Shown here one piece after another: positions 1-64,000 of a stretch of DNA of 64,000 bases (its first letter is position 1; each line of letters opens with the position of its first letter). Below the pieces are notes generated by a model. That model did not search any database and had not been told where the DNA came from. It saw only the letters and a list, made by a program, of their open reading frames with translations. The stretch is from contig OZ287070.1 of NCBI GenBank assembly GCA_965645245.1, positions 1,302,001-1,366,000 on the forward strand. The letters run 5' to 3'. The position numbers and the translations under genes are program-made. The stretch is from Massalongia carnosa. Its lineage: Eukaryota.

Positions 1-2203
1 GACAAACTAGATATGGACTCCTTACGATGCACCTTAGTGCCCACCCGGGCAGCGGCCTGGCGTATTAAACGAACCAATATCAGATTAAGCCCATTCGCTG
101 CAGCAACCCTGGGGCATGAAGGTTTGCTAGACTTTAGTGATCTGAAGCTGTGGGCCTATCTCTCTTTCCTTGTGTTGATTAATAGTGCTCGCTGACTGCC
201 GTTAGCTATCGGCCCAGGGAATATGACTCAGAGGATGGTCCATGGGATCCTATCTCTGGTGGAGCTTCAGCCCTTCTTGGGACACTCGGCAGCCTTGCAA
301 TGGGCTTTGCTGACTTTCCAGTTGAAATACTCAAGGCTCTAAGGATCAAATCTACAGAAGACAAGAAGATAGGAGACATCACACAACAGGTCCAAACAGC
401 GAGCACAGAAGTGAGCAAAGTAGAAACCGCGAGTTCAAGTTTGCCAAATGTGTCAAATGCCGGGAAGCCAGATCACCTTAAGCGTACGGAATCTCCGTCG
501 CCTACCAAAGAAGGTATATCGACTTCGGAAAACGTTACCTTAAATAAAATCGACACCCCACAGTCACCTAAAAGTCACAGCCTGAAGGGTAATGGCCACA
601 GTAGTTCCAGCAACTCCCTACAAGGATTCTTCCATCGGAACTCTACGTCACATGCTCAAGGTCCATCAGTGCACCGGTCTCAGTCTCAGTCGAGCTCGAA
701 TACTGAGCCTGGCTCGCAGCATCTTCACAGATCTTTTACGGCTAACCAGGCTAGTCAGATATCAATAGAGGCTGCCTTAGGGGCAGGTAAGGGAATTGGT
801 CGCATTGTCGGCGCAGGTCTCAAATCACCCATGGATTTCACGCTTAGCTTGGCAAGAGGGTTCCACAACGCGCCAAAACTTTACGGTGATGAGAGTGTAC
901 GCGAAGCGGACAAGATTACCGGCATCCACAGCGGTCTGAAAGCTGCTGGCAAGGTCTGTTGCTTAACAAAGCGAAAACTAAAAAATGCCCATGGTCTGAT
1001 AGCGTATAGGAATTCGGCCTTGGTTTTTACGACGGTATCACCGGCTTGCTTACTCAACCTTTCGAAGGAGCAAAGAAAGAAGGCGTGGCTGGATTAATCA
1101 AAGGGTTTGGCAAGGGACTTGGAGGGGTGGTACTGAAACCTGGAGCAGGTGTGGACTGTTTCCTGATAAGCTCTTTTGAAGACGCTAACTGTTAAGCAAT
1201 CTGGGGTTTGCCGGGTTACACGTTCAAGGGTATCTACAAAGAAATCCAGAAACTCTACGGGTCCAGCGTTCAAAATTATATTGTTGCCTCACGGACTGCG
1301 CAAGGATACGAAGATTGGGGTAAATCTAGCCATGAGGAGCGTCTTAACGTGGTCAGCCGATGGCATGAGGTTCAGCTTCAACTAGATAAGGAGAAGCAGC
1401 AAGCACGCCATAACAGCTTTTACACCCCGCAAGGCTTCCTTAAAAGCAGGCACTTGTCTTGCGACGATAGGAAAAGGAATCACCATAGTAAGAAACTTCA
1501 GAAGAGGAACCAGAGAGCCAAAGAGCCAAGCCGAACCAACAGCGATAGCGCGGTTATAGATGCTCCACTGCATCATGCTCGAACTTATCCTGTTATTTCT
1601 ATTGGGCGTTCAGACAGCGCTGCGTTCGAGGAGGCCATCCAAACCTCTGTCGCAGCCACTTCTCGAGGAGATCTAAAGCAAGATCAGCTCATTGAGCGCG
1701 CGATACGCGCGAGTGTACTTGAGCTGCAGTCAGCGTCTCAAGAAGGGGATAATAATGAAGCGATTCAGCGAGCTATTCAAGCCAGCATTACTGAGGCAAC
1801 TCGAGCTCGTGCCGAACATGCAGAGAGTGAATCTGCGCCAACTCATAGTGATAGCGATCACCACAGCGAACAACTTCAGGCCGCAATACACCGAAGCATC
1901 AGCATGCATGATAAAGTGGGTTCCAATGAGGAACAACGCCAATCTTCTAGGGACGATTTTGACGACTCGGGCGTGGACACCGAAGATGATGAAAACATAA
2001 AGTTTGCGGTTGATCAGTCGAAACTAGCAGTTAGAGCAAAGCCTGCATCCTTGGAAGATCTTGATTTACAGAGAGCCATTCAAGAGTCCAAATTATCTCA
2101 TGAAGAACATGAACGGGGAGTTGCCAAGGCAAGAATCGATGAGGAGAAGGTTCTAGAGCACGTGAAGAGACAGAGCTGGATAGAAGGAAACGGTAGTGGA
2201 TAA
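1..2203 (+). CDS. 3' part of a glycosyltransferase family 1 (sterol glucosyltransferase-like) gene with C-terminal UIM-like repeats; 5' end lies outside the window
   Basis: Splicing introns 150-205, 954-1009 and 1149-1196 (GT...CTRAY...AG) gives continuous ...AAAWRIKRTNIRLSPFAA...YRPREYDSEDGPWDPISGGASA...SPMDFTLSLARGFHNAPKLYGDESVR...GLKAAGKEFGLGFYDGITGLLTQP...AIWGLPGY, typical of the C-terminal region of fungal GT1 sterol glucosyltransferase-like proteins. Stop at 2201-2203. The catalytic domain is not in the window. Confidence 0.7.
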
Positions 2204-3403
2204 AGCACGATGAAGCTTTCAGCGTATCATTCTGAAAGTTAATCTCTTGGAACGCCTATATATCAGAAATCTCCACAATAAAGTTCCATGTTAATATTTT
2301 GATTGACCATTATTGTTATATAACCTTTTCCCCCCTTCAGGAACTCGAACTTTGACAAGGTAGAGGAAGACATTGCCTTCCGTAGTTCATCTATTTTCCA
2401 TGACAGCTCAATCATGCATGTCCGCGTTGAGACACGTCGTGCTATAGTTGTGGTTGGTCCGATTTGATTGAAGTCTTGTTTTAGAAAAAAACCGCCTAGC
2501 CCGAGAAGTCAAAGACAACGCTTTGGGCAACCAATGCTCCCCCCCTTTTTATTTTCTTTACTAGCAACAACTCCTCACCTAAAAGCCCGTTCGAAAGAAT
2601 TTTCTATTAGTCGGAGGCAGATTTTCGTAGAACATCTTGTTCACTCTCATTTTCGTCATCACTGTCATGAACCTTTCCACCCCCCCCAAAACTTCCAACT
2701 TCAATCTTTCACGCAATAGATATCCAAAGATTCCTACACCTATCATCCGTTCATAAAAAAAGCACACTACTGCTTTTGTTTCTACTGAGTCATAATTTTA
2801 GATTATAAGGCGCTTTTATAAGAGAAATGCTAATTAAGAAAAAGTCCAAAAAGAAAAACCAACAAATGAGCGTTTTTCTTTTTTTTTAAAAAAATAAGGG
2901 ATTTTGGAAACTTTCGAAAAGGCATGTATGCGTATGTATATCTATGTTTAGGAATATGTGTTTGGGATTTGGGGAGGTGGTAATATATTGATAGATAAAT
3001 AGATAGATAGGAGTGGGTGACGATTGAAGAGGGAGGTAAAGGAGAGGGACGAGGGACGAAGAACGAGTAGTTATGTTTGGGGTTTGCATGCATGATAATA
3101 CACACACACTTTATTAGTCACGACTAGGGGGACGAGAACCCAAGCTCGTTTGACAGCTTGAGAATCATGCTTAGGATCAGCTGGAAGAAGAACAATGATA
3201 ACTCAAAATGATGAGATTGAGATGAAGTGTGTGTATGTATGTTGAGTTGCTAGCCCAAAAAAAGAAAAAAATGGGGTTTACGGAGTGATTCCCTAGCGCT
3301 AAAGCTTTTTCTATCGAATGTCTGGTTAACGTATACAGGGCATCAACTCACTAGAGAGCAAGACGCATTGGTTGCTGAAGTAGCGGTTATCTCCATACAT
3401 ATA

Positions 3404-5105
3404 TCATCGCTTACGTGGACGGCCCTTCACAACGTCATTTGCAGTTGACCGTTTCACTGTTCCTCTGTCGTCGCCGCTTTCCCCCCCCGTTGCCCCATTC
3501 ATCCATTCCCTCCCTTCGCCAGGGCTTTTGCGCCTCATCGTTCCTGGACCGACGGCAACGATTTCATCTTCGCTCTCGCTATCGCCAATATCCAACAAGA
3601 CTGGCATTTTGAACACTTCCATTTCAAACTCGCTCTTGGCCGGTTCGATGGTGAGGACATCCGCAGCCTCATCTTCTAAATCTAATCTTCGTTTATGGAT
3701 TTCTTCAATGGGGTGAATGTCAAACTCATCTTCACGTTCTATGTACTCCACGTTTTCTTCAACTTCGGCAAAATCTGGGGCAAGGGCTGACCATCGCTGT
3801 GGTGTGATGATGGACCACAAGTAGATCCGTCCAGTTTCGAGGCCACATGCCCCAACGAATGGACGGTGCGGATGCCACTGCGATAAGTTAGATTGCTCCA
3901 AAGCAGATTATTGGAGCACTTAGCCAACCTCTACAATACCAAGTTCCTCCTTTGGGCCCTCCAAGATCTTGACTAAGCTGCCGTGACTCCTCTCCCATAC
4001 ATAAATGTCATGATTCATGTACGTAGTTGCCGTAACATACTCCCCGGTCGAACTAAAGGCAACGTGATTCCATGAGAGCCGATTGACTACATCCTGAAAC
4101 TTATGCTCGACCTCAATCTTAATGTTCTCGATCCCCAAGTCGGCAGATGAAAGGTCAGGAATGGGAATGGTACGAATAACGCGGTCGCTTGAGTTGGATA
4201 CCATATCACGCCCCGAAGCAGTGAGGCGTAGGTAAATGATCACACCATTGCAAAGACGTGTTGAATGTATTGTGCGGCAGGACTGAGTTTCGATAATGTT
4301 CAGCCATCCCTTGCTGGTGCCGGCAATGATGTGGTTCCCTAAAGAAGTGAATATCGTAACACACGTTGTCTGTTTCGCATCTTGGGCAGCTTGCTTTTCG
4401 CTGAAATCCTCACGCTCCATGCGCGGTCTCCGCGGCGCCGAAGGGAGCTGGCGTTTAACTGGTATAGTTGTCGATACATCAACTAGCATCGGCTGATCCT
4501 CAAAGAGCGAAGCCACGAATAGGAGACTAAGTGTAAATGAGAACCGCTTATTGCGAATGTCTCCCAAGAAACAGAGCATACTGATTGTAAGGGTGCAGCT
4601 CGGCAATATACACCGGTGCTTCAAAACGAACAGTCCTCAATCTTGCGCCGTCCTCGAGGTCCCATAGAACGCATTTCCAGTCTTGGGAAGAGCTGAGCAG
4701 ATAGCGCCCATCGCGTGACCAGCTTGCAGGCTGTTAGCTCAGAGAAACTGTTCACTAAATCAACCCTCGCACCTTAACGATTGGATTTGGCGTGTATGAC
4801 CGCGTAATTTTTGAGCAACCCCATTAGTTTCAACATCAAAAATCACGACTATCCCATCAACCTGTATGTAAGGTTGATTTTCAGATATACCCCAAACCAG
4901 ATGATCTAGAACTTACCCTGCCTGAGGCAAGGAAGTCCCCCTTTCGATTGAATCTGATGCATGTGGAATGGCCAGACCCTCAATGACAAGGGTCAGTCAG
5001 TGATGAAGAGGGGCAATAATAAGGATGCTACCTACTGAGCTTGCCTGTGAGCGACTCCGGGTAGTCTTGCGCAAGGATAAATGGATCAATCAAGGAGAGA
5101 TTCAT
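3404..5105 (-). CDS. SWD1: COMPASS/Set1 complex WD40 subunit Swd1 (RBBP5 orthologue), 6 exons
   Basis: Starts MNLSLIDPFILAQDYPESLT. Introns 4979-5035, 4862-4916, 4723-4772, 4527-4581 and 3878-3928 restore WD repeats (RFNRKGDFLASGR, LRGHTRQIQSLSWSRDGRYLLSSS) and the diagnostic WSALAPDFAEVEENVEYIEREDEFD motif. Confidence 0.95.
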
Positions 5106-5782
5106 ACTTTAAAAAGGGTGAGTCGTATGACGAAAGAACTGCTTTGGGAGGCACAACATGCCTGGATGGATGGACAACAGTTCTCTGTACGGAGGCAAAG
5201 GTGCAGTTATCCACAGTATCACATCGTGGTATCACGAAGTAATTACGGTTGTGCACTCTGTACAGAGTAGTTACTCCGTAGGGTGGAATAGTAGGTACTG
5301 ATACACTGCACTTATACTGTGGCGGTCATCTATCGCACTAACTACTTGGGTCCTAGCCATGCAGACAAACCTAAGCCGCAACATGTGACATTTGCTATTT
5401 GCAACTCCTTTGTAAACCACATTTTTCTCTCCATCAACATAGCAACACAACTGAATCTTTTTGAGCCCACCGGCAAGACGCGAATACTCCAACAAGGTAA
5501 AGACGGCTAAATCTAAGTTCTCGGTGCTTGGATCTGGAGGTGAGAGAACAGTAAGAGGTCGCCTTCGCAGGCTGGCCGTGGCAGCCCTGCGACCACGCAT
5601 GAGGTTTCTGTATCGCCTTTATTAGGGATCGCTTTTATCTAAAGTTTGGGAAGACAGCGAAAGTCTTTGCGCGAAAGAAGTCGCGAATATTTGGCGCAGA
5701 GTTTCTCGTGCACTGTTGACAATTTTGAAAGTGTTCATAACACACCCACTAAGTCTCAAGCTTTGTTCGGTCCATCGTCGCT
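5106..5782. promoter_or_regulatory. Putative bidirectional promoter region between SWD1 and RPB1
   Basis: 677 bp between two divergent ATGs; no specific sites identified. Confidence 0.55.
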
Positions 5783-8700
5783 ATGGCGAATCTCACTTTC
5801 CAGTATTCCAGCGCGCCGCTGCGCTCTATCCAGGAGATTCAGTTTGGTCTTCTCTCGCCCGAGGAGATTAAAAATATGAGTGTGGCTCACATAGAATATC
5901 CGGAGACGATGGACGAGCAAAATCAACGACCCCGGCACATGGGCCTGGCTGATCCACGACTTGGCTCGATTGATAGAGCTATCAAGTGCGGGACTTGCGA
6001 CGAAAATATGGCAGAGTGCCCAGGACATTTCGGACATATTGAGCTAGCAGTACCTGTTTTCCATGTTGGGTTCATGACAAAGATTAAAAAGTTACTTGAG
6101 ACAGTCTGTCACAACTGTGGCAAGATTCTAGTAGATGAAGTTAGTCATCCCTATGGGATGATTGATCTTCTCCATAAAACGTACTGACAATGTTGATTCC
6201 AGAGCAATCCAGCATTTGCGGACGCTCTACGGTATCGAGATCCTAAACGGCGATTTGATGCGATATGGCGGCTTTGCAAACCGAAGATGGTTTGTGAAAC
6301 TTTGGAAGGAACAGAAGATGATAGCATGGACAAGATGAAAGAACAAAAACATGATCATGGCGGCTGTGGGAACATTCAGCCCGAGGTTCGACGAGAAGGG
6401 CTGAGGCTAAACGGCACTTGGAAAGCTCAGAAAGGGGATGAAGAGAACGAGGGTCAACAGCCGGAGAAAAAACCAATAACGCCGGGAATGGCCCTTAACA
6501 TCTTCCGGCATATCTCCACCGAAGAAATCTCAAAAATGGGTCTAAGCAACGATTACGCCCGTCCAGAGTGGATGATCATCACAGTTCTTCCTGTGCCACC
6601 TCCTCCGGTCCGGCCAAGCATATCAGTAGACGGAGGTAACGGGATGCGGGGCGAAGACGATTTAACTTACAAACTTGGTGATATCATCCGAGCAAATGGC
6701 AATGTTCGAAAATGTGAGATAGAAGGCTCACCAGCACATGTCGTGTTAGAATTTGAGCAATTACTTCAGTTTCATGTGGCAACTTATATGGACAACGATA
6801 TTGCGGGCCAACCTCAAGCTTTGCAAAAATCAGGTCGTCCAGTTAAATCGATTCGAGCTCGGCTGAAGGGAAAGGAAGGCCGTCTTCGCGGCAATCTTAT
6901 GGGAAAGAGAGTAGACTTTTCTGCACGCACAGTCATCACAGGCGACCCGAACCTATCTCTGGATGAAGTCGGCGTTCCCAGGAGCATCGCAAAAACTTTG
7001 ACATATCCTGAGACTGTAACACCTTACAATATCCAAAAACTCCATCAACTCGTTAAGAACGGGCCCAACGATCATCCTGGTGCCAAGTATGTAATTCGCG
7101 ATTCTGGGGAGAGGATTGACTTACGGCATCACAAACGAGCTGGAGAGATTTCGCTGCAGTACGGCTGGAAAGTTGAACGGCACATTGTTGACGGAGACTA
7201 CATAATCTTCAACCGACAACCATCCCTCCATAAGGAATCAATGATGGGACACCGTGTTCGAGTGATGCCGTACTCTACCTTTCGCCTCAACTTGTCCGTT
7301 ACTTCTCCTTATAACGCCGATTTCGACGGTGATGAGATGAACTTACATGTCCCCCAGAGTGAAGAGACTCGGGCAGAGATCAACCAATTGTGCATGGTCC
7401 CACTAAATATTGTTTCTCCGCAACGTAATGGGCCATTGATGGGTATTGTGCAGGATACTTTGTGTGGCATATATAAGATGTGTCGGAGAGATGTTTTCTT
7501 ATCTAAGGAACAGGTTATGAACATCCTTTTATGGGTTCCTGAATGGGATGGAGTGCTTCCTCAACCTGCCATTCTTAAGCCCCGCCCCAAATGGACCGGC
7601 AAGCAGATCATTAGCCTTGTGGTTCCGCCTGGTCTAAATCTTTCCCGTGCTAGCAAGGAAGGCTACTCGCCAATTAACGATGACGGGCTTTTAGTTACTG
7701 GTGGGGAGTTAATGTATGGTCTATTTAACAAAAAATCGGTGGGTGCTACCAGCGGCGGTGTCATCCATATAATATTCAACGAGAAAGGACCTGAAGCGGC
7801 AATGAAGTTTTTCAATGGCGCTCAGACTGTGGTCAATTACTGGCTTTTACATAATGGGTTCAGCATTGGTATTGGTGATACGATCCCTGATCGCAATACC
7901 ATTCAACAAATTGAAGATGCTGTCAACAAGCAAAAAGAGGATGTGGCGGAAATTACCCGGAGTGCTACAGAGAACGAGTTAGAGCCTCTTCCCGGTATGA
8001 ACGTTCGAGAGACATTCGAGAGCAAGGTATCTAAGGCGCTAAATAAGGCTCGAGACGATGCTGGCACCGTAACGGAGGAGAGCCTCAAAGACCTCAACAA
8101 CGCTACTCAGATGGCTCGGTCTGGATCCAAAGGCTCTACAATCAACATATCTCAGATGACTGCCGTTGTAGGTCAGCAGTCTGTCGAAGGCAAGCGTATA
8201 CCGTTCGGTTTCAAATATCGGACCCTACCGCATTTTACGAAGGACGACTACTCGCCGGAATCGAGAGGATTTGTCGAAAACTCTTACCTTCGTGGCTTAA
8301 CTCCAACCGAGTTCTTCTTCCACGCTATGGCTGGCCGCGAAGGTCTTATTGATACAGCTGTCAAGACCGCTGAGACCGGCTATATCCAACGTCGTCTAGT
8401 CAAGGCCTTGGAAGATGTAATGGCTAAATATGATGGCACAGTCCGAAACTCTCTAGGAGACATTGTGCAGTTTGTCTATGGAGAGGACGGTCTGGATGGT
8501 GTTCACATCGAATCTCAGCGGGTTGACATCATTACCTGCTCTAACGAACAGTTTGAAAAGAAATTTCGAGTAGACCTCATGGACCCTCGTCCAGAAGCTA
8601 GTATATCTCCGGATTTTTTGGAACAAGCTAATGAGATTGCTGGAGATCTCGAGATTCAAGGCTACCTCGATGAGGAGTACGAACAGCTTCAGTTAGCTCG

Positions 8701-11116
8701 AAATTTTCTAAGGAAGAATAAACGAGATGATAATGAACAGCTGCAACTTCCAATCAATGTTATTCGGATCCTTGATACAGCAAAGACTACCTTTAAGATA
8801 AAGGACGGGGCTCGAAGCAACTTACACCCAGCTGACGTAATTCCCCAGGTGCGAGAACTTCTTGACCGGCTTGTAGTCATCCGAGGTGATGATGATCTTT
8901 CTCGAGAAGGACAGCACAACGCCACCATTCTATTTAAGGCCCAACTGCGATCTCGTTTGGCATTCAAACGTTTAGTCATGGAATGCTCACTGAACAAGTT
9001 AGCGTTTCAACACGTTTTAGGAGAGATTGAAAGCCGCTTTTGCCGTGCCACAGTCAATCCCGGTGAAATGGTGGGCGTACTAGCAGCCCAATCAATTGGG
9101 GAACCAGCAACTCAAATGACCTTGAATACCTTCCACTTTGCTGGTGTCTCGTCCAAAAATGTTACTCTTGGTGTGCCACGGCTAAAGGAGATCTTAAATG
9201 TTGCGAAGAATATTAAGACCCCATCCATGACTGTCTACCAGGAAGAGGGTAATACAGGCAACAAAGAGAGCGCAAAGTTGCTGCGCAGCGCCGTCGAGCA
9301 TACTACTCTGCGTTCCGTTACAGAAACCTCCGAGGTCTATTATGACCCTGATATTCAATCAACTGTCATCGCTGCAGATTTAGACATGGTAGATTCTTAC
9401 TTCATTTTACCAGAAGCCGAGGGGGATGATCAATACCGGCAATCAAGATGGCTTCTTCGTATAATCCTCGGTCGGCGAAGCTTGCTTGATAAAGGGCTGA
9501 CTGTGCAAGATGTTGCTGCAAAGATTAAGGAAAATTATACGAAAGATCTTGCAGTAATATTTAGTGACGACAACGCCGATGAATTAGTTGTTCGGATTCG
9601 CATGATTCAGGAACATAGCAAGGGAGACGAAGATGAAGATCTTGAGGAGGATTTGATGCTGAAGAGACTGGAAAATCATATTCTTGATACATTGACCCTG
9701 AGGGGCGTGCCAGGTATCGAGCGAGCCTTTTTAAATACCAAAACGAAACTTCGTCTGAAAGAGGACGGAGCTCTGGTGATGGAGAAAAAGGATCCTCTAT
9801 GCGAAGAATGGTTCTTAGATACGAGCGGATCGGCCCTGGGCCAAGTGCTAACGATTCCCGGTGTGGACACCACCCGAACCTACTCTAATTCTTTCATTGA
9901 GGTCTTTGAGGTTTTTGGAATCGAAGCGACCAGATCCGCCCTTATGCGCGAACTGACACAGGTTTTAGCTTTTGATGGGTCCTATGTTAACCATCGCCAT
10001 TTAGCGTTACTCGTTGATGTCATGACATCTCGAGGACATCTCATGGCCATTACACGTCATGGTATCAACAGAGCCGACACTGGAGCATTGATGAGATGTT
10101 CGTTCGAGGAAACCGTTGAAATTCTTCTAGAAGCTGCTGCCTGCGGTGAGCTTGACGATTGCCGAGGCGTATCAGAGAACGTCATGCTTGGACAGCTAGC
10201 ACCTTTGGGCACTGGCGAGCTCGAGGTTTTCTTGGATCAAAAGATGCTTGATACCGTGATTTCCGACAACGCCCGGCTGGGCATCATGCCGAATATAGGT
10301 ATAAAAGGGAATCACCCTGTTGATGGGGCAGCTACTCCTTATGACAGCGGAACTCCTATGCAGGATGGGGGTTATCTTGGGACGCCTGACTATGGAGCAT
10401 CATTTTCTCCCATGGTCAACTCGGGAGCTGGGACCCCTGGCGGATTCACTCAATATCAAGGGCCTGGATTCGGTGGTGGTCTAAGTCCATACACGAACCG
10501 TAGCCCGGGTGGCGGTGGTTACTCGCCAAGCAGCCCTTTCAGCACAAGCCCGACATCGCCCGGATTTTCGCCAACGTCTCCTGGGTATTCCCCTACATCA
10601 CCCGGCATGAGTATTAGTAGCCCAGGTTTTGCCGTATCGCCTCGCTTCTCACCTGCAAGCCCGGCCTTTACGCCCACATCTCCAGGATACTCTCCAACAT
10701 CTCCAGCATATGGACAGGCTGGTATATCACCGACCTCTCCTTCGTACTCGCCTACATCTCCTAACTACTCTCCCAACTCTCCAACGTCTCCAAGCTACAG
10801 CCCTTCCTCCCCAAATTATAGCCCTACATCGCCTAGCTATAGCCCGACGTCGCCAGTTTATAGCCCTACAAGCCCTCAATTTGGCGGCAGCGTGGCTGCG
10901 AAGCAGCATTCCCCAACTTCTCCGACATCTCCGGCAAGCTACAGTCCCACATCGCCAATGTACAGCCCTACAAGTCCTGTAGGCAGTTACTCCCCTACGT
11001 CTCCAAACTTCAATGGCTCGCCGACATCCCCAGGCTCTGCACCTTACTCAGCTTCCTCACCCAAATGGTCCCCAACTTCTCCCACATATTCCCCCACATC
11101 TCCACGGGGAAATTAA
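5783..11116 (+). CDS. RPB1: DNA-directed RNA polymerase II largest subunit, 2 exons (intron 6140-6202)
   Basis: [11 protein letters not shown] zinc site, catalytic [23 protein letters not shown] trigger loop, C-terminal YSPTSP heptads. Intron GTTAGT...ACTGAC...CAG joins ...[15 protein letters not shown]... in frame. Confidence 0.99.
10520..11110 (+). repeat. RPB1 CTD heptad repeat region (degenerate YSPTSPx)
   Basis: Translated repeats YSPTSPS/N/G/A/V/Q/M with spacer interruptions. Confidence 0.95.
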
Positions 11117-11708
11117 TTTTAGTCGAAGGCATGTGGATCGGAGTCTTTGGATTCCAACTCACTTGCCATTAACTCTCAAGTGCAAAAGTGTCATTTGATC
11201 CATTTGCTCTCCTCACATGCCACGGATTCGAAAGACAATGTAGTTTTATGATTTAAAAGTCGTCCTCAGACGTCACGGAGCAACCGCCACAATTTTTGAC
11301 ACGAGGGCTTGCTGGATGAGTTTGCGATTCCCGCACACGGCGTTCTGGTCTGGGGGCGGGTTTTCCGGGAGGGGGGCTTGGCTTCTTTCCCACATCCCAA
11401 AAATTTGGGATGCAGAAAGAAAGGGGGGAGAGAGAGAAGCAAGGGGAAGGGGGGAGACTTCATTCTCATCACGCACTAAGGCTGTGTGTTTCCGGATAGT
11501 GCGGGGGGGGGCCCTTATCTTTTTCGAAATTGCAGAGTAGTATTTTGAGAAAAATTTCCGTGCTTGCGGTGTGCGTGCGGTATTCATTGATCTCTGGCAT
11601 TTTTTTTTCTTCGGTTTTTTTCATGGAAGAGGACTCCCTATTTCTTCGATTCGATTGATTAGAAAATATCAAAATACAATTTACATATATGATTTGTACA
11701 CTAGTGAT

Positions 11709-11729
11709 TACGCCGCGTAACGGGTTGGG
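11709..11729. mobile_element. Orphan terminal fragment of the hAT-like MITE family
   Basis: TACGCCGCGTAACGGGTTGGG matches the MITE TIR (TACGCCGCGCAACGGGTCGGG) with two C->T changes and is followed by a TGTCA LTR-like start. Confidence 0.6.
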
Positions 11730-12671
11730 TGTCAGGGTCTCGACTTGAGGACGAGGATCCTCGCCTCGAGTAGGGACAGACGTCTAGACCCTAACAACGC
11801 GACATCGAAGTTATACGGAAAGGACTTTCTTATGAGTAGGACATCGGATATATATTGATCATTTCGGTTCTTTTGTTACAGCGGTACTCAGTACTGCTAG
11901 CCAGCGGGCGCAATACATGAGCGCCTAAGTAGGTACGGTGACGTACCGGGCGCGGGGTACCTATATGTAGTGTAATAAGCGGTAGTGTCTCCATAGGAGA
12001 ACTACTATAGTAGCCTTTTGGCTCAATAGCTTAGGTGACTTATTACCACCGCTATTACACTTGTAGATAGCCAGTTGTCAGTTTATTCCTTCTATCCTCG
12101 GCTGCCTCAGCCTTTAGGGCTCCCACCCATTGTCTGTCGCAATTACTCACATTGGGTTTTGGCTACAAAATTGCTTTTTCGCCATCAAGATTTGGTTTTA
12201 AACTCAACCCCGACATCAAAAATCATAGGGTTCGCCACAAACGAGCTGGGTTATCAGTAGAGAAACTCGACCTATTATGCGGCGTACTAGTGATACGTAG
12301 TCATCTGTCTTAATCTATTGAATATATAACTCCTACTTGTTTAATAAACATAACATCTATTTTGGAGGGGTAGAGTAGACCTCCACCAGATGGAAAGATG
12401 ACAGGCGTGATAACTGTACGCGAGGGTCAGTGCTAGCGAACACCATTGCCGGAAATCACATGATCGCTCCCTATGCCGTCAGTTATATTCCCGCTCGCCC
12501 ACTTCTTCTGTTCAGTTTGTCTCTTCACCTCTTCCTCTAGCCAGCTAGTCAGTGCGCACGTAGCAACATGACGACGACGATGACCTGTTCATTCATTTCT
12601 TTTTCATATGATGGCCCAGTGACATTACGATTGATTTATAGACGCACACAACCCAGTTTATCCTCCTTCAC

Positions 12672-12834
12672 TGTAACGGTTCGACCATGCGGGGTGCGGA
12701 CGGCAGGACCTACAGCGAATATAGCGGGAGTCCCAGTTATAGTAGAATAGAGCTTGGTCTGTAGACTAAGTATTGTACCTTTTGGTCGGGAGGACAGGTA
12801 GCGCAATAGTAGAAATCTATTTACTATCTCGCTT
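12672..12834 (+). mobile_element. TRIM-family LTR (171-bp family), 3' end truncated by the MITE
   Basis: TGTAACGGTTCGACC...CTATCTCGCTT matches 19667-19837 but lacks the last 7 bp. Confidence 0.85.
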
Positions 12835-13751
12835 TACGCCGCGCAACGGGTTTGGGTCGGGTTGGACTCCCTCGAACCCGACTTGACGGGTTCGGGTTAT
12901 TTATGCGGGGTTCCGGGTTAAACCGTTCAACCCGGTCGGTTTTTTCTGCAAATAAAATATGAAAATTCGACAAAAATATAACGTTTAAACTGATAAAATT
13001 TCTGCTTACTAATCGTCATTTCTTGGCTAATTTTTTGCCTCAGTACCTCAGACGTGCGTGGCTCTATAAGCCGGCTAAGCCCCTCCGGGTTAGCCTATTT
13101 CGCTAATTCCCTTCGGGTTAGCGTCGCTGCTGACTAACATCAGTGCGATAGCACGTCTGAGCGCAAAACTCAAACTTACGGCCAGATCCGCGTAATAAAA
13201 ATTTTAGTAGTGCAATCTTTCCTTTTATCGATTTAATACAATGATTAGGGTCGTATTAGTTTACCAGAGACTGTATTTTATACCAAAAACGCACTTATCA
13301 AGATGGATGACTCGATAATCATGTGTTATAACCACTATCAGGCTATTAAAGCGATATGAGAGTCGATTAGGTGATAAATTGCTCGCTTTCGCTCAATTTT
13401 GAGGTAGATGAACTGATTATTTTCATGTAGCGCGATTACATTGAGTTACAAAGATCATGATAATATGAATAATGACGGCCAATTAATGATATTGTATGAT
13501 TTATCTAGATTGAAGCTATCTGACGAAAGCCATGCTCTTGTCGGGGGCCCCTCCTCGCCACTTACCGACCTTCGGACAAGTCCCTTGACTCCCGCCGGTG
13601 CGCTCAAGCGGCCCCACCCATCGCCGACAGGTAGTAATGATAGCTCACCCTCTTCCTCCTCCCCTCCTCCTCCCCTCCTGCCTTACCTGAAAAAAATAGA
13701 GGCGCGAAACGCCAACTCCGGCGCATATCAGATTACGACAAGCTGGTTGAG

Positions 13752-15885
13752 ATGCTTAAATTTCTGAGCTCTCTAAATTGGTCGGTAAAAGATTTTTTAT
13801 CAACACTTTCTAAGAATCGAGCCCGTCATAGTATGCGAAAGGCGCAAGGCCAGCTCTTCGATTTTGTCTATGTCGATATTGTGCGGCAAGAAGAGTTTTC
13901 AAGGCTTATTAGGCCTGGTAGAATATCCACTATCCTTCGCGAGAGTGGATGGGTTTGGGCCGCGGATGCGCTTCGTGAAGAAATCAAAGCTTTAGCAGAT
14001 CACGCAGCCTTTGGCTCTTTCCAGCCGCCCTCTGCGACAGTCGAGTTTGGGACCTTGGAGGCTATTAAACTTGCTGTATCTGCCGCCTCGCAGTTGGCGC
14101 CACGATGGCTTGAGCTAATTGATGGTGTTTGTCGCGAGGCTCGCCCGCAGGAACCTCTCGATGTGACGTTGGATTCTCCCAGCGGCCGGCACACCATTAT
14201 ATTAGCAATGCTTTGTCACAAATTGTGACCTAATAAGGCGACTAATATTCAGTCCGTCTTAGGCCTTTATATTTATCAAGGTTGGGCGAGGCGGCGGGTT
14301 CTAGATACACTCTGTCATTTTGACCTGACGATTTCATATACTACCCTGCAGCGGGGCATGTTATCCTTGATTAAGGAGGCCGAACGAATGGTTCAGATGC
14401 TAGGACAAGGCTCAAACATGATCTTGACATACGATAACTTTGACTTCGCAGAAGGTAAACGAGGAGAGCACACGGGGGATAATAGAGACGTCAGATCAAT
14501 TACTACCGCTCTAATTTTCCAGGGGCAAGGATTCGATGCCGGCGCTTTAAGGCAGGATATGTGGCGCCCCGCCACGCATCTTTTATCAGCTGAAAGAATC
14601 GCGCGAAAGCTGGAGACTGGTAATCTCGAGATGCAGGTGAGTTCAATACAGGACGAGATGTATATACCGCGCTTAACCGCTAATGCACCGCGCACCTAGA
14701 TTCGTCTTTATCATCTAGAGTCAGCGATTCGAGCGCTTTATGGCCCAGAGATCGGCGACGTTCAACTTCCCTGGTCGACTGCAATGCCCGTGCTGAATAA
14801 GATGAAAAAATACAAGACCAATTACATTCCTATCAAACCAGTCATGAAGGATAGAGCACAACATCTAATAATATTCAAATATTGGAGGATATATTTCTGC
14901 AACAGTTCAAGTTCAAGGAGGATGACTCGACGTTTGCGAGCGTCATTCGGCTTATATATGGTGACCTCAAGACATAGTCGAGAATGCAATTTGTCAAGGA
15001 ATTACGTCGTGGGATATCGGAGCAATCTTTCGATCGGTTCGACTGGATTTTACCGGGATTAGGGTTGTGGCATCTTCGCTTTAACATGCTGCAGCTTATT
15101 CATAAAATATATTGGGGAGAGGCCCAGCCGGTTGATCCTTCGACTCATCAATATGCCGCCGATCGGTGGGGTCGCGCTCGTGTCGTGCAGCCGAACGATT
15201 TCCAGGCCTTAGAGGATCTGATCATTCAGAGCAATCAAGCTAGAATCGTTGGGACGAGGATTAGGTTTTTGCGAAAGGAGGATTTTCTCCGCAGCGAATC
15301 GAAGCAATTATTTCGTGGCTCACAGCGCAGACTTGCGGGCAGGATGGCAGTTGGATGAATATGTTGGGCAGGATATCTCGCAAACTTCAAGCGGAATTAC
15401 CCTCAACGTCAATAGATATGCTTCCTCCAACGCTTGATCAACAATTTCAGAATCATCAGAACTTCTGTGATCACGTCGAATCGTATCTAACACTTCGATA
15501 CGCAATCCAATATGCGGATATTGGATTACTTCGTCACGCATTGCGCCACACAACAGTGATCTTTCAGGCAAGCGTAGCTGGCACCCCGAAATATGCTCAA
15601 GCTCTTCTATACACCCTTTATGCGATTGATTCTTCCGCAGCGACAATAAGGCTACAGGAAAGTATTTTAATGAATAGTCTTGTCAATTTACGCGGTGACG
15701 AAGAGTCGAGTTTTGAGACTGATCGGCTTTTAGAGATACTAAACAATAACCTCAAGACGTTCCAACACGAGCGATCTTATTTTTCAAAGTATAGTGATAC
15801 CTTGCTCGAGAACTGGGCACTCAACGGTCCATATCTTATGAAGCTCAAAGAAATCGTTGAGTTTTACTTTGGAAGAGTCAATACT
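13752..15885 (+). pseudogene. Academ-type (DUF6589-like) DDE transposase, frameshifted and 3'-interrupted
   Basis: Motifs LTYDNFDF, IYGDLKT, PGLGLWHLRFN, AIQYADIG, KYAQ, SLVN...ETDRLLEILN across several frames; intron 14637-14699 (GTGAGT...GCTAAT...TAG). Start position uncertain. Confidence 0.7.
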
Positions 15886-16465
15886 TCAAAACCGGAGCCC
15901 GAAGAGGGAGAATATCCGGAAGTTTCACAATATCAAGTCTCTATTCAAGCACAGCCAGCAGGTGGAATTGCTTACCCCATTATAGAAGGTGGAGTAGTAA
16001 TAGCTACCAAATCGGCTGAGAAATACGGCGATTTATCGGCTGAGCAAAAGGAGGACTATAAAATGGAGATATCAGCCTATAAGATGAAGGAAAAACAGGT
16101 GGAGAAGGTCGCCCAAGGACTCAGAATAGTGGAAAATGCACTAAAGAGCTCCGCACGAGCATACATCCCCCCCAATAAGATAGCTTCATCGGTTAGGGAA
16201 AAAGTGAAAATTCTGGTGCAAGATATAAGCGGTCAGATGACCAAGTCATAGAGCAATTGCATGAGCAATTTCTAGCCCTAAAAACCCCGCCCATTAAAGG
16301 TAAAATAGAGGTATAGATAGCTGATTGGGAGAATATTAAGGGACAAATTTTTGAGCTCAATATAACGGGCCTATTTTGCTCCGAGACCATATTCATCAAT
16401 GAATTTCTCCAATCAGGGAAGAAATAGGCGCCCAATTTCTGTGAAAACTGGGTCATGCAGCATAG

Positions 16466-16955
16466 TGTTATGGAATTACCTCACACCCTCCCACGTTTCC
16501 TGATCGGGTTAGTCTTTAACAGGCTCTCTTGCCGTGAAACCTGCCCTGCATGTTGAATAGAACCGTGGCCCGTTATTCCAAACTATCCTGAAACCTCGCC
16601 CCATGTGTTCAGACGTTCTTCCGCTGCCTTCAGTGCACTCCCAAACTCCTATATCCCGAGTCCAATCTCAACGTCTCCATTATCCAAGCCTACGACTGGG
16701 ATTGCCCAGCAGAGAGAGATTGCTTCGGCATGGAGAAAGGCGGAACAGGTCAAAGCGATCATGGTTAGGAAATTATAACAGGAACAGAGATGAGGGCAAG
16801 TCAAGAATAGGGGAGTTGGAAGCCATGGCTATAAAACCTATGTGGTTTCTCAGGTGTTTGGAGCTCTTCGTCGGACGTCTTGTATACTATCCCTAGACCT
16901 AGCTTTCTAAATAGTAACTCTTGTATATCTCACTATCTGGACCTTGTCCGTGATA
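16466..16955 (+). mobile_element. Solo LTR related to the chromovirus LTRs at 35979/44764, inserted in Copia gag
   Basis: TGTTA...TGATA ends, TSD CATAG on both sides; shared blocks such as CCTGATCGGGTTAGT and GCCATGGCTATAAA. Confidence 0.85.
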
Positions 16956-18189
16956 CATAGGGCTGCTAAGACGACGGTTGAATTTTACGAGACAACCAGG
17001 GAATATCGTTTAGCCGTGGAATTATTCCTGAATGAGGCAAAAGCAGCGTCTAGAAATCAAGTTAATGCAGCTTCGCTGCAGGGGCAAATGCAAGACGAAA
17101 ATAAAGGTCCGGGGTCTAGCCAATCAAGTCAATAGAATGGCCAATCAAAAGAGGCCAGATTTAATGATAGAAAGTGCGTATGTGGGAAAATACACCTGTT
17201 TAGGCTATGCCATATATCGTCAAATCAGCTCGCCCCCCTGCATAGAAGGAAGATAAAACCGTACGCAATGAAATGCGTCAGAAAATTCAGTCAAACATTC
17301 GGTTTTTCATGGGCATTAAGAAGGTCACCGAAACTACTATACTAGATGGAATAACTGAGGAGTTAGTCAAAAAGAGCTCCCAAAAAGCAGAGAATGATTA
17401 AAATAATCAGGGCAATCATATTGAATTGCCTGGTCAATCCTTCTCGGTTGCGAACGTTACATCTAGGGCAAATAACCCCTTGCATAAAAGCGTCATATTT
17501 GACTCCGGATGCGATAACTCTCTGACCTATGATAAATCACGGTTTATAGGAGAAATAACCCCAACTTCGTCAGACATGTGGGTGGACACCCCCGAAGGGG
17601 AGATGAAAATCCATGGTCATGGCACAATAAGGGTAAATGGCCTATTAAATGGCCAGAAAAGAGAGCTATTATTTGAAGGAACAGCTTATATTCCTGATTC
17701 ATCAGTGACGTTTGTTTCGGCCAATAAGTTGAAAAACGAGGATTTTTCTGGGATATGTTTACTGATACCCTTATAGTTAAGGAGACAGGGCAACAAATAT
17801 GTGAAATAAAGGAGCACTATGGGCTATCAATCGTAGAATATAACCTGAATCCATAGATATAGGGTTTGCTAACTCGGTGCAGCCACGTGATACGTCAAAA
17901 GCAACTCCATAGAAGTGGCATCTTCGGCTCGGTCATTGCCCGCCAGAAGTGATTGACCAGTTAAAGAAGATCGATGAGGTAACAGTTTCAAAAGGCGTAG
18001 GGGGTAAAAACGTACCTAGGACCATACAATGCGAAACGTGTGCAGTCTCCAAAATGCATAGAGTCATCAATAAAGCTCCGTCAGGGCGTGCCATCAAGCC
18101 ATATCTAGTACTTCATTTTGACCTAACCATCAATGATAAGGGGTTCGATGGAACGAGCTGTATAGCTCATTTTACGGACGAATTTACCT

Positions 18190-18440
18190 TGTCACGATTC
18201 TACACGGCACGACCTCGGCACTCGGCACCGCCTAGGGCAATCGTAGATGGAATACGCAGGCGCTTTCGATTTCGTTCCCGCAGCTGCTAGAAGGTTCCAT
18301 GACGACTATACCACATGGGTACTAGCGCAGTAGAGGATATATAGGGGCAGGTTCTGGTTGTCGATTGTCTTTTTCCTTCTTCATCTTGATTGTATTCGTT
18401 TCTAGCATCCCTATGACTTGTCTCTAGGTAGATCATAATA
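18190..18440. mobile_element. Solo LTR (251 bp) in Copia integrase
   Basis: TGTCACG...CATAATA ends, TSD TACCT; removing it rejoins the integrase frame. Confidence 0.8.
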
Positions 18441-19666
18441 TACCTCATATGTATGGGTTTATCTATTGAATGATCATAAGGAAAAGACTATATTGCCAAT
18501 CTTCAAAATCTTGATCAATCAATTCGATAGGGCTGGCATTTCTATTAATTCAATAGTAACCACGATTCGCACGGGGCAAGAAAAATCAATAGGAAAAGCC
18601 CTAGAAGTATGGATCAGTCAGCAAGATATAGAATGGTCATGGTCAGCAAAGAATACCCCTGAGCAAAATGGCGTTTCGGAGCGTTTCGGAGCCCTATTAA
18701 CTGAAAAAGCTCGATGCATCAGGGAATATGCAAAAATACCAGAAGATCTGTATCCGGAGTGCTATTTAGCTGCAGCCTATCTGATGAATCGAACCCCCAA
18801 TAAAGTTCTGGAATGGGACTCCCCATTGGTCAAATTGCAGAAACTGACCAATCCGGGTCAATCAGTCAGATACGAGCTGGCTCATCTAAAAGTGTTTGGT
18901 TGCAAGGCCTATCAATTGCTAAAAGGGGCCGATGCTTCTCCCAAAAGCAATAAGTTGAAACCTAGGGCATTTGTTAGCTATTTGGTTGGCTATGATTCAA
19001 CTAATATCTTCAGGATATGGAATCCAGAAAAGGGAGATGTCAGCGGTTTTACAGACGTCATATTCAACGAAGATGAGCTTTATAGCGCCTATACGTCGAA
19101 TAAGGAGCTATTGCTAAAGGAGACTAGAAAAGCGAGCTTTATAGAGTTTCATGTAGTTGAACCACGCCCCGCATTTCAGGAGATAGATAGTAAGGAAGAA
19201 GAATGGCTAGACTTATCAGTCAATAAATATATAGAGCAATTGACCATAGAAGATAACTCATCTAGTCAGGACGAAATACAGGAAAAAATAACTCCCTCAT
19301 CAACGCCCATGCAACTGGAAACGCCGATAGAAACACCTGAACCAGATATCAGCCCTAATGTCTCCATAGATAAAAGAAGGGCCAAAAAGGTGAGGGTATC
19401 AACAATTGACCCTCCACAACTCCCGCAAACGGGCCGAACGCCCCTCAATGTGACGGAAATAGAGCAATCATCAGGGAAAAAAAGCGATGGGATAAATGAG
19501 ACAAACGTTATAGAAGGAACACGTACTAGGAAACCAAACCCTAGATACGCTGCAAATAGAGATTGGTCAGCAGAAGAAATGTCGAAATTCATTCAATTTC
19601 ATACAGCGTTTATGGCGGGGACGGCGAGAATGACTAATCAGCTCCGAACTGATGATTTGCCCGACC

Positions 19667-19837
19667 TGTAACGGTTCGACCAAGCGTGGTGCGGACGGCA
19701 GGACCTACTGCGAACATAGCAGGAGTCCCAGTTATAGTAGAATAGAGCTTGGTCTGCGGACTAAGTATTGTGCCTTTTGGTCGGGAAGGACAGGTGGCGC
19801 AATGGTAGAAATCTATTCACTATCTCGCTTCGTCACA
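19667..19837 (+). mobile_element. Solo LTR of the 171-bp TRIM family
   Basis: TGTAAC...GTCACA, TSD CGACC. Confidence 0.9.
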
Positions 19838-21587
19838 CGACCAACCATCTCATTGGCGAGCTCTGCTAAGGCATCCCTATGCAGATGAGTTCATGAAAGC
19901 AGCTACCGTTGAATGGAAGACACTTTTCCACAAAGAAACATGGGAAATAGTTGATCAAGCTGAGGCTATAAAGCCAATATTGCCCCTCAAATAGTTTTTC
20001 ACCTATAAGACTGATTCGGACGGCTATTTGGCAAAGTTCAAAGCACGTCTGGTGGTTAGAGGTAACCAACAGCAAGATAATGCTCAAGATGTTTATGCAG
20101 CTATACTAGCCTTCAAGGTATTTAAGGCATTAATGGCAATAGTTGCTGCATTCGGGCTGAAAACGAGGCAGTTGGACGCTATTAACGCCTTTCTAAACGC
20201 TCACAATGACGAGCCTATTTACTGCTTTTTGCATGATAGTTTTAAGCTTAGAAAGAAGGTGCTAGAAGTGAAAAAAGCGCTATATGGCCAAAGAAAATCA
20301 CCCCTTCTATGGCTACGAATGCTAATAGGCAAATGCATAGAACTATGGTTAAAACAGGTGCCAGGCGAACCATGCCTATTATATACGGAGGGAATCATAC
20401 TATTCTTCTATGTAGACGACATAGTAATGGCGTATAGGTCCGAAAAAGAAGCCAAAGTCGAGGAATATATGCAACGTTTTATGAAGATGATCGAAATACG
20501 GGACATGGGTCCATTAACCTATTTTCTAGGCGTACGGGTCATTTAGAACATAGAAGAAAAGACGATCCACTTGATTCAGGACTCCTATATAAACAAATTA
20601 GCCAAGGAATATGATATAGATAAAAAGTCGGAGGCTAAAACACCTCTAACGCCTATATTCAATGAAGAACTGGCGCCATATGAGAGGGAGGTAGATCCGG
20701 CCAGAATGCATCTATATAGGAAGAAAGTTGGATTAATATGCTACCCAGCTATTATGACTCGGCCAGATATAGCAAAATCAGCTTCAAAATTAGCTTAATA
20801 TCTGACAAACCCGGGACCTAGTAATATGAGGGCTGTAGACTATTGCCTACGTTATCTATATAGGACGAAATATCTGGGAATCTAGTACTCGGCCAAAGGG
20901 GGCGGTAAAATCACTACTATGGCAAATCATAGACCGGTCCCAGCTAATAAGCAGGTTTTTGAGGCAACGGCTGATGTATCCTATGCAAATAACCCAGATA
21001 GGAAAAGCTCCGAGGGTTATATATTCAAGCTATTTGGTGGGATGACTGACTGGGCCGCTAGGAAGCAACTGACCGTGACCACGTCAACCACTGAGGCCGA
21101 GTTATTGTCTATGCTTCATGCGGGTAAAGAGCTCATATGATGGATACATCTATTTGGAAAGCTACAATTTAACCCGGATCAAGATATAGTTATCTATAAC
21201 GATAACCTATAGATAATTCGCATTTTAACTCCGAAATGTGAAAAACTGACACTAAATTGAGGCATATAGACGTCGCACAATGCTGGCTTAGGCAATCTGT
21301 GCAAAGGGGGGAATTATGTGTTGACTATGTACCGACCAATCAGATGGTCGCAGATGGTTTAACCAAGATCCTACCTCCTCAAAAGCATCAACATTTCGTC
21401 AAGCTATTAGGGCTAGTCAATGCCATAGACCCGGTCAACAATCAGAAGAAATTGGCCAATCAGAAGAAGGGAAATACTGCCACAAATTGAATCGGCCAAA
21501 ATCACTATAAATCAAGGTAAAATATGGGAATTTGTCACCTATTATAGGTTTTTTGGTCATGGCAGCTTTGGTCAAAGCTGGGGGGTG

Positions 21588-21752
21588 TGTTAGGGGATTA
21601 GGGGTCACATGACCCGCCATGGGTCACATGACCCACGAACCCCTATGAGATTTCCCTCAGTTAGCTAGCCTAGACCTCCCATATATCAATACACACCACT
21701 CCTCTTCACCCATATTCCATATTAGCCCATATAGCTTGATACATTATCAACA
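21588..21752 (+). repeat. 3' LTR of the Copia remnant
   Basis: TGTTAG...TCAACA preceded by purine tract AAAGCTGGGGGGTG; contains a duplicated GGGTCACATGACCC palindrome. Confidence 0.75.
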
Positions 21753-22465
21753 ACGAGCGCCGCATCGGAGATATTGTGATTAGGTGCAGGATTCTCGCCC
21801 GATGGCTCCGTGCTCTCGTTTTCCTTCGAGACTTTATTCTTGACCGCATTTCGCTTTTTAAAAACCGTTCTCGACATATGTCCTTGTTTAATCATCCAGT
21901 TTTTCCTCCGTTCCTCAATTTCAAAACTGGCGGAGTTGCATGTTGGGCTGGGTAATCGTTTTCGCTTTATGTCGTTGTGTTATTTCCATTCGTCGAACAT
22001 GTCTCCCTCGTCTAATCTCATCGCTTGACCCCGCTTTAAAATTTCTAAAAGCTCGGTGCCGTAGGGCTTAATACCAGCCCATGTGTTACCAATCTATAGT
22101 CGCATGGTAGGCTCGTCCAAAGTCTGATCCGCCCAAGTGGTCAAAGAATTCAGTACCTCATCGGGCATTATCAATGATGGGAAGTATCGCATATGTAAAT
22201 TTGGGAACTTGTCCTGCGCCTTGGCCTCCCTCTATTCTCGAAGTTTAAGGGTAAACCAAGGCCGCCTAGACGAGTCACGCTCGGCCGTTCTATTTAACAT
22301 CTCATTGGCGGCTGTTGATGTCTTAAAACTTAGATCGCAAATTGAACAGCAAGGTTGCGGCTTAACATAGGCCGACGTTGGATACACTTTATCATTGAAG
22401 AAATTCAAGCTAATACCTCGAACGCAACCATCTGAAGGTATATTGATTATCTCCTAAAGACCCGG

Positions 22466-22797
22466 TGTAAAGGGATAAACTGGGTGGTGGCGAACGATAG
22501 AAGGATGAAACAAACAAACAAATGACCGAATCAACCGAGCCTTAGTGCATCGATGAATGAATCGTCAAGCCTATAAATGGCCGACTAGCTGTATGAATAA
22601 AAGTGTCTATGATAGCTGTATATGTTGATAGCAGTATGATCCGAAGATGGATATCCCGAAAGATGAGAAGGAAAGTTCGAGAAAAAGACTCTTATAACCG
22701 GAACGCCAAGACGCCAGCACCCGACCACATGACCAATCACCTGACTAATCACTTGACTTGCCACCGTCCCGGTGGAGTTCAACTCCACCCTTCCACA
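22466..22797. mobile_element. Solo LTR (332 bp) with 4-bp TSD
   Basis: TGTAAAGGG...CCCTTCCACA, TSD CCGG; removal rejoins helicase ADRRRDMPPGL*EIIN. Confidence 0.8.
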
Positions 22798-22893
22798 CCG
22801 GTGGCATATCTCGTCGCCGATCAGCATCCTTTTGATTGATGCAGCGTTTACTGGCCTTGGATTCAATCTCGATTCCCGCGTCATCAGATCCGT

Positions 22894-23408
22894 TGTCAGG
22901 GCAGAGAAGGAATAAGGCCTAAGCTAACTAAGCGGGGCTTAGTTCTACGGCTAGGCTTAGTCATATGGAAAGCAGTTGGTCTGCGTTACGCGGCTGGTAT
23001 CTACTGCCGAGAGTATAGTACGAGCGATCGAGATATACGAGGATGCTCGTACGATTAGTAAGCGGATAGTACGATACAGTCAGCACAGTGTCCACGATAC
23101 AGTCAGCACAGTGTCTACGATACAGTCAGCACAGTGTCCACGATGCAGTCAGCAGAGTATTTAGCCGGCTTATCCGGTAGGAGTAATGGGCGGTCAAGAT
23201 ATTTACAGTATCAAGGGCCCAGAGGGTCAAGGGCTTCGGTCCGGGTATATAAGGAGGCTGCTCGAGGGAGGTGCAATCTTCAACGATTAGTCTTCCGCTT
23301 TACCTACATACTTCTTTTAGTATATTAGTATAGCAAATCATTAGTGACTTCACATTGTCATATATCCCTAGGCCTGGTGTCTGATAATCGCCAGGTCTGA
23401 CTCTTATA
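22894..23408 (+). mobile_element. Solo LTR (515 bp) with internal minisatellite
   Basis: TGTCAG...CTTATA, TSD TCCGT, TATATAA box. Confidence 0.75.
23071..23158. repeat. 23-bp tandem repeat ACGATACAGTCAGCACAGTGTCC, 3 full copies plus 1 partial
   Basis: Read directly; lies inside the solo LTR. Confidence 0.9.
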
Positions 23409-25909
23409 TCCGTCGTGTTCGTCTATTTTTGATCCGCTTCTTGTATCTATGCACTAAGAAGGATGCAAAAGAATAAAATGCGCCTGTCCTCGACCGCAAC
23501 GCAAAACACGACCTACACGTTGATATAGCTTCGCCATTGACGAGGGTAGCAGCCATTGCGTAACTCTCATAACGTCTGGATTATCAATACCAAGCCCGTA
23601 TGCATCCTTTGCGATCAGGATTCGAGGAAATTTACATTTATTCGAGGGCATTTCGAAGCGAGCCGCAATCCTTTCTTTGTCTTGGGTTGCGATGTCGGAA
23701 AAGAAAGGCGCGACCCAACTAGCGGCCTCAATTGAAAGGACAATTGATTTATCCATACTTTCATTAGCGTACACGCCTTTATGATAGATGAAATTGAATC
23801 CATGAAGATAATCGTTTTCGGAATATCAAAAGGACTCTCAGCACGTGTTGGTAAAAGATATTAAAGATCGATTATGCTGTTCATAGGCCTCTGTAGACTG
23901 CTTGTCTATATGAATATCTCTGGACGATCAAGCGCTGTTTGAATAACAGTACTTTCGGTTATCAAAGCCACAGTGATCTTTAACGCTCTCTAGGGTTTTT
24001 GGATCAAGCGTCGCAGACGCACCCAGAAAAGGAATACCGTCTGGTAATCGTGTACGAAGTATACCGAGACTGAAGTATTCGGGCCGGAAATCTCGCCATT
24101 CGGATACAAGATACATCTCATCAAGAGCTAAAAGATATAAATTCAAGAAGAAACTTGGATACCTCAGAACCTCCTGATTAAATAGCTTTGACGTCGCTAT
24201 CTCTGGGCTAGTAAAAACTATTCATATCAACGAGTAAGTTTTTATAACAATGCGTATAATTGTTTTCACGGATTAACTTTAAATTAGAAGAATTATTACT
24301 ATTACCGTCCAACACAAAAGGCTTGCATCCCTCGATAACGCTTAATTTCTTGTACTGTTGAGCTTCTAAGGTCTTGAGAGGCAAGATAATTAAAGCGATC
24401 TTAAGGCAAGAAAACATTAATGGCATAGCTTGAAAGATAATACTCTTTCCAAATCTAGTCTTGGCGATAAATTTCAGATCCTTTTGATCTTGTGCCAAAG
24501 TTATGATAGCGTCAACTTGCTCATTCTTTGGCGAAAAGCCGAATTTACTTAAAATCACGGTCGTCACCTGATCGAGAGTTATCGACGCCATAGGATCGTT
24601 CATTTAGATATGTTCGCGAGCGATATTCGACGATTCGCGAGTTGGATTCTTAGCCCGCAAAACGCATATCAAGCAAGTTCATCATATTCAACGCTTTCAG
24701 GCTTTCGAAAACAACGCTCGGAAGATCAGATTAATGATGAGAAGCGCCGACAATGAAAATCTGGAGCTAGTGACTCGTTGAGTCTGCTGTGGTAGTGTCG
24801 AAATTTCGAGTCAAAGTCGAGTCCTCGTCGCGAGATCGATATTGGGACTCAATTCTGCATCGATATGAAATTAAAATATTGATTAATCGATAGAATGTAT
24901 ACCAAAGCATCATTTCTATTACTACATAATTTATGAAATGTCGTTGCGCGTTGTTGATTCCGCTATCAACTTGATACTTGATGATTTTTGAGGTTAAGCC
25001 AAAAATTTGTATGAGCGCGCACCAAAATAAGCCGGATCTGACAAAAATAAAGAGTTTGCGCTCAGACGTGCCGCCAGTAGCATGCGTAGTCAGCTAAAGG
25101 GCCGCTAACCCGAAGGTGCTTAGCGAAATAGGCTAACCCGGAGGGGCTTAGCCGGCTCATAGAGCCACGCACGTCTGAGGTACTGAGACAACTAATTTTC
25201 AGAATTTTCAAATGTGTTTAAAACCTCTAAAAAACATGTTTAAAAATGACATAAAAAATCGACCGGGTCGAACGGGTCAAACGGGTTTACCTAGGAACGG
25301 TTCTGCAACCAAGCAGGCTGAGCCGTACAGGTTCCCCAAGCCGGTAGCGGGTCGGGTTCGACTAGTCACAACCCGACCTAACCCGACCCGTTGCGCGGCG
25401 TAGTTATGATCGTGTTATTATCTTTGCCCGATTCTAGTATAAACTTTATAGCCTTGCATTTGATGATGCTGAATAATCGTCCCATGTTTGCGTTTGAAAC
25501 TACGAGGTAGCAAGAATAAAGATCTAACATCTTAGCCACCCACTCGGGTCAGCCACCCAATTGGGTCACCTCACCAAAAATTTTCTGTAATGGGCTACGA
25601 GACTAGTAAGCTTATCACGAGCGACACTGATCTCGAAAGGGGAAATGCTCAGCGTGAGAGGAGGAAGATAGCTACTACGTGCTAGTCTCCGAGAGTATAC
25701 GTGATCCAAAGAACTAATGGATGTGGAAGTGCTTAGACCAAGAGATCTCGTCCGAGACCCAAACGTAGGTTGTTCATAGAATAAAGACTAATTGCTAACG
25801 AATACTACAAGATTCGTTCTGATATTTATCCTACTCACCCCAAGCCTATAGCCTTGGGAGCCTTGGAACCTTAGGAGCCTTGCAAGCCTTGGGAGCCTTG
25901 CGAGCATTA

Positions 25910-26480
25910 TGTGACGAAGCGAGATAGTGAATAGATTTCTACCATTGCGCCACCTGTCCTTCCCGACCAAAAGGCACAATACTTAGTCCGCAGACTAAGC
26001 TCTATTCTACTATAACTGGGACTCCTGCTATGTTCGCTGTAGGTCCTGCCGTCCGCACCACGCATGGTCGAACCTTTACACTACCGCCCGTCTAGCTGCG
26101 GCTAGCCCCTAGCCGCTTCCAGTTATAGTTAGCCCCGAAGAATGGGCTCTTCTTAGCGTACGGCCCTCGCCGATCCGACTTAGAGAGTTTTCATCCAACG
26201 CTTTCCCGTTTCGTCCTAGCTTCAGTCCGTCGAAGCAAGGCGAAAAAGCGAGGAACTCAGGTCAGGAATCGAACTCACGACTAGTATACCGATTGACGAC
26301 TAAGTATTCTACGACGAAGCGAGATAGTGAATAGATTTCTACCATTGCGCCACCTGTCCTTCCCGACCAAAAGGCACAATACTTAGTCCGCAGACTAAGC
26401 TCTATTCTACTATAACTGGGACACCTGCTATGTTCGCTGTAGGTCCTGCCGTCCGCACCACGCATGGTCGAACCGTTACA
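25910..26480 (-). mobile_element. Complete TRIM (two 171-bp LTRs plus 229-bp non-coding interior)
   Basis: LTRs 25910-26080 and 26310-26480 (about 4 differences); TSD CATTA/AATTA; the empty site is visible in the LTR copy near 42875; purine-rich tract next to the 3' LTR. Confidence 0.9.
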
Positions 26481-27484
26481 AATTACAGCCTTGCAATCCA
26501 CATCCGACTTTATCGCATTACATCCAACCATCCCTCAGGATCCATCCACGAACTCGGCGTTCGCTGGATTATCTAGTCAGCCTCGAGCAGCCTTCTAGAT
26601 CTTCCCTTGCAAGGTAGAACAATTCTACCCCCGGCTAGATCCCTCACTACATGCCTCAGGCTATGTAGCTTCATTTCGCCGTCACCACTACCTAGTGATG
26701 GAAGGTTACCTCCGACTGAATACCTCGCTACACTGCGGACCTGCCTCTAGACACAAGGTCTAGACAACGAAGTCATGTAGGTTCATTCAGCCGACATCAC
26801 TACCAACGTAGTAATAAAGGTTGAAGCTGAAATTTACACTGGGGAGCCTAGCTCAAGCTGCGTCCAGCGAGCCGTGCCTCCTGCTACCTCTCTTGAACCA
26901 TCAAGAGATCCAGTAGCTCCGAGTAGGCCAGTAGATCCCATATAGAGTTCCTTGGCGTCTCCACAGGAGTCCGCCTTACACTCCATGGCAATCTACCACC
27001 ACGGCCTCGACAGGTGTTTGATCTGTAAGTAGTCAAGAACGTGATAACAATAACTCCGAAGTTTCGGGGCAAGATGGCAGTGTGTTGTGGAAGGATGAAC
27101 TGGGTGGTGTGCGTGGTCCACTATTGCTAGGAGTGCAAGAGAACAAACAAACAAGAGAAGAACAGAACAATAGAATAAGGACAATAGCTAGACTGGTCTC
27201 TGTATGCCTCGTGCCTCGTGCCTCGTGCCTGTGAACTGTATGTGTTGATGCTATGTGTTGTAGCTATTGCTACGAGCATGCTTGCTCTATAAGGAAAAGA
27301 ACTATCTATAACTAAACTAAAAGAAAGACTGTCACCTGACTTCCCCGCTACCTTTACCGAGTATCAACCGAAAAGAACCAACTCCCGAACCGCTAGCAAT
27401 TTGAATTTAGAGTATCACCGCTCCACCCCCCTACATAGTTCCCCTCTCTCTTTAGGTGTCGACCCCTGACACCTATCACTGTTC

Positions 27485-28000
27485 CTACTCCAGCGTTCGC
27501 TTCATTCCGGCCTCAGCAAACACTAACTCCTCCTCATCCAGCTCGGGTCCCGGAGTCGTATCAATGTCATCAGAGATGTGAGGAATAGGCCTGCCATGTG
27601 ACTCTCGCTTTAACCGAAAAGATGACCTAGTCCCAAAGTCCTCTTCCTCTGCTTTCTTCACATGCTGAAACATAATAATGGCCTCCTTTAATGTCCGATT
27701 CCTCCATTCTCCAACTGCCCGTGACAGTTGGACCATATCCACCTCCTCAATAACATCTTCTCGTTGAGCTTTGAACTCTTCTTCTTTCATCACCGAGGCC
27801 CAGGCATCATTCTGTATGACATAGTCATAATAGTCCACTATGCTATCCCCTAGCATATGCTGAAACTCTATTAGCTGCGATTCTATGGTCCTCTGTCCCT
27901 CGTATCGGTCTGCTGGGGTCAATGTCTCAAGAAAAGCTAGTGCGTCTGTCATGTGGTGGAAGCGGTCATTTCCTAGGACAATGACTAATTGGAAAGACAT
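27485..28000 (-). CDS. Extra 3' ORF (171 aa, acidic, unknown function) inside the Gypsy element
   Basis: ATG-initiated open frame between pol and the PPT; no recognisable motif. Confidence 0.45.
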   Translation of the reverse strand: MSFQLVIVLGNDRFHHMTDALAFLETLTPADRYEGQRTIESQLIEFQHMLGDSIVDYYDYVIQNDAWASVMKEEEFKAQREDVIEEVDMVQLSRAVGEWRNRTLKEAIIMFQHVKKAEEEDFGTRSSFRLKRESHGRPIPHISDDIDTTPGPELDEEELVFAEAGMKRTLE

Positions 28001-28357
28001 GCCAAAAGATGTAAGGCAAGTAAGGTAAGATAAATTGTTCCAAGTTATCGAGTAGCTTGCTGACTTTCGCTTAGATAAGAAGTTGAGCTTAGCAGAGATG
28101 TTTGCTGATAGGAAGATAGTATATGTGCTGATCAGGTAGGTAGTAAAAGCTAGATAATTTGCTGAGTTCTGGTAGTATGGAAAAGGTAAAACATGGAGGT
28201 GAGGATTCGGAAGATGGCAATTTCGACTAAGGTTGGTGAAGTTTTCGGTGAATTTTGGTAAGTGTGAAATGAAACTATTCCGAAGGTTCGTGTGCTTCCT
28301 CCGCTGACAATATGCATTTTACTAAGGAAATTCGTTCGATATAGGTAGTCGGATATG

Positions 28358-31300
28358 TCAATTTTCCACCGTCTCCATCGCATCAGCACGTCTGCTAGGA
28401 ATCACTACTGCCATTGGCCAGCCAGGTGGAATCATGGACTGTCGGTCGTCCTCGTCCCCCCCATGGTTTATAGTCGGCCCCTGACTATTATGTTGCTCAG
28501 GTTCTTCTATCGGAGGTAAGTTAATATTTTGCCGAGCATGAAATGGTTTCAGTCGATTTCCTGCAAAGGTTCCAGCTAATAGGGTGCCGTCTAGTTCACA
28601 TAGTTTGTAAGTTCCCTTATCAACAATTGTTTGTTGAATTTTATATGGTCCCAACCACCTGAACGTTAGTTTGCCTGTGTGCTGATTGTCTAATTTAGTG
28701 TCGTGCAAAAGAATTAATTGACCCTCGGTGAGTTCAATTGATCTCAGATTGTTCAGAGTGTCAAAGGTCTCTTTGCCTTCCATTCTTTGTCTTTGCAGGA
28801 ATAAAGCTGTCTCTTCCATGTCTTCATCCCTTCGCTGTATTTGTCTCGCACGCATAGCTAGCAATTCGTCTGTTGTATGAACTTCATTCCATGGTAATAT
28901 TCTCCATGTTGGAATTTCCAGTTCAATTGGTAGAACAGCCTCATTGCCGCTATTCAGATAGAAAGGTGTGTTGCCGGTGCTAGCACGAACTGTTGTACGG
29001 TCGGCCCATAGTACTGCAGGAAGATTATCAACCCATTTGCCCATGCCTCCATTTGTCATTTTGGATAATGCTTGAACAACTGGCCGATGTCCCCGTTCTA
29101 TCATGCCATTGGCTTGCGGATGATAGGCAGAAACAACTACTCTTTTGATACCATATCGATTTGCTAATTCGATAACAGCATCTTTGTTTTCTGGTCCACC
29201 ATCAACAATCAGTTTTCCGAAGCACCCATGTCTGCATATAACATCTTCCCACAAGAATCTCGCGACATTCTGAGCGGTAGCTTTTCCTAGTGCTCTACCC
29301 TCGACCCATCCGGAAAAGTCATCTCTGGCCATAACAATATAGTGCTTGCCTCGACAAGCTGGCATGTGGACCACGTCTAAGCCAACCTTCTGCCACATGA
29401 AGGTAACCCATGTCGGATGAAGTGCTTCCTCGAGCCTAGTGGGGTCACGTTTCTGACATTCCTCGCAGGACCGAACATAGCCTTTTACATCATCGTGCAA
29501 TTGTTCCCACCAGTACCTGTCTGCTATGCGTCTGTATGTGCCCTCTCTGCCTCTATGTCCACTTTCGTCATGCAGCTGTTTCAATATTTCCAACTTCCGC
29601 TCATCGGAGTCTATCACTCTCCTGGAAGGTACGTTCTTGCTGTTTCGTCTATAAAGATGGCCATCTTGTACTCGATAGCGCAAGGCCTCGCTCTTAAACG
29701 CTCTAAACTCTTTGCGGTTTAGTCCAACCGGCTTTTGTAGTGATGTTAGAAATGCAGCGATTCTCTCGGACTTATCACTATATCCGGCCTTTAGCACTTT
29801 TTCGTCTGGCACCTCTGCGGAGTTAACGGAAATTGGACAGGCCCTTAGTGAATTCAGTTCGGCATCTATGAAGTCGTCTATGTCTTGCTCCTGCTGTTCG
29901 GCCCGAATTTCTTCCTCAGTATGAGGTCGTCTAGACAGTCCATCTGCTGCCGTATGTTTTCGGCCAGCAACATGTTTGACCTCGAAGTCAAACAGTCGTA
30001 TCCATGCTATCCATCGGACTATCAGAGCACCAGGCAAATCGGTACAAGCTCCATTCAATTGCGCCACTAGGACGTTGGCGTCTGTCTCCAACACAAAGTG
30101 AACTCCATATAGCCAGTGCCTTGTCTTTTTCAATGCCTTTAGAACGCCTCGACACTCTCGCTTGGTTGCATCATATCGCTGTTCCACCTCGCTCCATACT
30201 CCGCTTTCGTACCGAATGGGGTGACGCTTGCCATCAAAGATTTGCATCAGTACAGCGCCCCATCCTTTCAAACTCGCATCCACAGCCAATATGATAAGTC
30301 CAGCTAGCTCGCTATAGTCAATGGTCTTTAGTGCTGGCGGAGATGTCAGAGCTATCTTCAGCAAGTCCATTGCCTCGGTTTGTTCCATGCCCCATACAAA
30401 AGCAGCATCTTTCTTCAGCAGACGATATATTGGTTCAGCAACAATGGCAAAGTCCAATATCCATATGCGATAGTACACACACACACCTATAAAAGCACGA
30501 GCGGAAGAAGCGTCGGTGCATATCGGCCACTCTAGAATTTTGATAACCTTAGCGGTGTCCGGATGTCTACCATCGGAGTCGGTCACAAATCCTACTATCT
30601 TCAGACCGGCCATGCAAAATTGCGACTTTTCTCCGGAGATAGTGCATCCAGCCCTTTCTATGTCCGCGAGTACCCCATCTAGCCACATGAGATGTTCAAG
30701 CACGTACTTTCTGATGCCCGGTGCCACTTCTTCACCACCATAATCAGTCTTCGGCCCCTTCACTCCGATGTCATCAAGGAAAGGTTTAGCACGGTTCGGA
30801 ATGTGGTCCTGCAGTATCTTTGTCACTACCCGTACGAACTGTGCAACCGAATTGGTAGCTCCCATTGGTATAGATGTCATTCGCAATAGTCCTATTGGTG
30901 TCATGAAGGCGGTCATGTCTCGACTATGAACATCGAGTTCCATTTGGTCATATCCTGAAAACAAGTCGATCAAGGAAGCGATGTGGCAGCCAGCAAAGTC
31001 CTCTGAGAATTCGTCTACCGAAGGTGGCAGATTTGCGTCTCGGATGGTCACTTTGTTCATGTCTAGGGCCGCATTAATTAATCGGTACTTATTTTTCTCT
31101 TTCTTCTTCACTATGAACCATGGATTTCGATAGGGACCATGACAAGGTTCCAACGTTCCTCGCTGCAGTCGGTCCTTCAGCATCTCTATCACCATCGGTA
31201 CCAGGGCCCTTGGCAATGGGAATGATGGGGTCTGCCATGCCTCATGTGGAATAGTGTTGATTTTACATGGTGGAGACACCTCAGGTTTGACTCTGCCCAT

Positions 31301-31942
31301 CTCGGAAAACTCCCATGACAGCGCTGCTTCTCGGTTGTATAACATCTGGGTCAACACTTCTTTCTCAGCAGACGTCATACTGTCGCCCACTGTCATTCGC
31401 TGCAGCCGTTCCGGTGTCAATCGTGAGCCTTTGAATATTGTCGAGAACTTTGGAATTAGCCAATCAGGGAACTTTTCTGACTTTGGTAGGCCTCTCTCTT
31501 TCTCTAGCGCCTTCGCTTTCCAATCTGCTATTCCACCAGGTATGGTGCCATCCGACTGGTCAGAATTCACTGGTCGAACCTTGACTGCCTTCCGTTTGTA
31601 TGCCGTATCAACTCTCACACTACTCCGTCGCCCGAACACCCTGTTCTGATTGATCGTGTACATGTCGAATTTCCGAGAAAACCTCAGAGCCGAAAGTCCG
31701 ACCGAGCCAATTGCACGCGACGGTGTGAAGGCGCGAACATAGTGGTCCATCGCCGCCTCTTCCGCACTAGTCGCTGTAGGAGTTAGGGCTATTTGATTTA
31801 ATAGGCCGGGCCTGTTAAATGGAATGGAAGATTTATTCTCCGATAGTCCAACCCTAAAACTCGACACTTTCGCTCTCTCCAGGTTTTTATTACTGCTACC
31901 AGCCATGGACCTGTTCTGCACATGGTGGCTAGCTAGTTTAAA
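28358..31942 (-). CDS. Pol: RT-RNase H-integrase, entered by -1 frameshift
   Basis: IDLFSGY, PMG, FLDD, VDAS, ETD, ADGLSR, H-H-C-C, VDGGPE, PQANGMIER, W.GPY; no chromodomain. Confidence 0.93.
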   Translation of the reverse strand, partial: FKLASHHVQNRSMAGSSNKNLERAKVSSFRVGLSENKSSIPFNRPGLLNQIALTPTATSAEEAAMDHYVRAFTPSRAIGSVGLSALRFSRKFDMYTINQNRVFGRRSSVRVDTAYKRKAVKVRPVNSDQSDGTIPGGIADWKAKALEKERGLPKSEKFPDWLIPKFSTIFKGSRLTPERLQRMTVGDSMTSAEKEVLTQMLYNREAALSWEFSEMGRVKPEVSPPCKINTIPHEAWQTPSFPLPRALVPMVIEMLKDRLQRGTLEPCHGPYRNPWFIVKKKEKNKYRLINAALDMNKVTIRDANLPPSVDEFSEDFAGCHIASLIDLFSGYDQMELDVHSRDMTAFMTPIGLLRMTSIPMGATNSVAQFVRVVTKILQDHIPNRAKPFLDDIGVKGPKTDYGGEEVAPGIRKYVLEHLMWLDGVLADIERAGCTISGEKSQFCMAGLKIVGFVTDSDGRHPDTAKVIKILEWPICTDASSARAFIGVCVYYRIWILDFAIVAEPIYRLLKKDAAFVWGMEQTEAMDLLKIALTSPPALKTIDYSELAGLIILAVDASLKGWGAVLMQIFDGKRHPIRYESGVWSEVEQRYDATKRECRGVLKALKKTRHWLYGVHFVLETDANVLVAQLNGACTDLPGALIVRWIAWIRLFDFEVKHVAGRKHTAADGLSRRPHTEEEIRAEQQEQDIDDFIDAELNSLRACPISVNSAEVPDEKVLKAGYSDKSERIAAFLTSLQKPVGLNRKEFRAFKSEALRYRVQDGHLYRRNSKNVPSRRVIDSDERKLEILKQLHDESGHRGREGTYRRIADRYWWEQLHDDVKGYVRSCEECQKRDPTRLEEALHPTWVTFMWQKVGLDVVHMPACRGKHYIVMARDDFSGWVEGRALGKATAQNVARFLWEDVICRHGCFGKLIVDGGPENKDAVIELANRYGIKRVVVSAYHPQANGMIERGHRPVVQALSKMTNGGMGKWVDNLPAVLWADRTTVRASTGNTPFYLNSGNEAVLPIELEIPTWRILPWNEVHTTDELLAMRARQIQRRDEDMEETALFLQRQRMEGKETFDTLNNLRSIELTEGQLILLHDTKLDNQHTGKLTFRWLGPYKIQQTIVDKGTYKLCELDGTLLAGTFAGNRLKPFHARQNINLPPIEEPEQHNSQGPTINHGGDEDDRQSMIPPGWPMAVVIPSRRADAMETVEN

Positions 31943-34900
31943 GTTTCGTCTCGGTTCTCCGGAAACAGGTCCTCTGCTGTATGGAGTTTGCTACCAGGAT
32001 CGGAAGTCGCTATGAACTTAGCAGTTCGTTTCCCATCTTCAGCATGTATGGTGCATTCTACCTCGTTGTTACGGTAGTCCAAGCCCACACGCATCTGGTG
32101 AAGATAAGGTTGTCCTAGCACTAGTTGATGGTCCGCAGCATCAATGACAAATATGTGGTTAAGCGACGCTACTCCGCCAATATCAACCTCCACGTTTTCA
32201 CACACCCCGAGGAATTCCTTTCTATGTCCGGTATGGGAAATTAGATTGATATTTGGGTAAGGTCGCATGGCCAGACCCTCGCGCTTAGCGACATCATATG
32301 TCATCACGTTCACTTCGGCACCTGAGTCAAGAAGAGACTTATATCGGCCTCCATCACCAACTCGCACTTTGGCTTTAGGTGTCGACCTTGTATATGCTCT
32401 GCGGAGTAGTGGATCCCGAATGCCGATAGAGCCGATTTTTACCGTTGGACCGTCCTGTCTTTCTGCTTCCGTATTTCGTGTCACTTTGTTAACTACCGAT
32501 TTAAACATGGGTAACATGGCTATGATATTGCCATTGGTCAGTCCTCCAGTACCAGCTGCTAGCGATTGCAGATAGCGGCCCTGTATCAAGTCCACGTTGA
32601 ACTCTCGTCTCGCTATCTTCAGGAATTCTTCTGCACCTATCTTTTCTATGGCGTCTCGAACTTCTCCACGAATAGGTGCCCTCAGCACTCCGGTACCCGG
32701 CTTCTTCTTTCCGCCGCCTTTCCCAGCTAGACCTGCTTCTGTCATTTCCACATCTTCTTCTATAGGGTCAGCAAATGTTACCCGAGGTTCTGCCGCGGAA
32801 GCTCTGTCGGTTGGTTTTGATTGGTCAAGACTATCATTCCGACGTTCTACCGACGTAGGAAGCGGACTCCAATTGCCATATCTAGGTGCTTTCGGTACTG
32901 CGAAATGGTCCTCGCGCTCAGCCCTGCGTTTCAGAATTCGTTTAGCCGGCTCTTTCCAGTTCTCCTCAGCAGGTTTATTGTTTTCGGTCCTAGCCGAGTT
33001 GATAGAGGTAGTATGTTCGATGATCGTCACCTCCGGGTCCCATTCTTCGTCAGAAGAAAAGTCATCTGCACTATCCTCGCCTATTCGAACCGTGTGCACT
33101 TCGGCATTTTGTCCAGCTTGACTAAATTGATTGGCCAACATCTTCGCACGTCTAATGGACTCTTTTTGTGTCACACCCGGTAAATGCCGAATTGGGTTGG
33201 AATATGTACCCATCGGTCCCAGACAGAGCAGGCCTTTCTCATTCAGATGGATAACACCATTCCTTTGGTCAGCGTCGAAGTCTGGACAGTCTCTTCGCCT
33301 GTCATGCAGTACCTTCTCTCCACAATAGTTGCAGCTTTCGTCGCTACCATATTGATGGTCATGCTGTTGTCTCTGTCCGTCATAGGATGACTGTCTATGT
33401 GGTGATTGGGAACGGTTCCGACTCTGCTGACTCTGCTGACTATTCTGATTGGCCGGTCGCATTTGAGCTCCGGTGGCAAGGACTAATGCATCGAACTTAT
33501 TGGTCAGGTCCATGATAGTTTTCTCCGTGGACTTCGATAGGCTAACAGTAGTCGAGTCTGCTACTGGTGGACTAAGCGAGTTCATGATATCTTCATGACC
33601 GTCTAGCACTATCTTTTTGTCGAACTGGTCGGCTAGAGCACTATATTTATCGGTTACACTCTTCTCGGTCCGCATCACCTCCTTATATTTCATTCTCGCC
33701 TCTACTAGTGTCAGAGTCTTTTTCACCAGTCCATCAAAGTCCTTCATCACATTATCGTCGAAATCAACACCTCGGCGAAAGAACAACTCTTCGCGTATGT
33801 CAGCAGGAAGACCTTGCATGAACCACTGATTTCGTGTGTAAATGTCTAGCTTCTCTTGACTAATTAGGGCTTTGGATATGGCACCGAACTTCCGACAGAA
33901 GTTCCGCACATCATCGTCGCTAGTGCGTACTTTGTCCTTGTATGACTCCAGAAACGGTCGAGAATTCACCTGCTGAATGCTATCGCCAGCCTTGTACTCT
34001 TTCTTCATCACCTTGCTCAGCTGTGTCCATCTTCTCTCCACAAAGTCCGGAAGCGACTCAATGGTCTGGCCAATTAGCATGTCGCAATAACGGGGCAACC
34101 TACGAATCCTCTCATTGTTTCCGACATGATAGTCCTCACACATATCCTCGTACCGACTCAGGAACTCCGACACATTTTTACCTTGAAAGAATGGAGTGCC
34201 AGGAGTGCCTGGTTGAGGCATGGTCATCACAAATCCAAAGGGTCCAGCGGACATGGCTGGTCTATTTCCAAAAGACTCGGGGCTTGTCGACGATGGTGTG
34301 GTCATGGTGCTCTCTGCCTCGTGACTAGGTTGACCTTCGGTTGTAGGTATGATAGTCGATGGACTATCTCGGCTCGCAGGTGGAGCAGGACTATCAGTTC
34401 GCGTACGTGCCTCGTTAGTGTTTCGGACGCTAATGACAAGTTGCTCAAGAAGAGGAATGAGGTTTGTAACGATTTTTGTCAGCTGTGAGGTAGTTGTTTC
34501 TTTGTCGTCATAGGTTGGGATATGACTACTCGGCTGACAATAGTATTGATGACAATGCGAAACAGGATGATGAGTATACGTCTCTCCTGCAGACGAATGA
34601 CCAATAGGAGCTTGCTTAGTCGGCTCGAAACAATGATATGACAAACAAGGACAAGTATGTGTCTGGTACGGTGGAGGTAGGTCGAAATGTCTGTGGTGCA
34701 GAGGTGCTGGTGCCGCCTCCGTATGCAGACGTTGTCTGTTATAGCAATGCGCTCTGCTTTCTCTCTCGGTATTGTCAACTGGTGAATAGGAAGTTTGATA
34801 TGAATTGTACGAATGGGTAGAATGGAATGGCTGCGCTATTCTGCCATCGGAGGGAAATGAGGCTACTTTTATGTCTACTCCGTGTCGTTTTGTCTCTCGG

Positions 34901-34989
34901 TTCCCGACGCTGGCTAATCTCCTAGCAGGAATGCGATACCGCTCAGGCCCCATGTCTGTGGGTACACTATATTTTTGCCACTGTCGCAC
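31933..34989 (-). CDS. Gag-protease
   Basis: MPQPGTPGTPFFQGKNVSEFL gag head, CNYCGEKVLHDRRRDC knuckle, LLDSGAEVN protease. True start may be downstream. Confidence 0.88.
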   Translation of the reverse strand: MRQWQKYSVPTDMGPERYRIPARRLASVGNRETKRHGVDIKVASFPSDGRIAQPFHSTHSYNSYQTSYSPVDNTERESRAHCYNRQRLHTEAAPAPLHHRHFDLPPPYQTHTCPCLSYHCFEPTKQAPIGHSSAGETYTHHPVSHCHQYYCQPSSHIPTYDDKETTTSQLTKIVTNLIPLLEQLVISVRNTNEARTRTDSPAPPASRDSPSTIIPTTEGQPSHEAESTMTTPSSTSPESFGNRPAMSAGPFGFVMTMPQPGTPGTPFFQGKNVSEFLSRYEDMCEDYHVGNNERIRRLPRYCDMLIGQTIESLPDFVERRWTQLSKVMKKEYKAGDSIQQVNSRPFLESYKDKVRTSDDDVRNFCRKFGAISKALISQEKLDIYTRNQWFMQGLPADIREELFFRRGVDFDDNVMKDFDGLVKKTLTLVEARMKYKEVMRTEKSVTDKYSALADQFDKKIVLDGHEDIMNSLSPPVADSTTVSLSKSTEKTIMDLTNKFDALVLATGAQMRPANQNSQQSQQSRNRSQSPHRQSSYDGQRQQHDHQYGSDESCNYCGEKVLHDRRRDCPDFDADQRNGVIHLNEKGLLCLGPMGTYSNPIRHLPGVTQKESIRRAKMLANQFSQAGQNAEVHTVRIGEDSADDFSSDEEWDPEVTIIEHTTSINSARTENNKPAEENWKEPAKRILKRRAEREDHFAVPKAPRYGNWSPLPTSVERRNDSLDQSKPTDRASAAEPRVTFADPIEEDVEMTEAGLAGKGGGKKKPGTGVLRAPIRGEVRDAIEKIGAEEFLKIARREFNVDLIQGRYLQSLAAGTGGLTNGNIIAMLPMFKSVVNKVTRNTEAERQDGPTVKIGSIGIRDPLLRRAYTRSTPKAKVRVGDGGRYKSLLDSGAEVNVMTYDVAKREGLAMRPYPNINLISHTGHRKEFLGVCENVEVDIGGVASLNHIFVIDAADHQLVLGQPYLHQMRVGLDYRNNEVECTIHAEDGKRTAKFIATSDPGSKLHTAEDLFPENRDETLN

Positions 34990-37900
34990 TCACGCCGTCG
35001 CTAAATCATTGAGGCATTCGCTAAATGTGGCGATGTTCTCAAACGGGATTAGTCTGTCGACTTCAACTGCCGAGTCGCAATTCCGAGGTTCCTGATTGGT
35101 CCGGTCCGTAATGCCGTCACTTTTCCGTCTTTCTTCGTCTCGATGTCAATTCTTTTAGTACCTAGACCGTCTCCACCGTGTCGCAAGCTGTATGGGGTCG
35201 TCCCGTCGCTATGTCCGAGTCCGCGCGTTCTTGAGAGGTCTGTTCGTGCCTCGTTGTCAGGGTCAAATGGATGCCCCCGTTCTTTCTGTCTTTCTCCGGT
35301 CACTGTATGTCGTTTTTCCACTATCTCTAGATATCTGTACGCTGTCGCTGCTTCCTGTCGCTGTTTCCTGTCGCTATTTCCTGTCGCTGTCGCTGTCGCT
35401 GTAAGTCTACTGTCTGTCTCACATGTCTGTCTAGACTCGTCGTTTGATTCCTGCTCCCGGTCAAATAGAGATCGCACCGTGGTCGCCAAATGTGGAAGGA
35501 TGAACTGGGTGGTGTGCGTGGTCCACTACTGCTAGGAGTGCAAGAGAACAAACAAACAAGAGAAGAACAGAACAATAGAATAAGGACAATAGCTAGATTG
35601 GTCTCTGTATGCCTCGTGCCTCGTGCCTCGTGCCTGTGAACTGTATGTGTTGATGCTATGTGTTGTAGCTATTGCTACGAGCATGCTTGCTCTATAAGGA
35701 AAAGAACTATCTATAACTAAACTAAAAGAAAGACTGTCACCTGACTTCCCCGCTACCTTTACCGAGTATCAACCGAAAAGAACCAACTCCCGAACCGCTA
35801 GCAATTTGAATTTAGAGTATCACCGCTCCACCCCCCTACAGTGTCAGCCTCGACGGCTTATGAGACTTCGTACTACGGCATGGTCTACGCTAGTTAATCC
35901 CGCAACCGCCATAGGCGATCACGTATCCCTCTAGCGCCATCCGTATTACAACTAAGTATTGTGCCTTTTGGTCGGGAATGTCACGGAATCGCTTCGCACC
36001 CTCCCGCTTGTCCTGATCGGGTTAGTATTTAACAGGGCCCATTGCTGTGAAACCTCACCCATCGTGCTCAGGCGTTCTTCTGCCGCCCTCAGCGCACTAT
36101 TAATCTCCTACAATCCGTATTCCAATCTCAACGTCTCCACTATCCAAGCTTATGAGTGAGAGTGCTTCAGCACAGACAAAGGCGGGATTGGTCAAAGCAA
36201 TCATGTTAAGGAAATTAGTATAGAAACAGAGATGGGGCAAGTCGAGAATAGGAGAGTTGAAAGCCATGGCTATAAAGTCTATGTGGTTTCCCAGGTGTTT
36301 AGAGCTCTTCATCGGACATCTTGTGTATTATTCTCACCTTCTAGTTTTAGCATATCTAGATATCCGTTCTGCAAGATAGAGTCTTGTATCTCTCCAGCCC
36401 TCCCCTGACATTACATCCGATCCATATTTTTTGTGTTTTTCAAAGCACTATTCTTCCTTTCCCTTTTCATTTTTTGTCTATAGATAATCAGTCATGTCAA
36501 ACCAAGATCAAGGACAACCTATGCCCGAGCAGCCTATTGAAAGCACAGATGCACAGCTTGCCTACGTGCAGGCCAACCCCCTTCCATTCCTTCAAGAAAT
36601 AGAGAGATTGCAAAACCAAATAGCAAAAATGGAACAGGAAGCCCAAGCACGACAAGCCTCCACCATCGTTACACCACCTTCCACGTCTTCCCCTTCTTCC
36701 TCTCTCAGTCCCGAGTTCCTTACTTCGATCGTGGCCGCCGTAACAGCTGCTATGTCCAAGAACCTCTCCACAGACAACCCGGCCAAGTCAGAAAAGCTGC
36801 CGGACATTGCCGAATACGACGGCAACATGGACAATCTCGATTCATGGGAACAGAGTCTGATACAGAGGATGCATGTAAACCATGACCGCTATCCTACAGA
36901 GAACGAAAAGATAACTTATGCCGAATCCCGACTTACCATCGGAAAAAAAGCATACAACTTGATGAACAGGTATAGAACGGATGGCTTGTGCGTGCTGACA
37001 AGTCTAAAAGATTGGCGAATGAAATTGCGCCAGGCATGTGGCAATCACTTTGAAGAAGAAGACGCACGCACCTATCTTCGTGACACCCTCAAACAGGGTA
37101 CGATAAGTTTCGAAGAATACTATAACCACTTCACACAGAAGAAAGAACGATCGGGAATGGAAGATGCCTCTCTAATCGACGCCATGCGATCAAATGTCAA
37201 CTACGCCACACAGGCAGCCGCAATCTCGTGGCGAAAAACAGATGGGTCCAGGCCCATTACGTTTGACGATCATGTGCAGATGTGGTCCGACACCGACTGG
37301 GACCTGAGGCAGTTAAAACATCGCCATTCTCGCACCTCCCCTGCTGCCAATGCCAGCAATTCTCCGACCACTAGACGAGGAAACGTACCTGCCACGACCA
37401 GCACCTCCAACACGACCACACGCATCACCCCGGCCGTCACCACACCTGCTGCCCCTGTCGCCGCTGCCGGCGGCGATCCCATAGATCTGAGTTCAGCAAT
37501 GCCGCCGTTCGAGGCCATAAGTTGACGGATCCAGGAGTCCGTAAGATTTGTGATGACTGGAAGCTATACTTCTATTGTCGACGTCAACATCCGGGTACCA
37601 TTGGTGACTGCCCGAATCGAAAGACAACCGCGGTTCGCTCCCTTGTCCTATATGAAGGATTATCAAATGCACAATCAACGCCGATATCAACGTCACAGAT
37701 ATCGAAGGTCCAGGAGGTGGAAAAAGCTTAGTCTCTGCGCATAGTCGTGCGCAGAGACAACCAGATTTCTTGATTTCTTCTTGCCTGCTGTCCACCTCGT
37801 TTACACCGCCGCTCATGTCTAGCAATCGTTTTTCGGCGGCGTCTGCTCTTACTCTTTTTGAAACTGATGAGACATTTAGAGATAGTCATATGGTTATCTC

Positions 37901-40443
37901 TTGTATATTACGTCGTTTTCAAAACAGAATAAAAGCTTTGATTCTTGTGGACAGTGGTGCATCTGGATATTCCTTTATTGATCAAGATTTCGCGCGTTTT
38001 CATAACTTCCCCTTACACCAATTGAAATATCCTAGACGACTTTCCGGCTTCGATGGCCAGCTAGCATTGACTGGCAACATAACTCACATCGCCGAAGTTA
38101 CCATGGACCTAAATGGGCATGTAGAAAAGCTCTTTCTTTATGTAACAGGATTAAGACATTACCTCATTGTTTTGGGCCACCCATGGCTTCGCAGACACGG
38201 AGTCATTACAAACTTTTCCAACAACACCTTGTCCCTATCGTCCCCCTTTTGCCTTGCACACTGCTGTCCTTTACCTGAAATGGTGCAATCAGCCACCACG
38301 AAAGAAGAAGAATTCCTTATGCCTGCCGAAAGTCAGAAGGTATAGCAATCAGAAGAAACAGCTCTGCAGACCAGTCAACCCGAGCTCTCCATCTTTGAAT
38401 ATCAAAAAGAAGATGGCCCAAGCCGAATACTAACCGCCATTCAGAGAGGCACAACTCCGAAAATCAGACTAAGATCACAAAGCTATGTACGTGTCAGACC
38501 CCAATCAGTTCGGATACTCAGTCCAATCCAGAAACCCAATCAGACTCAGATATCCAGCTCAGTTTAGACAATCAACTCAACTCAGACATCCTGCAGCAAT
38601 TCGTCACAAATTTGCGAAGTCAGCGCAGTAACTTTCGATCGCCTTGCTAGAATGAAAAATCACGAGATATTTAGTATCTCACTTCATGAAATCGATCGCT
38701 TTTTAGGAATAAAAGCACATCCCAGTCCCAGTCCCAGTCATTCCGACCCTAGCTCATCCATTAGCCTAATAGCGATGCAGGCCTTTCCACCATTGAATCC
38801 GAAGGCCTGCCCTAGCGATAAGGATATGCATATGACCATCTGCAAAATGAATAAGGAGCTAACCTTTGAAACATCCGTAACTCAAGAAGAGCTTGAAGCC
38901 ATTCGGGAACGAAAAAACGATGACCCGAGCACCATCTTACCGAAACAATATCACGAATTCCTAGACGTTTTTTCTAGAAAAGAATCTGAAGTGATTCCAG
39001 AACGCCGGCCCTACGACCATGCCATCAATTTGAAAGATGGCTTCCAACTTCCAAATCAAGCGTTATACGGCATGAGCCGCGACGAAATAGAAGAACTCCG
39101 TCGGTATTTAGACGATAATTTGGCCAAGGGGTTCATTCGTGCCAGCCGTTCGCATGCGGCGTCTCCTGTCATGTTCGTGAAAAAGCCCGGAGGGGGCCTT
39201 CGCTTCTGTGTTGATTACAGAGGCCTGAATGCAGTCACCATCAAGAATAGATATCCGTTGCCATTGATAGCCGAGACCTTGAATCGCTTGTCCAGAGCTA
39301 AAATATTTACTAAATTAGATATAATAGCAGCCTTTAATCGGCTACGCATAAAGGAAGGCGACGAAGAACTCACCGCATTCCGCACAAGATTTGGTCTATT
39401 TGAGTACCTGGTAATGCCTTTCGGGTTGTGTAATAGACCCGCCTCTTTTCAGCACTTTATCAACGATACTCTGCTAGAGTATCTGGACGACTTTTGCACC
39501 GCATATTTGGATGACATTCTGATACACAGTGACGTTGAATCAGAGCACGAGATTCACATCAAAAGAATTCTGATCAAACTGCGTGAGGCAGGCCTTCAAG
39601 TAGATATCACTAAATGCGCATTTCATGTAAAAGAAGTTTCATATCTAGGTCTAATCGTGACCACAGAGGGGATAAAAATGGACCCTGCCAAAGTCGAAAC
39701 TGTTATTAATTGGCCCACTCCCCAAAACGTGAAAGACGTACAGAGCTTCTTAGGGTTTGCGAACTTTTACAGACGATTCATTCTGGGGTTTAGCATGATT
39801 GCTGGCCCATTAACCAACCTCACACGAAAAGACGTGAAATTTTTATAGACTGATAAATATCAGCAAGCTTTCGACACTATGAAGATAACCTTCACCTCAA
39901 ACGTAGTCTTATTGCACTTCGATCCAGACAAGCGAATTATCGTGGAGACAGACGCCTCTGATTATATATCCGCAGGAATTCTTTCGCAATATGACAAGAA
40001 CAGTATTCTAAGACCTATTGCTTACTTTTCCAAGAAACACAATCCGGCGGAATGTAATTATGAAATCTATAATAAGGAGTTAATGGCAATCGTTCGGGCT
40101 TTCGAAGAATGGAGACTCGAATTGGAGGGTTCCGCTCACCCAATCAATGTAATCACGGATCACACGTCTTCCAAGCAATTGAGCCGCCGTCAAGCCCGCT
40201 GGAGCGAGTTCTTATCCCGATTTGATTATAAAATAATCTATCGCCCTGGAAAAGCAGGTGGGAAACCAGACGCCCTAACAAGGAGATCAGGAGATCTCCC
40301 TAAAGAAGGGGATAAAACAGACGAACGCCGACAATTTCAACATCAAATCGCTTAATATAGATTAAGGAGTTGCCCGAGACCTGAATTTATGCCCTGATAT
40401 AAGATTAGCACCCGCTTTCCTAGAACAAGAAGTCACAAGGCTA

Positions 40444-42168
40444 ATCGTGCCACGCCTCACCCCCTAGCGGGGGTGCTGGCCACCCAAATGACGTATACCA
40501 CCCATATGACGTTTTTAATTAAAAAGTTCTATTACCTCCTCAAACGTAGCCCCATCCTCATATTCTATGTCTAATAACTCTATCCAGGTGTTGATCCACT
40601 GATCAGCTTTCTTACCTATCAATTTGAAGCCTTGGGCGCACTGTTTATTCCACTTATTTCGTGCATTTGCATCGATCCTCTCTTGCCGCTCCTTCGCTCT
40701 ATTATGCTTAGCCACTTTCTTTATCCTCCAGGCCTTAATTTTTCCTCTTGCGTCGCCCACAGTTATAACACCGCCCTTTTGAGCAAGCGATCCATCTAGT
40801 GCTTCTCTTTTTGAGCGTTGTTTGTGATGATTTTGAGTGGCTGCAATGTCTCGCTCCGCCAACGCTAGTGAATTCGCAGCTTCGAGCGACCCCTTTAAAT
40901 ATTGATCTATCTTTTTACGACGATCCTCGGGCAGGTAAAAGTCTTCTAGACCTCTTTGTAACTCCCTTCCGCGTCTAAACAACTGCTTAGGACCATGTGG
41001 AGTGCCTTGAAAGGATGGTGAAGAGCCGAAAGGATCCGGAGTTGGCTCCTTTGAAGGGGGTTGCCAGCCACTTATTTTATCTAGTACTATCTTAGGTGAG
41101 TAAGAAATTAGACTAGTGTGTTCGAAGGCCGATAGAATATTTGATCTAGTAAAGGCCTTTGCTCGCATGTCTGTGAAAGCGGCAAAAAAGTCTTGTTTGT
41201 TGAAATTATCGCTCCCGAGTCGAACAGCATCGTCAATTACATCGGAATGATAGTGCTTCATGGGCTGAAATATTCCCATATCCAATGGCTGAGTAACATG
41301 TGTAGAATGCGGGGGAAGACCGAACAAGATGATATTCTTGTGATTGCAGTACTCAATAAAGTCGTATGTAAGATGAGATCCATAATTGTCCATGATAAGC
41401 AGTCTCCAGCCACCTACCTGAGTCTTCCGACTATGTTTTTCAAAGTGCTGTATCCACTCATAAGCCTTAACATCATCGGAATACCCAGAGGAAGTAGTAG
41501 CAAGCGTATATCGTCGTCGAGGTCGTTTTCTTACACCCATTAATTTAGAATATAAACTCCGGGCACGATGAGCATCGGAGGGATAGTCGCTCCTCTACCA
41601 CTAATACTTTCAACGTCACTGATCAGATCACGTACACCCGGATCAGTAACACGAACAGGACCTTTGGCAAGCAATGTGATGACAGTATGACCCCTGCCAA
41701 CGCCTATCCGAAAGCCTAACTCGTCCATGTTCCAAATATCTTCTGGTCCGATCCCCTTCTCGTGACAGATTTGACGAAATTCATGGAAGTAAGCCTTTGC
41801 AACATCGTTTGTAAGGGAAGTCTTCCTTTCGACTGCAAGAGGTGTCTGCTTCCTCCTATGAAATTGAGGGTGCTGAGCTAGAAATCGTGCTGGCCAGTGC
41901 TGTCCGACTCGGGGAGGATCGACAGGATTCGCCTGAGCAAGAAGGTAATTTGCTGCACCCCGCAGATGCCTGATGCGCGCAGAAATCGATAGTTTATCCA
42001 GTCTTGTCAAATATATGACTATTGCACCTCTTTGATCGTCAGTTAGAGCATGACCATGAGGCTCACGTTCAAAGAAGGAAGTATGGCTTCCAGCAATGCG
42101 TCTCTGAAGAGTTCTGACTTTGACGTTGAATGCAACGGCAGCATCGGTTGCAAAGCGGTATTCGCCAT
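40444..42168 (-). mobile_element. Second pogo/Fot1-like element, 5' end deleted
   Basis: WNMDELGF, IMDNYGSH, PPHSTHVTQPLDMG; TIR-like CACCC-rich end after TA at ~40442; abuts the LTR at 42169. Confidence 0.85.
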
Positions 42169-43198
42169 TGTAATACGGATGGCGCTAGAGGGATACGTGA
42201 TCGACTATGGCGGTTGCGGGATTAACTAGCGTGGACCATGCCGTAGTACGAAGTCGCATAAGCCGTCGAGGCTGACACACTGCCATCTTACCCCGAAACT
42301 TCGGAGTTATTGTTATCACGTTCTTGACTACTTACAGATCAAACACCTGTCGAGGCCGTGGTGGTAGATTGCCATGGAGTGTAAGGCGGACTCCTGTGGA
42401 GACGCCAAGGAACTCTATATGGGATCTACTGGCCTACTCGGAGCTACTGGATCTCTTGATAGTTCAAGAGAGGTAGCAGGAGGCACGGCTCGCTGGACGC
42501 AGCTTGAGCTAGGCTCCCCGGTGTAAACTTCAGCTTCAACCTTTATTACTACGTTGGTAGTGATGTCGGCTGAATGAACCTACATGACCTCGTTGTCTAG
42601 ACCTTGTGTCTAGAGGCAGGTCCGCAGTGTAGCGAGGTATTCAGTCGGAGGTAACCTTCCATCACTAGGTAGTGGTGACGGCGAAATGAAGCTACATAGC
42701 CTGAGGCATGTAGTGAGAGATCTAGCCGGGGGTAGAATTGTTCTACCTTGCAAGGGAAGGTCTAGAAGGCTGCTCGAGGCTGACTAGATGATCCAGCGAA
42801 CGCCGAGTTCGTGGATGGATCCTGAGGGATAGTTGGATGTAATGCGGTAAAGTCGGATGTGGATTGCAAGGCTGTAATGCTCGCAAGGCTCCCAAGGCTT
42901 GCAAGGCTCCTAAGGTTCCAAGGCTCCCAAGGCTATAGGCTTGGGGTGAGTAGGATAAATATCAGAACGAATCTTGTAGTATTCGTTAGCAATTAGTCTT
43001 TATTCTATGAACAACCTACGTTTAGGTCTCGGACGAGATCTCTTGGTCTAAGCACTTCCACATCCATTAGTTCTTTGGATCACGTATACTCTCGGAGACT
43101 AGCACGTAGTAGCTATCTTCCTCCTCTCACGCTGAGCATTTCCCCTTTCGAGATCAGTGTCGCTCGTGATAAGCTTACTGGTCTCGTAGCCCATTACA
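42169..43198. mobile_element. ~1-kb LTR copy 2 (uninterrupted, 1030 bp)
   Basis: TGTAATACGG...CCATTACA; internal ~10-bp CAAGGCTCC tandem units; flanks GCCAT / TTTAA do not match. Confidence 0.88.
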
Positions 43199-46100
43199 TT
43201 TAAAGAGATCACTTTACCCCGAAAATTCTAATAATGCTGCAAAACGGAACCAAATATCACAGCGGAATTCAGTTGGCTGAATGCGAAGACAGGGATGGTA
43301 TTCTTTACTTCAGAAATCGACGATATATACCAAAATCAGACAGATTGAGACTCAGGATTCTGCAATTAGCCCACGATAGTGTGGTAGGTGGCCATCCAGG
43401 ACGTGCGAAATGCTTCGAGATTATCGGCGGCTCCTATTGGTGGCCCAGTATGCATAAGACCATTCAGCAATTCGTGCGAAACTGCCATGTGTGTAAACGG
43501 TCCAAACTATCGCGGGAAAGATATCAAGGATGGTTGCGACCGTTGCCTCCGCGAGAACGCCGCTGGCGCGAACTATCCATGGATTATATCGGTCCTCTCC
43601 CCGTAAGTACCTTTATAGGAGTCACCTATCGCTACATTCTTGTATTCGTTGATCGATTATCCAAACAAAAGCATTACGCACCTACCATAACGATGGAAGT
43701 CGAAGAAGCCGCAACAGCTTTCTATTGGTATGTATGGAAACACCATGGCCTGCCTGATGTTCTAGTTTCTGATCGTGGATCCCAATTCGTATCGGACTTC
43801 TGGCAAACATTGTGCAAACGACTAAAGATTGATGCTCGTTTATCAAACAGTTATCATCCTGAAACAGATGGTCAAACGGAAAGAGCAAATACGTCAATGG
43901 AGCATTACCTTAGGGCTTATGTGAATCATATGCAGGATAATTGGGTCGAATTTCTTCCTGGCGCTGAATTCGCTACCAATAACACTGATTCATCTAGCAC
44001 TCTAGCATCGCCATTTTTAGCAAATTCAGGGCAACACCCCCGCATGGGCTTTGAACCTGCAGAACCTCTACCGGAAAATATATCGACCCAGGCCCGGGCA
44101 AATCTGATTGCTGCTGATAAATTCGCTGACAGGATGCAGAAATTAGATTCTCACCTGCGTGACGAAATGCTAATTGCCCAAGCCATATATGAATCCAACG
44201 CCAACGCAAATCGTCGTCCCTGCCCTCGTTATTCTGTCGGAGATATGGTCTGCTTAAACACAAAGAATATCCAGACTGCCAGACCTACGGTGAAATTAAA
44301 CGACAGAAATATAGGACCATATCAGGTAAATCGTGTCTTCCCAAACAATCCTTTAATCGTACAGTTGGAACTCCCAGAGACTGTCAAGATTCATCCTGTT
44401 TTCCATGTCAATCTCTTGCAACACGACCCTGCCGACCCTTTGCCCTGTCAACACCCAGCACCGCGTGATCGTGTTATCGCAGAAGACGGGCAACGGGAAT
44501 GGTATGTAAACAGCATTCTGAACTCAAAATACGATCGCCGTTATCAGCCGCCTCTGTTGCAGTATTTCGTCAATTGGGAAGGACATACCCCTACTTAGGA
44601 ACCATTCAACTTCCTAACTAATTGTCAGCAAGCCTTAGATGACTTTCATTCTGCTTACCCTGCCGCCGCCGGACCACACATCACCCCCATGTACAACTCC
44701 CCGCTGTCGTTACCAAGAAATTTAGTCAACTCGCAGGAGCTCGTTCTTGAAGAAGGGAGCTACTGTCACGGAATCGCTTCGCACCCTCCCGCTTGTCCTG
44801 ATTGGGTTAGTATTTAACAGGGCCCATTGCTGTGAAAACTCACCCATCGTGCTCAGGCGTTCTTCTGCCGCCCTCAGCGCACTATCAATCTCCTACAATC
44901 CGTATTCCAATCTTACGTCTCCACTATCCAGGCTTATCAGTGAGAGTGCTTCAGTACAGATAAAGGCGGGATAGGTCAAAGTAATCATGTTAAGGAAATT
45001 AGTATAGGAACAGAGATAGGGCAAGTCGAGAATAGGAGAGTTGAAAGCCATGGCTATAAAGTCTATGTGGTTTCCCAGGTGTTTAGAGCTCTTTATCGGA
45101 CGTCTTGTGTATTATTCTCACCTTCTAGTTTTAGCATATCTAGATATCCGTTCTGCAAGATAGAGTCTTGTATCTCTCCAGCCCTCCCCTGACAGGGAAG
45201 GACAGGTGGCGCAATAGTAGAAATCTATTCACTATCTCGCTTCGTCATATAGATCATCTTACAATTTAACTACTAAATTGTTCTACTCTTAACCTACTAC
45301 ACTACTCCTAGTCAAGAGTCACTCTCATACTAGCCACCTGAATAAAGCGTAGGAAATCCAGTTTAGAAACAGTCACAGCCCGGTAACGTGATTGGCTGAA
45401 AACCAATCGTTTATAGGCCTTAGATAAAAAGTCAAAAATACCGATATCCAAAGGCTGCAATAAATGAGTAGAATGAGGTAGCAAACAAAGGGGTATAATT
45501 CTCTCTTTATTACAAAACTCCTGGAAGGGTATGGAGATGTGACTTTCATAGCCATCAACGATCAATATCCTGTATTTACCCCGTACTGATTTCGTATGCT
45601 TATCGAAGAACTTTTGAAACCAATGTAAATATATTTCCGCATCCGTCTAGCCATTAGGACTGACTCTGCCGGTGTCCTTTTTATCCTTCATGACTGTAAA
45701 CCAGGCGGGCTGGTATTCGACACCTGGAAAAATAATATAAGTGGGAAGAACTGTTCAGCGAGAGGATATGCATTCAATTAAGGAAACCCAATCTCTATTT
45801 ACTGAATGCACATTGAATGGTGTTGTTTTTCTGTTGATTATTACCTTAGAACGGTCGCCAATGCCCATGGCAAAGCCTTTCTCATCTATTTTGTAAATAT
45901 CTTCATCTGCGACTCCATATTTTGCTCGGATGGTCTTGTACAATTCGAACCAATCTTTCAGAGTTTCAGAACTGCCAGTATCCTTTCTGGATTGATCCAA
46001 GTTTCTAGTATATTTGGGTTTGAATTCAAGATGCCTGTTTAAGAAATTTTTGTACCAATACTGACCCAACGAATTCTTGTCCCCTTTGGCCTCCAAAAGA

Positions 46101-46259
46101 CTTTGTAATGCGGATGGCGCTAGAGGGATACGTGATCGCCTACGGCGGTTGCGGGATTAACAAGCATGAGCCAGGCCGTAGTACTTGGTCGTACAGCTGT
46201 CGAGGTTGACACGACGCCACCTTGCCACACAACTCCGAATTAGTTGTTACTACGTTCTA

Positions 46260-47938
46260 CGGAGGATGACACAAGAAGTTCTGGCCAACGCTAATATACA
46301 CGCTAAATAAGCCACCTACAAGGGGCTCAGCCCTACAAAGATAAACTCCTTTATTTACTCCTTTTTTACCTTCTTATCTACCTACTCATCAGTCTACATT
46401 GGCCCACTCCTCCTCATCTTCAGTAGGACCTCTCTTTAAACGGAGCTATCGACTGCGCCGCTCCTCAGTATCGTAAGGTCGTACCATTCCTCCTGTTCTT
46501 CCGTCTCTGTACTCGTTTCCTCCTTCTAACTCAATGACAGTCTGTATGTGACGAGGCATACTCTCTATCCAGCTTTGTATTTGCTCCTGCGATAGCTCGT
46601 CCCAACATTCAGTCCATGCTACTTCGGTCTCCCGTCTGCTTCGTGGAGCTCCGAGGAGGGTCGTACGTCTTTTTATCCAAGGCCAGCATAGTTCAATCAT
46701 GTTGAGATCAGGTGAGTTGCCAGGCCACAAAAAGCGAAGCACTCGAAAGTCCATAAACACCATTCCTGATGTTTAGAGGTATAACAGGGGGCCTTATCTT
46801 CTTGAACGACCGTATTTGGACGATCTTTCACGCATTCGGTAGCGAATAGAAGAAGTTTGTCTATCAAAATATTCTTTTGATAGCGATACCAGTCAATTCC
46901 TCCCTTTTTATTATCTCGCACGATCTTTCCATGTTTTTGATCCCATATCTATCGAGGCTGTCGATCTCCTGGATTTCTTAGTCTCATTCGTCTCATTCTA
47001 TTTTCTAACTCCCAATTGAGCTTCGCCTCTCATTTCAACCTCTTATTGAGAAGCTTCAGCTCTTCCTTGGCTGCCTTCTTTTCTTTTGTAGACTCAGCCT
47101 TCCAGATATGAAAAGGACCTTTTTTATCGTACGAGAAACACCCCCAAAACATGAACTCTGAGTGTCCTTTCCATCGACGACGAATGCATGTTTTATCATT
47201 CATTTCTTTCGAGGTTCTCTATTGCAGTCTTCTTCCTCTTACTGCATTCAGCATCACGCTCGTCTCGTCACTCCAGATGACGTTCTTCCAGTCTTCAAGA
47301 GTCCAACGGTGATAATCAATGCAAAATTTCAGACGTGCTTCCTTCATGATCGAAGTAAGGCTAGGCTTTTTCGTTGATTTACAGGCTCGAAATCCATTCT
47401 TTTTAAGAACCTTTAAAATAGTGGAAGAACTCAGCTCATGATCAAAAGCCAGCATAGCTGAAGACTTCTCCCTTCCGTTTCGATCTTTGCGTACATCAGT
47501 CAATTTAGCCTCCTCCAATGCAGGTGTTACTTTAGAAGGTTGGCCTGAACGAGGTGTATCTTCTACATATTCCATCTTCAAGACTCGTCAGATCTCGGGA
47601 ACATATCCTCTGCTTCTTGCTCTCTTCTTGATATAACTGATAGATCTCGTCGAGACTTCAATGATTTCCTCTACTCTTTTGGCTAATACTCCATGCTCTG
47701 CGAGAGTTAAGGCCTAAAGTGTTTGAGCAAGAGTCAAGGTGTTATCTTGAGGACGAGTCATGATGATGATAGCTATAAAATATCAACTAAACTCAACTAT
47801 AAATTACAAATATTGAAGCATTTTATCTCTTGATACCCGGATAACCTCCTTTTTTTAAAATTATTACCACCCTTGTCTAGTGGCGGAAGCTAATGCAAGC
47901 TAAATTACGCTAGCCAGAACTTCCTGTGTCATCCTCCG
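46260..47938 (-). mobile_element. Tc1/mariner (impala-like) DNA transposon with frameshifted transposase
   Basis: 26-bp TIR CGGAGGATGACACA(A/G)GAAGTTCTGGC, TA TSD; motifs PRSG, WSDET, QEDKAP, WPGNSPDLNMIE. Confidence 0.92.
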
Positions 47939-48180
47939 TAGACTGCTTACAAATCAAACACCTGTCGAGGCCGTGGTAGTAGATTGCCATGGAGTAAGGC
48001 GAACTCCTATGGAGAAGCCGTGAACTCTATATAGAATCTACTGGCCTAATCAGAGGTACTCGATCTCTTGATGGATCAAGAGTTGTTGCAGGAGGCACAG
48101 CTAGCTGGACGCAGCTTGAGCTCGGCCTCCCCGGTGTAAACTTCAGCTTCAACCTTTATTGCTACGTTGGTAGTAATATC

Positions 48181-48351
48181 TGTAACGGTTCGACCAAGCG
48201 TGGTGCGGACGGCAGGACCTACAGTGAACATAACATGAGTCCTAGGTATAGTAGAATAGAGCTTGGTCTGCGGACTAAGTATTGTGCCTTGTGGTCGGGA
48301 AGAACAGGTGGCGCAATGGTAGAAATCTATTCACTATCTTGCTTCGTTACA
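48181..48351 (+). mobile_element. Solo LTR of the 171-bp TRIM family
   Basis: TGTAAC...GTTACA, TSD ATATC/ATGTC. Confidence 0.88.
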
Positions 48352-49703
48352 ATGTCGGCTGAATGAACCTACATGACCTTGTGGTCTAGATCTTGTGTCT
48401 AGAAGCAGGTCCGCAGTATAGATAGAGATTCAGTCGGAGGTAACCTTCCATCGCTACGTTGGTAGTGGTGACGGCGAAATGAAGCTACATAGCCTCGGCG
48501 TTTAGACTTTATGTTTAGAGGCAGGCTAGCAATGTAGTGAGGGATCTAGCCGGAGGTAGAATTGTTCTACCTTGCAAGGGAAGGTCTAGAAGACTGCTCG
48601 AGGCTGACTAGATAATCCAGCGAACGCCGAGTTTGTAGATGGATCCTGAGGGATGGTTAGATGTAAGGCGATAAGGTCAGAAGTGGGTTGCAAGGCTCCT
48701 AAGGTTCCAAGGCTCCCAAGGCTATAGGCTTGGGGTGAGTAGGATAAATACCAGAACGAATCCTGTAGTATTCGTTAGCAATTAGTCTTTATTCTATGAA
48801 CAACCTACGTTTGGGTCTCGGACGAGATCTCTTGGTCTAAGCACTTCCACATCTATTAGTTCTTTGGATCACGTATAGTCTCGGAGACTAGCACGTAGTA
48901 GCTATCTTCCAGCTCTCACGCTGAGCATTTCCCCTTTCGAGATCAGTGTCGCTCAAGATTAGCTTACCAGTCTCGTAGCCCATTACAGACTTTTAGCCAT
49001 GCCTTCCAAGTTTTGAATACGAGGTGGCCAACCCCAAGCAGTCATCCGCTCTATCCAATCAATCAAAGCCTGTTCTTCTTGTACATTTAGCATTTGAGGA
49101 GCTTGATGATAATGCTCTAAGGCCCGTCTGCCTTTGAGCCGGGCTTGTAAAGTCGACTGAGGAACTCCGTAATGGCGCGCTATTTCCCGCTGCGAAACGA
49201 CCGGATTTTTGGCTAATTCTTCGATAACCAACTATAATCTAGTAGAAGGGTCATGTACGGGTATATTTACAAACGTTTTATATACAAATAATAGATAAAT
49301 GAATAGTAGTAGTGGATAGGGAGGAAAATTTTTTTTTGGTTACTAGATTTGGTAGGGTGACCCGATTGGGTGGCTGACCCGAATGGGTGGCTAAGACGTT
49401 ACATGAAAACACTACTCCGTTCATATTATTTATCCTACAGACTGCAAAAGGAAGTGTGAAGGAGAGGAGTGACATTAGCTTCTGCACTAAATTCTGGTGT
49501 ATTGTCCAATTCTGTCGCTTATTTTTTTTTTACCGCGCAGTTTCAGGGTTCAAAGTTCGGAACACCATTTTGCAAACGGGTGTATAATAGAGCAATCCTC
49601 TTTTAACTGATCAATTTCTATTAAACGAAAAATTAATAGTTAATTGAAATCTTGTTAAAATAGATATATGATTAAAATTATACTATTATTGTAACGGTTC
49701 AAA

Positions 49704-50141
49704 TACGCCGCGCAACAGGTCGAGTTGGGTCGGGTTTTGACTAGTCGATCCCGACCCGCTACCGGGTTGGGGAACCTGTAGGGCTCAGCCTGCTGGGTTG
49801 GGGAACCGTTCCCGGGTTAACCCGTTTGACCCGTTCGACCCGGTCGATTTTTATGTCATATTTAAACATGTTTTTTAGACGTTTTAAACACATTTGAAAA
49901 TTGTGAAAATTCTGAAAATTATTCATCAAGAAATGATGATTAGTAAGCAAAAATTTTATCAGTTTAAACGTTATATTTTCGTCGAATTTACAAATATTAT
50001 TTGCAGAATAAACTGACCGGGTTGAATTGTTTAACCCGGAAACCCGCATAATAAACCCGAACCCGTCGGGTATGGTTCGAGGGAGTCTAACCCGGCCCGA
50101 AAACCCGACCCAAACCCGACCCAAACACGTTGCGCGGCGTA
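49704..50141. mobile_element. Intact hAT-like MITE (438 bp)
   Basis: TIR TACGCCGCGCAAC / GTTGCGCGGCGTA, 8-bp TSD GGTTCAAA/GGTTCAAC, ACCCG-rich subtermini, AT-rich core. Confidence 0.8.
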
Positions 50142-50261
50142 GGTTCAACCAGAATGTGGCATTGATTATCTATAAGGAAGCTATGTACTAGAAAATATCA
50201 AAGATACAGAAAGGAAACAAGCAAAAGGTGCCCTCTCTAGGAGTCTATATAGATAAGCCTT

Positions 50262-50410
50262 CTAACACGGAGTAAAAACGGGGTAAAATTGACGATTCAT
50301 AGATTGGTTATAAAGGGTTGCTTTATTTGTATTATAGAAACATATCATAAAATAGTTTAGTGCTATAACCTTAGGTTGAATACACTTAATAAATAAATAA
50401 ACTTAAAAAA
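50262..50410 (+). mobile_element. Severely 5'-truncated Tad1-like LINE (3' UTR only)
   Basis: Reverse complement of the LINE 3' UTRs, TAAA/A tail, 13-bp TSD ATAGATAAGCCTT. Confidence 0.85.
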
Positions 50411-50603
50411 ATAGATAAGCCTTTGGCCTAATCCAGCTGCTTGTATCTTCATCAATAAGTCAATAATTTTTTCAAACAGTCTTTCTGCCGTTTGTCCGTT
50501 TAATCTATTTACAGTCCCGTGTCAAAAGTTTCCGACTCTACCCACGATTTTCGTGATTTCGCGTTCTAACCTACCAACACATCAAATTTGACCTCATCAT
50601 TGC

Positions 50604-53600
50604 TTTTTTTTTTTTTTTTTTTTTTTAATTCATTAAGTGTATTCAACCTAAGGTTATGAAACTAAACTATTTTAAGATATGGTTTTATTTTACAAATAAA
50701 TAAACCCTTTATAACCCAACTATGTATCGTCAATATTGCCCCGTTTTTACTCCGTGTTAGTAACAACCTTTAGTAATCGAAATATCGATTTTACAATTTG
50801 TTTTTGTAAAGATCGAAAATATTCCAGCATAAATCATTTCTAATTTTACTGTTCGATCTCTTCCCAACCTCCTGTTTCGATATTTTCGTCATCGAGCTGA
50901 CCTAGCATCCATTTTCTAGTCGCGATTTTGTTATCAACAATAAATTTAATCAAAATATTATTTCCGATCCTAGTATTAAACAACATTTTTAAAGTAATTG
51001 TGGTATCGATATTTTGTTTCATGTTTAGGATTTCATTTGAATAATGTATGCAATTCATCAATAAGTGTTCTGGCGTTTGACGTTCGTTGCAGCGCCCTGT
51101 GCATTTTGACGAATTATAATCTTTCAATCGGTGCAGATATGATCAAAAATAACCGTGTCCGAATTTTATTTGCATAATAGTCGCAAATATTAATTTCGAA
51201 CAATTATTCGACAGATAATAAAAACTCGATTTGCCCGGCTGCATTTCGAATTTCTCATAGTATTTGCCTTTTGACTTGCATTGTTGCCATTGATTCGCCC
51301 ATGTGGCTAACATATTTCGATTTATTTGACCCTTCACATAATCAAATGTTATTATCGAAGACTCGACTAGGATTCGACTATGTCCCGCTTTTGCTGCTTT
51401 ATCTGCAATTTCATTTTCGACGATTTTCGAATGACTAGGAATCCATTGTAGAACCACCTGATAATTATTTCCGAATAAGCATTTCGAGAATTTTCGAATT
51501 TGTTTTGCGTAAGTATGATTTGTCATGTTCTGAATTTCGTTTATCGCGTTTATGCTATCGGAAAAAATCCAAATCCTTTTTTCTAAATTGAAGAGAATAT
51601 TCGCAATTGTCAATTTGTATGCCCATTTTATTGCTTGTAGTATCGCATACAGTTCAGCGTTTTTAACGCTTGACTGTTTGTTTAATTTCCAGCTTTTCGA
51701 AATCGTATGATGTTTGAGGAGACAATCTTTTTCGATAAAACGATTGAAGTTATCGGTGAAATTGTTCCAATTTCGCATAATTGGTGCAAATGTGACAGCG
51801 GAAGTTGAAAACTCGGTTTTTGATCCATCGGTATAGAGTAAGATTCGCGACTTATCGGCGTTTATTGATTGAATTTTTGATAAAGTCGAATAATAACTTG
51901 ACTTTGCTGTTTCTTTGGATCTTTCGATTTGGAACTTGATTTTACAAGACGGCTTCCATGGTTTGATGAAATTATTTACTGATTCGAATTCATCAGTTTT
52001 GTGAACTATATCCGAAACGGAATAAAGAATACGGATAAGCTGACTAGGATGAGGTTTACTCGATTTTTTCTCGTCTTGGTTCCATTCAGCATATCTGTTG
52101 TTCTATAAACTAGTGTCAAAACCAATGTTTTCGAATTTCACAGAATAGGTACTGTGAATTCTTTGACAAATAGTATTATTTTCGGCAATCTTCAATAATC
52201 GAATTATGTATTTTTGATTTTTAATCAACAATCGTAGCTTGGCTGGTAAAATATGCGATTCAATTTCCATCGCCTGAACAGGCGTGGTTTTGAATGTGCC
52301 TAAAATCTTTCGAATCATTCGATTTTGCAGATTCTGAAATAGCTTTTCATATTTCTTTTGACCGTTATACCAGATTTCTGAGCCATAGTCCGAAATAGGA
52401 ATAATGCAAAACAGATAGAGCTGTCTGCAGGCAGTTGGCTTTAGTCCCCATTCAGACTTTATCAAATTTTGAATTGCGAAAATCGATCGATTTGCAGAAG
52501 CAATTCGCGTTTCGACGTGTTTTTTGTAATTTAGTTTTCGGTCTAACCAGACTCCTAACCATTTGACAGAATTTTTCGGTTCTAGTATTGTCCCGTTTGG
52601 TAATTGCACTTTGTCTTTTGATGCATTTCTTGACTTTTCGAAGTGAATCAACTCAGATTTGTCGTCATCAAATTTGACATTATTCGATGCGGCCCAATCA
52701 AAAGCTGTTTTGACGATAATTTCGATTTCTTTGCAATTCTGTTTGGCAGTTTTATTTTCGACATATATTGCAACATCGTCTATAAAGCTAGGTGAATGAG
52801 CATTGAATTTCACTCGTATTTTCGGAAATAAGTAACGAATATAAATCAGAAATAGAATTGGCGAAATAGGTGAACCTTGTGGAATTCCAGATTCGATATA
52901 GTACGTTTTGCTTTTGTGTTCATCGAATATCAAATTGATCAATCGTTTTGTCATAAAATGCTTGACCCATTGAATAACTATGCGAGATAAATGCAGCTTT
53001 TTCATGACATTTAGCAATTGATTAATCGAAACAAAGTCAAATGCTCCTTTGACATCGAGTAATAGACATGATAAAACGTTTTTGTTTCGGTTTGCGATTT
53101 CAATATCATAAACGACGTTCATTACCGCATCGATTGCAGAATGATTTTTCCGTCCGCCCATTTGTTCGGTATCTAACAAGCTCGAATTTTCGCCGAGGTA
53201 GGCTAGTCGATTAGCAACTATTTTCTCCGCAATTTTACCAAGACAATTCAGTAAGGTAATAATTCGATATGATTTTGGCAGCGAGTAGTCTGGTTTATTA
53301 GGTTTTTTTAAAACAGCTTCGATTCCTGTTCGCCAACATAACGGGTGATAACCGATTTGTATAAATTTAGAATAAATAGTAAAAAACACGTTTTTCAATG
53401 GTTGAAACGATTTTTGAATTATTGTAAAATTGATTGCATCAGGTCCACATGATTTCTTTGGATTAAACAAACTAATCGCATTTTGCAATTCATTTTCGGT
53501 TAAATTCGGCCAATTGTTGTCATTTTCGCTGTCTTGATTCGTTAAATCTTCAATATTATCATCCGTGAACGGGTTTTTTGTGTACATTGCTGACACAAAC

Positions 53601-56600
53601 GCATCGCATTTGTGATCGAATTGAACATTTAACTTATTTTCATATTGAATAGGTGGTATTTTTTCGAACATGCGCGGTTTACTGTATTTATAAGCTGTAA
53701 ATACGTCTTTATTCGCTGCGTTTTCGAGGAAAGCCAACCAAGTTTGCTGTTTCGCTTTTCGAATTGCATGAAAGTACTCGATTCGACTATGCCTAAATGT
53801 TTGATGACTAAAATAGGACGGATTATTCTTCCATTCTCGACGATGTCTACACATGATTTTTCGAAGTCCGGATAAATCTTGCGACCACCAATTTTTCGAT
53901 TTTGCGCATATTTTTGTCTTCGGAATAAACATTTCAGCCGCGTTTTTGATAACGTTTTGCAAATATAACGCTGATTCATCAAATTGATAATTGTTCAATA
54001 GACTTTGTATTTGGGACTCGTAGTTTATTGCATTTTCGTCTAGAAACTTCGCGAATTTATCCCAATCGGCTTTATTGCAGTTGTATTTATTCGATAATGC
54101 GGTTGCGTGTGACGTCAAGTTCTTGAAAGACGCGATAAGTTCAAATCGAATAACTTCATGATCTGAACCCGTGACTGCGTTTTCATCGATTGACCAATTT
54201 GCAATTGCGTTTTCGATTTTAGAATTTGCAAATGTTAAATCAATAATAGATGAAGAGTTTCCTGAATGAGCAAAAAATGTATATAGATCAGGCGTATTTA
54301 TCAAACTATATTTGTTTAATTTTAACCATTTGACTAGATTTTCTGATCGAATTACATTTTGAATCTTCGAATTCCACCAGCTATGATGTGCATTGAAATC
54401 TCCACATATGACAAATTGATCAGTTGATATAGGTTGATATTTAACTAAAAGTCGATCGATTGTATATGTTTCTCGATCGTTTAGACTTTTTTCATTGTAA
54501 AGGTTAAAGATCTGCACTTTTCGAACTTCATCAATTGTAATTTCCATAATTTGCAGATCAGTATCGTTTATAAGATCCGTTCTAGGCGTGCATTGTAATT
54601 TTGGATTGCATTTTGTAACGAATATAGTTACTCTCGGCCGATAAGTCGCTATTTTCGGCATAATACATGTGAATGACGGATGGGAAATTGTTTTTTGATC
54701 TCGCGTCCATGGTTCCTGAAATAAAACAATATCAACACGATTTAATACTGCATATTCCAGACACGAAATCATTGCATTCGTTGACTTTGCACAATTATGT
54801 TGAATAAATTTGACATTTTGTGTATTTTCGATATTTGTCAACGAATGTTGTCCCGCAATTAACCAAGCATTAATTCATCATTCGATTTTCTAGGATTTAG
54901 CGAGATAAACATTTCGCAACCTATATCGTTCGATTGATGATTTTTGTTGCAATTGACGCATTTCAGAATTGCATGTGCGCATGCGATTTTAGACTTGCAT
55001 GTTGTGCATTCATGATTATGCGTTTCTTGACTTTGTGCGCATATATTGCATTTTGCCGGACTTTTGCATTGATAATGCTTATGTCCAAATTTCTGACAAT
55101 TAATACATTGCGTGTTTGGACGAACGGAAGCAAATATTTCCGTGTCACAATGTCTACCCGCGATATTCACGCCTCTTAACGCGTTTGACGCTTGATTTTG
55201 ATTATTGAAAGTCAAAACTACCGACGACGTGACTTTTTTTGACGATCCCGAGCAAGCCATCTTGGTAAATCGCATAGTTGCATATTCGAATTGTATTTTT
55301 CGATTTCGGTTTGCAAATATTGCATGTTATTATCGAATAACGAGATATTTACTCCGTGTGCTATGACTTTAAACCAGGATTCGTCTTTTCGAATTCTTTG
55401 TGATTCGAAAATGTGTTCCCATGAAGATTTATTTTTCAACAATTCTTCGGCATTGTTGTCAGGGCTAGTGGTGAGAACGATATTCTGACCGGTTTTGGAC
55501 TTTTCAACAGTATTGACGGTGATGTTTAAATTTGCGTTTTTTAATAGCGCGTTAATTTGATCACGCAACTTCATAGAGTCGATTTGAGCGTCAGGATTTT
55601 TCGGTGAAATCACGAGTCGTCTGGCCTTGATTGCATCAAATCGATCAACTTTGTTCGAATTATGATTCGAACTTTTCCTTTGAATAGTAGTCCAATTTTC
55701 GGAGTTTTCGGTTGCTTTTCCAAGCATTTGACTCCATGTACCGGTTGTGCTAACATTGTTACCAGAGACCCCGGTGGCTCCTTTGCGAATGGTCTGATTT
55801 TCGATAATTGAATTTTCATTCAATTTAACAACAGGTTTTTGGATTTTTGGACCATTCTGTAGTGGAGTCGTTTGTTGTTGTGACGTTTTTGAGGAAAGAT
55901 GACTAGTTTGATCAAGTACTATGCCCATTTTATAGTTAATCATATCTAAGGATGTTTGTAAATTGATTGATTTTTTCGAAATCAACGAATTAACGTTGTC
56001 AATTACGATAGCCGTTTGTGGATTTTGGTCCAGTACAAATGATTGCAATAATGCTTTTTTGGCCGACTTTAGAAGCTCAATTGAATTTGCCCGATTGATC
56101 GCTTCTTGGCTATCTCTCGAATGTTCGTCAAATGTGCGTCTTTTATTTCGTTTGATTGGTGGGCTTGATCCAATGTTTAAGTTCAATGAAGGCATCGGTA
56201 AGGTAGTGGAAATGGACCCGATTGGAATTTCGTTGCCTTTGGTGTCGGTGTTGACGGGGCTGATGCATATTCGCGAGTTTGATCCATAGGTTCAAGACGG
56301 GGAGAGCTCCCTATCAACGCCACCGGAGATGGTCCGGGGGAGTGTCGGGGGGGGTCCGGGTAAGGGGTCGATAGGGGGGCGGGACCGGCTGGGGGTGGTG
56401 TCCTTGGTATATTCCGGCGGTTCATTACCGCGTTAAACATGATTTTATAAATAAATCGATGTTGCCTTTGCTATATCCCCTTTATCGCCACCAAATAGTT
56501 TATTCTGACGTTCCCCGGACGTAATAGTCAGAATAGAGAGTTTTTACGCCGATTTACTGGTCTAAAGACTCTTGCTTTCCAAACCCTATTTATTTGACAA

Positions 56601-57440
56601 TAACAAGTCAAATAAATCCTAGTCGAGTTAAAGTAGACCGTTCCTCGCTTAGGCAATAGATCTTATTTAACTCTTTACCTTGACACTACGATATTTGGAA
56701 TATAATAAGAATTTTACGATCGAACAGAAATTTTTTTTTTTAAAAAATGTTTTTGATCCAGAAATAAAAATCAAGTACGAGAGAGTAGGAGACTTCCTAT
56801 TCTGGTTAGCCTGAAACAGGACCTTTGGTTTAACCCTATTTCAGACGTTTTTCCACTTCGTTTCAGCAGATTGTTGGTCGGCAGTTCAACGAAAATCGAA
56901 AAAACCCGAAATAGAATAGTGTATACGGTACCGGTAACCTTAAATTTCAAATGAACCCCAAGAAGTTTTGTTGTCTCGAGAACAGGTTGTACAGTAATTT
57001 TTGTGATAATAGATGAGATCTATGCGACAATTAAACTGAAGAAATTTCGAAAATCGAGCGATATTTGACGTTGTTGTTGGTGATTTTGTGTTTTGTAGAT
57101 TTTTTGGACGCGCTTTTTGGTGAAGGGGCTGACAGACCGCGAGGAAAACTCTGCAGGAGCAGTGGAAGAGCTCTCCTGTACCCAATTCTGATGGGTTTTA
57201 GCTTCTGGTAGGCTCAAATGAATGAGAAGAATGAGGAGAATAAGTTGGGAAAGTTTCAGTATATCAAAATATAGGGTACCGATGTTTTGGGGGTTGGCTT
57301 TTTTATATGTTTCCCACGACAATCAAGCAGTACGCGCGCGCACGAGAGAGAGAGAGCAAGCAAAATAAGTAGACCTTGAGAGAGGAGGAATAGAGATTAG
57401 CAAGGAGGTTAGGAGGTTGGGGGTTAGGGAGATGGACAGT
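50604..57440 (-). mobile_element. Near full-length Tad1-like LINE copy 1 (ORF1 ~54859-56440; ORF2 50846-54860, APE-RT-RNase H-CCHC) with a few disabling mutations
   Basis: ORF1 CCHC knuckles; ORF2 IQHNC, FQEP, GDFNAH, GSDH, PQGSPISP, FIDD, YTDGS, WIPSH; poly(A) at 50604-50626; stops at 52103 and 51143. 5' boundary uncertain and no TSD found. Confidence 0.9.
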
Positions 57441-60400
57441 CCTTTTATCGCGTTTATGCTATCGGAAAAAATCCAAATCGTTTTTTCTAAATTGTAGAGA
57501 ATATTCGCAATTGTCAATTTGTATGCCCATTTTATTGCTTGTAGTATCGCATACAGTTCAGCGTTTTTAACGCTTGACTGTTTTTTAATTTCCAGCTTTT
57601 CGAATTTGTATGATATTTGTGAGGAGACAATATTTTTCGATAAAACGATTGAAGTTATCTGTGAAATTGTTACAATTTCGCATAATTGGTGCAAATGTGA
57701 AAGCGGATGTTGAAAACTCGGTTTTTGATCCATCGGTATAGAGTAACACTCGCGATTTATCGGCGTTTATAGATTGAACTTTTTATAAAGTCGAATAATA
57801 ACTTGACTTTGCTGTTTCTTTTGATCTTTCGATTTGGAACTTGATTTTACAAGACGGCTTCCATGGTTTGATGAAATTATTTACTGATTCGAATTCATCA
57901 GTTTTATAAACTATATCCGAAACGGAATAAAGAATACGGATAAGCTGACTAGGATGAGGTTTACTCGATTTTTTCTCGTCTTGGTTCCATTCAGCATATC
58001 TGTTGTTCCATAAACTAGTTTCACAACCGATGTTTTCGAATTTCACCGAATAGGTACTGGGAATTCTTTGACAAATAGGATTATTTTCAGCAATCTTCAA
58101 TAATCGAATTGCGTATTTTTGATTTTTCATCAACAATCGTAGCTTGGCTGGTAAAATATGCGATTCAATTTCCATCGCCTGAACAGGCGTGGTTTTAAAT
58201 GTGCCTGAAATCTTTCAAATCATTCGATTTTGCAAATTCTGAAATAGCTTTTCATATTTCTTTTGACCATTATACTAGATTTCTGAGCCATAGTCCGAAA
58301 TAGGAATAATGCATGACAAATAGAGCTGTCTGCATGCAGTTGGCTTTAGTCCCCATTCAGACTTCATCAAATTTTGAATTGCGAAAAACGATCGATTTGC
58401 AGAAGAGATTCGCGTTTCGACGTGTTTTTTGTAATTTATTTTTCGGTCTAACCAGACTCCTAACCATTTGACAGAATTTTTCGGTTCTAGTATTATCGCG
58501 TTTGGTAATTGCATTTTGTCTTTTGATGCATTTCTTGACTTTTCGAAGCGAATCAACTCAGATTTTCATCTAATTTGACATTATTCGTTGCGGCCCAATC
58601 AAAAGCTGTTTTGACGATAAGTTCGATTTCTTTGCAATTCTGTTTGGCAGTTTTATTTTCGACATATATTGCAACATCGTCTATAAAGCTAGGTGAATGA
58701 GCATTGAATTTTATTCGTATTTTCGGAAATAAGTAACGAATAAAAATCAGAAATAGAATTGGCGAAATGGGTGAACCTTGTGGAATTCCAGATTCGATAT
58801 AATATGTTTTGCTTTTGTGATCATCGAATATCAAATTGATCGATCGATTTGTCATAAAATGCTTGACCCATTGAATAACTATGCGAGATAAATGCAGCTT
58901 TTTCATGACATTTAGAAATGATTAATCGAAACAAAGTCAAATGCTCCTTTGATATCGAGTAATAGACATGATAAAACGTTTTTGTTTCGGTTTGCGATTC
59001 CGATATCATGAACGACGTTCATTACCGCATCGATTGCAGAATGGTTTTTGCGTCCGCCCATTTGTTCGGTATCTAACAAGCTCGAAATTTTCGCCGAGGT
59101 AGGCTAGTCGATTAGCAACTAGTTTCTCCGCAATTTTACCAAGACAATTCAGTAAGGTAATAATTCGATATGATTTTGGCAGCGAGTGGTTTGGTTTTTT
59201 AGGTTTTTTTAAAACTGCACCGAGTCCTGTTCGCCAGCATAACGGGTGATAACCGATTTGTATAAATTTAGAATAAATAGTAAAAAACACGTTTTTCAAT
59301 TGTTGAAACGATTTTTGAACTATTGTGAAATTGATTGCATCAAATCCACATGATTTCTTAAGATTAAAAAAACTAATCGCATTTTGCAATTAATTTTCGG
59401 TTAAATTCGGCCAATGTTGTCATTTTCGCTCTCTTGATTCGTTAAATCTTCAATACTATCGTCCGTGAACTGCTTTTTTGTGTATATTGCTGATACAAAC
59501 CCATCGCATTTGTGATCGAATTGAACATTTAACTTGTTTTCATATTGAATAGGTGGTATTTTTTCGAACATGCGCGGTTTACTGTATTTATAAGCTGTAA
59601 ATACGTCTTTATTCGCTGCGTTTTCGAGGAAAGCCAACCAAGTTTGCTGTTTCGCTTTTCGAATTGCATGAAAGTACTCGATTCCACTATGTCTAAATGT
59701 TTGATGACTAAAATAGGACGGATTATTCTTCCATTCTCGACGATGTCTACACATGATTTTTCGAAGTCCGGTTAAATCTTGCGACCACCAATTTTTCGAT
59801 TTTGCGCATGTTTTTGTCTCCGGAATAAACATTGCAGCCGCGTTTTTGATAACGTTTTGCAAACATAACGCTGATTCGTCAAATTGATAATTGTTCAATA
59901 GACTTTGTATTTGGGACTCGTAGTTTAGTGCATTTTCGTCTAGAAACTTCGCGAATTTATCCCAATCGGCTTTATTGCATTTGTATTTATTCGATAATGC
60001 GGTTGCGTGTGACGTCAAGAGTTTGAAAGACGCGATAAGTTCAAATCGAAGAACTTCATGATCTGAACCCGTGACTGCGTTTTCATCGATTGCCCAATTT
60101 GTAACTGTATTTTCGATTTTAGAATTCGCCAATGTTATATCAATTATAGACGAAGAGTTTCCTGAACGAGCAAAAAAAATATATAGATCAGGCGTATTTC
60201 TCAAACTACTTTTGTTTAATTTTAACAATTTGACTAGATTTTCTGATCTTTTTTTTATTTTTTATTTATTCATTAAGTGTATTCAACCTAAGGTTATGAC
60301 ACTAAACTATTTTAGGATATGTTTCTATATTACAAATAAATCAACCCTTTATAACCCATCTATGTATTGTCAATTTTTCCCCATTTTTACTCCGTGTTAG

Positions 60401-63400
60401 TAACAACCTATAGTAATCGAAGAATATCGATTTTAAAATTTGTCTTTGTAAGTTCGTGAATGTTTCAGCATAAATCGTTTCTGATTTTACTGTTCGATCT
60501 CTCCCCAACCTCCAGTTTCGAAAATCTCGTCATCAAGCTGACCTAGTATCCATTTTCTTGTCGCGATTTTGTTATTGACAATGAATTTAATCAAAATGTC
60601 ATTTCCGATTTTTGTATTAAACAACATATTCAAGTTGATGGTAGTATCGATATTTTGTTTCATGTTTTGAATTTCATCGAAATAGTGAATGCAATTCAAT
60701 AACAAGTGTTCTGGCGTTTGTCGTTGATTGCATCGATTTGTGCATTTTGACGAATTATAATCTTTCAATCGATGTAAATAAGATCGAAAATAGCCGTGTC
60801 CGAATTTTAATTGCATAATAGTAGCAAATATCAATTTGGAACAGTTGTTTGATAAATAATAAAATCTCGATATGCCAGGTTTCATTTCGAATTTCTCGTA
60901 GTATTTGCCTTTTGATTTGCATTGTTGCCATTGATTCGTCCATGTGGTTAGCATATTTTGATTTATTTGATCTTTTACATAATCAAATGTTATCGCCGAG
61001 GACTCGACTAGGATTTGATTATGGCCCGTCTTTGCTATTTTGTCTGCAATTTCGTTTTCGGTAATATTTGAATGACTCGGAACCCATTGCAAAATCACCT
61101 GAAAATTGCTTTCAAATAAGATTTTTGCGAGCTTTCGAATTTGTCTGGCGAAAATATGATTTGTCAAGTTCTGAATTTCGTTTATCGCGTTTATACTATC
61201 AGAAAAAATCCAAATCGTTTTTTCTAAGTTCGATAAAATATTAGTATTCGACAATTTATAGACCCATTTCATTGCTTGTAAAATCGCATGCAGTTCAGCA
61301 TTTTTAATGCTTGACTTTTTGCTTAATTTCCAGCTTTTCGAAATCGTATGATACTTGATCAGACAATCTTTTTCGATAAATCGATTAAAATTATTGATAA
61401 TATTACTCCAGTTCCTTATAACTGGCGCAAATGTGACTGCAGACGTTGCAAATTCGATTTTCGATCCATCTGTATAAAGTAAAACTCGGGATTTATCGGA
61501 GTTCATTGATTTAATTTTGGATAAGGTCGAATAATAACTTGATTTAGCAGATTCCTTTGTATTTTCGATTTGAAATTTGATTTTACAAGGCGATTTCCAA
61601 GGTTTAATAAAATGATTTGATTGTTCAAATTCATCAGTTTTGTGAACTATATCGGAAACGGAATGAAGAACGCGAATAAGCTGACTAGGATGTCGTTTAT
61701 TTGTTTGTTTTTCGTCTTCGTTCCATTCGGCATATTTGTTGTTCCATAAACTTGTGTCAAAACCGATATTTTCGAATTTTATCGAATATGTGTTTGGAAT
61801 TCTTTGACAAATAGGGTTAATTTCGGCAATCTTCAATAATCGAATTGCGTATTTTTGATTTTTCATTAATAATCGAAGTTTAACTGGTAAAACATGTGAT
61901 TCAATTTCCATCGCCTGAATAGGTGTGGTTTTGAAAGTTCCTAAAATCTTTCGAATCATTTGATTTTGTAGGTTCTGAAATAGTTTTTCATATTTCTTTT
62001 GACCATTATACCAAATTTCTGAGCCGTAGTCCGAAATAGGAATAATGCATGACATATAGAGCTGTCTGCATGCGGTCGGTTTCAGACCCCATTCGGATTT
62101 CATCAAATTCTGAATTGCAAAAAACGATCGATTCGCAGAAGAGATCCGCGTTTCGACGTGTTTTTTGAAATTTAGTTTTCGGTCTAACCAGACGCCCAAC
62201 CATTTGACTACATTTTTCGGTTCTAGTACTGTCCCGTTTGGTAATTCCAATGTGTCTTTCGATACATTTCTTGTCTTTTCGAAGTGAATCAGCTCGGATT
62301 TATCGTCATCAAATTTGACATTATTCGATGCGGCCCAATCAAAGGCCGTTTTGACTATGATTTCGATTTCTTTGCAATTCTGTTTTGCAGTTTTATTTTC
62401 GACATATATTGCAACATCGTCAATAAAACTGGAAGAATGTGCATTGAATTTCATTCGTATTTTCGGAAACAAGTGACGAATGTAAATCAGAAATAGAATA
62501 GGCGAGATTGGTGAGCCTTGTGGAATTCCTGATTCGACATAATATGTTTTGCTTAAATTTTCATCAAATATCAAATTGATCGATCGCTTTGTCATGAAAT
62601 GCTTGACCCATTGAATTATTATGCGAGATAATTTCAGCTTTTTCATAACATTTAGCAGTTGATTAATCGAGACAAAGTCAAATGCGCCTTTGACATCGAG
62701 TAATAAACATGATAAGACGTTTTTATTTCTATTTGCAATTTCAATATCATGAACAACGTTCATTACTGCGTCAATTGCAGAATGATTTTTGCGTCCGCCC
62801 ATCTGTTCGATATCGAGTAAATTCGAATTTTCGCCGAAGTAGGCTAGTCGATTTGCAACGATTTTCTCAGCAATTTTACCAAGACAATTTAATAATATGA
62901 TAATTCGATATGATTTTGGAAACGAATAGTCCGATTTATTAGGTTTTTTCAGAACTGCACCGAGTCCTGTCCGCCAGCATAACGGGTGATAACCGATTCG
63001 AATGAATTTCGAATAAATCATGAAAAACACGTTTTTCAACGATTGAAACGATTTTTGAACAATTGTAAAATTGATTGCATCAGGTCCACATGCTTTCTTC
63101 GGATTAAATAAACTAATCGCATTTTTCAACTCGTTTTCGGTCAAATCTGGCCAATTATCATCATTTACGCTGTCTTGATTTGATAAATCTTCCTCATTAT
63201 CGTCAATAAATGGGTTTTTTGTATACATTGCTGACACAAATGCATCGCATTTGTCATCAAACTGAACATTTAGCTTGTTTTCATGTAAAATCGGCGGTAT
63301 TTTTTCGAATATTCGCGGTTTAGTGTATTTATACGCGGTAAATACATCTTTATTTGCTGCATTTTCAAGAAAAGTAAACCATGTTTGTTGTTTTGCTTTT

Positions 63401-63578
63401 CGAATTGCATGAAAATACTCGATTCGACTATGTTTAAACGTCCGATGACTAAAATCGGACGTAGATTTTCTGATCAAATTGCATTTTGATTCTTCGAATT
63501 CCACCAGCTATGATGTGTATTGAAATCTCCACATATGACAAATTGATCAGTTGATATAGGTTAATATTTTATTAAAAT
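57441..63578 (-). mobile_element. Tad1-like LINE copy 2, older and frameshifted (57441-60248 plus 63476-63578)
   Basis: Colinear with copy 1 ORF2 with many indels; resumes after copy 3. Confidence 0.85.
60249..63461 (-). mobile_element. Tad1-like LINE copy 3, 5'-truncated, open RT-RNase H frame, inserted in copy 2
   Basis: 14-bp TSD TAGATTTTCTGATC (60235-60248, 63462-63475), A-rich tail, uninterrupted frame to the stop at 60487. Confidence 0.9.
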
Positions 63579-64000
63579 CTTTTATTATTTTATTTATTCA
63601 TTAAGTGTATTCAACTTAAGGTTATGACACTAAACTATTTTAAGATATGTTTTTATTTTACAAATAAATCAACCCTTTATAACCCAACTATGTATCGTCA
63701 ATATTGCCCCGTTTTTACTCCGTGTTAGTAACAACCTTTAGTAATCGAAATATCAATTTTACAATTTTTTTTTGTAAAGCTCGTGAATATTCCAGCGTAA
63801 ATCATTTCTAATTTTACTGTTCGATCTCTCCCCAATCTCCCGTTTCGATATTTTGGTCATCGAGCTGACCTAGCATCCATTTTCTAGACGCGATTTTGTT
63901 ATCAATAAAAAATTTAATCAAAATATTATTTCCGATCCTAGTATTAAACGACATTTTTAAAGTAATTGTGGTATCGATATTTTGTTTCATGTTTAGGATT
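63579..64000 (-). mobile_element. Tad1-like LINE copy 4, 3' end (runs out of the window)
   Basis: Same 3' UTR and ORF2 C-terminus (WGEIEQ*) with TAAA-type tail, interrupting copy 2. Confidence 0.85.

Follow-up and report, generated by a model that had tools for sequence, protein, structure and literature searches.

A dead, nested DNA transposon with a convergent RecQ-family helicase gene and a probable Academ-type transposase

The AcademH lineage of the Academ superfamily was reportedly described by Kojima in 2020 (Mobile DNA 11:15). For fungi, Table 1 of Muszewska et al. 2017 (PMC5751038) places Academ elements as a whole in most taxa, at low copy number, and a passage in one citing paper gave Basidiomycota, Ascomycota and Mucoromycota as the groups in which AcademH was found (PMC10799480). 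Fungal AcademH elements are DDE transposons bounded by terminal inverted repeats (TIRs) in which transposase and helicase are encoded as two distinct proteins. A later paper by the AcademH author gives them a target-site duplication (TSD) of 9-10 bp, and one of 3-4 bp to AcademX, in which an XPG nuclease is fused to the transposase (PMC10045372). A RecQ-type helicase is also encoded by fungal DDE transposons of the KolobokH kind, where an excerpt places it downstream of the transposase domain (PMC9587614). The helicase-carrying Academ kind is rare but already described, and the copy reported here would be a well-documented example of it and no discovery; the view of the first-pass annotation that Pezizomycotina were new territory for such elements is unsupported or overstated in the light of these reports.

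In the window, by which the whole analysed stretch of 64,000 nucleotides is meant, the segment 13035-25191 was read as one defunct DNA transposon of the cut-and-paste kind, bounded by TIRs and nested with other insertions, for which an Academ-type element is the best explanation, a joint reading with a probability of roughly 0.8. An inverted-repeat search returned arms of 100 nt at 13029-13128 and 25098-25197 that were 91% complementary, and blastn widened the match to 13029-13167 and 25055-25197 (146 columns, 84.9%). The element starts with TTGCCTCAG... at 13035 and, in reverse complement, with TTGTCTCAG... at 25191; the left TIR (13035-13167, + strand) begins TTGCCTCAGTACCTCAGACGTG and the reverse complement of the right TIR (25055-25191, - strand) begins TTGTCTCAGTACCTCAGACGTG. 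Exact 8-bp copies of CTAATTTT stand on both sides, at 13027-13034 and 25192-25199. An uninterrupted paralogue of the target was found by blastn within another repeat family at 49701-50107 (- strand), where 12847-13025 matched 50107-49927 (88%) and 25194-25405 matched 49911-49701 (91.5%), and this 'empty site' runs through the insertion point with one xTAATTTT. The contig of another copy, from another organism (run X3), stops exactly at 13035 and has an unrelated flank. Because the empty site holds a single copy and the X3 contig ends at 13035, these ends are more than chance, and the long TIRs and TSD noticed in the first pass were confirmed. Insertion took place by a staggered cut with duplication of 8 bp of target. 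Each TIR carries two 21-nt palindromes of the form GCTAA-N11-TTAGC (13074-13094 and 13102-13122; 25104-25124 and 25132-25152), which were the only four matches of a pattern search of the window, against 0.03 expected by chance, and in relatives the palindrome was found at termini only. The pairs are candidate transposase-binding sites, a role that is probable on this pattern.

The two convergent genes proposed earlier were recovered by Pfam and homology. The transposase pseudogene (13465-15889, + strand, the start at ~13465 being approximate) has an N-terminal region with YDNFD, which holds the first catalytic D, followed by DUF6589 (E 8e-16 and 3e-22), and the motifs DNFD, GD, WH and D..LE are, as claimed, present and conserved. 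The protein would have had ~900 aa, an unannotated N-terminal region preceding DUF6589 over the C-terminal two thirds, and is taken as one protein because relatives of 708-1062 aa join both parts in a single chain. It has three in-frame stops (14226, 14697, 14975) and at least three frame changes, and other copies have an additional G after 13533 and after 14852. Homology runs to 15889-15891 and is cut after the residue equivalent to position 370 of the relative P0001, the last 108 residues of which were found nowhere in the window; past 15889 other copies continue with letters encoding RHPAKSAA, P0001 residues 371-378. The helicase pseudogene (21738-24603, - strand; ~715 aa when intact, as estimated from the window copy and relatives) comprises DEAD (E 4e-4, below the Pfam cut-off), Helicase_C (E 1e-9), a four-Cys module and a C-terminal region of ~240 aa. 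Its reading frame is broken by eight stops, by one or more frameshifts (~24208-24221) and by two insertions; homology extends to about 21738, and the last ~45 codons, judged against the closest helicase relative P0039, were found nowhere in the window. All 37 PDB sequence matches of another relative (P0040) were RecQ-family. What had been called a Zn module stands as a Cys cluster, C-x~27-CC-x2-C, kept in 16-17 of 17 helicase relatives, and falls short in that Pfam placed no Zn-binding family there.

A helicase-carrying DDE transposon of Academ type is the probable identity, at about the same level as the joint reading. Consensus letters were compared by eye, and each of the four catalytic blocks in the transposase matches the RNase_H_Academ profile published in PMC5751038 (supplementary file 1). 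The first-D block of the profile (nodes 1-9, q f D N w D i k P) corresponds to Y-D-N-F-D in the window family, the second (nodes 185-194, y v v l t g d q p l) to G-D-(Q/L)-K-T, with L the second-best letter at the q node, the H block (nodes 220-224, g f f H i) to G-L-(F/W)-H-(L/I), and the E block (nodes 450-462, D e a l E q l i v r d l K) to D-R-L-L-E-I-L-N-N-N-L-K. Spacings are similar: the first and second D are 188 nodes apart in the profile, 159 aa in the relative P0158 and about 178 aa in members of the window family, and the profile has 32 against 29-36 from the second D to H, and 263 against 232-257 from the second D to E. As a control limited to the first block and profile length, the Kolobok profile (273 nodes, starting v v s l D g s w) did not fit the first-D block. 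The superfamily signature is shared with AcademX; however, no XPG domain was found in 24 and 19 scanned relatives, which gave no second route tying DUF6589 to Academ, the accessory enzyme is a helicase and not a nuclease, and the TSD is longer than the 3-4 bp given for AcademX.

Whether the helicase belongs to the family was judged from metagenomic relatives, those examined all being degraded. In 16 of the 21 related loci the transposase is followed immediately by a helicase gene in convergent orientation, 15 of them detected by tblastn and one (L021) added by profile. This figure overstates independence, since several of the loci, L012-L015 with their common flank among them, probably represent a single locus sampled by more than one assembly. 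Transposases of the 21 loci were 37-55% identical to the query, and the helicases, at 32-59%, have diverged in step. Three further transposase and helicase matches paired on contigs of equal size (28673, 10605 and 5685 bp). One locus (L001) holds an entire element at 2827-13969, with a transposase of about 45% identity, TIRs of 156 nt (93.6%) that start TTGCCTCAGTTCTCAGACGTG and flanks GTTTTTTT/GTTTCTTT that form an 8-bp TSD matching at 7/8 positions; its right terminus recurs in L012-L015, L017 and L021, which, like L001, share the terminus of the left TIR in the window. The first pass had reasoned that TIR-bounded copies lacking a helicase would mark a one-off capture. In such a case a RecQ gene of the host, or a piece of some unrelated element, would have been trapped a single time inside the TIRs of a DUF6589 transposon and would play no functional part in the family. 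One locus does lack a detectable helicase in the 4.2 kb downstream of its transposase (L002, by tblastn and profile), in another it is 5 kb distant (L009), and in a third it is supported by a 32%-identity tblastn match that the profile missed (L016). A single capture is nevertheless extremely unlikely, because 16 of the 21 loci show the pairing although their transposases are so far diverged from the query.

Other superfamilies must also be weighed. hAT elements typically duplicate 8 bp of target, and together with the long TIRs a TSD of this length would suit a hAT- or Mutator-type element. Hermes (hAT) was moreover the best structural match of an AlphaFold2 model of P0158 (mean pLDDT 72.6, pTM 0.66): when 48,161 chains were searched exhaustively with VIA-align, DDE transposases or retroviral-type integrases filled each of the top 26 rows, with Hermes at Z 9.2, only a little over the background of 7-8 that the tool gives for itself, RAG1/ProtoRAG at 7.2-7.8, integrase cores at about 6 and P element at 5.5, the matches covering residues ~171-612 and spanning D179 and E570. 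A Foldseek search of the same model against PDB gave no match at E <= 0.001. Since RAG1, integrases and P element score nearly as Hermes does, the match reflects general DDE architecture, and the model suggests an RNase H-like core split by a large, mostly helical insertion domain, as in Hermes and RAG1/Transib-type proteins; these have no helicase partner and no detectable sequence relationship to the window family. Pfam found DUF6589 in the transposase and no hAT, MULE or other transposase family, and the family lacks the C/DxxH motif that a passage of PMC9587614 gives as common to hAT, MuDR, P, Kolobok and Dada. There is scarcely any likelihood of a hAT or Mutator identity. Kolobok elements duplicate the 4-bp TTAA, against the 8 bp of the window element, and a KolobokH origin is likewise highly improbable, in spite of the fungal distribution and RecQ helicase that an excerpt reports for KolobokH (PMC9587614): the first-D block is D-N-F-D and not D-G-x-W, the core from the first D to E measures about 390-435 aa against a 273-node profile, and the helicase is a separate gene on the opposite strand.

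The remaining alternative is a sister group of AcademH, a separate and unnamed helicase-carrying lineage with an Academ-like signature but its own 8-bp TSD and paired-palindrome ends. TSD length often differs by one base inside a superfamily, which counts against such a separation, and complete elements number only two. Both of these have an 8-bp TSD (one at 7/8), shorter than the 9-10 bp given for AcademH in the passages of PMC10045372, a difference that also qualifies the AcademH-like identity proposed in the first pass, of which the Academ-type blocks and the RecQ helicase stand. A search of a literature library found no paper linking DUF6589 to Academ, and the named relatives are all Pezizomycotina, the hosts of the window family being lichen-type and other Pezizomycotina. 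On the other side, the catalytic blocks and their spacing fit a profile built in part from Puccinia elements, according to PMC5751038, and Atlas neighbours of a full-length relative were DUF6589 clusters mostly from Basidiomycota and Mucoromycota, groups for which a passage of PMC10799480 reports AcademH. A separate lineage was thus held to be possible but rather unlikely.

A 5'-truncated Copia-type fragment (about 15890-21737, + strand) with a gag-like ORF, Pol_BBD, integrase SH3 and RVT_2 stands in place of the 3' ends of both genes and contains secondary inserts at 16461-16955, 18185-18440 and 19662-19837. The first pass had taken 15886-21752 as a simple insertion, which is contradicted by the missing gene ends, the absence of an LTR pair for the fragment and other copies of the Copia element that extend 5' of 15885. 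The two small insertions in the helicase gene were upheld, one of 336 bp (22466-22801, flanked by CCGG) and one of 520 bp (22894-23413, flanked by ATCCGT, with a 23-bp tandem repeat inside), both starting TG... and probably solo LTRs: P0039 is collinear across both, and in contigs of other copies 22888-23407 is absent (X1, X2) or three letters stand in for 22465-22803 (X2). Excision does give the predicted ~5.4 kb (12157 - 5867 - 336 - 520 = 5434 bp), but because the Copia fragment replaced both 3' ends the product lacks about 0.5-0.7 kb of the element's centre, and the copy is not 'reconstructable' in this way. Overall, the earlier observation was partly confirmed and its interpretation partly supported.

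Ten stops were examined, of which five stand in place of W (TGG to TAG) and one in place of R (CGA to TGA). Over the aligned stretch, an A or T of the window most often corresponds to G or C in other copies, the counts being 99-108 for A>G and 99-118 for T>C but 34-54 for G>A and 22-45 for C>T; when left and right TIR are compared, their mismatches showed no transition bias (4/13). The intact element would have measured about 6 kb, with TIRs of ~135 nt starting TTG(C/T)CTCAG and bearing two 21-nt palindromes each, the transposase reading inward from the left end and the helicase from the right. It may have entered another repeat directly downstream of the RPB1 gene, after which a Copia element would have landed between the two genes, a deletion would have taken the 5' part of Copia with both 3' ends, two solo-LTR-like insertions would have entered the helicase and three further ones Copia, and RIP-like C-to-T/G-to-A mutation with 1-bp deletions would have ruined the reading frames. 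The transposase, a presumed DDE enzyme with an RNase H-like core, would bind the paired subterminal palindromes and cut at the TTG termini. The helicase may be an accessory that the element encodes for unwinding or remodelling DNA in excision, integration or donor-gap repair, and would be dispensable for the chemistry of transposition itself. The host is a lichen-type filamentous ascomycete.

The termini of the element were read base by base, and this fixes its span at 13035-25191. The inverted repeat described in the first-pass annotation is real, and a repeat search of the window, blastn and the end sequences are in agreement on it: the repeat search gave arms of 100 nt at 13029-13128 and 25098-25197 with 91% identity, and by blastn the pairing reached ~13167 and 25055 (146 columns, 84.9%). 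At the left end the sequence reads ...GGCTAATTTT followed on the element side by TTGCCTCAGTACCTCAGACGTG, and the reverse complement of the right end reads ...AAAATTAG followed by TTGTCTCAGTACCTCAGACGTG. On both sides of 13035-25191 stands CTAATTTT, a target site duplication (TSD) of 8 bp whose two copies are exact. That this stretch was inserted, and is no chance repeat, follows from three independent observations. First, the flanks are copies of another repeat family, a second copy of which, on the minus strand at 50107-49701, is uninterrupted, matches the two flanks at 88% and 91.5% and contains a single xTAATTTT, i.e. an empty site. Second, a 1.8-kb contig of another copy of the element, from a sequencing run of a different organism (X3), stops exactly at 13035 and then passes into unrelated sequence. 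The third is a metagenomic relative, L001 (below), with nearly the same terminal letters and again an 8-bp flanking duplication. The repeat family that the element entered has two or more other partial copies in the window, matching at 83-99% identity (12671-13025 and 25194-27000 against 47975-50107 and 42360-43198).

Metagenome contigs supplied 21 loci that encode transposase relatives at 37-55% identity, and one of them, L001, is a second complete element. Its terminal inverted repeats (TIRs) are 156 nt long and 93.6% identical, their first 21 letters are nearly those of the window element, TTGCCTCAGTTCTCAGACGTG, and the flanks GTTTTTTT and GTTTCTTT form an 8-bp duplication with 7 of 8 positions matching. 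This near-identity of the termini is found despite the L001 transposase being only ~45% identical to the first sequence of the query alignment. The element terminus also recurs on the helicase side of six further loci (L012-L015, L017 and L021), but local alignment with their own right TIRs recovered no left ends, so that TSDs are readable in two complete elements only, the window copy and L001. With blastn-short L001 was likewise the only locus with a TIR pair flanking the genes; L021 has two further inverted-repeat pairs. A 21-nt palindrome, GCTAA-N11-TTAGC, occurs as two copies per TIR. The pattern was found four times in the 64-kb window, always inside the TIRs, against an expectation of 0.03, and among the 21 loci only at element termini. 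Just inside the left TIR, at 13200-13306, contigs of other copies from runs X1 and X3 diverge after 13199 with the same loose end, the next X1 piece starting at 13307, so that either the window copy or the others have a small indel or replacement here.

The transposase gene lies on the plus strand. Pfam detects DUF6589 in two frames (E 8e-16 and 3e-22), and a 478-aa relative of this part, P0001, is 94% identical and represents a 90% identity cluster of 72 sequences on Mb-scale contigs. Residues 1-370 of P0001 map to 14784-15891 over three frames. Upstream, a translation of 13644-14858 in one frame with X at two stops (P0056) includes LTYDNFDFAEG and has no Pfam match, and an exhaustive search gave it 277 relatives at E <= 0.001. 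Most of these are annotated as separate proteins of 300-400 aa, and the long ones (708-1062 aa) join the N-terminal region and DUF6589 in one chain, so that the transposase is a single protein of ~900 aa that gene callers often split. DUF6589 was present in 12 of 24 relatives scanned and an XPG or helicase domain in none. Diverged full-length relatives share the blocks YDN(F/M/I), S(I/V)TT, DES(T/S)N, GD(Q/L)KT, (F/W)H(L/I)xxN, DIG, LVNxxG and DxxLExxNxxxK. In most genomes the gene appears as an N-terminal 'hypothetical protein' of 300-400 aa with no Pfam match (e.g. P0058-P0066), followed by a second protein of 470-530 aa that holds the C-terminal DUF6589 part (e.g. P0001-P0023); the split is either an annotation artefact or due to an intron or stop between the two parts.

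Assignment to Academ was examined with the RNase_H_Academ profile of Muszewska et al. 2017 (465 nodes, 44 sequences, from the Yuan & Wessler alignment and Repbase), as available in the supplement of PMC5751038. The comparison was of consensus letters at four short catalytic blocks, by eye and unscored. Nodes 1-9 have the consensus q f D N w D i k P, where D, N and D hardly vary; the window sequence is Y-D-N-F-D-F, and relatives show YDNF(E/D/N/K), YDNM and YDNI. The consensus of nodes 185-194 is y v v l t g d q p l, L being second-best at the q node, and the family has L-x-L-x-x-G-D-(Q/L)-K-T, one relative (P0144) having N instead of D. The third block is g f f H i (nodes 220-224) against (L/W)-(F/W)-H-(L/I)-x-x-N, and the fourth D e a l E q l i v r d l K (nodes 450-462) against D-R-L-(L/V)-E-x-x-N-x-x-(L/M/I)-K, in which the K stands nearer by one residue; written out, the family block is D-R-L-L-E-I-L-N-N-N-L-K. 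Spacings in profile nodes and in residues are 188 against 159-178 for D1-D2, 32 against 29-36 for D2-H and 263 against 232-257 for D2-E, and from D1 to E there are 451 nodes against 391 aa in P0158, an intact full-length relative. In this by-eye comparison all four Academ blocks are thus present and the spacings roughly agree.

P0158 was also folded. The AlphaFold2 model (pLDDT 72.6, pTM 0.66) has D179 within a strand at 174-185, D338 after a strand at ~331 and E570 in a helix at 565-583. Foldseek found no match for it in the PDB at E <= 0.001. In an exhaustive alignment with VIA-align the 26 highest-ranked rows are all DDE transposases or retroviral-type integrases, aligned over ~171-612, headed by Hermes (Z 9.2) and RAG1/ProtoRAG (7.2-7.8), with integrase cores at ~6 and then the P element, Tn5 and IstA. 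From this structural ranking and the placement of the catalytic residues, DUF6589 and the region upstream of it are predicted to make up a DDE core that is interrupted by a large inserted domain. The literature searched contains no link of DUF6589 to a DDE fold or to the Academ signature, a result on which the original AcademH publication and the supplements of the bioRxiv paper, both outside that search, may bear, and PF20231, DUF6589 and Academ are absent from three supplements of PMC10799480.

The second gene, on the minus strand, has badly broken frames and is recognisable as a superfamily-2 helicase from its motifs and from Pfam (Helicase_C, E 1e-9; DEAD, E 4e-4, below the cut-off). A read-through piece of it (P0038) has among its relatives P0040, which carries the JGI name 'superfamily II DNA helicase RecQ' and contains DEAD and Helicase_C by Pfam. 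Sequence matches of P0040 in the PDB were RecQ-family proteins in 37/37 cases (E. coli RecQ, WRN, RECQ5, RECQ1, BLM and RECQ4). The zinc module that had been proposed for this protein is supported: a cysteine cluster after Helicase_C, C-x~27-CC-x2-C, is kept in 16-17 of 17 helicase relatives, but P0040 has no Pfam match there to a RecQ zinc-binding or RQC family.

A helicase might have been acquired by this copy alone, and copies lacking it had been named in advance as the sign of such a one-off capture. A convergent helicase was found directly downstream of the transposase at 16 of the 21 metagenomic loci (15 by tblastn, and L021 by a profile of helicase relatives), a count in which L016 is a weak tblastn match unrecovered by the profile and L012-L015 share a flank and are the same place in different assemblies, so that independent loci number nearer a dozen. 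It lies inside the TIRs in both the window element and L001. Of the loci without a helicase, L003, L011 and L020 have <0.4 kb of downstream sequence and L008 stops short of the position at which its near-twin L009 has one; in L002 neither tblastn nor the profile found a helicase in 4.2 kb downstream. Protein searches gave three more pairs of transposase and helicase matches on contigs of equal size (28673, 10605 and 5685 bp). Because the helicase occurs at 16/21 loci and in these three pairs, a one-off capture is not what the family displays. The recurring arrangement shows the RecQ-family helicase to be a constant partner of the transposase.

The closest known kind is AcademH, the helicase-carrying Academ lineage, with which the element shares the catalytic signature, a helicase encoded within the element and a fungal host. 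These features bear out the AcademH-like identity first proposed, with one departure: AcademH is described as having a TSD of 9-10 bp (PMC10045372, in the part available), whereas that of the window element and L001 is 8 bp (n=2 complete elements). As the 8-bp TSD is known from two complete elements only, the element is named AcademH-type and membership of the clade is not asserted; it may fall inside the described AcademH clade or beside it. KolobokH, the fungal Kolobok group with a RecQ helicase, is excluded by the signature, core length and gene arrangement. The C/DxxH of Kolobok type is absent, no C or D standing three residues before the conserved H in the family, and the Kolobok profile of the same file, used as a control for the first block and the length, has 273 nodes and starts v v s l D g s w, in contrast to the D-N-F-D of the family. 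XPG-fused relatives, as in AcademX, and animal relatives were both missing from the 19 proteins returned by a search with a full-length-transposase profile, a search that was word-indexed and limited to proteins sharing words. The element is a real, well-delimited and dead AcademH-type transposon, the 8-bp TSD being the sole deviation.

The idea that Ascomycota are new ground for such elements has to be given up, since AcademH is already placed there by PMC10799480 and Academ-profile matches are reported from most fungal taxa in PMC5751038, as far as the available parts of these sources go. In the portions available of PMC9970103 and PMC12210899 the AcademH paper is merely cited, and PMC12730594 makes no mention of Academ. 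No new class is opened, AcademH being already in the literature. Named relatives come from Icmadophila, Teloschistes, Stereocaulon, Sclerophora, Geoglossum, Metarhizium and Ilyonectria, and the best-matching sequencing run is labelled lichen metagenome. A bolder reading makes the family an Academ lineage in its own right, helicase-carrying and at home in filamentous ascomycetes, lichen-forming ones included, with 8-bp rather than 9-10-bp TSDs and paired 21-nt TIR palindromes as binding sites, and still or very recently active; this is a tentative proposal, to be put at roughly three chances in ten. Its last component derives from the large 90% identity clusters on Mb-scale contigs (72 sequences for the transposase, 43 for the helicase), in which several members share the full 478-aa ORF, and from the presence of close copies in runs of at least four organisms.

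The window copy itself is a ruin. The first-pass annotation correctly placed two small inserts in the helicase gene, 22466-22801 and 22894-23413: P0039, the closest helicase relative, is collinear over both (residues 237/238 and 269/265), and other copies skip 22888-23407 (X1 and X2) or have 3 letters in place of 22465-22803 (X2). Both inserts start with TG, have short flanking repeats (CCGG and ATCCGT) and are solo-LTR-like. The large Copia-type block, which had been treated as a plain insert at 15886-21752, is a different matter, as no LTR pair was found in it, helicase homology enters it and the ends of both genes are lost. Transposase homology stops at 15889-15891, where other copies go on with RHPAKSAA (P0001 residues 371-378), and helicase homology extends to ~21738, 15 bp inside the supposed insert. 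Other copies of this Copia reach 5' of 15885. No part of the window contains the final 108 transposase codons, four relatives giving chance-level matches only at E <= 10, and the last 45 codons of the helicase are likewise missing from it. The element can therefore not be rebuilt by removing inserts, as had been suggested, from this copy alone. In the simplest history a Copia element would have inserted between the two convergent genes, and a deletion would then have followed, with one breakpoint inside the transposase and the other in the Copia. Three later inserts, at 16461-16955, 18185-18440 and 19662-19837, sit in the remaining Copia sequence and are absent from other copies. The remainder of the element amounts to ~5.45 kb, and with the lost gene ends and an intergenic gap like the 54-243 bp of L001 and L017 the intact form would be about 6 kb. 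In L001 the left TIR and the beginning of the transposase match are ~5.7 kb apart (2983-8679), compared with ~0.7 kb for the window copy, and this extra sequence is probably made up of nested insertions.

Decay is also seen at the level of single bases. The transposase is interrupted by three in-frame stops and changes frame at least three times, and the helicase has eight stops and at least one frameshift. Comparison of 10 stops with relatives showed a change of TGG to TAG in 5/10 and of CGA to TGA in 1/10. Over the whole stretch compared, A/T in the window where other copies have G/C is about two to four times commoner than the reverse, an excess which fits RIP-like mutation of the window copy. 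No RIP-like bias was found between the TIRs, where 4 of 13 mismatches are transitions. Two of the frameshifts stem from 1-bp deletions peculiar to this copy, as an extra G is present after 13533 and after 14852 in each of the four runs.

Insertion occurred by an 8-bp staggered cut. The N-terminal part of the transposase would bind the TIR palindromes, and the DDE core would cut at the TTG termini and join the ends to target DNA. Given its structural resemblance to Hermes and RAG1, the enzyme might act through a hairpin intermediate on the flanking DNA. The helicase might unwind or remodel DNA at the ends or aid repair of the donor gap.

Helicase-carrying DDE transposons are rare. The locus and its relatives provide a well-delimited example, with exact ends, a target duplication, an empty site and conserved terminal and subterminal sites, to which is added the evidence for the helicase as a stable partner of the transposase. 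They also tie DUF6589, an uncharacterised Pfam family, to a predicted DDE transposase fold and the Academ catalytic signature, which helps genome annotation because gene callers routinely split the transposase into two 'hypothetical proteins'. In the part available of bioRxiv 10.1101/2025.10.24.684071 DUF6589 is treated as a possible virulence or epigenetic factor with no link to a DDE fold or the Academ signature; the evidence presented here says that it is a transposase core. Should the proposal of a distinct active lineage be true, intact copies would offer a tractable test of what a RecQ helicase contributes to DDE transposition, and many fungal 'DUF6589 domain-containing proteins' would have to be annotated as Academ transposases instead of unknowns or candidate virulence factors.

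Several other features of the window were recorded. An open frame of 1639 aa at 6197-11116 (plus strand) has all the RNA polymerase II Rpb1 domains and the CTD repeat, and the nest of transposable elements starts ~1.5 kb downstream of this essential gene. A repeat of ~171-176 bp with a TGTAAC start and a GTCACA end is found at 12672-12834, 19662-19837, 48180-48351 and, on the minus strand, 25910-26080 and 26313-26480. The copy at 19662 is flanked by a 5-bp duplication, CGACC, and is missing from other Copia copies, and in every run that has depth values the bin with this repeat stands far above all others in summed contig depth; the repeat resembles a solo LTR, very short and high in copy number, or else a small non-autonomous element. 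A Gypsy/Ty3-type retroelement at 28358-34989 (minus strand) may be intact, with frames of 1210 aa (RT, RNase H and integrase) and 1018 aa (no Pfam match). The tract at 50000-64000 is AT-rich (GC 0.30-0.38 against 0.44-0.50 elsewhere) and contains LINE-like elements with long open frames of 923 aa (endonuclease and RT) and 1006 aa (RT and RNase H). A second, unrelated DNA transposon is represented by a pogo/Tc1-like DDE_1 transposase fragment at 40515-41594 on the minus strand (E 5e-14).
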